DNA of 64,000 nt from Balanoglossus misakiensis (taxonomy: Eukaryota; Animalia; Hemichordata), in contig CM082597.2 of the NCBI GenBank assembly GCA_040954595.2, forward strand, positions 574,759 to 638,758, in the 5' to 3' direction. Position 1 is the first letter of the stretch, and every line of letters begins with the position of its first letter. Below, piece after piece: positions 1-64,000 of this stretch. The position numbers were made by a program, and so were the translations under genes. Under the pieces are notes generated by a model. The model was not told the DNA's origin, made no database searches, and saw only the letters and a program-made list of their open reading frames with translations.

Positions 1-1385
1 ATCGACTTGTATTCTACAGGATTCAGACCAAGGGCTACTGCACTACCGGTAATTCACATTGCAATTAAATCCACATCCCCCAAAAAGATGTTTCACATGA
101 TTCCTGAGCGCATCCTTACCAGACAGACAAAAAACAAACTCTGTATGTTAATATGTTCAAAATAATGTTTTCATTGCTCAGCTGAGCGAAAGATAGCCGT
201 AGGGACAGGGCTGTCTACCAGCAGTACTACCATTATTAAATTTATTTATATGCAAATTCACACAACATTCAGTGTGACATAATCAGCCATTAAATTCAGT
301 GACAGTATTGTTCTGAGGTATGATTTGGACAGCACATTTGTATCAATTTATTTACCAATGGAACCAGAATAACAATTACTCAAGCTGTCTATGGTAACAA
401 CGCTGACCAAGTTTGAAACTTAGTACTGTATGTCTCTGGAAATTTTTATACAATCGCTTTTCTGGAAACTGACATTCTCAAGGGTTATTAAACGGTCAAT
501 TGCGAAATAACGTTTAGCCTAAAGGCCAGGTAATATGCAATGAACAACACTTCATACAGCCGTAATAGCTTTTTAATCCCATATTGAATTTTTCTGTCAC
601 AGAACACAGGCATGGTACATGTCAATACACATTTGTCTCTGTCATGTAATGTATCAAAAATGATTTTTTCTGGTGAAACTGAAATACATGGTTTTATACT
701 TTAGTTGATATTTACATACATTGTACCTGTCACTAGTTTTTAGTTTTTAGTTTTACCACTTTATTACACACCTTTTTTGTTCTGTAATAATGCATATAAC
801 CACTAATAAACAGCAGTTTGCAAGCATTTACACTACATGTCTTTTAGTTCATATACAACTATATGCAACAGCAAAACAATCAATTTCAATACAGTGTTTA
901 ATGATGATTGCTACAACAGTGTCTCTCTTGACTCTGCTAAAAATGATAGAAAGGTATGGCTACCTATAATTAGATGGAAAAATTAGTCCTTGATTATTTC
1001 ATAGTACAATGGGTATAAACCTGCTGTATTCAATTGCCAGATCATACTCTTAACAATGCTGGTCAAGCTAATTGCTTTGTGCCGCCAGGGTGACCTTCCA
1101 TATGGATTTGTGTCATTTTTGTATGTTACCTGTGTGTTGTAAAAAAATAAGCAAAATGCTCCTGAATGATGTACTAATATTGTATTATGTCTTTCATGTG
1201 GTTGACATGGCTATAATAGGTATGTGTTCCATTTCAAGAACAACTGTCCATGCTGCAAATACCATATTGACACTGTTGTTCTGTTTTCTAGAAAGTATAC
1301 ATACTTGAATATTTGAAATGAAACTTTCACTATGGTTTTATCTCTTGTCTGGTATGCAAACTTGTAATGCAAATGCACTGTGGGA

Positions 1386-1435
1386 TATGCAAATATCAAT
1401 TGTAATTATGCAGATATCAATTGTAATTATGCAAA
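1386..1435. repeat. 21-bp tandem repeat (~2.4 copies)
   Basis: ATGCA(A/G)ATATCAATTGTAATT repeated. Confidence 0.85.
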
Positions 1436-4400
1436 TAAGACTGAAACATCCTTTTCTCCACCAGTTACTTGAGAAGACACTCCTTTCCATTGTACAGCAC
1501 AAAGGCACTGACAAGAACAGAAGTGAAATTGACATCAGCACCAATTTTAGGGTGTTTTTCAACCCTTTTCAATATTATTACCTGAAAACTGTAGTTGCAC
1601 TAATAAAAGTGGACACAGAGACACATGCAGACCTGCTTGCTGATCATTCAAAATGTAACCAGATGTGGACTTTTTGGATACAGAGCGATTAAAAAACATT
1701 GGCCACTTCTGAAACTGTTTGCCAATGTCAATATTTTTGCTGTTCTTATCAGTGCTTTCCTGCACTAGTACATGTTCCATGAAAAGAAGTGGCTTATTGT
1801 TTAAATAGAGAGATGTATGTAATATTCAGATCTGATAAATAATTAATCCATTTGTTGGTACAACTGCAGATGTACATGCGGGATGTGGCATCATTTTTGT
1901 TTAGATTACCCTTTATTTGTATTCTGCAATCATGTGATGAACAGTTTCTAGCTGTTACATTCTGAACACCTTGTGAATTAGGCCTCATATCAGACTCCCA
2001 TTTCATGATGAAATGAACACAATGATACAAGGTGTGTTCGTACACGCCTTGCAAATACATACATATTTCTAACTGGGTCAGCTCTGGGTTAACCCCAGAC
2101 TGGAAAGTTTAGCACCTCATTGATTGTATTGGCACAGAAACCATAAACAATAGTGCAGCCTTGTATTTTTGTAGGCCACCACTACTATTCCTTCAGAACT
2201 TAAAGTGTGTCAGCGTGTGTGTGATTCCACTTGACCATCTGGACAGGATGTCTATTTGACAGTCTAAACTTATCATTTAAAGTTACATGTATGAAATTTA
2301 TTTTCTGTTGAAAAAAATGTAGCTTGAAATTTTGTGTTTCTGTAGTTTTGAGTACTAGTTGGAAATCAAGCAACTATACCTCATATTTTACCAAGAAAGT
2401 TCCACTGTCTGTGTATGCATGCCATATACAGGGTACTGTCTGATCATGATGCAAAGTGTGTGCTGTTATCTTGTGATCAAATTAGCTACAGGCCTCCAAT
2501 CTAAACCTTTGTAGCTCTAGCTCTTTTGTCTGTAGTTGACTCTATGTTTAAGCTTGATTGATTGATTGCACGTTTGTTAAAGCTTGCATGTAATTCTCTG
2601 TCAGCCAAGTCTTAGCCTTTATTGCATTAAAGTGCACTTGTCTGATTGCGTTGAAATGAATCCTCTGTACATTTCTCCCTCAGAGTGCATCAAATTCTCA
2701 CGTAAAACTGTAAGATACAGAGGGCTATGTGATGTCAATTCTAACACAGTTGGGGTCACAGAGGTTACATTGAGTGTGTATAGGCCAATTGCCTTCTGTA
2801 GTGCAAAGGTCCTGTATGTGACATTAAAGTGCAAATAGTTAAGACAAGAATTCATCAGGTCTGCAATGCACAGTTCTTCTCTCGCAGAGGGAGACGTCAC
2901 TCTAAACCAAACTTGTCAATCCATATGTACACATGGTTTATCCCAGCAACATTCCTTCAAGTGGTGATGGAGAACATTCCTGGAATTGCTTCATGTCTTC
3001 TGTCTGAACTTATTTATCACATGGCAACTAGATTTCAAATATTTGTGATTATTGCTCAAGCCACTTGTGGGCAAAGGAACTGCTGCAATACTGACATTTT
3101 CTATTCCTTGTCCTAGTACATGTGACGAGGTACATTTGTATAATTACTGTTAGGATTTCCGTGCATCACCTTTGGCACTAAACTTAAAAGTCTTGCATTA
3201 GTGTACACGACCCCAGGGTATTTAATATACAGAGTGTTCTTCGAGTCCACAGACATTAGCGTTGCTGTTAGAGTGTACTCTGAATACAAATTATTTTACC
3301 ATGTGTGCTGTTATGTTACTTGTAGATTGCACCTCAGTCACATATCCATGAATTGTCCATAGAGTACCTCTTACATTTGTTCAAATACTGGAATAACTGG
3401 ACACAATATGTGTACCATACAGATAACGCAATGTCTCAGACTTCTATATGACTGGTGTTCAGATGGATTACTCAACACCATTCACTGCTTTGGTGAGGCT
3501 TATCACAGAAAGAGTTCTGTAAAAGACTGACACAGAATGTGGCCTTGATTCGCACATGTTTTCCCCAAATTTGGAGTTGTTTACTTCTTATGGTTTCAAG
3601 TTTACACCCCTTCTTCTGATTTATTAACTGACCCAGCATCTGTGTTCTTTGCTGACCACATTTTTATCTGTTGGACTTTTTGTGTGGTTTCAAACTCTAG
3701 CCAGCAGATTAGCTATAGTGTGTACACAATTAGCTTTCTTGTCAAGGATGTGAATGACAAAATTAACCTGGTGAGCATTTAACGAGGTTATTGAAGTCAA
3801 TTAGTGTGAGTTTTAATCAGTGTGTATCTTATTGGTTCCATCCAATATTCGATGATTATCCACAGTAAAGCATGTAATTATGGGCGTCGGCAATCCATGT
3901 CAATCGTCCCTTTCACTGAAAACAGCTGCTGCAGTTCTGTCCATTAAAATCTACTGCAAAGCAGAAATGGTATGTTAAGTGTTAACATTGGGGGTTATAA
4001 GTTCTGTGTGTTCAGCTTCTACACTGCTACACAAATATTCACACCACTATGTGTTTGCATCTTTATAATGGCCGCCCTGATAATTGTCTCGGCTGATGGG
4101 AGACTGATATTTTTCCCATCATAAAATCTAAGTCAAGTTGTCTTGGTGGACAGCATCCCTTCATTTTTATGCAGAACTATTTCAGGTCAACTAGAGATTA
4201 TCATTCGGCCAATAACCTCTTGCAACTACTTACACAGCATCATACTAAAAATATGTTCATTTGCATACTGTTGCTTGCATGTACCGGCACAATATTTAAT
4301 GGGTTAGATGTCATCTTGTTCAAGTTGATAATTTTTGCATAATTGTGAATGTTACAGGTACACATATGCATAGATGTGCTTCATCATATTATTAGGTTAA

Positions 4401-5277
4401 TTATTTAGTGTTTTTAACAAGGTCTATTCGAATGCTAGGTTTCACCTATTATGTATGCAGTCAAAATGGAACAAATGTGATGATCCTAAACTAGAGTGTA
4501 ACTTAAGTGTTTTCAATGGAAACACTTGACCCACAGTTGACATTTTAATATCAGCGAGCAATTAAGCAGAAGTGAGAGAGTTGGGATTCGAAAAGATAGA
4601 AGATAGCTAAAAGCCTATTATGAAATCAAAACAGGTTTTGAGGAAGCTGTATAGGTTGAAATTACTAATAGGAAAGGTGTGTTGTGGTTTATGTTGATAT
4701 CTTATACACAAACTACACAATATATACCAGTTCATATTTCTGATGGAAATGTGTAGAGCTGTGTTAATTTCGTCGTGTAATGGATCTAGGTGTGGTATTA
4801 ATAGTATTGACACAATTGTCGAGGCAAATATAATATTAACTTTTATGTAACATACCCTGGTAAATACATGATGATATTTGTCTAAAAATGAGAATTCATT
4901 GTAGGGTTGCTATATTAATTTAATTTTCAATCTTACCTACATGGCAACTATAATTTCCTATTGCTGTATATTTAATATGTACATTCACAATTAAATTAAA
5001 ACTAAAATCGGGTGAGGGATAAATATCCAGATGCGTATAATACACGTCAGTTTAATGGTTTTTATCTCCATTGTTTTGTCTCCTTTTGATATTCTCTTAT
5101 TGAATGCCACCTGCTCTTTAATTGCTTGAATCTTTTCTGTCTGGAAAATTGAAATTGTGTGTTCCTGTTTTAGACCATCTGGTGTTGTACATATGAATCA
5201 TCACTTCATTAAAATCAAGGTGATAGAGAAGTTATTTTGAGATCGGCATGTTTGAGAGAGTTGCCACTTATTGGCCT

Positions 5278-5361
5278 TTAACCCTTTCACCACCATGGTT
5301 CAGTCCAAATCCATGGTTTTCGATGGTAAGGTTGGACCTCTATAGAGGAAACTGTTGGTGT
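5278..5361. mobile_element. piggyBac-like MITE, copy 1 (right end eroded)
   Basis: TTAACCCTTTCACCACCATGGTTCAGTCCAA...GTAAGGTTGGACCTCT is the reverse complement of the internal sequence of the 11145 copy. Confidence 0.65.
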
Positions 5362-7091
5362 GTGTTTCATTGAATGTAGAATAACTAACCTCTTTGCGTT
5401 TGCACGTCTATTTTTATCACAACATGTACAGACAATCTTATATGTGACTTACAGTGTTCCATTAGTAATGCGGTAATGTGATCTGCCTATATCATTTCAA
5501 ATATAATATTCTAGCGTGTTCCTGATGACAATATTGGAATATACAATATGATCTCACATTTTTTGAAAAAAGGGATTTTGTTTTATAAAATTAACAAAGT
5601 CAGTATCCATCAGAGAAAGTTACTACCATCGAAACAGACAAATATGGTAACTTGTTGGATGCCAGACTGCCTCTGGTACATCACATGTGATTGGCCAGAG
5701 GTCACATGATGACTCTAAATATATTAGTTCACAATTTTCTACCACTTACACTTTGAAAACTCAGACTTAAAAAGAGTATTCCTGTTGCAGATTTAACATG
5801 AAAATAATTGAATATCACATATATGCATAATGATAAATTATTCATAGAGTTTTGTGACATGAAATAAATATGTAATGAAGAAAGACTCATGATATTTGCC
5901 GCGATTGTAAATGCTAATTAATCATTCATATGGACTTGGCCATTATAGCAGCAGTGGGATGGGTTTGATGAATGCCATATGTGTGTGTTTCCATAGTTCT
6001 GTTGACTGTATTAATGTGTATTTCAACTTCATGTTTTGAGTAAAGATTATGAATTAGAAAAGGGATAATTGATGATTATCATACTGTTCTATTGGACATA
6101 TAGCCAGACTTTTTTTCCAGTCATAAATGTGACGTAATCTTCAATAAGACTTCAAGTTTTATTAGGTTGACAGCTATATGTAATATCACAGGTCAATAGA
6201 ATGAAGAACATACTTGATAACAGAGTGCAGTATTTTGTAAGGTCATGACAGCTTTTCAAATTGTAATTCAGAAATATTTCACATACTTGACACAGCAAAC
6301 ATAGCAATAGAGTGAGTGTATTGAACCTAAAGTGAGAAAACTTGTGCAAGGTTTTTTCGATTGCACAAGGGAGGCTGGATTCAGTCTGGAGTGACTGTAG
6401 ACATGTTTATTGCATAAAATTGACATTAAATGGTAAAACTGATCTGAATCCAGCTATTTAATAATCAAGTGAAATGGGGGATGAATCGAGTCTGTCTGGT
6501 TTTGACAGAGACAAGAAAAGACATACTAGATATTAGGCGAGTGTGCCTTTTGTGTTTGTTCCAATAAAGAGGAACACAGAACTGAAAATCAGAGCAAATG
6601 ATAAATCACTCTTTGACGAGGAAATTTTATTAGGCTCAGAGACCTTATGTTGAGTGCCTTTGTCTCAGCAAGGATTACCTTCACAAGAAATTGGCCTTAG
6701 CAGGTTAAAGCGTGCTGCTGTGTTCGAGCTGTAAATATCCATTTGAAGTGAGAACAGCAGGGGGTTACCAAGGACTGCTAAGTGCCATGATTTCACATCT
6801 GTCAGAGACATAATCATTCACAAGGCTTGTAGCAGATCAACTGGTCTTAAATTACAATTGATATCCAGGGATCCAGATGACATCCGTGCCACAAGAGGGC
6901 GTCGTTCACAAGGGAACGTAAATGCAGTTTTACGTTCAATCACTGTACATGTAGTTGAAAAGTAAATAAACTAGAATTTAATGGTGAACCCATGTATGGT
7001 ATTCGACCTACATTACACCATCCTGTATCCGGTATAAAATGTATTTATCAGCCGTTAATAAAACTTTTATTTTCCTTTTTTGAAAATACAG

Positions 7092-9228
7092 AGCTCTGTC
7101 CAAGTGACATTCGATAGGATAAAAACTGGCAGTTTGCCGCCCAAGATAAGTGACATCAGAACAGATGCTGGCCCTAGAAACATCCTTGTAAGTATGGCTG
7201 TCCTCCATCTTATTAATGCAATTAAATTTTACTTTTATCCCGTACACATGCTCATCTATTTTCGTCTACATTCGTTGATGTTTGTGAATGGAAACAATAG
7301 AAAGATAAAGTTGTTAATGTATGTTTTTGTTTGTGTTTCAGACTGTAACATGTGTTGTGGAGGCATCCGATGTGTCCTTTGTCATCTTTGCAACTCAACA
7401 GACATCAGCTAGTGTTAAATTATCGACATGTGATGTCCATGTGGCAAAGCTGGCTGGTCAGGTGGGTGACACATGCCTGTCATGTGATAAATTTTCATGA
7501 TTTGAGTTGTCTCAGATATAAGATATGAATGCCAGTTAAGGCAAGATGTAGGAACCAGGTTTTGTTGCAAATCAAATTTCTTTCAGCTTGGTCACTGAAC
7601 ACTGCGAGGTTGAACCGAATTCTGCTAATGAATACGTGAAATCATTGCACTTTCAAAGTTATGACACACACTGAGTACAACATCAAACATCAATAGACAC
7701 TGAGACACTTCTAAAGATCAGGTTTTGACGACGTTGCACATTCTGTTATTGGTTGCTTGCTACTTATTCCTTGTTTCACCCACTGACCATTTTGTTACAA
7801 ATTCATAACCACCCTTTCTGATAATTTTGCATTTCTCACTTTATTAATATTTGCATTTTGTATGCATATTGCCATGGATACAGGTCAAATTGCAGGTTTG
7901 TTGACCCATTCAGAATATTTGACTGTTTAGCATTTCATTTCTCTGCACAGTTCCATCATTTGGCATTTCATTTGCTTTGTACCCTTATTGACATTATCAA
8001 CATTATCATTTTCGAGATTTGCATTTTCTGTTCTCATTATTTCAGTCATCTTGTATTAAAGTCCTCTTTCACTGTTTTACTAGTAGTTCACCATTTTCTT
8101 TCTCTATTTTGGCACTGAAGTTAGTGTTCTCTGACAACTGCACAGTAAAACTGAAAGAATATAGTCACTTCCATAATTTTGTTTGTGATATTGTAGCAAG
8201 AGGTTTCTCCTTCATTTGTACAAATGTGAAATTTTGTCATAGATCGATCAGTTGAATGCACGAAGGCAATATTGCATTGCACTGTGTTATATGACACAGG
8301 GCAATATTACGTTGGATAAAGGCATTATTACACAGCAGGGTCATGGGCAGTATCTCATAGATCATTATTACACCTGATCATCATAGGTATGACATATTAA
8401 TTTCCAAACTGTATAAAGACATATCTTCTCTCTTCAAGTTTTGAAATTAGGTATTAATTTTCTTGAATATTTATTTTAGGTGCAATGTAAAGTCGCGTGT
8501 ATCACTGAAGAAATTCAAGTCACTGCCATGTTTGATGGGAAGCCGGAACTCAATCTTACAATGAAACCACAAAACTCTGCCATGGTAATTTATTTCAGTG
8601 TTTTTTTCATTGGTGCTTCAATAGTGAGCCACCATCGATTGCTAATGGGATAAGAAACCTGGTCTGTAAATGTTGTACCGAAGTATTAGAACAGAAATGT
8701 TGGAAAGAAAACTGATTGGTTTAAAGTATTTCTTTTGCAATTGTAAGAATTGAATGATAAGAAAATGGTTTCTTTTATATTCTCCGATTTATCATTTCAG
8801 GACGACTTAGTGGATTTGGTGATTGTTGAAAACATCGTACGCGATGCCATCGTGAACGCCATGACCACGTACACCCTGTCTGCCAAGAATTTACCCAAAG
8901 ACATCATCATGTCTTCATCAAGTTACCAGACCAGTTCTTCATTTCAACCTGTGGTAATTCTGACTCTGTTCTCCAGTCTCAGTCGTGCATTGATTTGTCT
9001 GGAAAGTTAGGCTGATATTTTACTGTGTCGTATGTGATATTGTGAAATGAAAACAGGTGTTTCTTTTTTGCTTTTAGACGAATGTCTCTCGTAGATACCA
9101 AACAACCGTGCAAGGAGACGCTCCAAATAAACCACCACGTGCACATGATAGAAGATTACTTGTGAAAGGTTTGTCTATTTTCTTTGTAACTGTTCGCTAT
9201 GTGATTGTTTATGAACAAGTGCATCCAT

Positions 9229-9260
<32 letters not shown>

Positions 9261-12200
9261 AAGAAAGAGAGAGAGATGAGAGAGAGAGAGAGAGTGAAAG
9301 GGAGAGAGAGAGATGGAGAGAGTTAGTGAGTGAGTGAGAGAGAGATTGACAGATAGAGAAAGAGATAGAGACAACGAGAGAGTTAGAGAGACAGACATAG
9401 ACAAACTTTATACAGAGAGAGAAAAAGACATAGAGTGAGAGAGACAGAGAGATATCGACAGCATAGTGATCACTTCTGTACATTGTCTTGTCAGTGATCA
9501 AAGCCAATGGTCTAGCAGGGGGGAACGGCCTGGCTTGTGGTGACCCGTATTGTACCATAGAGATGGACACACCAGTGCAGAAACACAAGACGGCAACGGT
9601 CAGAAACACTGCCAATCCTTTCTGGGATGAACACTTCCTTTTGTAAGTATCCATTTTATTGGCTGGAATAGCTGCTGTTTTCGGATTTTGACGTGTTTGA
9701 ACCAATCAACTAACTTGTAACTTTCCTGTACAGCGACCTCCACAACAACAGCGATGTCGTCAAGTTCACAGTTCTCGACCGAGACAAACCTCAAAATGGT
9801 AAGTTGCATTTATAATGTCCAAAGCGTAGCATTGCGAAGGCCCCCTTTCCTTTCCTTATTTTCATTCATTAACTCGCTTCCTTTCCCATTCCCTCTTTCT
9901 TCTCCACTTTCTTTTCTCTCTTCTCTTCCCACTGCCTTGCTAATGCCGTTACAAGTTGACAAATTCCTTGGGCAAGTGTCCGTTTCTGTGGATATGCTGG
10001 ATAGGCTACGAACTAAACTTTACGTTCGGAAACGAACCACCAATTATGGCAAGTTCCTGTTCAGAAAAATTAAACTGTTGTCTTTATTTCTATTTCAGTT
10101 CGTGATTTCTCCTTTTTTTCATCCCTGATTTAATGTCTTAATTTCTCTTTTCCTTTTCCAGTTGTGTTCATATCTCTCTGTTTTTATATTTTTAATAAGT
10201 TGCACTTTTTGGTTTGTTTGCCAAAGGTTTGTGTTTCGTGTTGTCTTTATACACGGGTAATAATACATGACTGTACATGTATATATTAAGGAATGGATGA
10301 TCAGCTGATCATAACACATTGTAGCACATTCAGAGACCATGGTTCAGGAAAAAATAGCCACAAATCAAGGCTCAGTTAGGCCAAACATCCATAGATGTAA
10401 CAAGTGGTTCTCTGACTTTTGTCAATTATGGTATTGCTCACATGTATCAAGTATTTCATAATGCACACTCAAGCATGTAGCGGTATGGTCAGTATACCAC
10501 CCCAATCGACCCCAGCACCAAATACACAATGTTTGCTTGCTTGTTAACTTGCTTCAGTTGATGTTGTAAATAAGTGAATAGTCTGTCTGTACACATGGTA
10601 ATCATGATCAGTCACCATTGATTTCCTCAATCTGTGAATATTATGTGAAACATTTATACTGTTTAGGAGAAAAGTAATGACTTGATTGTTGCGATTCATT
10701 ACAAGTTCACGTTGCAAGTTGGAAAGTGGAAATCTAGCCAATCACAGGTATGCTCTTGGTTGGCCATAACACCACGACATGGTTACTAAAAGACTTCATG
10801 CTCTTTTAACCATATTCATACTGTACTGAAGCACAGAATAAATTCTGCAGCTCAGGATAAATTCTACTGGTCTTTCTCGTAACAGATCAGTTTCTGGGAA
10901 CTGCTGTGGTCTCCATGGAGTCGCTACGCACCAATCCAAGCACTCGTCAGATCATCCCTCTACAAGCAAGAAACAACCAAGACAAGAACATCACTGGATC
11001 CATCACTTTGGAGGTATGTACAGTGAAACCTGTTATTACAGACACCACTCTATTCAGGACACCTCTCTATTAAAGGACAGATTTTTCAAGAGAAAAGTCA
11101 TGGATTTAGTAGAATATTATCTGTCTATCCAGGACACTTTTCTATTAACCCTTTCACCCCCAGTTCCGTCTTCAGAGGTCCAACCTTACTATAGAACGCA
11201 ATGGGCTTGGACTGAACCATGGTGGTGAAAGGGTAATGATAGGACTGACTCTAAAATTTGACAATTATCACCCCTTTATTTGCGTTATAGTTCCTGTTCA
11301 TGGAATCAGCCGAAGCTCAGACTATGGCCAACCAGCTCCATCCCCAGCCTTCTCCACTACGTTCCAAATACCAAGGTACGCCTACTAAGAAAGTAGAAAC
11401 CGAAAGAACAGTCACCCCTACAGGGACTGTCATCACCACAGTAACCACGACAACAGCTCGCCCAAAGTTGACAAAGGATCGGAAGATAAGTGGGCCCTCA
11501 CTAAATGGTAGGCAAGACTTCTCAATCCCTTTCTACCACAAGTCTCCCCTGTCGACTATACTATTTTCCTTACTGCTGTCGATTTTGTCAAGTTTGTTTC
11601 TTTCTTGGATAGAGTTGGTTTGTTTATCTTTCTTTCATTGCCTGTTGCTTTTTTCGGCTTACACCTATAAACTCAAAGTATTTGCACACCTTTGTACATT
11701 TATGTTTTGATTTAATATGCAGTTTATTTTTCTGTGTGATGATAAAATCCAACAATCTGTTCTTACACAGGGAAAGAATATCCTAGCTTTATAAATAACA
11801 CAAAAGATACCAAAAATATAAAGTCATACTTAAATAAACAATCTTCAATCTATAACAAACCAACAAAAAGTAACGATAGTTGAAATAAATTATATTATTA
11901 ATGAAGGTAGGAAATATAAAATTAAAATCATAATTGTTTATTTCAGTACAAAATACAAAGAAAAATATGGGTATTTTAAATTAAACTTGTTCATGTTAAT
12001 TTTAGCAAATTTGAATATCAAAATATTTGCGAAACAAGTAATAGTTCAAATCTGTAAAGAACACAGCAGTTTGAAGGAGAACCAGTCAAATTTTCTGTTC
12101 CAAGAATCGACCCCTGTCTGTCTCGCTCCCACTTCCATCCAAGCAACACCAGTGGTGATCTGTTTTTTGGGTTTCCAGGTTCTTTATTAATGTATGCCAT

Positions 12201-15200
12201 AAAATATGCATGTCATGTGACAGCATCATGGCCAATCATATTGGATGGTTTTCAGTCCTGATCATGTGATTGAAATCCTTCTTTATGATTGGTTGGTAAG
12301 TCTATCCATCATAGAAAGTTGCCTATCTTCAAAGTAAGTCAAAAATTTCTTAAAGCTCATAACATCAGTTAAGTGCTAGTAATATATGAAGTTCCACATT
12401 GATCGTCATAAACTAATTTTTTTCTACATGCATAGTGCATGATTAAGCATGAGATGCATTGTATTTTTTTTACCGTTTTAGATGCATGCATGTATCTGCT
12501 TAATGATATGTATTGCTTTATCATTTATTACACTTTTTTACAAATTGACTATTTTTAATTGCATGTATGATTCTAACCTTGTCTCTATTCACTTATGATA
12601 CTTTGAATGTTCTGTTTTTCTTAACCTTTTTCTTTCTTCCTTCTCCCCGTCCACTGTCCTGTGTGTGCGTGTGTATTCTATTGACCTCTGGCCTTTGAAC
12701 TTTGACCTGTGCTAACACACGACCTGCTCAGTAGGTGTAACTGACTACTTCATCGAAGTACCAGGCAAGCACATTTAAACCAATGGATATTGTACAATTT
12801 GGCATCAGCAGAGAGATAACATATTATGTATAGTTAACCTAACTTGTGTTTTGTTTATTAATCACAATTATATAGAGTGACTGTTCTGAAGTTTAAATTC
12901 AAAATGGTGGACCAACAAAATGGCAGAATGTAAAGGTCACATGGGTCATGACCTTGCAATAAGGTCGTGTGTGACTTGCATGACTTTTGACCCTAGCATG
13001 TGACATCTAACCTCTGAATGAAGGCTTGTTATTGGTTACATGAATCTCATTCCTCGATAGATGTTCCAGCCCAAGTAACGAAAGCAAGCGTCAACGATCA
13101 GTCCCACACTCATAGAGGCCGCTCCGTCTCGCCAGCTCGCGATCGCGAACGCAATTCGACGAACGAACTCAGACCTCCGAGTATGAACGACTCAGGTGTT
13201 TCAGCATCTGAACAAGGTATGCATCCAGTTGAATAAATTACTTGAAAGAAAATGATTAGTGAAAGAGACTGCAATGTTGATGGCTAGATATGTGATGATT
13301 ACATGTTGATGTCGATGTTCTTGTTACATGTTAGTTCACAAGTGTTTCATCTCCGCACTTGTTTTTCCAAATGCTGTGCAGAAACGTTTAACTTCTTGCA
13401 TGATTATAAGACGTTTATTCTTGTTTGTTTTCTTCAGTGTTGTAAATGTGAATAATGTCCCTCAGTGTGACATTTTCTTCACATCATAGTCTGTTGTGGA
13501 CTTTCTCCCGTTTTGCTTAATGTTGATTTTGCTAGTGGAACTAGCACCCCTAGTCTACAGTGCCTTCTTTTTGGTCCAACTTGAGGTACTAGGTGGTCAG
13601 TTATTGCAAGATTGTACTGGTTATAACTTGCTTGCGCTTGTCTTGATCATCACTATAGCTTTTGATGACATGGATGAGCTAGGGGAACTGGCTCCCCCAG
13701 CTTTACTTTTCTAACTGTGCTATTGATGATAGTGACTGTGCTAGGGGGACTGGTGTCCTTAACTTGCTTGTTTTAAACTTCGTATCTTTGGCGTGGCCGT
13801 AGTTGATGTCCGTGTGTATTCTTGAGGTAGGGGAATCGATCTTGTGAGTACTTGTCTTATACTAATTGACTTAACGTGTACAGTGGATGCTCTTCTGGCC
13901 CGCATGTACAACCCAGCCCCCTTTAATTCTGATAAGAGTCTTTTTATTGATGTTGTCAATTTTGTACAGAATTGTCGCTAATCAATAATACCGATGAATC
14001 TGTTGCTGACACTGCAGTCCGACATCTTACAGAGCAAGCACAGCAGAGAGCGCGTACGCCGACCAAAAAAAGCACCTTGATCATACAGGGAGTATCCAGG
14101 GTGAGTATTTCCCATCATTCCTTGCCAATTGAGGTACGGGGTAAGAGTAAGTTTGGTACTTCTTTCCTCAAGTTGATTTGAGGGGACTCTTCTGTATAAA
14201 CTTGCACGCTTTACATCAACAGAGGTGCAAATGACTTACTTTTTCACATCATCTCCTGTCTATTAATTCCAAATCACTTCCTTAACAGTATATCATGTTG
14301 TTTGGATTCAAGCAGGTTTTCATAATTAAATGTTTGCATTTTGTCAAAAATAATACACAGTAGTATTAGTTTAAAGTCCAATTATCTGTGCATCATGTCA
14401 CTTTAAAGGAATTGCGTTATGTGGTATCACTGACCTTTGACCTCTATTCATCCAAGCCATTAAAAACAAAAGCATTCAACCAGTGTCTGATTGGCGGGTA
14501 ATGCTGTAAACAATTGGCAAAACTTTTTGAGGTGTTTGATTTGATTTGGATTTTTGCATGGCATGCTGGTAGCTTTAGATCATAGTAAAGAAATGGATGC
14601 CCTTAAAATATAAGTCAAATAATTATAATTATCACATAAAGAACGATAAAATATGACAAGTGCAGAAGAGTGGTCCATACCTACCCACAGATCAACCTAT
14701 CTCCACTAAATTCAATATGCAGTAGGTCTGACCCCAACATCCCCATCGAGAAATGGATCAGTCCAAATCCTATTATTTGCTGCTGTGTATTTGTAAAATT
14801 AGTTGTGCTAATTTTATATTTTCTTTTGCATGACCTTATGTTGTTTATCATGGTTACCTTGGCAACATAAGGATGATGATAAGGTAAATTTTGCATACTT
14901 TGTTTGAGAGTTATTTTGCTTCTGTGTTACCCAATTAAGTTATTGCTGTTTGTAAGTTCAGCAATAGTTGTTTGTAGGTGTAGAAATGATTTTGTTGTCC
15001 TGTCCATGTGTGTTGCTTGTTTGTATTCATCCTTCAACGTTTTTGCCCGAGAATTGGTTTGTGAATAGCATTCTGTAAATGTCAATACTCGACTTTTTAA
15101 GATCCTGGTTACAAGGGAGTTTAGAAATCATCAACAGTGAACAGTAAATCTTTCAGTGGGTCCACCAACATGACAAACTGTTAAAATTGCTGTTCTTAGG

Positions 15201-18200
15201 CACACAGTACATCAATCTCTAGTCTAACAAAACAATAAACTATCAATAATGCCTTCACTGTGCTATGTCTTTTTCATGCGAACATTTCAAAATCACCAAG
15301 CTTGCAATGCAATGCTTGTAAACACATTGAACATTATAATGTCTACTCCTCATGTTGTAAAATGTTTGACAAATATGTACCACTCTCGGCAGAATTATAT
15401 GCAAACATGTTTTCCCATGTTCCAACGCTTCCTTGTCAACTTACATCATGCTCTTTCGAACTTGAAAAATAGAACGTGCTGAGTATTTGACAAAGAGAAT
15501 ATACCACAAGTCAAATAAATTATTTTGTGAAATCATTTTGTAACATCTGAGTACATGAACAGTTCCGAGTATACACACAACAACTAGATTCTTGAATAAA
15601 ACAATGGAACCAAGGTAATGATGTTTCTTGCTGTACTGCATGGTTTCATTGCAGACTCCTGTTGATGAATTACAACCTCCAAGTCCCAGCCCGAGTCCGA
15701 GTCCAACACCAAGTCCTAAAAATAGAAAAAGCAGAGGTAAGAATGAGGGCCAATCAGAATGTGCATCTCACGATGGCAATAGTAGTAAACATACAGTGTA
15801 CTGAGACACTTTGTGAAAGGAACAGTGATTGGCTAATTCCAATGATGTATTTTCTTGAATATGCGAGTGTCTAATTCTTTTTCCAGCGGTTCTTTTTGTG
15901 TAACTTTGTGGACAACAGTAAAGTTATAGCTTGTGGCAATGTCGGGAATCTTGTGTGACTTGTTTGTCTCTGCATATTAGGCACATCACCCCAGAGAAGC
16001 AAAAGACGATTTTTCAGCTTCGGAAAGAAAGACAAGGAAAAAGACAAAGATAAGAGACGAACCAATTCACATGGTGATCTAGTCAAACCAGACAAATCAC
16101 ACACATTACCATCAAAAGCAAAAGATAGCCTTCAAGTTCCAGGTCAAAAATCAGCAAGATCAGCCAGTGCAGGTATCTCATAACTAATCCTGTCACCCCT
16201 CCTCTTATTTGTTGCATGTTTTAGCCCTGGCATGGAGTAAGTGCCTTGGACTCTCCCATTATATAATAATGGGTAATGTGTCTATCTGTAAATGTAAACT
16301 GTTTGAAGAGAATGTGTTATGTATGTTTTGCTGTGTTGTAAAGTTGCCCGATTTGTTTAATTTCTTTTGTCACTTCCCTTGTGATGTTCCTGTCCATCAA
16401 CCTGTCTTACCCCAGATTTTCAGAATGATGGAATGACCTTGTCAGATTTTTAGGTGGATTTTTCCACTTGCTAATGGGGGTAATAGCCAAGAAGACTGAT
16501 TATGTGCCTGTGGTCTGCTTTCTGCTTATCTTGTGAGTAGAAAAACGCATGCTGTGCTAGGGAGTTTTGTCATTTAAGCTGAATGAAATATGCGCTGACT
16601 CTTTTTGGAAGCTTAGGGGTGCATTTCAATCTCATTGGCTAATGCTTATCCAGCCAATTTGCATAAAGCATCCATAACTTGTCAAGAAAAGTATTGTGAA
16701 ATTTCTGACTTTGCATCAATCTTTGTGAAAGGAGTCTTGAATTTTTCTAGGAATCAGTGATAATCTTGATGTTGACTTCTTCAAAGAGGAAATTGTACCA
16801 AAAAGAGATTATTTCAATGGTTTGATTTTTCAGAGTCGGAGCGTTTGGTCTGATCATCGCATGCAATACAAGTACATCACATGAAAGGAAGTTAAATTTT
16901 GTCATCAATGGATAAACTTCATATATTTCAGAATGAATATGTATCTGTCAGTTTTATGTTTAAGATTTAGTTAAGAATTGTCCAAGATTTGGGAATACTG
17001 ATATTTTTTAGCAATGATCTGTCTTGTCATTGTGTAAGTTTATGTTCTGGTGATTATTTCATTTGAAGATGGTACAGAGATAGTATATTTAATTTATTTT
17101 AGTTTGTGGATACAAACTTACAATTTCACATTGTTTCTTGTTTTTCAAAGTATTTTTAGTATGGATCAATGTGTTAAACTTGTATTCAAATTTATCATGG
17201 CCTTATTGGCTACTTTTGCATATTTGTCATTTTGATAACAAGTATGTGAGATATGTTTGTAATATCGCTGTCCTTAAGCCACCCACAGTAACTGCAATAT
17301 TGATGCTAGAAAATACAAATCATTAAATTATTAAAACTTAGGTTGGAAACTGAAATAGGGTCTGAGAGGGAAATGGGAAAGATAGCTTTGTTATTAGTAT
17401 TGATGATGATAATAATGACTTGATAAGATTAGATTAGATAGATTAAGGTATGGCTAGGTATGAGAAAGAATTAGAGAAAGAATTATATATCAGTTAAAAA
17501 CTTGTATTTGTCATTTCAATTATACATTCAACTGAGTATATGCCATGGGTACACGCTGTGGAATCTCACCAAATTGCCATGGAAGTAAGACAATCTAAAT
17601 AGAAATAACTGAGGCACAGATGAATTAATTGCTACATCCAAACCTAAATTATTAATTAGAGAATTGATCTCTTTGTTCCCACCAAGTTTTGATCGGAAAT
17701 GCAATATTTCCAAAACATCTGGTTTTAAGAGATATTATCCAAAGAAAACCTGACATTGCAAATATTAATTTAAAAATACTTTGCCATTTAAATTATAATA
17801 AACTTTAAAAAAATCTATTTATATTTGAAATATGCAGTACGAAAATAGTTATAGAGGGTTAAACTGAATGACATAGTAAAAGAGTTAGATAGTTTAAATT
17901 ATAGATTGCAACAGCTATGTACACAAGTCGTAGAGGAAGATTTAAAAGTATGTTATTTATGACAACAAAAATGATAGTATAATTGCAGACAGTTCTTTTG
18001 AACTGGGTTTATGTGTAAGTTGTTTATTCTGAATTTTCTTCAACTCCAGTCTTTCAAGAAGGTCAAATCATGAGGAGTAATTATCTTGCCATAGAAATGT
18101 TATATAGACATTCTGGACGAATTAACCATCCTGAATCTGAGCATTAATAAATGATTTTCCATCTTGTATCATTGAAGAAAATCTCCATTATTTTGCAAAT

Positions 18201-21200
18201 GCATATCAGACTAATTTCTTTGTTACTTGGTCATGTTAATGTTTTCATCTGTCAGCATATTTATTCTTTCTTGAATCGCAAATAAATCACACTTTCATTG
18301 TTGTATTTCTTCTTTCACATTGTGTGTGTGTCTTTTTGTGTTTCTTGTGTTTCACACCATTCTCATTCATGACTAATCAAGAGAAGATGGTAGATGGTAC
18401 AGTTGGCAGTGGACTTTAGAAAGAAACGTGAAATGCAAAAGCTATGTGTAGCAGCCAGCCACATTATTTAGTCACTCTAAAGGTAATGGAGGGTCATTGT
18501 CATAATTGAATGATGTGGACAGGATGTGATAATGCTCCATCAAGCAACAAACTAGCTGATGCTGTGTAGTTTACAGTGCGTTACATCTGAAGGGAAGACC
18601 ATCAATGGTTATTGGCATCCACCAACTTCATTCAGGAGAAAAAGTAATACATCTTTTGACAGTGGTTTGGTTAATACAGCAAACTAATTTCATTGTAGTG
18701 CAATGACCAATTATGTTAACGAACATTTGAAATCAATCAGACCTTATCATCTTTGTACTTTTTGTACATTTTGGCCTGTTTGAGTTTCTTTTGCTACCTT
18801 TCGTTTCATTTATCTCACGTTAACTCCTTCTTGTTTTGCAATAATCTTTGCTTTCCTTGCTAATGTTTCTCTGCTTTCTCAACCTGTTGGATTATATCGC
18901 TCTTTAGTGCTGTCTTCCAAAGGCAAGTGCATGATTTTCTTCTCTCGCATGTAATCTGGCTGCTGTCATGCATGGCATTCACATATTGTTTATCTTCAAA
19001 CCCGACATGTTTCCACTCAGGCATATGACTGCATGCATATTTTGCATAATTTATGATTTTGCGTAATCTTTCACTTCTGTCTCAATTTCCAGGAAGATTT
19101 CTCGGTGTTTCGGTACAAATGAATATCCTAACATAATCATATGTCATGTTAACTAAGTTAACTACTGTAAAGTTTCATGTAAAATTGTTAGCCGTGATTT
19201 ACAGGGTTTTCCTATAATATTGTATTCTTTATTTTGATAGTTTTTCATGGTATGTAATTCTGTAAGAGTAATTATTCTCCAGATCAACACAAACTAAAAT
19301 GTAATGAAACCTTAACGCTGACACACCTGTTTTCGTGTATGTAGATGAAAAGTCCATTTAGACTAACTGTTCATTGATTATGCTATGTAAGTTTTCTTCC
19401 TCAAGCAGATTTTTCCCCTTGTATGTTACCTCCCCACCCATAACTGTAAGTGTTTGTTTGTTGTCATTTATGTTCCTTCAAAGCAATGGTGTTAATGGAT
19501 TAGAATTGAGATTTGGGTGTTTCCCTTAGGTGTTACTGTAGCTTTTGTTACTGTGTTGTTTCTAAGACTCCTGGACATCACATATGTTGTTTGACTCAAG
19601 CCACACCCATGCCTTGACCGGTGGGTGGGTCTGGATGTGCCCGATAGACGTCCAAGGGTTAATGCTGATGGTGTTGCATGCTCTACATCTTAGACAACAT
19701 TCTACCCGTCAAATCCAGACTTCTCTATTATTCATGTACTTTTTCAACTAACTGGCGTAGGCAAGATGGATTAAAACACTTGAAAACAACTGCCTGTCAT
19801 ATGGCAGTTAGGTTCTGTTCAGATACCTATCAGTTTCGGACTCTGTCTGCTGTCGACTTAACTGGTCTTTCAGTATCTATCTCTGGTGCAGATGAATTGG
19901 GAAGAAATATAAATTACCCACACATCAAAGAGATTGTACATTATTCTACCTTTCTCTGTCATCTTTCAGGTGAACTTTCCATCAACAATAAACATGAGGG
20001 AAGAAGTGACACCAGCAGTCTTCGATCAACAGGAAGTCGAGGATCACAATTTAGTTACACACCAAATGAATATTCAACACTTGTCATAGAGGCCCTTGAG
20101 AATGGTCGTGTAAAGTAAGTTTCACAAAATGTGGTGATTTGCGAAAAAAAATCAGATTGTGTAATCAGTGCAGGGCTGTGGCAGTTTGACTGCAAATATT
20201 CACTGAAAAACTTGTGGAAACACTTGTGGTCTGTGAACTTTATCAAGTGTCTATGTGATGTAACTTCAGTTTTTGAAGATGTGAAATTGAGATGTTAACA
20301 TACCCTGCCTTCCTGTTATTTGTTCTCCACAGGCATTATTTAATACCAGCTGCTCTCGCAAAGGGTGGCAGATATGAATTAAAAGGTGCCAAGCTTCATG
20401 TGTATAATGATCACTGTTTTGTAGCCACACATTTTACAAGTGTAGTATCGTGTGAAGTTTGCAATAAAACTTTGACCAGGCGGATGGGAAAGCAGGGTTA
20501 CCAATGCAGAGGTAAGTACAAAGAATCATCGATTGATTTTTGCCCCACAAATACAGTCAAACCTGTATAAGTGGCCACCTCTATATGTTGCCACTTTGTT
20601 ACAGTCTCTGTGCAATTTATAAAGGCCACCTGTCTGTGAAGGCCAGTTTAGTAAAGTCCCTTGACTGGCCACTATAGGCATTAAACAGTACAAGTGCGAC
20701 ATGTGTGACTGTTCTGTATTTAAACAAACAATCAGCATTGTTCCACTGATCAAGGAGACCCTGCCAACCAATATAATTTTCCTGTTTGGTTTCCACAGAT
20801 TGTAAACTTGTAGTGCACAAACATTGCCATTTTAAGACAGAAGAACATTGCCCTAACAGCAGAGTTAGTACTATGGAAATGTAAGTACTCTTGTTTTTGA
20901 TATCCTTGTCATTTTGCAATTCAGTTGGTACATGCACCGGTATATGCCCTGTATAGCACACATTCTGAATGTATGAATATTGAAACCGTGAGAAAAAGGG
21001 GGAGTGTTGTGTCTTTTTGTTGTTTGTTGTGCATCACGACATACATGGTGTTGATTACAAGGACGTGTTGAATCATCTTGTGTGCTAAATTCTTTCCGTT
21101 TAGGACTAAATACAGTCCTCCGCCACCAAGAAGGCGATCCCTGAGTTTAGGGAGAGGTCGAAGCCGGAGTCGGGAAAGGAGATATGACCACGAGGAGAGC

Positions 21201-21509
21201 AGTGTTATTTCAGAACCGAGCTCTGAGGCGAGAGATTCTCTGAAATCTGACCCTAGCTCTCCCACCTCTGAGCAAGCGGCCATGTTTGCCAGCGAGTCGG
21301 GCAAAGCAGGAGATCCACACAGAGCCAGTTACACGATGATCGAATCTGCTCCTCCTCAGAGCCTGTTGCCACAGCAATCATCATCCCCACACAGCACGGC
21401 ATCAGAAGCCTATTTCCTAGCCGAGGAGTCCAATCCTTTCACTGTCCGCGAAGACCACACTGATCACCATTTATCTCCACCAGGGATGGCAGGCGGACAC
21501 TTTGAATGA
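7092..21509 (+). CDS. C2CD2: C2CD2/C2CD2L (TMEM24)-family lipid-transfer protein with SMP, C2 and C1 domains; 5'-partial, 17 exons found
   Basis: GT-AG exons with consistent phase: 7092-7187, 7342-7461, 8480-8584, 8801-8953, 9078-9168, 9495-9642, 9734-9798, 10886-11013, 11291-11507, 13061-13216, 13970-14100, 15655-15736, 15981-16172, 19970-20114, 20333-20511, 20799-20880, 21104-21509 (TGA); 2496 nt, 831 aa. Family-like motifs: KPPRAHDRRLLVK, C2 core DPYCTIEMDTPVQKHKT...NPFWDEHFLF, VTPTGTVITTVTT, and ESVADTAVRHL...TPTKKSTLIIQGVS. The N-terminal transmembrane exon(s) were not found and probably lie upstream of the window. Confidence 0.88.
9228..9450. repeat. (GT)n followed by degenerate (GA)n microsatellite in an intron
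   Basis: Directly visible in the sequence. Confidence 0.95.
9495..11013 (+). CDS. C2CD2: C2 domain exons of the C2CD2-like gene
   Basis: Exons 9495-9642, 9734-9798 and 10886-11013 splice to VIKANGLAGGNGLACGDPYCTIEMDTPVQKHKTATVRNTANPFWDEHFLFDLHNNSDVVKFTVLDRDKPQNDQFLGTAVVSMESLRTNPSTRQIIPLQARNNQDKNITGSITLE, a typical C2 pattern. Confidence 0.9.
9956..10048 (+). CDS. Candidate alternative 93-nt cassette exon inside the C2 domain (GC donor)
   Basis: Long pyrimidine tract, CTAAT branch point and AAG acceptor; donor G|GCAAGT; symmetric phase 1. Encodes VDKFLGQVSVSVDMLDRLRTKLYVRKRTTNY, which resembles the next exon (DQFLGTAVVSMESL). Confidence 0.55.
11145..11236. mobile_element. ~90-bp TTAA/CCC-terminated MITE (piggyBac-like), copy 2
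   Basis: TTAACCCTTTCACC ... GGTGAAAGGGTAA terminal inverted repeats; homologous, in the opposite orientation, to the copies at 5278 and 24593. Confidence 0.7.
12735..12764 (+). CDS. Candidate 30-nt microexon (GVTDYFIEVP) with NAGNAG acceptor and GC donor
   Basis: TGCTAAC branch point, CAGTAG acceptor and CAG|GCAAGC donor; frame-preserving within the phase-1 intron 11508-13060. Confidence 0.45.
18382..18396 (+). CDS. Candidate 15-nt microexon (EKMVD)
   Basis: Long U/C-rich tract, ACTAAT branch point, AAG acceptor and G|GTACAG donor; symmetric phase 1. Confidence 0.35.
18908..18922 (+). CDS. Candidate 15-nt microexon (VLSSK) with GC donor
   Basis: ~150-nt pyrimidine tract with TGC motifs and TGCTAAT, TTTAG acceptor, AAG|GCAAGT donor and several downstream (T)GCATG; symmetric phase 1. 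Confidence 0.5.
20333..20880 (+). CDS. C2CD2: C1 (phorbol-ester/DAG-type zinc finger) domain exons of the C2CD2-like gene
   Basis: Exons 20333-20511 and 20799-20880 give HCFVATHFTSVVSCEVCNKTLTRRMGKQGYQCRDCKLVVHKHCHFKTEEHC, matching H-x12-C-x2-C-xn-C-x2-C-x4-H-x2-C-x7-C. Confidence 0.9.
20552..20680. mobile_element. TA/CAGT-terminated (Tc1/mariner-like) MITE fragment
   Basis: TACAGTCAAACCTGTATAAGTGGCCACCTCTAT... with internal GGCCAC repeats. Related pieces at 32515-32654, ~40790-40840 and ~41490-41522. Confidence 0.6.
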
Positions 21510-24500
21510 ACGCCAGAATATTAGTCATCAGTGAAGAATTCTATACTACAACCGAGGCAATTATTTGAATCATTTGATCAGAAAGTTCATAAACCATTTT
21601 TCTTACAGGAACAAGATGGCTTTTTCTTCATTTCTTTTCCCCCAGCTGCAAAGTCTGGGAATTTTGTAGTTGTTGTGGAAACTGTATGAATATCACAGAT
21701 ACATGGCAAGAAGTTGTCATTGATAATCTTAACATGGTCTTCCATTATTGATCCAGAAAAATGGTTGTCTAAACTTTCTGAAAGTTCCTAGAACTGAAGT
21801 GTGTAAAAGTGGATTGCGTATAAAAATATCATCACATGATTATGCTTTACCAAAAAGTGGTTAAAATACATGCATTTATAGTGTTGTGACCCCTAGTTGA
21901 AGATTCTAGTTTTGACCCCCAATTGAATTAGTATTAGTCTAGTGTTCTCGTTATCAAAACCACTTGAGTGAGATGTCGCTTTTTCATTTTTCACAAAAAA
22001 GAAGATAATTGTGATGAAAATCCTCAAAAAATTATATGCCGTAAAAATTGAGTTTTTTTATGTAGCAGTTTCAAGAATTTGGACACAGTTTGCCATGAAA
22101 AAAGTTAACAGAGTGTGGTTGAAAGTTCTACTAGTTAGCAATTTTTACACTTTTGTCTAAAACTTCAGTTATTTCATTACTTAATTTCTTACATATTATT
22201 TATACAGTTTGTTATGGTTTCTTTGATTGTAAGTGATCAGTTTATTTAACTAGGTTTTTGATAATTTATTCTGAAATCCCATCTTGACACTTTAGTTGTA
22301 AGTTGTAAGAGTAAATTGAAGATCTTACAGTAGCGCTAACTAAATGTTACTTGCTCGGTACTTCATGGCAAAGATAGAGTAACTCATATACACCAATGCT
22401 ATGATGGTATCGATCTTTGTGCAATGATTTTTGCCATGTCTAATGCGATTGGTTTTTGCTTAAGTACAGTGTGTGTATGGCTAAGAAGTCGGTTTGCATC
22501 AACAAACAAGCTTTTCAGCAAGGTTTGCAACTAACACTTGCAGCTCTACTGAACACTGAGAATAATAAGAGCATGTCTGATGCAGTGTTTCGTCATAGCA
22601 ACTCACTTTCATCCATTTTCTCCCAAGGTGCATCAAACATAACACCGCACGTCTCAAAAATTTCTGTCATGTTTTACTAACCACCATCTTGTCACTTTCA
22701 TTTCATCCCCAGGGAATATGTCGGTGACACTGCCGTCTAGGTAACAACATCTGTAGTCATGGTTACAATAAATCCATCAAACATGGACCCTCTTCATCTC
22801 TCCCATCATGCATTTCACCAGCTTAGAATCATGGGAAACCAGCAAGTGGTCAGAAGAGAAGACATTTGTTATGCTTGTGGTGTTTAAGCTGATATGGCAA
22901 TGCTCTAACCACTAACAATTTAATGTGATATGTTCTGGTTAGCGAAAGATGTCACAGAAAGAGCACTCAAAGCTAGTTACAATAGTCGTTATCTGAGATA
23001 TTGAATAACATGATAGCAGTGTTATATAATTATTTAACATTGAATTCAGAATGCAATTTGCAATAACTTATTCTAGTTATCACAATCATGATTGAAATGA
23101 GGAAATTTATCATTTTTCAATAAATTAAAATTTTATATTTCCCTGGCAGAATCATGGGCAATTCACAAATTCCTTGTCCTTTGTATTTTTATATTGGACT
23201 TCTGTCAAAACATTTCAAGGTTGTAAATGGCCGAATTCTTAGTGAGGTTGTTGTGGAAAATTTGTTAGACATGCATACAACATTCTTATTTACCTATTCT
23301 GATATTCCTGGTGTCTTCTTTGATATTTTACTATTAGTAATTGGACAAGTGGGATGGAAAAGCTTTAACATTTCATTGGCATCAGTGTTTTATTTCTATT
23401 TATTATGTGTGCTAGGAGAATTTGCTAAATAATGTATAATTTCGTCCATTTGTATTTGGTGCAGTACTAGTTCGTGACAGTGTCCATTTAAATTAGGTTG
23501 GTTGTCTAGAAGAAAATTATGATAGAATTTACCAAGTCATGAAATTCTGTATTTTTTGCATTCTCTCTGAGATCCATTTGTGCCTACAATGTGCTTTGCT
23601 ATTCATAATTTCCCTTCATGTCAAAATGAATGCTTGTCAATGCCTTGTCTCTTCATAGCCAAAAGTTTGTTGCAAAATGTCAGTGTTGATTGCAGTTAAC
23701 TTAAATCCTTCTTTCAAATACATGTTTTCTTACATCCATGTTTGACATTTGATTTGAATTAAGGTGCTCTACTTTCTTTCCTGCGAAAGTCCATCTTTGA
23801 AACTCTTCATGTATAGATTAATTGATTTACTGGTCTTGATTCTAGATGTGGATATGATACATGTATGTTATGGTGTACTTGTAAGGAGACATTGAGATGA
23901 GACATAAGGGTACAATTTTCATTGAATGACATAATACAAGCAATCATGATCAGTGAACACTAGATTTGCAATCCTGAATTTTGATAGCTGGTCGGATTTT
24001 TTTTATTAAAAAAAATGAGCATGCTGTCTCTTAACTTCAAGCAACCAGGCAGCTGGTGAAATTTGATTCTCTGTAACCACAACTGTCGTACTTGTCAGCT
24101 TTTTCTGTTTTGATGAGTGACGTGTTCGTAAACTTCAAACATTTTCCTTTTTTCAACAATTCAGTTGTCTTGTGTAAAATCTTGTCTTTTCAGAGCCTCT
24201 CCACTGTCCTGGTTCATTTATGTTTATGGGTCTTGATATCGCCTGTATACAATGTGCAGCTGTGTTAGTCGTATTTCATAGCTTTCCTTCAATTTCAGTT
24301 AAGTTTACCTCTGGACATGACTCCTGGACATTTTCCTTGCCTCCATCCCCAATGGTGGATGGGAAATACCCAGGTAGTCACGTCCAGGGGTAACCATCAC
24401 AATTCTAATATTTCATTGTCTTTGTAGCACATTGTATATACACCGGTACTGCATTTAGAAGACATACCCACAATACTTTTGTGAGTTAGATTTCAATCTG

Positions 24501-24592
24501 TCTTTCCTGAGTCATAGCGAAAGTGTTCCATCAATTTACTTTGACAAATGACTTTGATTATTGCTGTGGTGAAATGAACCTACATTCAGGGT

Positions 24593-24684
24593 TTAACCCT
24601 TTCACTGCCATGGTTTGGTCCAATTTCATTGCTTTCTATGGGAAAGTTGGACTGGAAAGAGGGAAATGGGGGTGAGAAGGTTAA
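24593..24684. mobile_element. piggyBac-like MITE, copy 3
   Basis: TTAACCCTTTCACTGCCATGG ... GGGGGTGAGAAGGTTAA, with TTAA at both ends. Confidence 0.7.
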
Positions 24685-25464
24685 ATCCGGATAACAACAT
24701 ATGAAAATGAACCATTCTGTGCAACACCCGTTGCTGTTATTTTACAGGAGAAGTGCCAAAACTTGCAAATCCAAACGTTGAAATAATAGATTCTCTGGAA
24801 CAAAGAGCAGTAGACACCACTTCTAAATGCAGGCAATATTCGGTTAAAATAGAAATATTTGAATTTTGTAGGTATAGACTATTAGAGTGCAATACTTCAT
24901 GTAATTTCCGACCAGCAGGATTTTTAAAAGACATTATTTGCAGTTGTGTATGCATTTATTTGCAAAATTAAATGAAGGCACTTTGGTACAGATTCTGAGT
25001 TCCTTGTGAATTTTCTCAAGGAAATTAACCAACCTCATTTGTAACAGTTACATCAAATCAAACTTATTTAGCTATGAAAAGGAGTGTTAAGGAAGAAAGT
25101 TTTCCAAATCTTTCAATTCTTTAGTAAAATATGTGAGCAGTTGTTTTTAAATCAAAGAAGAAAACACATTGTTAAGCATCTTGTTTTCATATTGGATTTG
25201 TGATGTATGATTGTAAGAAAATACTCTGATGGAAGAGATCCGATTTGGCATATTTTAAAAGTCTCACTGACCACTCAACCTATGCCTGTTTATAAATCCT
25301 TTCAAAAATAGTCATAGTTGACTGTCAAAATGCCTAAAAGATTTGGAAAATTCTGGTTTATTTAAAATTGCATTTATCTTGTAGCTAAGGCTTCCAGATT
25401 AATATAGAATTGACTTTCATCTTCCATATATCTGTTGTACATGCAGAGTGTCTCATTGTGAACA

Positions 25465-26886
25465 TTAGGGATTACGAGTGATGGTAGCAGCATACTGGTA
25501 GCTGCCAACATAATCTTGGACAGTTGGGTCGTAGTCTCCACCCCAGTCGACAAGGAGAACGTAGATGTGTTGATAGGCAGCCGTAGTAGTCGGCAAGATG
25601 ACCGTGTTTATTAGCAGTTGGCTAGGGTTGCTCTTTACGACATTAGGGTTGTCTACTTCACAGGGCAGTTTATCACAGATGTACTGAGTGTACGAGCTTA
25701 TTCCGTCAGTTCCGAAAACCTGTGATGTGATGGAGTAACGGTCGGTTGTTTCTTTGTTGGGGCAGAAGGACACATTGAGAATGGCCTCGTCTTGGTACCT
25801 AAGCCTTTCTTCCTTAATCACATGGATAATCTCTTGGAGATAGATTAAGTCATCGTTCAGCATGTCAGCAGTTGCCATGGCAGCAGGATTTCGTATAGGC
25901 TTGTTTTCTTGCATCATGCCATTAGTCTGAGAATGTGAAAAAACAATACAACTTCATGGGATTTGGCGACCTAGGCGAGCAATAAAAATCCAATATGGCC
26001 GACAGAATTTCAAGATGGCGGATGTCTTCAATGGGAGTTTATATGCAAAATTGAAGGTAGGTCATATTGAAACTTTATTTATGGTTTTAACCTTACACAA
26101 ACACACAGACATCGGTATTTATTGGAGGAATTCATAAACACATACCTGGCCAGTTGCAATAAACTGGACATTTACACTGAAGGAAATTCCAGTGACGTCA
26201 CCAGCCTGTGTCACTACATACAGGTCACTTGTGGAGTTCCATTTCTTAACCAGACAGTTTGGGACAGCTGCATTAGTTCCACCGTCATTAGAGCACAGGG
26301 CTTGTGATTTGGGCTAAGGGGGGGGGGGACAAAAATAAAGAGGAAGGTGCTTGTTAATTTTAGTTGTTACCATAGGCAGGGAAAGATTCTTGCCTTGTCT
26401 GTGTATGCTAGCCTTCCCGAACCATCTTCCACCCCCCCCCCCCCAAATAAAATCCACCCAACCCCACAGAAAACAAATGGTTATCCCCTTATGATTGAAA
26501 TGAGTCGCCCAGCTTACCTTTTTCAGGTCATCAACTACATAGAAATACACGACACCTGCCGCCACCTTCCATCTCGGATTGCTGGTGAGAAGCACGGTCA
26601 CATTGACTTCATCACCGATGAATTGTTTACAAGTAGTCGCTACAAAAGTCTGTACCTGATTTGGGTTTGGAAACTGTACTTCGTTGGTGACGTATCTTGT
26701 GCCAACTTCAACTTGAATAGGGTCATTTGGAGCGAAGACGGTGTATGATTGTGCAGAGTGGACTATAAATAAAAATATGAAAAATAATTGTCTATTGGTC
26801 ATAGAAATACATTCTAAGCAATAATTTACATATGGTGTGTACTTACCAATTAATACAAAAAGTGCAAAGACAATCTTGAGTTCCAT
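25465..26886 (-). CDS. Secreted uncharacterised protein, paralog A (304 aa, 4 exons)
   Basis: Exons 26886-26847, 26762-26518, 26313-26146, 25926-25465 (TAA), GT-AG, phases 1/0/0. Signal peptide MELKIVFALFVLIVHSAQS. Collinear similarity to paralog B. Confidence 0.85.
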
Positions 26887-28976
26887 TCTGAAAGGTGTTG
26901 TGAGCAATGGGATGACTGAACACTTTGCAGGATGGGGTGACTATCAGAAGTATCCGCACAATTGGGGAAGGAACGAATATCCGTCTGTTATATATGCTCT
27001 AGTCAAGAGGCATCAATCATTCTTTATCGTGGGATATTGGCATCGAATAAAATGATAACGCGTAAACGCCTCCAGGAAGTCTGGATCAGAGTCCATCTGC
27101 AGGATGCAGTTCACAAAAACGAAAGCTTGGTATTTAGAACAAAAAATACAGAGACAAAAGAGGAAGGTTTTTAAGTAACTTCCTTAAAGCCCTATGAGCT
27201 GCTACTATTAGCATCTTTATCCTTCACCGACGGCGACACTATTTTGAATCCATTTAGATGTCTCCAGTTTGAGAAAAAACAGTATCTATCTACATTGCAA
27301 TGATTAACCGTACACACCTTGCAAAAAATCTGCCAAAGTTCAATTGCCTACTTGGACTTTATCATCTGCAATGACTAATGCAATGTACAGGGAAAACATG
27401 ATCGACCTTAACACACATGTGTTTGATAATTTGGTAAAGATAAATCGCTTTCGATTCTATCTTTCTTTTTCTTAATTCTACTCGTCAATGACTATCGTCG
27501 TTAGCATTGTGTCCGTACTGCTGGACTCAAATGGTCATTTGATGGATTGAATTTGACCTGCAGGTCGTGTACACGGAAGGAAACTGGACTACTTTTAAAT
27601 AGATTTTGGTAGCTTGGCAACATAAGGCACTAATGAGTATACACTTTGTGATATCTATAGAATATTTATGAGCTTTTCGTCAAGGGTGTTTGGTCGCTAG
27701 AATTTTCTGTGTGATTATTTGCAATTTTGCATTTTCTGATAATTCGTGTTTCATTTGTACTTATCTGGGAACATTATATCGTCAACAGATATCAAAGACA
27801 AATGTTTTAGACACATTATACATTTAGCAGCCTAGAGACATAAGCTCTAACTTTTGACTTTATTTTCAGGTATTTTTGTTCCTTGTACCAACTGCGATGT
27901 CTGGTTCTACTCCAATCAACATGCTGATGGGCCTATATCCAGTACTCTGCTTGTCAAGATAGCTTAAATGTGAGTAACCGCCATTTTTGTTGTTAACAAA
28001 TGAATTCTAGTCCGGACTTGAATTCAAAGTTTGCACAATATTAAACAGTGCTAACTATACTACTAGTAGTATATACGTATAGGTTGTGTTAACAAGCCGG
28101 ATACTAGGCATTTCCCCATACTTCAAGGATTTGAACAAAAACAGGCAGTAGACAGGCATATAACAAAAAAAAAACGGAAAATATAGGGAAAGGTTACACC
28201 TAGTTATGCTAATGTAGTAAGTGTAAGGTGAATGAGAGTTCATGCATGGGGGATTCGTGTGACCGAGAAAACAGGCGTAAACAGACCACTTGTCTGCCAG
28301 CAATTTGACAAACCTGGGTGATAGATTACAGGAATGGTATTTGACATAGCGACACAGGATTGAACTGTTTGACAAGCTCAGTCCAACAGACCAGCAAGTC
28401 CATTATTTAAATGTGAAAATACGCAAATCCATCTGTCCAGACACCAACTAAGGGAACAAAACTAGGAAGGCACGCGTGTGGATTAGTTTAGCGTACTGTT
28501 TATTTCTACGAATTCTTCAAATAATCCAGTTACAATTTTCCTTAAAAGTGTATAACAATGCAGAGTAAGACTTTATGGATAGACAGATACTACTAATAAC
28601 AGTTCGTACTGTATCAAAACCAATTCTCACTACTTTAAACAGGTTTAAGCCACCTAGGTGAGTGATAAAAATCTCGGCAGAATTTCAAGATGGCGGATTT
28701 CCGCCATGTTTAATAAATTGGAGACAACACTTGCAGAAATAATCGAAAAAAATCAACCCTTTAAACTCTTAAGTCTACAGTTAGTCGTCAACTTTTCTAC
28801 CCACAATGCAATCATTATAATGTGATTTGATCATCTAACACGAAGTAAAAACCTAGTATCTTGCCGCGTTTTGTTCGCTTTGCTTCCAAAACTTCTATGC
28901 TACCTAAGATATAATCACTTTTATCGCGCTGAATTTGACAGAGAAAGTCAGATCTCCTGCGATTGCTTTCAGACAT

Positions 28977-31272
28977 TTATTTTGGTCTGATAGTGCCGGT
29001 ATACTGGTAGTTGCACTCATAAGCTTTCTTGGCTGGGTTGAAACTACCACCCCAGCAGGTTAGGAGGACGTACAGACGTTGGTACTGGGCGTGTTGTGTA
29101 GTAACGTCTACGACGTTGCTAGGCAACTGGTTCCCGTTGTAGGCGATCACATGAGAGCCCTCTACGGTACAGTCGGCTTGATCGCAGATGTGTTGAGTGA
29201 AAGCGCTGATGTCGTCGGTTCCGAAGACGACCGATCGAATCATGTAATCGTCAGTTGTTTCTTTGTTGGCACAGAAGGAGACTTCGAGAATCACCTGTTC
29301 TTGGTAGAGCAGTTGCTCAGTTGTTGAGGTCTCAGCAATCTCGGATAAGTAATATATATCTTCGTTTGCTTTGGGGAAGTGAATATTCGGGTTTCTCATC
29401 AAGGCAGAGCTTTCTTTGATGTAGTAATATTCCTACAAATTCAAAATAATCAACAAGAAATAATAAACATTATATGATGGATGAATTGTTAGAAAACGGA
29501 GCACGGTGATATTGGCCACAGTGGAGTGACTGTGGTGAGGCTATCAACGATAACTTCGTTTATTTTGCGCAGAACACGACAAATGTTCAAATGTCAGTCC
29601 TGACAAGATTGTTGTTAACAATGCAAATCGAAACTTATAATAATAATATGATACAATGATGACACACACGCATATAAACAGTCCTCTCAAACATCATTAC
29701 TAGTATCAACTTACGTCGAACTTGGGCTTGGGATTGAATTGTACGTTGACCGTGAACGAGACAGCTGATATCCTGCCTGCAGTGGTGACGATGAAGAGGT
29801 CTTTGGTGGAGTTCCAATTTGATACGTTACAGAACGGAACTGCTGTCTGTCCAGCTGGATGATTGTGACAAAGTGCTGCCGTTTCGCTCTGAAAACGTAA
29901 TGTATATACATGTAGTTGACATACGGTCCTGCATGGAGGGACCCTGGTCGTGGTCTGTTAGTCTGTTCCCCAGCCCATCCCCTCCCCTGGCTGCATAGGG
30001 ATCAGACTGGTGATCTGTCTCCATTGTGAAGCTTCAGTCTCAGTCTCAGTATCTCACTTTTTAATCAAATGGGTCGTGCAGTGCAAAGCGTGTCAAGTTT
30101 TTTTCGGTCAGTCAATCAAAAAAGGGTTAAGCTTGATTGTATTTGCTATGCATAGTCTACGATGTGACACGCCGATTTCAATAAAGTCTGGGTCGGAGGT
30201 CACAATATGAAGTATGTCTTGAAGGCACCATATTATTCTATACACGTACAACACGTACAGACTGTAGGCCAACTGTTCAGTGGGCCCTGTTTGGACACTG
30301 GTATTTTTTCGATCTGATAAGATTGTTTCTCACCTTCTTAGCGTCATCCACGACGTAAAAGTAGACAACTCCTTTCACGGGGTTCCATTCTGGGTTGTTG
30401 TTCAGAAGTATAGTGATGGTGACAGAACTGCCGATGAATTGACCACACGTAGTTGCGGCAAAAACTTGCTGCTGTTCAGCTAGGACAGTTTTAACAGAAC
30501 GCGTGACGTAACGAGTTCCAATCTCAATGGTCTTTGTTCCAAAAGAGCCAGATATGGCTGAAAACGAAAACGGAAAACTTTAATTTATTTTCGTTTTAAT
30601 TGCCATGGTCAGAAATTCTCAGAAAGCTGTGCCAAGGACATAAAGTTAATATATAACTGAATGACCAACATTAGAAATTGGCCACATGTCTGTGGCCACG
30701 CAGCTGTGGAATTTTACCCGCCCCCTCCGCGCACCTGTTTTTTTTTAAACCGCCGTTGCGAGTTTGAGATGAATGAAACTTTCTGTGTGAGAATACGACG
30801 CGAGAGTTCGCCAAATTGGCCGGGCTTCAAAACGTGCGGCGCGAGACTCATACCAAATTGGCCGGGGCTTCTTTCGGTTGTTATACTGAACAATGGGTAC
30901 TAATTTTTTACAAGTTGTTAGCATTGCTCTAAGACTTTTACTACCATGATAAATCATCAGTTCTTACGAAGGAATTAACTCTGATCATAGCATGACATAT
31001 CTGCTTCTGAACAGCAGTTACTCAAGCGTGATTACAGCACAAAACTGAAGCTGTCAAATTACAGTAGAAAGAAAGATAGAAAGGGAACGCATGTCTTGGT
31101 TAAATGTTAAATGGGCGTGTCCTTAGCAAGTAACTTGTTCGTTTTCTAAAAAGTTAAAGATTTGTGAAAAACAGCACAAGACGACAAATATGTCTTGAAA
31201 AATAGGAAGAACTAGAAGTTACAACTTACCACAGAACAGAAGAAGGACGATAGCATTAAGAAAATTGGCCAT
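28977..31272 (-). CDS. Secreted uncharacterised protein, paralog B (298 aa, 4 exons)
   Basis: Exons 31272-31230, 30557-30334, 29888-29715, 29432-28977 (TAA), with the same phases as paralog A. Signal peptide MANFLNAIVLLLFCAISGSFG. Shared motifs GTRYVT, ATTCxQFIG, GVVYFYVVDD, WNSTxDL, VSFCxNKETTD, VFGTDxIS and YVLLxxWGG. Confidence 0.85.
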
Positions 31273-31366
31273 GACGCCGAGAGGTGTTTGACGATAGATT
31301 CGGTTCAGGTGTTCCTACCAAGTCTCTGCTTGCCGCTCTCACTGTCCCGCACAGTCCCCGCCACGA

Positions 31367-31423
31367 CTTATATACCCGTGGCGCGGACACTGAAGTGTAT
31401 AACTCTTGACTGGTCAAAGTTCA
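31367..31423 (-). promoter_or_regulatory. TATA box plus HNF4-type DR1 element upstream of paralog B
   Basis: Minus-strand TATATAAG at ~31367-31374, ~95 nt before the ATG. TGGTCA-A-AGTTCA at 31411-31423. Confidence 0.5.
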
Positions 31424-32514
31424 AACTAAGTCACTCGATAGCAGCGATTTCTTGGTAATATACCTTTAATAGCATAAATAACGGACGACACCCACGCCAC
31501 AAACGGACATATGACAAACACCAAGGCCAGTTTGCTTTTATCATCCTACGAGGTCAAGTTGAGTTTCGAATTCTCACGCGATTTACAGGAATTAAGAGTC
31601 ACGCTTATTTTAACCCCTTGCACGATATTTTCACATGACAGTTATTTCTGATATCGGGTTGAAACGAGACATAAATCGACAGGAAATGCGGAAAAAACGT
31701 ATGACTTTGCTGAACGAGGAAGCGTTTCCGTGTCGGGTTCGATTATCAGAAAGTCTTTACAGCCACTTGTGCCGTTTTAGTCGTTGTTTCGTGTATGACC
31801 ATGCGATGCTTATGAAACACTGAATTAACACTTGTCCACTTCATGATTAGGGCCAGGTCATGGTCACTCAATGAGTGTGACTTAAGTCCAATTTTTAGAC
31901 CAATCACGTGACGTCATTTCACCCCGCCTTCCAAATCGACCACCATGGGCAACGCCCACCAATAACCAATAAAACCGCTTTAAAAAGTTTACCAAAGTTA
32001 TAAATACTTACCGCAAAGGGTCAAAACTACCAAGACAATTAGCTTTGGGACCATCTTGACTGCGATTTATTTACGACGCTCTCTGTCTGGGTTGGGGAAA
32101 GTACTTTGTAAAACTGGCGAAGATGTCTGGTATATATAAAACAAGCAACGCATGCGCAGGTACTGCTTGGAGAGGGACTTTCCATTTTGCGATACTCAGG
32201 TGATGTGAAGATATGATAATGGTGATCATTGTTAATATTGTTGTCTAGCTATTCTAGTCTAAGGGAACTTTCTGTTTCACAACTCATGTGATAATTTGAG
32301 AGGCACGACAATGGTTGTTTTGTCACCCGCACCCTAGCAATCAATCAAAGTGCTGACCAATATGATTTCCACATTTCTCACGTGAGTTATATCGCTTGTA
32401 GATTGTGTCACCGTACTTTGCATACTAACCACAGTTACCGAGAATACCTTGATACATAGACGGTAAACGGACAGGCAGGCAGGTCGATGGACAGACAACC
32501 TTCCAACCAACCAA

Positions 32515-32654
32515 AGTGGCCAATATAGTAGCCACTTTACAGTCCATGTGCAATTTTCAAGTGCTTTAATTGATCTGTCTATAAAGGCTACCTGTCTATT
32601 ATGGCCACTTTAGGAAATTCCCTTGACTGGCCACTAAAGAAAGTTTTGACTGTA
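32515..32654. mobile_element. Same Tc1/mariner-like MITE family as 20552
   Basis: Shares TATAAAGGC(C/T)ACCTGTCT...CCCTTGACTGGCCACTA and ends in TTTGACTGTA. Confidence 0.6.
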
Positions 32655-35161
32655 TCACACGCTTGCACAGCTACTCAGACGATGCCCAGAGGGGTTTTAC
32701 AATTCCCGGTACTGACCTATCACTTATGAGGTGTGGGCGTAGAGGTTGTTTATTGCTATAGTTAATTTTTCTAGCGAAAGCAGAAACAAAAGTGAAAGTC
32801 ATGCGATTCCGACTAAACACTCGTGATCTGGTGGTGACATTGTGGGCTTCTGCGCATGAGTGTATAAAGAGACTGGCGTGACTAAAGGTCATGCCCCTGT
32901 TTATTGAAGTAGAACTGTGGGGCACTGTGCTTCGTTGCACTCTGTGGGTTTGGTATACAGGTAGCTTACAGGTAAAGATACGGTCATACTAAAAGGGGTC
33001 ATTGGCATCAATTTAGCGATTACTTTTGGAGACAGACAGAACTGGTAACGCTGATAACATACTAGTACGCTCTGACCAGTAAGACTAGCGCTCCAACCAC
33101 CAAGTGACGTCAAGAGGTGTCAAAATTATTTGACAAGCCCCATCTGCTATGAACAAAAGATGTTTGTATCTTCCCAACAGTTTGGACGTACACCGATGAC
33201 CTCCACCAGAGGTCACAGAGACACCAAGACGAGAAGTACAAAAACATACAGTTTGTGATATTAAAATCAATCACTGGAGACATTTTCGTAACCAACAACC
33301 ATTGTAGAAAAAACAACACCCTTTGTTAGTAGCAGATGGGATTGTCAACACTTTTCACACTTCCCGAATCCATTACCACATTCCACATATGGACCGTGGT
33401 AGGACTGACCCGCTTTGCTATTCATCACAGTGCACGTGGCAGCAAGTCACGTGATATGATAAAGATCATGGCGGTGACGTCTTCTCGCCGGCTTTTCATA
33501 GACGGCTGTGTTTGTATGTCTGTGGTTTGTTTTTCTGACAATAATATCTCAGTACTTTGGGCATAAAACTGAAAACTATATGATGATTGCACTTCGGTTA
33601 TCCTTTCAAAGTACATCTATGATCGCGTAATGAAGTGCTGTTCAACAGTAGGGGTTGAGTAATTAATTTGAAGAAGAGAAAGTGGGTACACGATAGTTGA
33701 AATCGAGGATATCAATCATTATCCAAAAAAGCCCAATCGCAAACAATGGTAGTCAAAGTTGCACGTCGAGTTTAAAATTAAGAGTGGAGAGACGAACACG
33801 TGTACACACCATGCCATAAACAGTGGTCTAAATTGTGACAGAGAGAACGAATTTTAATTTGTCGCTTGATTAAACAGCCATTGACTTTGCATTCCGGAAA
33901 TAAAAGCAAGCCGACAGATAATTACGTTTCAGAGTTATTTTGTAGTTAATTTATTATTTCTAGAACTTGCCCGGAGAGAAATTTAGGTAATTGTTCCAGT
34001 AAGCGCTCATTTTGGACTTGCACAGTCATCATCATGTGTTACAACTATTCAAAGTGTTTTTGTCTATATTTTGATTGCCAAAATGGCGACTGTACAGCCT
34101 ATAAAGATATTTATTCAGATTCGAATGAGAGTCAGAATTGGTAACAAATGTGACCAAAGCATGTAAGCTAGTATGAAAATTCACAATGAACTCAGGCTGT
34201 AAGTATTTGTGGGTTACCCGTGGTAGACTGGGTGACTTGAACGTTTAACATTACACTGTACATATCAGGCCAATCCGTCGCCAAACCCTACATGAACAAT
34301 TCATAATATAATCAATTAGGAAAGCGTTTTTCTGTACAAAAGAGAGCCTATGCAGAGTTTAGACTACTGCATCCAGTTATGGACCCTTGTGTGACGGTAT
34401 AATCACTCCCACAAATTATTCAGATGGTTATATTGTTTTCTGCGCAGCATGTGACAATCGAATAGCCGTACTTAATCCTACTGCACTATCAGTGCCACGG
34501 TAGGTGATAGATGGAAAACTTTAGCTGACATAATCGATCAAGACATTTACGATTTGATTTATCTGTAAAAGTTTCAATGATGAATTGCTGGATTGACATT
34601 ATGCCTGGAGTAGTGCGATGATTGAAATATTCCATATGGGAATCATTTCCTGACTGGAAGGAAAGTTTTACATGTATTTGGGGCACCAAGCGGAGTTGTG
34701 TTAACAGATTTACACCGAAACCACATTTCTTTACAACACAGTGATTCATTCACATCTGCAGTTCAGACGATCCCCTCTTTAATTTGACCCAACAGCGTTT
34801 TCCTGCAATATGATAAATAAAACATATTTTCTTTCGAAAAGCAAAACGTTTTCGTCTGTGTGTCTTGTCTTTGGGTTTTCGCTTTGAATCGATCGTGTGC
34901 ACGATAGTATCTTACCAATTAGTACACTCTGTAGTTTCAACTCTAATTGGCCACTTATAATATCCTCGTGATTAACTCGAAAGTTATTTCGACTTAATTG
35001 GGTAATAATGTAACCTATACCAGCGCCGGCGGGCTTTGCCTTGTTAGTAAGCGCAGAGCTACTTTACCCAAACGTGTTTTTCAAGTTGTGACTCGTGTTT
35101 ACATGTCTCAGGGAACGTTGCTAGGAGACTGACATTTCATGAAACATTGTACGGCGATGGT

Positions 35162-35355
35162 GATTGGCTATCGGCCAATTAATTCATTGCTGCAATTTTC
35201 AGCTCTCTCTCACGTGCATGTCATTCCAAACGTTTACCTTTTCCTCCTCATGGAAATGAAATATCCGTTTCCTCTTCAAACTTTGTCTGCTCGGCGGGGA
35301 TCTCGATAAACAAAACAGCGGCGCGATTCTCTTCAAGAGAGAAGCGACTATAAAA
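35162..35355 (+). promoter_or_regulatory. Putative promoter of the lectin-GH9 gene (CCAAT pair and TATA box)
   Basis: GATTGG...GCCAAT at 35162-35179 and TATAAAA at 35349-35355, ~60 nt upstream of ATG 35412. Confidence 0.5.
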
Positions 35356-35411
35356 CGATTTCGCTGAAAGCGTATTTTGCATTCCACGAAGTTGCAGTGG
35401 AAAGAATAACG

Positions 35412-38400
35412 ATGTCGCGACGCGGTGTCGCGCTTTCACTCCTGCTTTGGAGTTTCATCATTATCGGAATCTCTGCATCTAGTTTGTCTGTAAGTATTTA
35501 CAGATATTAAAGTCTTCGTGTTTCTCTTTTGAAGGCACTTATCAGTTTCCACACATAATGTCACAAAATCTTTTCTAACGTGGCTTGATCGAGGAAAAAA
35601 TATTTTTTTCATTGGATTTCAGAAAGATGGAGATTTGGGGGAAAGCAAAGCCCGAAACATCAGACAGACAGAAGGTGAGTCTGAATTTCAAATTATTATT
35701 GAAATCATTAATTTTGTATCAAAGGAATGGGTGAATGGAAGTAAATTTGCTGCAAAGTTACCAGGAATTTTAGAGGACCTTTACCATTGTGTTTGAAACA
35801 ATTTGTTCTGTCATTCAAATTATTTGCATTGTGACTCCCCCATAATTTTATTCTTAATTTTAAGAGAGAGAGTGATCTAAAGTTGCCATGTGCAAAATTC
35901 GAGAACATGTTTAAAACTTGGATTTTCGAGGCGAGTACTAACCTTAATTATTAAACCCCGATTCTCTTGTGTGTTGAAGCTTCCACTACAACGTACTTCT
36001 ACACGTATATCGACGATACCTCAATGACATGGGAAGACGCTAATTATTACTGCCAAGATCGATGGGGGAAAGTTCTCAGCATACCAGATGTTGAAACTCA
36101 AAACTACATCGTTGACTGGATCGCCGTTCAAAACATAACCGGACCAATTTACCTCGGTATTGAAAGGAAACCAGAAAGCAGTGGTTGGCAGTTTTTCAAC
36201 GGGACTGATGTTTTGCACGACAGTTGGGCAAAAGGGGAACCAAACGACAACACGACCAGTTGTGCTGTTATCAGGTAAGAAAAATAAAATATGACGGGAA
36301 AGTAAGATGATGAAAAAGTGACACAAACGTTTATACTCAGCCCTCTTTTATTATTTGCAATGTCTTTCTATAATGTAAACGTTGTACATTGCACACATTA
36401 AGTGCTGTTTGTTATGGCGTTTCATCACAGCGTTAGGTTCAACAATTTTGTTTTAAAATAAAATAAAATTCACTATTTGCTTTTAAGACCAAGCGTTGAA
36501 CAAATGCATTCTTCACGAAATGTTTTCACAACCGATCGGAGGCACGAATCAAATAAATGGAACACTTCGCTCTTGTGAGGTACCGCCGGTAAATCACGTT
36601 TCTGATCAATCTAACTTTATGTTGGCGACAAAGTGGCATTTGCATATTTAGTTTTTCCGGATTTGCATACTGGTAAATTTTTCCACAAACAAAACCAGCT
36701 GTTTTTACACTATTGTTCACTGTATCCCAGAGTGTGACCGATAAAAATGCAAACGTGAACACATTCTGCAGTTACGTAAAATAATATGCAAATTATTATT
36801 GACTGATATCGATTTCTTGGATCATAGTATTCATGCTCCTGTTAGGGGCGGGCCGACGAGGATTGGATGGGAAAACGTTGTCACCCTTATCACACTTACT
36901 TGACCCTCTCTGAAAGTAATGGTATAGCCCGAGGTAGTGAGTTGGTCGGTCTTCAGATCTCCAACATGCAGGATTTTACATACAAACATGTTTCCGTTGT
37001 GAAATGCCTTTGTCGGATATTCAAATGATTAGAAAAATGACTATATGAAAATTAATTTCGCAAGAAAAGCAAGAAAGTTGATTGGAGTTTTGTGCGGCTA
37101 CCTATAGCTGTGTGTAATATAGCTTGTGTGAAATTTCACCATATGGACCGGATGGCTGGAGTTCCTGTGCATTTGCACTGCAACTTGTCAATCATCTGGA
37201 GAGGTGAGCTCAACTGTGAAACAAATTGAGCTTTGCATTGCGAAGGGTGAAACTACTTTACGCACACAGCATGTGCCTATTCAGTGAAACGAACAGCTCT
37301 GTAATGGTAACCGTGGCGATCTTAATAGCGAGCTCGTGTTTCAGAGTTTCATCGACAGATTGACATACTGGGACCGTGATGCGTACATAGACGTGTCATT
37401 ATCAGAAATGTTTTTTTTTTCATCCACTCTTTATTCACAGTGCCGACCATGGTTACTTCAATTGGACCAACTACAACTGCAGTGGTGGAGCCGCGTTTAT
37501 TTGTCAATATGGTGAGTCGAGTTCTGAGAACACAACGTTGACTAGTAGGCCGCCCTCTGAAAGATTCAGCATTTTCATAGGGGCGGACAAGTCTCTCATT
37601 GCATAATATGTAATGGAATGGTATCGTCTTCTTTGGTACAATACACATTGTGTGTTCCTAACCATATTGCTTTATTATGCTCTGTCATTGACGGAATGCT
37701 CAAGAATTTGCGGTTGGTACACCGCTTTTTTCGAAGCAAAGCCAAGCTGAGATGATAGCTTATAGGGTTGATATTTTGACGTTTTGTTGCAGACTGCAAA
37801 CGCGACCCTTTTTGGTGTGTCCGTGGCGAAGTCGTCCATACTGCAGATACCTGTAGCTGTGACTGTGATAACAGATGGGGTGGACCACTGTGCGACGGTT
37901 AGTAAAATAGCTGTTTCCCGCTTATTGCGAGATCTCGCGAGACTTGGTTTATTACCGTAGCATTGGGTTGGTACTCAAGTTTTGTATGCAACTGCAACCG
38001 CTGCAGAGATTAACAAAAAGTAACTTTTCTGTCATTGGGCCATGTTTTGTTTGTCCCGTGTCACGTGAGAATGTCTTCCATATGACTTCCTAGCCACGCA
38101 AAGTCTCGGAGGGTCTCGTGAAGTTCGGAAAGTGGCCAATTTTTATTCTTCATGAAAAAAACGAGCGGCACTAAAATCCAGTATAGCCATACTGTGAAGG
38201 TACACTCCGGTCGTCAGTATGTTTCTCTGGACTCCGTTTGCGATAATTAAAACTCTTTTCTGCATCCAGAAATAACTCTGTTTGTGAAACCCCTGTACGA
38301 AATGGGAATCGGAAAAGCGTCGTACTTCGAGGCCGAACAGTTCTGTGAAGACAAAAGAACTACTGTACCGAGTGTGCGTACTTTTCAGTTATGGAAAGCG

Positions 38401-39057
38401 TTGAAAGACTTTGTTGCTAAGAGAGCCTCGCTATTGGACAAGCTGATTTATGTTGACTTGCGATTGGTTAACGGCGTGTGGGCGGACAGCGCTGGGAATG
38501 TTCCAGAAATTTCAAAATGGCTGAGCGGAGAGCCTCAGTCTGGCGAGGAATGCGCCGTCATTAGGTATGTTGGCAGATTGGAAGACATTTATATGAAGTG
38601 TCACAACGCTCCTTCTGTGAATTTATTGTGAAGTATATCGTTTAACGAGGTTGTTAAGAAAATCCCGATAAACTCTCTCAAAATGATAAATCGTTTATTT
38701 TGATAGTTATATGTCTGCCATATTGCGCATGACGTCACTGTGAAAGAATCGCAACGAAAATTGGAAGAGCAATAATATATTACGATCTAAACTCTTAAAA
38801 CTAACGCAGCTTTCAAATAAATTAACTGTAATAAATTATTTTCTCTTATGGTTTTCGGGTCGATGTAATAAATATGCTTTTGTACGCGATTGTCGATTGA
38901 TGCATTTTCGAATGATTGCTTGTTAATGGTGTTTTTTTCCTTGTCACACAAATCATTAGCCCTGCGGACTCGTACAGATGGATATCCGTTAACTGCTCGG
39001 ACGAAAACAAGTTCATGTGTGAATTCCGTGAGTTATCAACTATTTATTCTGTCAGCT

Positions 39058-39145
<88 letters not shown>

Positions 39146-42100
39146 TGTGTGATTTCACCTTTCACTTAATCCTGTGTTCTTCACATGCTGCATTCTTTTC
39201 CACAGAATGTAACAAAGGTTATGAAAATTGGTGTATCCATGGTGACATCTTTGTCAAATTAGGCGGCGCTTGTGATTGCCAGTGTTGGCCTGGTTCATAC
39301 GGCGAGAGATGTGAAGGTAAGAGATATAAAGTACACACAAACTATGAAACATATTGAATAGTATAGTTGGCGAGTGTAGAACGGACTAAACCAATATGAT
39401 AAACTCCAACCCATACGTTATTCATATTCAATCATTAATACTACACTCTGCCTTAACGTCCCAGAATATGATTATGATGACGTCATCAACAAGACAATCC
39501 TGTTTTATGAGACCCAACGATCTGGGATGATATCTCAAGACAATCGAATTTCCTGGAGAGGTGATTCTGCATTGGGGGATATGGGTTACCATGGTGAAGA
39601 TCTCACTGGTGGTTGGTATGATGGTAAGATGATGATCATTATTCCTGACGTCACATTCCGACAAAAGATGAAAACAAGGTGTTCGCCATCTTGTTTTAAG
39701 TGTGAACACAGAGATTGGCAGCCATTTTGAATTTCCAATTTTGAGACAATTTGCTTTCTTATTCAAAACATACTACCTTAAATTTACTTCTATCCCTTTT
39801 TATAGCTGGAGACCACATCAAAGTCACTTTCAAGCACACTGCCAGTGTGTGGAAACTGGCATGGGCGTTTCTAGAATTCAAAGACGCTTATGACTTGGCT
39901 GGTCAGACCCAGAATTTCTACAAATCTCTGAAATGGGGAAATGACTACACTATGAAACTACACACCAACAGAAACATCAACTCAACAGTGTTTTACGTGC
40001 ACGTGAGTGAATTGTTATTCCAACACAATAACGAATATTCAGTTTTATTCATGTTTTAGAACATTTATTCATTGATGAAATCATCAGATTACATGAGTGT
40101 ATACAACCGATCAAATGCATGACGGTGATAAACTAACGGCAATATTTACTGTTTCAGGTTGCTGATCCAGGACTTGATCACTCTTACTGGGGTAGACCAG
40201 AACAGATGATGATGTCACGACCTGCCTATCCATCCAATACAACTCACCCTGCTACAGAAGTGGCGGGAAATGGAGCCGCATCTCTTGCTGCATCTTATCT
40301 GGTCTTCAAGGATCACGGTATGTCTTCAAGTCAAAGATCACTTTTATACACTTGAACAACCAAGATTTTCATTGTGTCCACACGTATTTTCATGTATTAT
40401 TGCATTCAATATTAGGAGAGAACCATTTGTTTTCTTGGGGGTGGTCGAGGGTTTGGGTAGGTCAGCAACTTTTCAGGCACTGATAAAGACGTTTTCTTCT
40501 TATTGTCAGTCGTAATATTTTCAAAGCATTGCAGAAGAAAATTGTTTATCCCTCTTCACCATCTGCTATCAATTCCCCCAACCCTCCACCCCAGAAATGA
40601 AATGGTTCTCCCCTTACGTTATTTTCTATTAACGTGCTGATGCAGATCCAACGTACGCCGCAGAATTACTGAGCCATGCCAGAGAATTGTACGAATTTGC
40701 CAACCAGTTCCGCGGTACGGTGGAAGAAAATATTCCAGAACTGGATTTTCTGTAAGTGTAGATATTGGATATTCATGTAATGTACATGTTAATTGCACAG
40801 GGACTGTAATAAAGTGACCAATATATAGAGGTGGCTACTAACATCATTTTAGCCCATGAATATTCATGTATAATTTTAAGTAAAGAAATCAAGACATGAA
40901 AGCCCTAAATCTAAATTTGGTAATTGAACTTTTCCTACTTAGGAGCGGTTCATATGGAGACGAACTCACCAACGCTGCATTGTGGCTGTACATAGCAACC
41001 AATGAAACAGCTTATCTAGATGCAGCTAAATCCTTCTATGTGGAATTCGGTCTTCACAAAGTTGATGCTTTGTTTACTAGAAACCGAATAGACATCGCCC
41101 TCCAGGTAAGATATAGCAATTACATATGTTACCAACTCTCAATGTTTTTATGCTTATCCGTTAAAAGTATAGAAGATAGCAAGAATAGTTTCAATGACAC
41201 TAAAGTAATGCCTTCGTGTGTGGTCTGCCGAATAGGTAAAGATGTATCTGGTAACTGGTGATTCACAGTATTTAACACCGTTCACGGAAGGTCTGGCTAA
41301 ATGGGGCAGAAGCCAGATAACATACACACGCAAAGGACTGGCTATGTATACATGGAACCGATCAATGAAAAGAGCCGGTACGTCAGCATTCACTGTTTTT
41401 ATGTCGCCAGTGTTATTATCATATCAACATCCGCGCAAATTGATTTAAGGTTGCTGCCATACGTAGACGTAACAGTAACTTGTGATAGTCTAGAGGTGGC
41501 CACTAACACAGATTTGACTGTATGTGTTAATGTGGTATATTTTTAGCCGACATCAGCTTCCTGGCGCTAATTGCCGCCAAGCATGGTATCCAAACTGAGG
41601 AGTACTTTGAATTCGCTCGAAGTCAAATCCATTACATGCTAGGAGACGGCGGAAGAAGTTACTTAACTGGGTTTGGAAGATATCCACCCGTACGTCCACA
41701 CCACAGAGGCAGGTGAGTGCCCCTCTACGTCCAAATCAAATATCTACATTGGGTCATTTGTCCGGTAGAAGAGCTATGATTAGTTCCTGAGCTATTAAGT
41801 GTTTCGTAAACCTTCAACAGTATAGGTGAACGCCTCCATCTATGACCACTTCATATAAACTGACTGTCTAACTGTTTGTTTGTTGTATGTCTGTCTGTCT
41901 GTCTGTCCTCAATGACATTGAACTCCGTGTGTTGGCTATTTTCTCTACTTCACACGTCCACTGTACACCATTCTAAACTCCATTTTACAATGTTTACAGT
42001 TCTTGTCCGAACTTACCGTTGCCATGCGGCAAAGATGAGCGCAACTCACCTTATCCAAGTCCTCAAACACTGTACGGTGGATTGGTCGGCGGGCCCGACG

Positions 42101-42383
42101 ATCGAGACAATTTCTTCGATGAACGACGTAATTGGGAACAAAACGAGGCTGGAGTAAACGTCGCTGCTTTTCAAGGAGCTGTAGCAGGTATGATGTTTTT
42201 TAAATTTTGTTAGATAGTATGCATTTGCGCGTATGTGTATGACTGACTGACTGAATGAATGAATGAATGAATGTATGTGTGTGTGTGTGTCACTCAAATA
42301 TTTAAATTTCACATAATTATTGAAATCCACCTTTGTCCATTTTCTCAGGTTTATCCTATTTCCGGTTACAAGAAACCACATAG
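35412..42383 (+). CDS. Secreted C-type lectin-EGF-C-type lectin-EGF-GH9 (endo-beta-1,4-glucanase family) protein, 796 aa, 17 exons
   Basis: GT-AG exons with continuous frame: 35412-35489, 35623-35674, 35980-36274, 37441-37511, 37793-37897, 38270-38564, 38960-39027, 39206-39316, 39465-39623, 39806-40002, 40158-40317, 40646-40751, 40943-41105, 41236-41377, 41547-41712, 42000-42187, 42349-42383 (TAG); 2391 nt. GH9 motifs: ILFYETQRSG, WRGDSAL, DLTGGWYDAGD, DHSYWGRPE, YGDEL, SQIHYMLGDGGRSYLTGFG, PHHRGSSCP, LYGGLVGGPD...QNE. Confidence 0.9.
35980..37897 (+). CDS. C-type lectin domain 1 plus EGF-like domain 1
   Basis: MTWEDANYYC...IYLG...W..GEPND...CAVI|SADHGYFNWTNYNCSGGAAFICQ, followed by the six-Cys CKRDPFWCVRG...CSCDCDNRWGGPLCD. 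Confidence 0.88.
38270..39316 (+). CDS. C-type lectin domain 2 plus EGF-like domain 2
   Basis: ASYFEAEQFC...IYVDL...WLSGEPQSGEECAVI|SPADSYRWISVNCSDENKFMCE, followed by CNKGYENWCIHG...CDCQCWPGSYGERCE. Confidence 0.88.
39062..39151. repeat. (GT)n/(GCGT)n microsatellite in an intron
   Basis: Directly visible in the sequence. Confidence 0.95.
39465..42383 (+). CDS. Glycoside hydrolase family 9 catalytic domain
   Basis: DAGD catalytic-base motif spans the 39623/39806 junction; HHR motif present; catalytic acid Glu in EQNEA in exon 42000-42187. Confidence 0.93.
40412..40616. mobile_element. ~200-bp PIF/Harbinger (Tourist)-like MITE in a GH9 intron
   Basis: TTA|GGAGAGAACCATTT ... AAATGGTTCTCCCC|TTA: terminal inverted repeats flanked by a 3-bp TTA target-site duplication. 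Confidence 0.65.
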
Positions 42384-42696
42384 ACTTCAACCACGCGCAC
42401 CGTTAGACCCGACGTCGGCACAAAATGGCATGTTATTTGTGTGACGTGTTAACGGAAGTGACCTCTGCTCTCCCAGCCTACACCTCGCGCTAAAATAAGC
42501 CTATTGCAACACAATTGTGGAGTGATTGTGATTGCAACAATTTATTGAACTGAGAACAACCCCTCGTCGTTGAGATCTGTGATGTCAGCCCAAACATGTT
42601 TTTTTGTGTGCCTTTAACTATCTCATCTACATACATATCATGTGATCCTATATGGCAACGCTTATTTGTGATTCGTTTCTGTAACCTGTTAACTGA

Positions 42697-42702
42697 AATA
42701 AA
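42697..42702 (+). terminator. Candidate polyadenylation signal of the lectin-GH9 gene
   Basis: AATAAA ~315 nt after the stop codon and ~130 nt before the satellite starts. Confidence 0.4.
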
Positions 42703-42829
42703 TGTAGGTGTATTGTCATGACAACAAATAAGTCTCTGAGTATTTGTATAAAATGTTTCAAACATTTCAGAAGATGATAATCAAAATGTTAATGAACAAT
42801 ATTAGAAGTAGTATTCACACATAAATGAA

Positions 42830-43620
42830 AAATTATCGACTTTGCGAATTTTGGTGTTTTTGTCATTTTTGGACATTTCTAAAGGGTTATACATCATGAT
42901 TTTTTTTCAAAAATGGCCAATTTTCGACTTTCCGAAATTTGAGATTTTGGGCCTTTTTCGACATTTTTCATGGGTTATACATCATGATTTTTTTTCAAAA
43001 AATGGCCAATTTTCGACTTGCCGAATTTTCACATTTTGGGCATTTTTGAACATTTTTCATGGGTTATACATCATGATTTAAAAAAAAAAATGACCAATTT
43101 TCGACTTCCCGAATTTTCACATTTTGGGCCTTTTTGAACATTTTTCATGGGCTATACATCATGATTTTTTCAAAACATGACCAATTTTCGACTTGCCGAA
43201 TTTTCACATTTTGGGCCTTATTGAACATTTTTCATGGGGTATACATCATGATTTTGTAAAAAAAAAAATGACAAATTTTCGACTTCCCGAATTTTCACAT
43301 TTTGGGCCTTTTTGAACATATTTCATGGGTTATACATCATGATTTTTTTCAAAAATGACCAATTTTCGACTTCTCGAATTTTCACATTATGTGCCTTTTT
43401 GAACATATTTCATGGGTTATACATCATGATTTTTTTCAAAAAATGACCAATTTTCGACTTCCCGAATTGTCACATTTTGGGCCTTTTTATATAACCCATG
43501 AAAAATGTTCGAAAAAGGCCGAAAATCTCGAATTTCGGCAAGTCGAAAATTGGTCATTTTTCGACAAAAACCATGATGTATAACCTATATGTATAAAAAA
43601 TGTTCAAAAAGGCCGAAAAT
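42830..43620. repeat. Diverged edge monomers (~88-90 bp) of the satellite family, with an orientation switch at ~43490
   Basis: About 7 copies of CATGGGTTATACATCATGATTTTT...TTTTCGACTT(C/G)CCGAATTTTCACATTTTGGGCC, then reverse-complement copies (ATAACCCATG...AAGTCGAAAATTGGTCA) from ~43490. Confidence 0.85.
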
Positions 43621-46600
43621 CTTTTCTTTTCATGAGCTATAACCCATGGTTTTTATCAAAAAACGATCAAATTTTGAAATTTCGCGAGGTCGAAAAATTG
43701 ACATTTCTGGATGATTTTCATGAGCTATAACCCATGGTTTTTTATCAAAAAACCACCAAATTTTGAAAATTCGCGAGGTCGAAAAATTGACATTTCTGGA
43801 TGATTTTCATGAGCTATAACCCATGGTTTTTTTCAAAAAACCACCAAATTTTGAAAATTCGCGAGGTCGAAAAATTGACATTTCTGGATGATTTTCATGA
43901 GCTATAACCCATGGTTTTTGTCGAAAAACCACCAAATTTTGAAATTTCGCGAAGTCGAAAAATTGACATTTCTGGATGATTTTCATGAGCTATAACCCAT
44001 GGTTTTTGTCGAAAAACCACCAAATTTTGAAATTTCGCGAAGTCGAAAAATTGACATTTCTGGATGATTTTCATGAGCTATAACCCATGGTTTTTGTCGA
44101 AAAACCACCAAATTTTGAAATTTCGCGAAGTCGAAAAATTGACATTTCTGGATGATTTTCATGAGCTATAACCCATGGTTTTTGTCGAAAAACCACCAAA
44201 TTTTGAAATTTCGCGAAGTCGAAAAATTGACATTTCTGGATGATTTTCATGAGCTATAACCCATGGTTTTTGTCGAAAAACCACCAAATTTTGAAATTTC
44301 GCGAAGTCGAAAAATTGACATTTCTGGATGATTTTCATGAGCTATAACCCATGGTTTTTGTCGAAAAACCACCAAATTTTGAAATTTCGCGAAGTCGAAA
44401 AATTGACATTTCTGGAAGATTTTCATGAGCTATAACCCATGGTTTTTGTCGAAAAACCACCAAATTTTGAAATTTCGCGAAGTCGAAAAATTGACATTTC
44501 TGGATGATTTTCATGAGCTATAACCCATGGTTTTTGTCGAAAAACCACCAAATTTTGAAATTTCGCGAAGTCGAAAAATTGACATTTCTGGATGATTTTC
44601 ATGAGCTATAACCCATGGTTTTTGTCGAAAAACCACCAAATTTTGAAATTTCGCGAAGTCGAAAAATTGACATTTCTGGATGATTTTCATGAGCTATAAC
44701 CCATGGTTTTTGTCGAAAAACCACCAAATTTTGAAATTTCGCGAAGTCGAAAAATTGACATTTCTGGATGATTTTCATGAGCTATAACCCATGGTTTTTG
44801 TCGAAAAACCACCAAATTTTGAAATTTCGCGAAGTCGAAAAATTGACATTTCTGGATGATTTTCATGAGCTATAACCCATGGTTTTTGTCGAAAAACCAC
44901 CAAATTTTGAAATTTCGCGAAGTCGAAAAATTGACATTTCTGGATGATTTTCATGAGCTATAACCCATGGTTTTTGTCGAAAAACCACCAAATTTTGAAA
45001 TTTCGCGAAGTCGAAAAATTGACATTTCTGGATGATTTTCATGAGCTATAACCCATGGTTTTTGTCGAAAAACCACCAAATTTTGAAATTTCGCGAAGTC
45101 GAAAAATTGACATTTCTGGATGATTTTCATGAGCTATAACCCATGGTTTTTGTCGAAAAACCACCAAATTTTGAAATTTCGCGAAGTCGAAAAATTGACA
45201 TTTCTGGATGATTTTCATGAGCTATAACCCATGGTTTTTGTCGAAAAACCACCAAATTTTGAAATTTCGCGAAGTCGAAAAATTGACATTTCTGGATGAT
45301 TTTCATGAGCTATAACCCATGGTTTTTGTCGAAAAACCACCAAATTTTGAAATTTCGCGAAGTCGAAAAATTGACATTTCTGGATGATTTTCATGAGCTA
45401 TAACCCATGGTTTTTGTCGAAAAACCACCAAATTTTGAAATTTCGCGAAGTCGAAAAATTGACATTTCTGGATGATTTTCATGAGCTATAACCCATGGTT
45501 TTTGTCGAAAAACCACCAAATTTTGAAATTTCGCGAAGTCGAAAAATTGACATTTCTGGATGATTTTCATGAGCTATAACCCATGGTTTTTGTCGAAAAA
45601 CCACCAAATTTTGAAATTTCGCGAAGTCGAAAAATTGACATTTCTGGATGATTTTCATGAGCTATAACCCATGGTTTTTGTCGAAAAACCACCAAATTTT
45701 GAAATTTCGCGAAGTCGAAAAATTGACATTCTGGATGATTTTCATGAGCTATAACCCATGGTTTTTGTCGAAAACCACCAAATTTTGAAATTTCGCGAAG
45801 TCGAAAAATTGACATTTCTGGATGATTTTCATGAGCTATAACCCATGGTTTTTGTCGAAAAACCACCAAATTTTGAAATTTCGCGAAGTCGAAAAATTGA
45901 CATTTCTGGATGATTTTCATGAGCTATAACCCATGGTTTTTGTCGAAAAACCACCAAATTTGAAATTTCGCGAAGTCGAAAAATTGACATTTCTGGATGA
46001 TTTTCATGAGCTATAACCCATGGTTTTTGTCGAAAAACCACCAAATTTTGAAATTTCGCGAAGTCGAAAAATTGACATTTCTGGATGATTTTCATGAGCT
46101 ATAACCCATGGTTTTTGTCGAAAAACCATCAAATTTTGAAATTTCGCGAAGTCGAAAAATTGACATTTCTGGATGATTTTCATGAGCTATAACCCATGGT
46201 TTTTGTCGAAAAACCACCAAATTTTGAAATTTCGCGAAGTCGAAAAATTGACATTTCTGGATGATTTTCATGAGCTATAACCCATGGTTTTTGTCGAAAA
46301 ACCACCAAATTTTGAAATTTCGCGAAGTCGAAAAATTGACATTTCTGGATGATTTTCATGAGCTATAACCCATGGTTTTTGTCGAAAAACCACCAAATTT
46401 TGAAATTTCGCGAAGTCGAAAAATTGACATTTCTGGATGATTTTCATGAGCTATAACCCATGGTTTTTGTCGAAAAACCACCAAATTTTGAAATTTCGCG
46501 AAGTCGAAAAATTGACATTTCTGGATGATTTTCATGAGCTATAACCCATGGTTTTTGTCGAAAAACCACTAAATTTTGAAATTTCGCGAAGTCGAAAATT

Positions 46601-49600
46601 GACATTTCTGGATGATTTTCATGAGCTATAACCCATGGTTTTTGTCGAAAAACCACCAAATTTTGAAATTTCGCGAAGTCGAAAAATTGACATTTCTGGA
46701 TGATTTTCATGAGCTATAACCCATGGTTTTTGTCGAAAAACCACCAAATTTTGAAATTTCGCGAAGTCGAAAAATTGACATTTCTGGATGATTTTCATGA
46801 GCTATAACCCATGGTTTTTGTCGAAAAACCACCAAATTTTGAATTTCGCGAAGTCGAAAAATTGACATTTCTGGATGATTTTCATGAGCTATAACCCATG
46901 GTTTTTGTCGAAAAACCACCAAATTTTGAAATTTCGCGAAGTCGAAAAATTGACATTTCTGGATGATTTTCATGAGCTATAACCCATGGTTTTTGTCGAA
47001 AAACCACCAAATTTTGAAATTTCGCGAAGTCGAAAAATTGACATTTCTGGATGATTTTCATGAGCTATAACCCATGGTTTTTGTCGAAAAACCACCAAAT
47101 TGTGAAATTTCGCGAAGTCGAAAAATTGACATTTCTGGATGATTTTCATGAGCTATAACCCATGGTTTTTGTCGAAAAACCACCAAATTGTGAAATTTCG
47201 CGAAGTCGAAAAATTGACATTTCTGGATGATTTTTCATGAGCTATAACCATGGTTTTTGTCGAAAAACCACCAAATTTTGAAATTTCGCGAAGTCGAAAA
47301 TTGACATTTCTGGATGATTTTCATGAGCTATAACCCATGGTTTTTGTCGAAAAACCACCAAATTTTGAAATTTCGCGAAGTCGAAAAATTGACATTTCTG
47401 GATGATTTTCATGAGCTATAACCCATGGTTTTTGTCGAAAACCACCAAATTTTGAAATTTCGCGAAGTCGAAAAATTGACATTTCTGGATGATTTTCATG
47501 AGCTATAACCCATGGTTTTTGTCGAAAAACCACCAAATTTTGAAATTTTGCGAAGTCGAAAAAATTGACATTTCTGGATGATTTTCATGAGCTATAACCC
47601 ATGGTTTTTGTCGAAAAACCACCAAATTTTGAAATTTCGCGAAGTCGAAAAATTGACATTTCTGGATGATTTTCATGAGCTATAACCCATGGTTTTTGTC
47701 GAAAAACCACCAAATTTTGAAATTTCGCGAAGTCGAAAAATTGACATTTCTGGATGATTTTCATGAGCTATAACCCATGGTTTTTGTCGAAAAACCACCA
47801 AAATTTTGAAATTTCGCGAAGTCGAAAAATTGACATTTCTGGATGATTTTCATGAGCTATAACCCATGGTTTTTGTCGAAAAACACCAAATTTTGAAATT
47901 TCGCGAAGTCGAAAAATTGACATTTCTGGATGATTTTCCTGAGCTATACCCATGGGTTTTTTGTCGAAAAACCACCAAATTTTGAAATTTCGCGAAGTCG
48001 AAAAATTGACATTTCTGGATGATTTTCATGAGCTATAACCCATGGTTTTTGTCGAAAAACCACCAAATTTTGAAATTTCGCGAAGTCGAAAAATTGACAT
48101 TTCTGGATGATTTTCATGAGCTATAACACATGGTTTTTGTCGAAAAGCCACCAAATTTTGAAATTTCGCGAAGTCGAAAAATTGACATTTCTGGATGATT
48201 TTCATGAGCTATAACCCATGGTTTTTGTCGAAAAACCACCAAATTTTGAAATTTCGCGAAGTCGAAAAATTGACATTTCTGGATGATTTTCATGAGCTAT
48301 AACCCATGGTTTTTGTCGAAAAACCACCAAATTTTGAAATTTCGCGAAGTCGAAAAATTGACATTTCTGGATGATTTTCATGAGCTATAACCCATGGTTT
48401 TTGTCGAAAACCACAAATTTGAAATTTCGCGAAGTCGAACAATTGACATTTCTGGATGATTTTCATGAGCAATAACACATGGTTTTTGTCGAAAAACCAC
48501 CAAATTTTGAAATTTCGCGAAGTCGAAAATTGACATTTCTGGATGATTTTCATGAGCTATAACCCATGGTTTTTGTCGAAAAACCACCAAATTTTGAAAT
48601 TTCGCGAAGTCGAAAAATTGACATTTCTGGATGATTTTCATGAGCTATAACCCATGGTTTTTGTCGAAAAACCACCAAATTTTGAAATTTCGCGAAGTCG
48701 AAAAATTGACATTTCTGGATGATTTTCATGAGCAATAACCCATGGTTTTTGTCGAAAAACCACCAAATTTTGAAATTTCGCGAAGTCGAAAAATTGACAT
48801 TTCTGGATGATTTTCATGAGCTATAACCATGGTTTTTGTCGAAAAACCACCAAATTTTGAAATTTCGCAAAGTCGAAAAATTGACATTTCTGGATGATTT
48901 TCATGAGCTATAACCATGGGTTTTTGTCGAAAAACCACCAAATTTTGAAATTTCGCGAAGTCGAAAAATTGACATTTCTGGATGATTTCATGAGCTATAA
49001 CCCATGGTTTTTGTCGAAAAACCACCAAATTTTGAAATTTCGCGAAGTCGAAAATTGACATTTCTGGATGATTTTCATGAGCTATAACCCATGGTTTTTG
49101 TCGAAAAACCACCAAATTTTGAAATTTCGCGAAGTCGAAAAATTGACATTTCTGGATGATTTTCATGAGCTATAACCCATGTTTTTGTCGAAAAACCACC
49201 AAATTTTGAAATTTCGCGAAGTCGAAAAATTGACATTTCTGGATGATTTTCATGAGCTATAACCCATGGTTTTTGTCGAAAAACCACCAAATTTTGAAAT
49301 TTCGCGAAGTCGAAAAATTGACATTTCTGGATGATTTTCCTGAGCTATAACCCATGGTTTTTGTCGAAAAACCACCAAATTTTGAAATTTCGCGAAGTCG
49401 AAAAATTGACATTTCTGGATGATTTTCATGAGCTATAACCCATGGTTTTTGTCGAAAACCACCAAATTTGAAATTTCGCGAAGTCGAAAAATTGACATTT
49501 CTGGATGATTTTCATGAGCTATAACACATGGTTTTTGTCGAAAAGCCACCAAATTTTGAATTTCGCGAAGTCGAAAAATTGACATTTCTGGATGATTTTC

Positions 49601-50900
49601 ATGAGCTATAACCCATGGTTTTTGTCGAAAAACCACCAAATTTTGAAATTTCGCGAAGTCGAAAAATTGACATTTCTGGATGATTTTCATGAGCTATAAC
49701 CCATGGTTTTTGTCGAAAAACCACCAAATTTTGAAATTTCGCGAAGTCGAAAAATTGACATTTCTGGATGATTTTCATGAGCTATAACCCATGGTTTTTG
49801 TCGAAAAACCACCAAATTTTGAAATTTCGCGAAGTCGAACAATTGACATTTCTGGATGATTTTCATGAGCAATAACACATGGTTTTTGTCGAAAAACCAC
49901 CAAATTTTGAAATTTCGCGAAGTCGAAAAATTGACATTTCTGGATGATTTTCATGAGGCTATAACCCATGGTTTTTGTCGAAAAACCACCAAATTTTGAA
50001 ATTTCGCGAAGTCGAAAAATTGACATTTCTGGATGATTTTCATGAGCTATAACCCATGGTTTTTGTCGAAAAACCACCAAATTTTGAAATTTCGCGAAGT
50101 CGAAAAATTGACATTTCTGGATGATTTTCATGAGCTATAACCCATGGTTTTGTCGAAAAACCACCAAATTTTGAAATTTCGCGAAGTCGAAAAATTGACA
50201 TTTCTGGATGATTTTCATGAGCTATAACCCATGGTTTTTGTCGAAAAACCACCAAATTTTGAAATTTCGCAAAGTCGAAAAAATTGACATTTCTGGATGA
50301 TTTTCATGAGCTATAACCCATGGTTTTTGTCGAAAAACCACCAAATTTTGAAATTTCGCGAAGTCGAAAAATTGACATTTCTGGATGATTTTCATGAGCT
50401 ATAACCCATGGTTTTTGTCGAAAAACACCAATTTTGAAATTTCGCGAAGTTGAAAAATTTGACATTTCTGGATGATTTTCATGAGCTATAACCCATGGTT
50501 TTTGTCGAAAAACCACCAAATTTTGAAATTTCGCGAAGTCGAAAATTGACATTTCTGGATGATTTTCATGAGCTATAACCCATGGTTTTTGTCGAAAAAC
50601 CACCAAATTTTGAAATTTCGCGAAGTCGAAAAATTGACATTTCTGGATGATTTTCATGAGCTATAACCCATGGTTTTGTCGAAAAACCACCAAATTTTGA
50701 AATTTCGCGAAGTCGAAAAATTGACATTTCTGGATGATTTTCATGAGCTATAACCCATGGTTTTGTCGAAAAACCACCAAATTGTGAAATTCGCGAAGTC
50801 GAAAATTGACATTCCTGGATGATTTTCCTGAGCTATAACCCATGGTTTTTGTCGAAAAACCACCAATTTTGAAATTTCGCGAAGTCGAAAAATTGACATT
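43621..50900. repeat. 88-bp tandem satellite, orientation A (~83 monomers)
   Basis: Unit CATGAGCTATAACCCATGGTTTTTGTCGAAAAACCACCAAATTTTGAAATTTCGCGAAGTCGAAAAATTGACATTTCTGGATGATTTT. The same register recurs at 43921 and 45241 (1320 = 15 x 88). Confidence 0.97.
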
Positions 50901-53900
50901 TCGACTTTGCGGAATTTGGTGGTTTTTTGATAAAAACCATGGGTTATAGCTCATGAAAATCATCCAGAAATGTCAATTTTTCGACTTTGCGGAATTTCAA
51001 AATTTGGCCGATTTTTGAAAAAACCATGGGTTATAGCTCAGGAAATCATCAAAAAATGAGAATTTTCGACTTTGCGGAATTTCAAAATTTGGCCGATTTT
51101 TGAAAAAAACCATGGGTTATAGCTCAGGAAAATCATCAAAAAATGAGAATTTTTCGACTTTGCGGAATTTCAAATTTGGCCGATTTTTGAAAAAACCATG
51201 GTTATAGCTCAGGAAAATCATCAAAAAATGAGAATTTTTCGACTTTGCGGAATTTCAAAATTTGGCCGATTTTTTGAAAAACCATGGGTTATAGCTCAGG
51301 AAATCATCAAAAAATGAGAATTTTTCGACTTTGCGGAATTTCAAAATTTGGCCGATTTTTGAAAAAACCATGGGTTATAGCTCAGGAAAATTATCAAAAA
51401 ATGAGAATTTTTCGACTTTGAGGAATTTCAAAATTTTGGCCGATTTTTGAAAAAACCATGGGTTATAGCTCATGACAATCATCCAGAAATGTCAATTTTT
51501 CGACTTCGCGAAATTTCAAATTTGGTGGTTTTTTGATAAAAACCATGGGTTATAGCTCATGAAAATCATCCAGAAATGTCAATTTTTCGAGTTCGCGAAA
51601 TTTCAAAATTTGGTGGTTTTTTGATAAAAACCATGGGTTATAGCTCATGAAAATCATCCAGAAATGTCAATTTTTCGACTTTGCGGAATTTCAAAATTTG
51701 GCCGATTTTTGAAAAAACCATGGGTTATAGCTCAGGAAAATCATCAAAAATTGAAAATTTTTCGACTTTGCGGAATTTCAAATTTGGCCGATTTTTGAAA
51801 AAACCATGGGTTATAGCTCAGGAAAATCATCAAAAAATGAGAATTTTTCGACTTTGCGGAATTTCAAAATTTGGCCGATTTTTTGAAAAAACCATGGGTT
51901 ATAGCTCAGGAAAATCATCAAAAAATGAGAATTTTTCGACTTTGCGGAATTTCAAAATTTGGCCGATTTTTGAAAAAACCATGGGTTATAGCTCAGGAAA
52001 ATCATCAAAAAATGAGAATTTTTCGACTTTGCGGAATTTCAAAATTTGGCCGATTTTTGAAAAACCATGGGTTATACTCAGGAAAATCATCAAAAAATGA
52101 GAATTTTTCGACTTTGCGGAATTTCAAAATTTGGCCGATTTTTGAAAAAACCATGGGTTATAGCTCAGGAAATCATCAAAAAATGAGAATTTTTCGACTT
52201 TGCGGAATTTCAAATTTGGCCGATTTTTGAAAAAACCATGGGTTATAGCTCAGGAAAAATCATCAAAAAATGAGAATTTTTCGACTTTGCGGAATTTCAA
52301 AATTTGGCCGATTTTTGAAAAAACCATGGGTTATAGCTCAGGAAAATCATCAAAAAATGAGAATCTTTCGACTTTGCGGAATTTCAAAATTTGGCCGATT
52401 TTTGAAAAAACCATGGGTTATAGCTCAGGAAAATCAGCAAAAAATGAGAATTTTTCGACTTTGCGGAATTTCAAAATTTGGCCGATTTTGAAAAACCATG
52501 GGTTATAGCTCAGGAAAATCAGCAAAAATGAGAATTTTTCGACTTCGCGGAATTTCAAAATTTGGCCGATTTTTGAAAAAACCATGGTTATAGCTCAGGA
52601 AAATCAGCAAAAAATGAGAATTTTTCGACTTCGCGGAATTTCAAAATTTGGCCGATTTTGAAAAAAACCATGGGTTATAGCTCAGGAAAATCATCAAAAA
52701 ATGAGAATTTTTCGACTTCGCGGAATTTCAAAATTTGGCCGATTTTTGAAAAAACCATGGGTTATAGCTCAAGAAAATCATCAAAAAAATGAGAATTTTT
52801 CGACTTCGCGGAATTTCAAAATTTTGGCCGATTTTTGAAAAAACCATGGGTTATAGCTCAGGAAAATCATCAAAAAATGAGAATTTTTCGACTTTGCGGA
52901 ATTTCAAAATTTGGCCGATTTTTTGAAAAAACCATGGGTTATAGCTCATGAAAATCATCCAGAAATGTCAATTTTTCGACTTTGCGGAATTTCAAAATTT
53001 GGCCGATTTTTGAAAAAACCATGGGTTATAGCTCAGGAAAATCATCAAAAATTGAAAATTTTTCGACTTTGCGGAATTTCAAAATTTGGCCGATTTTTGA
53101 AAAAACCATGGGTTATAGCTCAGGAAAATCATCAAAAAAATGAGAATTTTTCGACTTTGCGGAATTTCAAAATTTGGCCGATTTTTGAAAAAACCATGGG
53201 TTATAGCTCAGAAAATCATCAAAAAATGAGAATTTTTCGACTTTGCGGAATTTCAAAATTTGGCCGATTTTGAAAAAACCATGGGTTATAGCTCAGGAAA
53301 AATCATCAAAAAATGAGAATTTTTCGACTTTGCGGAATTTCAAAATTTGGCCGATTTTTTGAAAAAAACCATGGGTTATAGCTCATGAAAATCATCCAGA
53401 AATGTCAATTTTTCGACTTTGCGGAATTTCAAAATTTGGCCGATTTTTGAAAAAACCATGGGTTATAGCTCAGGAAAATCATCAAAATTGAAAATTTTCG
53501 ACTTTGCGGAATTTCAAAATTTGGCCGATTTTTGAAAAAACCATGGGTTATAGCTCAGGAAAATCATCAAAAAATGAGAATTTTTCGACTTTGCGGAATT
53601 TCAAAATTTGGCCGATTTTTGAAAAAACCATGGGTTATAGCTCAGGAAAATCATCAAAAAATGAGAATTTTTCGACTTTGCGGAATTTCAAAATTTGGCC
53701 GATTTTTGAAAAAACCATGGGTTATAGCTCAGGAAAATCATCAAAAAATGAGAATTTTTCGACTTTGCGGAATTTCAAAATTTGGCCGATTTTTGAAAAA
53801 ACCATGGGTTATAGCTCAGGAAAATTATCAAAAAATGAGAATTTTTCGACTTTGAGGAATTTCAAAATTTGGCCGATTTTTGAAAAAACCATGGGTTATA

Positions 53901-56900
53901 GCTCATGACAATCATCCAGAAATGTCAATTTTTCGACTTCGCGAAATTTCAAAATTTGGTGGTTTTTTGATAAAAACCATGGGTTATAGCTCATGAAAAT
54001 CATCCAGAAATGTCAATTTTTCGACTTCGCGAAATTTCAAAATTTGGTGGTTTTTTGATAAAAACCATGGGTTATAGCTCATGAAAATCATCCAGAAATG
54101 TCAATTTTTCGACTTTGCGGAATTTCAAAATTTGGCCGATTTTTGAAAAAACCATGGGTTATAGCTCAGGAAAATCATCAAAAATTGAAAATTTTTCGAC
54201 TTTGCGGAATTTCAAAATTTGGCCGATTTTTGAAAAAACCATGGGTTATAGCTCAGGAAAATCATCAAAAAATGAGAATTTTTCGACTTTGCGGAATTTC
54301 AAAATTTGGCCGATTTTTGAAAAAACCATGGGTTATAGCTCAGGAAAATCATCAAAAAATGAGAATTTTTCGACTTTGCGGAATTTCAAAATTTGGCCGA
54401 TTTTTGAAAAAACCATGGGTTATAGCTCAGGAAAATCATCAAAAAATGAGAATTTTTCGACTTTGCGGAATTTCAAAATTTGGCCGATTTTTGAAAAAAC
54501 CATGGGTTATAGCTCAGGAAAATCATCAAAAAATGAGAATTTTTCGACTTTGCGGAATTTCAAAATTTGGCCGATTTTTGAAAAAACCATGGGTTATAGC
54601 TCAGGAAAATCATCAAAAAATGAGAATTTTTCGACTTTGCGGAATTTCAAAATTTGGCCGATTTTTGAAAAAACCATGGGTTATAGCTCAGGAAAATCAT
54701 CAAAAAATGAGAATCTTTCGACTTTGCGGAATTTCAAAATTTGGCCGATTTTTGAAAAAACCATGGGTTATAGCTCAGGAAAATCAGCAAAAAATGAGAA
54801 TTTTTCGACTTTGCGGAATTTCAAAATTTGGCCGATTTTTGAAAAAACCATGGGTTATAGCTCAGGAAAATCAGCAAAAAATGAGAATTTTTCGACTTCG
54901 CGGAATTTCAAAATTTGGCCGATTTTTGAAAAAACCATGGGTTATAGCTCAGGAAAATCAGCAAAAAATGAGAATTTTTCGACTTCGCGGAATTTCAAAA
55001 TTTGGCCGATTTTTGAAAAAACCATGGGTTATAGCTCAGGAAAATCATCAAAAAATGAGAATTTTTCGACTTCGCGGAATTTCAAAATTTGGCCGATTTT
55101 TGAAAAAACCATGGGTTATAGCTCAGGAAAATCATCAAAAAATGAGAATTTTTCGACTTTGCGGAATTTCAAAATTTGGCCGATTTTTGAAAAAACCATG
55201 GGTTATAGCTCAGGAAAATCATCAAAAAATGAGAATTTTTCGACTTTGCGGAATTTCAAAATTTGGCCGATTTTTGAAAAAACCATGGGTTATAGCTCAG
55301 GAAAATCATCAAAAAATGAGAATTTTTCGACTTTGCGGAATTTCAAAATTTGGCCGATTTTTGAAAAAACCATGGGTTATAGCTCAGGAAAATCATCAAA
55401 AAATGAGAATTTTTCGACTTTGCGGAATTTCAAAATTTGGCCGATTTTTGAAAAAACCATGGGTTATAGCTCAGGAAAATCATCAAAAAATGAGAATTTT
55501 TCGACTTTGCGGAATTTCAAAATTTGGCCGATTTTTGAAAAAACCATGGGTTATAGCTCAGGAAAATCATCAAAAAATGAGAATCTTTCGACTTTGCGGA
55601 ATTTCAAAATTTGGCCGATTTTTGAAAAAACCATGGGTTATAGCTCAGGAAAATCAGCAAAAAATGAGAATTTTTCGACTTTGCGGAATTTCAAAATTTG
55701 GCCGATTTTTGAAAAAACCATGGGTTATAGCTCAGGAAAATCAGCAAAAAATGAGAATTTTTCGACTTCGCGGAATTTCAAAATTTGGCCGATTTTTGAA
55801 AAAACCATGGGTTATAGCTCAGGAAAATCAGCAAAAAATGAGAATTTTTCGACTTCGCGGAATTTCAAAATTTGGCCGATTTTTGAAAAAACCATGGGTT
55901 ATAGCTCAGGAAAATCATCAAAAAATGAGAATTTTTCGACTTCGCGGAATTTCAAAATTTGGCCGATTTTTGAAAAAACCATGGGTTATAGCTCAGGAAA
56001 ATCATCAAAAAATGAGAATTTTTCGACTTTGCGGAATTTCAAAATTTGGCCGATTTTTGAAAAAACCATGGGTTATAGCTCAGGAAAATCATCAAAAAAT
56101 GAGAATTTTTCGACTTTGCGGAATTTCAAAATTTGGCCGATTTTTGAAAAAACCATGGGTTATAGCTCAGGAAAATCATCAAAAAATGAGAATTTTTCGA
56201 CTTTGCGGAATTTCAAAATTTGGCCGATTTTTGAAAAAACCATGGGTTATAGCTCAGGAAAATCATCAAAAATGAGAATTTTTCGACTTTGCGGAATTTC
56301 AAAATTTGGCCGATTTTTGAAAAAACCATGGGTTATAGCTCAGGAAAATCATCAAAAATGAGAATTTTTCGACTTTGCGGAATTTCAAAATTTGGCCGAT
56401 TTTTGAAAAAAACCATGGGTTATAGCTCAGGAAAATCATCAAAAAATGAGAATTTTTCGACTTTGCGGAATTTTCAAAATTTGGCCGATTTTTGAAAAAA
56501 CCATGGGTTATAGCTCAGGAAAATCATCAAAAAATGAGAATTTTTCGACTTTGCGGAATTTCAAAATTTGGCCGATTTTTGAAAAAAACCATGGGTTATA
56601 GCTCAGGAAAATCATCAAAAAATGAGAATTTTTCGACTTCGCGGAATTTCAAAATTTGGCCGATTTTTGAAAAAAAACATGGGTTTATAGCTCAGGAAAA
56701 TCATCAAAAATGAGAATTTTCGACTTCGCGGAATTTCAAAATTGGCCGATTTTTGAAAAAAACCATGGGTTATAGCTCCGGAAAATCATCAAAAAATGAG
56801 AATTTTTCGACTTTGCGGAATTTCAATATTTGGCCGATTTTTGAAAAAACCATGGGTTATAGCTCAGGAAAATCATCAAAAAATGAGAATTTTTCGACTT

Positions 56901-59900
56901 CGCGGAATTTCAAAATTTGGCCGATTTTTGAAAAAAACATGGGTTATAGCTCAGGAAAATCATCAAAAAATGAGAATTTTTCGACTTCGTGGAATTTCAA
57001 AATTTGGCCGATTTTTGAAAAAACCATGGGTTATAGCTCAGGAAAATCATCAAAAAATGAGAAGTTTTCGACTTTGCGGAATTTCAAAATTTGGCCGATT
57101 TTTCGAAAAACCATGGGTTATAGCTCAGGAAAATCATCAAAAAATGAGAATTTTTCGACTTTGCGGAATTTCAAAATTTGGCCGATTTTTGAAAAAACCA
57201 TGGGTTATAGCTCAGGAAAATCATCAAAAAATGAGAATTTTTCGACTTTGCGGAATTTCAAAATTTGGCCGATTTTTGAAAAAAACCATGGGTTATAGCT
57301 CAGGAAAATCATCAAAAAATGAGAATTTTTCGACTTCGCGGAATTTCAAAATTTGGCCGATTTTTGAAAAAACCATGGGTTATAGCTCAGGAAAATCATC
57401 AAAAATGAGAATTTTTCGACTTCGCGGAATTTCAAAATTTGGCCGATTTTTGAAAAAACCATGGGTTATAGCTCAGGAAAATCATCAAAAAATGAGAATT
57501 TTTCGACTTCGCGGAATTTCAAAATTTGGCTGATTTTTGAAAAAACCATGGGTTATAGCTCAGGAAAATCATCAAAAAATGAGAATTTTTCGACTTCGCG
57601 GAATTTCAAAATTTGGCTGATTTTTGAAAAAACCATGGGTTATAGCTCAGGAAAATCATCAAAAAATGAGAATTTTTCGACTTCGCGGAATTTCAAAATT
57701 TGGCCGATTTTTGAAAAAACCATGGGTTATAGCTCAGGAAAATCATCAAAAAATGAGAATTTTTCGACTTCGCGGAATTTCAAAATTTGGCCGATTTTTG
57801 AAAAAACCATGGGTTATAGCTCAGGAAAATCATCAAAAAATGAGATTTTTTCGACTTTGCGGAATTTCAAAATTTGGCCGATTTTTGAAAAAACCATGGG
57901 TTATAGCTCAGAAAATCATCAAAAAATGAGAATTTTTCGACTTTGCGGAATTTCAAAATTTGGCCGATTTTTGAAAAAAACCATGGGTTATAGCTCAGGA
58001 AAATTATCAAAAAATGAGAATTTTTCGACTTTGAGGAATTTCAAAATTTGGCCGATTTTTGAAAAAACCATGGGTTATAGCTCATGACAATCATCCAGAA
58101 ATGTCAATTTTTCGACTTCGCGAAATTTCAAAATTTGGTGGTTTTTTGATAAAAACCATGGGTTATAGCTCATGAAAATCATCCAGAAATGTCAATTTTT
58201 CGACTTCGCGAAATTTCAAAATTTGGTGGTTTTTTGATAAAAACCATGGGTTATAGCTCATGAAAATCATCCAGAAATGTCAATTTTTCGACTTTGCGGA
58301 ATTTCAAAATTTGGCCGATTTTTGAAAAAACCATGGGTTATAGCTCAGGAAAATCATCAAAAATTGAAAATTTTTCGACTTTGCGGAATTTCAAAATTTG
58401 GCCGATTTTTGAAAAAACCATGGGTTATAGCTCAGGAAAATCATCAAAAAATGAGAATTTTTCGACTTTGCGGAATTTCAAAATTTGGCCGATTTTTGAA
58501 AAAACCATGGGTTATAGCTCAGGAAAATCATCAAAAAATGAGAATTTTTCGACTTTGCGGAATTTCAAAATTTGGCCGATTTTTGAAAAAACCATGGGTT
58601 ATAGCTCAGGAAAATCATCAAAAAATGAGAATTTTTTCGACTTTGCGGAATTTCAAAATTTGGCCGATTTTTGAAAAAACCATGGGTTATAGCTCAGGAA
58701 AATCATCAAAAAATGAGAATTTTTCGACTTTGCGGAATTTCAAATTTGGCCGATTTTTGAAAAAACCATGGGTTATAGCTCAGGAAAATCATCAAAAAAT
58801 GAGAATTTTTCGACTTTGCGGAATTTCAAAATTTGGCCGATTTTTGAAAAACCATGGGTTATAGCTCAGGAAAATCATCAAAAAATGAGAATCTTTCGAC
58901 TTTGCGGAATTTCAAAATTTGGCCGATTTTTGAAAAAACCATGGGTTATAGCTCAGGAAAATCAGCAAAAAATGAGAATTTTTCGACTTTGCGGAATTTC
59001 AAAAATTTGGCCGATTTTTGAAAAAAACCATGGGTTATAGCTCAGGAAAATCAGCAAAAAATGAGAATTTTTCGACTTCGCGGAATTTCAAAATTTGGCC
59101 GATTTTTGAAAAAACCATGGGTTATAGCTCAGGAAAATCAGCAAAAAATGAGAATTTTTCGACTTCGCGAATTTCAAAATTTGGCCGATTTTTGAAAAAA
59201 CCATGGGTTATAGCTCAGGAAAATCATCAAAAAATGAGAATTTTTCGACTTCGCGGAATTTCAAAATTTGGCCGATTTTTGAAAAAACCATGGGTTATAG
59301 CTCAGGAAAATCATCAAAAAATGAGAATTTTTCGACTTTGCGGAATTTCAAAATTTGGCCGATTTTTGAAAAAACCATGGGTTATAGCTCAGGAAAATCA
59401 TCAAAAAATGAGAATTTTTCGACTTTGCGGAATTTCAAAATTGGCCGATTTTTGAAAAAACCATGGGTTATAGCTGAGGAAAATCATCAAAAAATGAGAA
59501 TTTTTCGACTTTGCGGAATTTCAAAATTTGGCCGATTTTGAAAAAACCATGGGTTATAGCTCAGGAAAATCATCAAAAAATGAGAATTTTTCGACTTTGC
59601 GGAATTTCAAAATTTGGCCGATTTTGAAAAAACCATGGGTTATAGCTCAGGAAAATCATCAAAAAATGAGAATTTTTCGACTTTGCGGAATTTCAAAATT
59701 TGGCCGATTTTTGAAAAAAACCATGGGTTATAGCTCAGGAAAATCATCAAAAAATGAGAATTTTTCGACTTTGCGGAATTTCAAAATTTGGCCGATTTTT
59801 GAAAAAACCATGGGTTATAGCTCAGGAAAATCATCAAAAAATGAGAATTTTTCGACTTTGCGGAATTTCAAAATTTGGCCGATTTTTGAAAAAACCATGG

Positions 59901-62900
59901 GTTATAGCTCAGGAAAATCATCAAAAATGAGAATTTTTCGACTTCGCGGAATTTCAAAATTTGGCCGATTTTTGAAAAAAAACCATGGGTTATAGCTCAG
60001 GAAAATCATCAAAAAATGAGAATTTTTCGACTTCGCGGAATTTCAAAATTTGGCCGATTTTTGAAAAAAACATGGGTTATAGCTCAGGAAAATCATCAAA
60101 AAATGAGAATTTTTCGACTTCGCGGAATTTCAAAATTTGGCCGATTTTTGAAAAAACCATGGGTTATAGCTCCGGAAAATCATCAAAAAATGAGAATTTT
60201 TCGACTTTGCGGAATTTCAATATTTGGCCGATTTTTGAAAAAACCATGGGTTATAGCTCAGGAAAATCATCAAAAATGAGAATTTTTCGACTTCGCGGAA
60301 TTTCAAAATTTGGCCGATTTTTGAAAAAAACATGGGTTATAGCTCAGAAAATCATCAAAAAATGAGAATTTTTCGACTTCGTGGAATTTCAAAATTTGGC
60401 CGATTTTTGAAAAAACCATGGGTTATAGCTCAGGAAAATCATCAAAAAATGAGAAGTTTTCGACTTTGCGGAATTTCAAAATTTGGCCGATTTTTCGAAA
60501 AACCATGGGTTATAGCTCAGGAAAATCATCAAAAAATGAGAATTTTTCGACTTTGCGGAATTTCAAAATTTGGCCGATTTTTGAAAAAACCATGGGTTAT
60601 AGCTCAGGAAAATCATCAAAAAATGAGAATTTTTCGACTTCGCGGAATTTCAAAATTTGGCTGATTTTTGAAAAAACCATGGGTTATAGCTCAGGAAAAT
60701 CATCAAAAAATGAGAATTTTTCGACTTCGCGGAATTTCAAAATTTGGCTGATTTTGAAAAAACCATGGGTTATAGCTCAGGAAAATCATCAAAAAATGAG
60801 AATTTTTCGACTTCGCGGAATTTCAAAATTTGGCCGATTTTTGAAAAAACCATGGGTTATAGCTCAGGAAAATCATCAAAAAATGAGAATTTTTCGACTT
60901 CGCGGAATTTCAAAATTTGGCCGATTTTTGAAAAAACCATGGGTTATAGCTCAGGAAAATCATCAAAAAATGAGAATTTTTCGACTTTGCGGAATTTCAA
61001 AATTTGGCCGATTTTTGAAAAAACCATGGGTTATAGCTCAGGAAAATCATCAAAAATGAGAATTTTTCGACTTCGCGGAATTTCAAAATTTGGCCGATTT
61101 TTGAAAAAACCATGGGTTATAGCTCAGGAAAATCAGCAAAAAATGAGAATTTTTCGACTTCGCGGAATTTCAAAATTTGGCCGATTTTTGAAAAAACCAT
61201 GGGTTATAGCTCAGGAAAATCAGCAAAAAATGAGAATTTTTCGACTTCGCGGAATTTCAAAATTTGGCCGATTTTTGAAAAAACCATGGGTTATAGCTCA
61301 GGAAAATCATCAAAAAATGAGAATTTTTCGACTTCGCGGAATTTCAAAATTTGGCCGATTTTTGAAAAAACCATGGGTTATAGCTCAGGAAAATCATCAA
61401 AAAATGAGAATTTTTCGACTTTGCGGAATTTCAAAATTTGGCCGATTTTTGAAAAAACCATGGGTTATAGCTCAGGAAAATCATCAAAAAATGAGAATTT
61501 TTCGACTTTGCGGAATTTCAAAATTTGGCCGATTTTTGAAAAAACCATGGGTTATAGCTCAGGAAAATCATCAAAAAATGAGAATTTTTCGACTTTGCGG
61601 AATTTTAAAATTTGGCCGATTTTTGAAAAAACCATGGGTTATAGCTCAGGAAAATCATCAAAAAATGAGAATTTTTCGACTTCGCGGAATTTCAAAATTT
61701 GGCCGATTTTTGAAAAAAACATGGGTTATAGCTCAGGAAAATCATCAAAAAATGAGAATTTTTCGACTTCGCGGAATTTCAAAATTTGGCCGATTTTTGA
61801 AAAAACCATGGGTTATAGCTCAGGAAAATCATCAAAAAATGAGAATTTTTCGACTTTGCATAATTTCAAAATTTGGCCGATTTTTGAAAAAACCATGGGT
61901 TATAGCTCAGGAAAATCATCAAAAAATGAGAATTTTTCGACTTTGCGGAATTTCAAAATTTGGCCGATTTTTGAAAAAACCATGGGTTATAGCTCAGGAA
62001 AATCATCAAAAAATGAGAATTTTTCGACTTTGCGGAATTTCAAAATTTGGCCGATTTTTGAAAAAACCATGGGCTATAGCTCAGGAAAATCATCAAAAAA
62101 TGAGAATTTTTCGACTTTGCGGAATTTCAATATTTGGCCGATTTTTGAAAAAACCATGGGTTATAGCTCAGGAAAATCATCAAAAAATGAGAATTTTTCG
62201 ACTTCGCGGAATTTCAAAATTTGGCCGATTTTTGAAAAAAACATGGGTTATAGCCCAGGAAAATCATCAAAAAATGAGAATTTTTCGACTTCGCGGAATT
62301 TCAAAATTTGGCCGATTTTTGAAAAAACCATGGGTTATAGCTCAGGAAAATCATCAAAAAATGAGAATTTTTCGACTTTGCGGAATTTCAAAATTTGGCC
62401 GATTTTTGAAAAAACCATGGGTTATAGCTCAGGAAAATCATCAAAAAATGAGAATTTTTCGACTTTGCGGAATTTCAAAATTTGGCCGATTTTTGAAAAA
62501 ACCATGGGTTATAGCTCAGGAAAATCATCAAAAAATGAGAATTTTTCGACTTTGCGGAATTTCAAAATTTGGCCGATTTTTGAAAAAACCATGGGTTATA
62601 GCTCAGGAAAATCATCAAAAAATGAGAATTTTTCGACTTTGCGGAATTTCAAAATTTGGCCGATTTTTGAAAAAAACCATGGGTTATAGCTCAGGAAAAT
62701 CATCAAAAAATGAGAATTTTTCGACTTTGCGGAATTTCAAAATTTGGCCGATTTTTGAAAAAAACCATGGGTTATAGCTCAGGAAAATCATCAAAAAATG
62801 AGAATTTTTCGACTTCGCGGAATTTCAAAATTTGGCCGATTTTTGAAAAAACCATGGGTTATAGCTCAGGAAAATCATCAAAAAATGAGAAGTTTTCGAC

Positions 62901-64000
62901 TTTGCGGAATTTCAAAATTTGGCCGATTTTTCGAAAAACCATGGGTTATAGCTCAGGAAAATCATCAAAAAATGAGAATTTTTCGACTTCGCGGAATTTC
63001 AAAATTTGGCCGATTTTTGAAAAAAACATGGGTTATAGCTCAGGAAAATCATCAAAAAATGAGAATTTTTCGACTTTGCGGAATTTCAAAATTTGGCCGA
63101 TTTTTGAAAAAACCATGGGTTATAGCTCAGGAAAATCATCAAAAAATGAGAATTTTTCGACTTCGCGGAATTTCAAAATTTGGCCGATTTTTGAAAAAAA
63201 CCATGGGTTATAGCTCAGGAAAATCATCAAAAAATGAGAATTTTTCGACTTCGCGGAATTTCAAAATTTGGCCGATTTTTGAAAAAACCATGGGTTATAG
63301 CTCAGGAAAATCAGCAAAAAATGAGAATTTTTCGACTTCGCGGAATTTCAAAATTTGGCCGATTTTTGAAAAAACCATGGGTTATAGCTCAGGAAAATCA
63401 GCAAAAAATGAGAATTTTTCGACTTCGCGGAATTTCAAAATTTGGCCGATTTTTGAAAAAACCATGGGTTATAGCTCAGGAAAATCATCAAAAAATGAGA
63501 ATTTTTCGACTTCGCGGAATTTCAAAATTTGGCCGATTTTTGAAAAAACCATGGGTTATAGCTCAGGAAAATCATCAAAAAATGAGAATTTTTCGACTTT
63601 GCGGAATTTCAAAATTTGGCCGATTTTTGAAAAAACCATGGGTTATAGCTCAGGAAAATCATCAAAAAATGAGAATTTTTCGACTTTGCGGAATTTCAAA
63701 ATTTGGCCGATTTTTGAAAAAACCATGGGTTATAGCTCAGGAAAATCATCAAAAAATGAGAATTTTTCGACTTTGCGGAATTTTAAAATTTGGCCGATTT
63801 TTGAAAAAACCATGGGTTATAGCTCAGGAAAATCATCAAAAAATGAGAATTTTTCGACTTCGCGGAATTTCAAAATTTGGCCGATTTTTGAAAAAAACAT
63901 GGGTTATAGCTCAGGAAAATCATCAAAAAATGAGAATTTTTCGACTTCGCGGAATTTCAAAATTTGGCCGATTTTTGAAAAAACCATGGGTTATAGCTCA
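50901..64000. repeat. 87-bp tandem satellite (related variant, opposite orientation B), running off the window end
   Basis: Unit GAAAAAACCATGGGTTATAGCTCAGGAAAATCATCAAAAAATGAGAATTTTTCGACTT(T/C)GCGGAATTTCAAAATTTGGCCGATTTTT. The 29-aa periodic ORFs confirm the 87-bp period. Confidence 0.97.

What the first reader, a model, noticed from the sequence alone, without database searches (positions are those of the whole stretch)
35412..42383. Endogenous animal GH9 (cellulase-family) enzyme fused to two C-type lectin-EGF modules
Seen: 17 phase-consistent exons form one 796-aa ORF reading signal peptide, CTL, EGF, CTL, EGF, complete GH9, with no transmembrane segment. The EGF2/GH9 junction (39316|39465) is a 148-nt phase-1 intron, and I see no separate signal-peptide exon for the GH9. 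Established: animal GH9s (termite, crayfish, abalone, sea urchin) are usually a bare catalytic domain or carry a CBM2-like module, while CTL domains are metazoan glycan or pattern-recognition modules. Inference: exon shuffling recruited a metazoan lectin as the targeting module of a glycanase. This could anchor the enzyme to food particles or mucus, or couple microbial recognition to beta-glucan hydrolysis. I do not know a characterised protein with this architecture, but cannot exclude that it exists among automated annotations.
Basis: partly seen in the sequence, partly recalled or inferred. Interest (0 to 1): 0.88.

Follow-up and report, generated by a model that had tools for sequence, protein, structure and literature searches.

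The report
Acorn-worm cellulase relative with charged groove
This gene, likely from an acorn worm, joins two lectin-like modules to a cellulase-family enzyme that keeps its catalytic residues but has swapped the cellulose-gripping aromatic residues of its predicted sugar groove for positively charged ones, so it likely cuts a negatively charged polysaccharide rather than cellulose.

Summary
Seventeen GT-AG exons give one 796-aa frame: signal peptide, (C-type lectin-like domain + EGF) x2, GH9. The fusion is not unique. A collinear Ptychodera flava protein (XP_070551254.1) is 73% identical over 780 aa, and relatives occur in three acorn-worm families, mostly annotated 'uncharacterized'. None was seen outside acorn worms, and my searches found no paper on it. 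Catalytic Asp411/Asp414/Glu772 and the +1 clamp are intact, but the glycone-side cellulose-binding residues are replaced (Trp to Arg612, Trp to Asn661, Tyr to Arg666, Tyr to Val777), with new Lys421, Arg614 and Arg662. Net charge at eight such positions is +6, against -2 to +2 in 285 other GH9 domains, while whole-domain charge is ordinary. The pattern is shared by Ptychodera and Glandiceps paralogues. Best reading: a secreted inverting hydrolase retargeted to a uronic-acid or sulfated beta-glycan (about 55%). Neither lectin-like domain has a full EPN+WND site, so lectin targeting is unproven. There is no RNA or activity evidence. Verdict: new GH9 variant, interest 0.63.

The parts
35349..35355 (+). 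TATAAAA, TATA-like box about 60 nt upstream of the ATG
   Evidence: read; a stricter 8-letter consensus did not match; function untested
35412..35489 (+). exon 1, signal peptide (aa 1-26)
   Evidence: hydropathy peak at residues 1-11 starts; no signal-peptide predictor was run
35623..35674 (+). exon 2, short linker (aa 27-44)
   Evidence: aligns to the same region of P0125; pLDDT under 50 in the homologue model
35980..36274 (+). exon 3, CTLD1 first part (aa 44-142), holds EPN at 130-132
   Evidence: Pfam Lectin_C E 4.9e-9; best PDB hits are mannose-receptor-family CTLDs
37441..37511 (+). exon 4, CTLD1 end (aa 142-166); WTN at 150-152 where WND is canonical
37793..37897 (+). exon 5, EGF-like 1 (aa 166-201), phase 1-1
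   Evidence: 6-Cys pattern; 31 of 35 identical to P0125; no Pfam EGF hit
38270..38564 (+). exon 6, CTLD2 first part (aa 201-299), EPQ in place of EPN
   Evidence: Pfam Lectin_C E 1.3e-4; same 295-nt length as exon 3
38960..39027 (+). exon 7, CTLD2 end (aa 299-322); WIS in place of WND
39206..39316 (+). exon 8, EGF-like 2 (aa 322-359), phase 1-1, abuts GH9 with no linker
   Evidence: Pfam EGF_C8A_B_C6 E 2.8e-4, below cut-off; junction conserved in 11 of 12 rows
39465..39623 (+). exon 9, GH9 start (aa 359-412), catalytic Asp411
   Evidence: Pfam GH9 E 4e-14; mapping
39806..40002 (+). exon 10, GH9 (aa 412-477): Asp414; remodelled Val418, Lys421, His422; 4-residue insertion not seen in the homologues aligned
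40158..40317 (+). exon 11, GH9 (aa 478-531): kept His485, Trp488; Asn515 replaces a conserved acid
40646..40751 (+). exon 12, GH9 (aa 531-566): Phe565 replaces the near-invariant Tyr (EF-EG2 Tyr226)
40943..41105 (+). exon 13, GH9 (aa 566-620): Ca ligands Asp572/Glu573 kept; Arg612, Asn613, Arg614 replace Trp-Asp-Asp/Glu
41236..41377 (+). exon 14, GH9 (aa 621-668): Asn661, Arg662, Lys665, Arg666 replace Trp, Gly, Arg, Tyr
   Evidence: no Pfam GH9 hit on its own
41547..41712 (+). exon 15, GH9 (aa 668-723): kept His719, Arg721
42000..42187 (+). exon 16, GH9 (aa 723-786): catalytic acid Glu772, Trp768; Asn776/Val777 and a one-residue deletion replace the Asp-Tyr-Asn motif
42349..42383 (+). exon 17, last helix end and stop (aa 786-796)
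   Evidence: aligns to homologue C-termini
42697..42702 (+). AATAAA, candidate polyadenylation signal
   Evidence: only such signal in the 820 nt searched after the stop

Best explanation
This is one 17-exon gene, likely of an acorn worm, encoding a predicted secreted (CTLD-EGF)2-GH9 protein whose catalytic acids are intact and whose predicted glycone-side groove carries lysines and arginines in place of the cellulose-binding aromatics, so it likely hydrolyses a negatively charged (uronic-acid or sulfated) beta-linked polysaccharide rather than cellulose. Steps. (1) Shown: gene structure, domain order, intact Asp411/Asp414/Glu772, His485/Trp768 clamp and Ca ligands, and the substitutions. (2) Inferred from alignment to solved GH9s: the substitutions line subsites -1 to -4, where Lys421, Arg612, Arg614, Arg662, Lys665 and Arg666 would pair with carboxylates or sulfates, and the Tyr-to-Val777 change would make room near -1. 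(3) Inferred from family knowledge: single-displacement (inverting) cleavage, likely endo. (4) Weakest, inferred from ecology: it acts in the feeding mucus or gut on algal or microbial acidic polysaccharides in swallowed sediment (beta-1,4-glucuronan, ulvan-like or xanthan-like polymers), while the CTLD-EGF units, fused without a linker, act as a stiff arm that holds it on particles or mucus, CTLD1 possibly through a degenerate Ca site.
For: Catalytic and +1 residues are listed for earthworm EF-EG2 (PMC3795549) and CelR (PMC10149213; numbering checked by hand on the 7unp alignment). All are kept in the window protein, while Trp270, Trp320, Tyr325, Tyr436 and Tyr226 are changed. Net charge at eight minus-side positions is +6 in the window and in 7 other family rows, versus -2 to +2 in 285 other GH9 domains (173 at -1). 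Aromatics at four positions: 0 of 4 in the 9 derived rows, 4 of 4 in 248 of 285 others and never 0. Whole-domain charge is -12, equal to the median of the others, so the charge is local. An unbiased column scan gave 195 conserved columns, of which 19 switch class in all 8 derived genes; 4 become invariant K/R and none becomes acidic. 10 columns gain invariant K/R against 1 gaining D/E (under 10% in others). The pattern is shared by P. flava and Glandiceps talaboti, two families, which argues for selection rather than decay. The AlphaFold model of P0125 has pLDDT 89.1 and superposes on EF-EG2 at 1.2 A over 433-435 columns, so the residue mapping is sound. GH9 already has non-cellulase members: exo-glucosaminidase (PMC6096475), and xanthanase structures match the model (their GH9 membership is recalled).
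Against: No activity, expression or transcript data. The eight positions for the charge count were picked after seeing the alignment; one search is the unbiased check, but its 8 derived rows are relatives, not independent events. I could not inspect side chains or electrostatics of the model. The 285 comparison domains are top hits of three searches, not a random sample. Charge logic does not always predict GH9 specificity: PMC6096475 found no structural rationale for glucosamine preference in VC0615. Losing Tyr226, Tyr325 and Tyr436 next to the base could cut catalytic rate (own knowledge). Basal family members (P0053, P0214) have the fusion without the basic groove (+1), so fusion and retargeting are separate events. 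A rigid arm rests on pTM 0.87 in one predictor; the Atlas model of the same protein has pTM 0.64.
Confidence: 0.55

Rival explanations
1. One reading: a cellulase or neutral beta-glucan/hemicellulose hydrolase that uses C-type lectin modules instead of CBM2 for targeting.
For: GH9 fold and all catalytic residues kept. RefSeq names truncated paralogues 'endoglucanase-like'. CTLD1 keeps EPN, and bivalve lectins with EPN plus variant WxD still bind sugar in a Ca-dependent way (PMC12842671 table).
Against: The -2 stacking Trp, the -2 hydrogen-bonding Trp and the -4 Asp pair are gone. None of 285 other domains has lost all four aromatics. Acorn worms keep many canonical GH9 paralogues that could do the cellulose job (16 rows in a separate clade).
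Confidence: 0.17
2. Non-catalytic or barely catalytic polyanion-binding protein (pseudo-enzyme) of mucus or extracellular matrix, with the barrel acting as a lectin.
For: Residues flanking the base are altered (Phe565, Arg666, Val777). One family member, P0139, has Asn at the second catalytic Asp. The associated reprolysin-like domains lack an intact zinc motif in 3 of 3 proteins.
Against: Asp/Asp/Glu, the +1 clamp and the Ca ligands are intact in 11 of 12 family rows.
Confidence: 0.12
3. An immune or self-remodelling role instead of digestion: the same anionic-glycan chemistry aimed at bacterial capsules or biofilm, or at the worm's own acidic mucus or glycosaminoglycans. This competes with step 4 of the best explanation only, and its probability overlaps with it.
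For: Invertebrate CTLDs are often pattern-recognition modules (PMC12842671). Several paralogues lie on one 50.6-Mb P. flava chromosome, as expected of defence or mucus gene clusters (inference).
Against: No expression data either way; canonical sugar sites are degenerate; molluscan GH9s are mainly expressed in hepatopancreas (PMC7560691).
Confidence: 0.25
4. A hydrolase of some other non-cellulose neutral or branched glycan, or a short-substrate enzyme, with the arginines serving only as hydrogen-bond donors.
For: Arginines commonly bind neutral hydroxyls, as Arg324 does in EF-EG2. GH9 exo-enzymes exist.
Against: Conserved acids were lost at the same time (Glu174 and Asp435 to Asn, Asp/Glu272 to Arg), which fits charge selection. 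No long loop insertion near the minus subsites appears in the alignments.
Confidence: 0.13
5. Two separate genes (a CTLD-EGF gene and a GH9 gene) joined by the gene model.
For: No transcript was seen. Some P. flava models start inside the GH9 (P0122, P0124, P0002), and Saccoglossus models changed between annotation versions (1948 aa versus 734 aa).
Against: 148-nt phase-matched intron with no room for a promoter and signal exon; no stop after EGF2 in the spliced frame; the same Cys-x-x-GH9 junction in 11 of 12 rows from three named species plus the window; 73% collinear identity with P0125.
Confidence: 0.03

Closest known systems
Animal GH9 endoglucanases EF-EG2 (Eisenia fetida, PDB 3WC3/8IHW) and NtEgl (termite, 1KS8)
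   Same: (alpha/alpha)6 barrel, 1.2 A rmsd and 41-46% identity to the P0125 model; Asp/Asp/Glu, +1 clamp, Ca site
   Different: Their cleft is acidic and aromatic (PMC3795549); here the minus side is basic and has lost its aromatics. They have no CTLD-EGF arm.
Acorn-worm 'uncharacterized' RefSeq proteins XP_070551254.1, XP_070551253.1, XP_070551480.1, XP_070551262.1 (P. flava), XP_077985281.1, XP_077985298.1 (G. talaboti), XP_077868348.1 (S. kowalevskii)
   Same: Same architecture and junction; one clade with the window gene (SH-aLRT 99). The P. flava and Glandiceps proteins listed share the basic groove.
   Different: None has a described function in what I found. The Saccoglossus member and P. 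flava XP_070551007.1 lack the basic groove; XP_070555870.1 adds a reprolysin-like domain.
Mollusc, echinoderm and brachiopod CBM2-GH9; bacterial GH9-CBM3c (TfCel9A, CelR)
   Same: GH9 with an appended binding module; CBM3c extends the cleft surface (PMC10149213), a possible parallel to the linker-less EGF2/GH9 joint
   Different: The module here is a metazoan CTLD-EGF tandem, and their clefts are canonical cellulose clefts.
Non-cellulase GH9s: Vibrio/Photobacterium exo-beta-glucosaminidase; multimodular xanthanase (PDB 6FHJ/6FHN)
   Same: Precedent for changed specificity on the GH9 fold, including an anionic polymer (xanthan, recalled)
   Different: Distant from this protein (16% identity to the xanthanase); bacterial; not shown to share this residue pattern.
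Mannose-receptor-family CTLDs and selectin-like CTLD-EGF tandems
   Same: Best PDB matches of CTLD1 are PLA2R, MRC1 and LY75 domains; CTLD followed directly by EGF as in selectins (recalled)
   Different: No full EPN+WND site; the EGF is of the complement C6/C8 spacing type; secreted, not membrane-bound.

Membership tests
Glycoside hydrolase family 9 | Sequence match to the GH9 catalytic domain over its length | tested here: met
   Pfam GH9 on 7 of 8 exons scanned; P0125 378 bits over profile 1-436 of 444, cut-off 27.7
Glycoside hydrolase family 9 | (alpha/alpha)6 barrel | tested here: met
   Tested on the 73%-identical homologue P0125, not the window protein: TM 0.96-0.97 by target and 1.2 A to EF-EG2
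Glycoside hydrolase family 9 | Asp-x-x-Asp base pair and Glu acid | tested here: met
   Asp411, Asp414, Glu772 align to EF-EG2 Asp74, Asp77, Glu431
Glycoside hydrolase family 9 | Inverting hydrolysis of a beta-glycoside | not testable with these tools
   needs enzyme assay and NMR
GH9 cellulases (endo-beta-1,4-glucanases) | Aromatic and acidic cellulose-binding residues at subsites -1 to -4 | tested here: not met
   Arg612, Asn661, Arg666, Val777, Asn613/Arg614, Phe565 (subsites)
GH9 cellulases (endo-beta-1,4-glucanases) | His/Tyr clamp and His/Arg at +1/+2 | tested here: met
   His485, Trp488, His719, Arg721, Trp768 (Tyr to Trp)
GH9 cellulases (endo-beta-1,4-glucanases) | Activity on cellulose | not testable with these tools
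   no assay possible
C-type lectin-like domain | CTLD sequence with four core cysteines | tested here: met
   Pfam Lectin_C above cut-off on exons 3 and 6; Cys68/138/155/163 and Cys226/295/311/319
Ca-dependent C-type lectin (true carbohydrate-recognition domain) | EPN/QPD plus WND calcium site 2 | tested here: inconclusive
   CTLD1 has EPN but WTN; CTLD2 has EPQ and WIS; 0 of 14 family CTLDs have both motifs. Invertebrate lectins with variant motifs can still bind.
Endogenous animal GH9 (not recent bacterial transfer or contamination) | Spliceosomal introns and placement among animal GH9s | tested here: met
   8 introns inside the GH9 part; groups with acorn-worm proteins and away from the clade holding the two bacterial rows (quick tree, deep branches weak)

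The most novel reading that the evidence does not exclude
An acorn-worm GH9 subfamily evolved in two steps, first gaining a CTLD-EGF arm (over 370 million years ago) and then turning the cellulose groove into a polyanion groove. It would be an animal-encoded inverting endo-hydrolase for uronic-acid or sulfated marine polysaccharides (glucuronan, ulvan-like or glycosaminoglycan-like), an activity I know of in no animal GH9.
Probability: 0.42. Interest if true: 0.85.

Novelty: new variant of a known kind. Interest (0 to 1): 0.63.

Why it matters
Animal GH9s are generally annotated as cellulases (for molluscs, PMC7560691). This subfamily shows, in sequence alone, a concerted charge reversal of half the active-site groove with the catalytic machinery kept, and living paralogues mark intermediate states (net +1, +4, +5, +6). 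If it cuts acidic polysaccharides, sediment-feeding animals would have their own enzymes for polymers whose breakdown is usually credited to bacteria (own knowledge). GH9 would gain a new activity, and automated 'endoglucanase' labels on these genes would be wrong. The prediction is cheap to test with one recombinant domain and a glycan panel. If it is only a cellulase, it remains an undescribed lineage-specific lectin-like/glycanase fusion.

Tried and rejected
RNA evidence: no RNA holder listed, so no reads were laid; this is no evidence either way. No assembly is held for the window, so paralogues beyond it are unknown; within the window tblastn found no second copy. A homologue search with the CTLD2 exon alone found nothing among 65 candidates. 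The ESM Atlas gave no feature hit and only GH9 clusters by structure, none listing Lectin_C among the 10 rows shown. Earlier-findings look-ups were empty. Literature: searches (listings and abstract starts only; 30 of 130, 5 of 5 and 20 of 397 papers listed) showed no paper on a C-type lectin-GH9 fusion or on acorn-worm GH9s. Searches (15 of 454, 10 of 10 listed) showed no GH9 acting on uronic or sulfated glycans. Searches found no TfCel9A mutagenesis paper, so -1 subsite roles of Tyr325 and Tyr436 are recalled. One search gave no intron-position paper, so conserved GH9 intron positions were not tested. Subscription papers and supplements (for example Table S3 of PMC12198962, which covers hemichordates) were not read and could list the architecture. 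Whether the CTLD-EGF arm packs rigidly on the barrel stays open: only two single-chain models bear on it and they disagree (pTM 0.87; 0.64). The careful tree did not finish; the quick tree is reported. Rejected by reasoning: phosphorylase (basic pocket for phosphate) and lyase, because both base aspartates and the acid glutamate are kept; recent horizontal transfer, because of the introns and the tree; membrane anchoring, because there is no second hydrophobic segment.
Full report
1. Observation. The EGF2/GH9 intron is 148 nt, phase 1, and closed in all three frames. Pfam on 12 single exons finds Lectin_C on exons 3 and 6, a sub-threshold complement-type EGF on exon 8, and GH9 on 7 of 8 GH9 exons in order. 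Hydropathy shows only the N-terminal signal segment. The two CTLD-EGF units are three-exon cassettes of 295/71/105 and 295/68/111 nt that begin and end in phase 1 and share 37 of 149 aligned residues, so they are an old internal duplication.

2. One gene, and whose. A search with GH9 exon 9 (258 hits, 120 listed) showed 2 listed proteins with Lectin_C plus GH9, both Ptychodera flava. Their cluster members include P0125 (XP_070551254.1, 792 aa), 567 of 780 residues identical to the window model with 5 gap positions; by domain CTLD1 68%, EGF1 89%, CTLD2 67%, EGF2 81%, GH9 77%. Searching with P0125 (1614 hits, 120 listed) showed 7 listed proteins with both domains, from P. flava and Glandiceps talaboti. 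A profile of 9 family members against 1.84 billion representatives (17,398 hits at E 0.001, 150 listed) added Saccoglossus kowalevskii P0214. An HMM of the CTLD-EGF unit hit 15 of the 365 proteins held, all from these three species, which belong to three families of Enteropneusta. The junction is the same in 11 of 12 rows; the twelfth, P0002, is a model that lacks the EGF. The Saccoglossus and Ptychodera lineages split over 370 million years ago (PMC4729200, passages). So the fusion is real, old and, in what I could see, confined to acorn worms; only listed top hits were examined. That the window comes from an acorn worm is inferred from these matches and from the tree.

3. Tree. On 72 GH9 domains (quick IQ-TREE, careful run unfinished) the 12 family rows form one clade (SH-aLRT 99, stem 0.4), among animal GH9s and apart from the clade holding the two bacterial rows. 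The window gene sits with four P. flava rows (100); deep branches are weak. With the remodelled columns removed, 11 family rows of 49 still form one side of a branch (FastTree support 93). Other acorn-worm GH9s form a separate 16-row clade.

4. The active site. EF-EG2's cleft residues are Asp74, Asp77, Glu431, His144, Tyr226, Trp270, Trp320, Arg324, His378 and Tyr427, with Trp270 and Arg324 binding the ligand at about -2 (PMC3795549, part 2 of 3 read). In CelR, His141/Tyr435 clamp +1, Trp330 stacks -2 and Asp278/Asp279 bind -4 (PMC10149213, passages); I checked that numbering by hand on the 7unp alignment. In the window protein the catalytic trio (Asp411, Asp414, Glu772), the +1/+2 set (His485, Trp488, His719, Arg721, Trp768) and the Ca ligands (Asp572, Glu573) are kept. 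The minus side is rebuilt: Trp270 to Arg612, Glu272 to Arg614, Trp320 to Asn661, Gly321 to Arg662, Arg324 to Lys665, Tyr325 to Arg666, Pro84 to Lys421, Met85 to His422, Tyr226 to Phe565, Asp435/Tyr436 to Asn776/Val777. Of 311 full domains in 366 proteins, 14 redundant ones were dropped, leaving 12 family rows and 285 others. Net charge at eight minus-side positions is +6 in 8 family rows including the window, +5 in P0138, +4 in P0139, and +1 in P0214 and P0053; the 285 others range from -2 to +2. K/R at position 270 occurs in 0 of 285 (an earlier alignment of 150 others showed 1). Whole-domain charge of the window protein equals the median of the others, -12. Because those positions were chosen after looking, I scanned all columns: 19 of 195 conserved columns switch class in all 8 derived genes, 4 to invariant K/R, none to D/E; 10 columns gain invariant K/R and 1 gains D/E. 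AlphaFold on P0125 (79-row alignment) gave pLDDT 89.1 and pTM 0.87; Foldseek superposes it on EF-EG2 at 1.2 A, so the backbone is unchanged and the mapping holds. I could not view side chains or surface potential.

5. The lectin-like domains. CTLD1 best matches mannose-receptor-family domains. It keeps EPN (130-132) but has Ser before Cys138 and WTN for WND; CTLD2 has EPQ and WIS; 0 of 14 aligned family CTLDs have both motifs. Bivalve lectins with variant motifs can still bind sugar, some without Ca (PMC12842671, passages), so CTLD1 may be a lectin and CTLD2 probably is not a canonical one. The same unit occurs in up to 7 copies beside a reprolysin-like domain in P0260 and P0358, and P0139 joins reprolysin, two units and GH9. 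The cassette is therefore a mobile acorn-worm module, which fits exon shuffling.

6. How it likely works. Secreted (predicted); the chain binds with its charged residues in a basic -1 to -4 groove (inferred); Glu772 protonates the glycosidic oxygen and Asp411/Asp414 activate water, with inversion (family knowledge, PMC3795549); the CTLD-EGF arm, fused with no linker, holds the enzyme on particles or mucus (inferred, weak). Acorn worms feed on sediment and particles trapped in mucus (recalled), where acidic algal and microbial polysaccharides abound (recalled). I put 0.55 on an anionic-glycan hydrolase, 0.17 on a lectin-targeted cellulase, 0.13 on another neutral glycan, 0.12 on a binding-only protein and 0.03 on two genes. 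Within the anionic reading, a defence or mucus-remodelling role is a serious alternative to digestion.

7. Against. There is no transcript, expression or assay. The derived genes are relatives, so the pattern counts as one origin kept over time. A GH9 with changed specificity, VC0615, showed no structural rationale at -1 (PMC6096475, passages), a warning against reading specificity from residues. The Atlas model of P0125 has pTM 0.64, so rigid packing of the arm is not settled.

8. Known and new. It is a GH9 by sequence, fold and catalytic residues, but it fails the cellulase cleft test. GH9 activities listed in PMC3865294 (passages) are glucanase, cellobiohydrolase, glucosidase and glucosaminidase types; xanthanase structures also match. 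PMC7560691 (passages) treats all molluscan GH9s as endoglucanases; PMC12198962 (passages) mentions hemichordates only in passing and has no 'lectin' in its main text; PMC6032398 (passages) lists the conserved binding residues. Searches showed no description of this fusion or this cleft; subscription papers and supplements were not seen. The architecture exists in RefSeq, mostly as 'uncharacterized', so the fusion alone is a modest novelty. The remodelled groove is the part worth testing. Novelty: new variant of a known kind; interest 0.63.

Noticed in passing
window 25468-26940 (-) and 28980-30579 (-): Two paralogous genes of at least two exons each, 59% and 50% identical in matched exons, with no Pfam hit. 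One begins with a hydrophobic, signal-peptide-like stretch. Possibly lineage-specific secreted proteins; exon boundaries not worked out.
   Followed up: partly
window 20277-20567 (+): Exon with a C1 (phorbol ester/DAG-binding) domain, Pfam E 1.9e-5, just under the cut-off, followed by an Arg/Ser-rich frame at 21072-21506; resembles PDZD8 (recalled, not tested).
   Followed up: partly
window 42823-64000: An 87/88-bp satellite starts about 120 nt after the gene's poly(A) signal and fills the rest of the window. The arrays 43627-50902 (83 copies) and 50913-64000 (150 copies) are about 83% alike and lie in opposite orientation, with a sharp flip near 50905.
   Followed up: partly
P0139 (XP_070555870.1), P0260 (XP_070551727.1), P0358 (XP_006812177.1): Acorn-worm proteins joining CTLD-EGF repeats to a reprolysin-like domain whose zinc motif is broken in all three. 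P0139 also carries a GH9 with Asn at the second catalytic Asp, so it may be a double pseudo-enzyme; four isoforms are annotated.
   Followed up: partly
P. flava chromosome of 50,649,872 bp: At least 11 protein records of this family, several starting inside the GH9 or nearly identical (P0121-P0125), lie on one chromosome, suggesting a recent tandem cluster or incomplete models.
   Followed up: no
window exon 10, near 39970-39995: A 4-residue insertion with an N-glycosylation sequon (Asn470) not present in any of the homologues aligned.
   Followed up: no
P0094, P0218, P0109: Separate GH9 lineages in Glandiceps, Saccoglossus and the urchin Diadema carry classic EGF repeats; P0094 also has a hydrophobic segment near its N-terminus that suggests a type II membrane anchor.
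   Followed up: no
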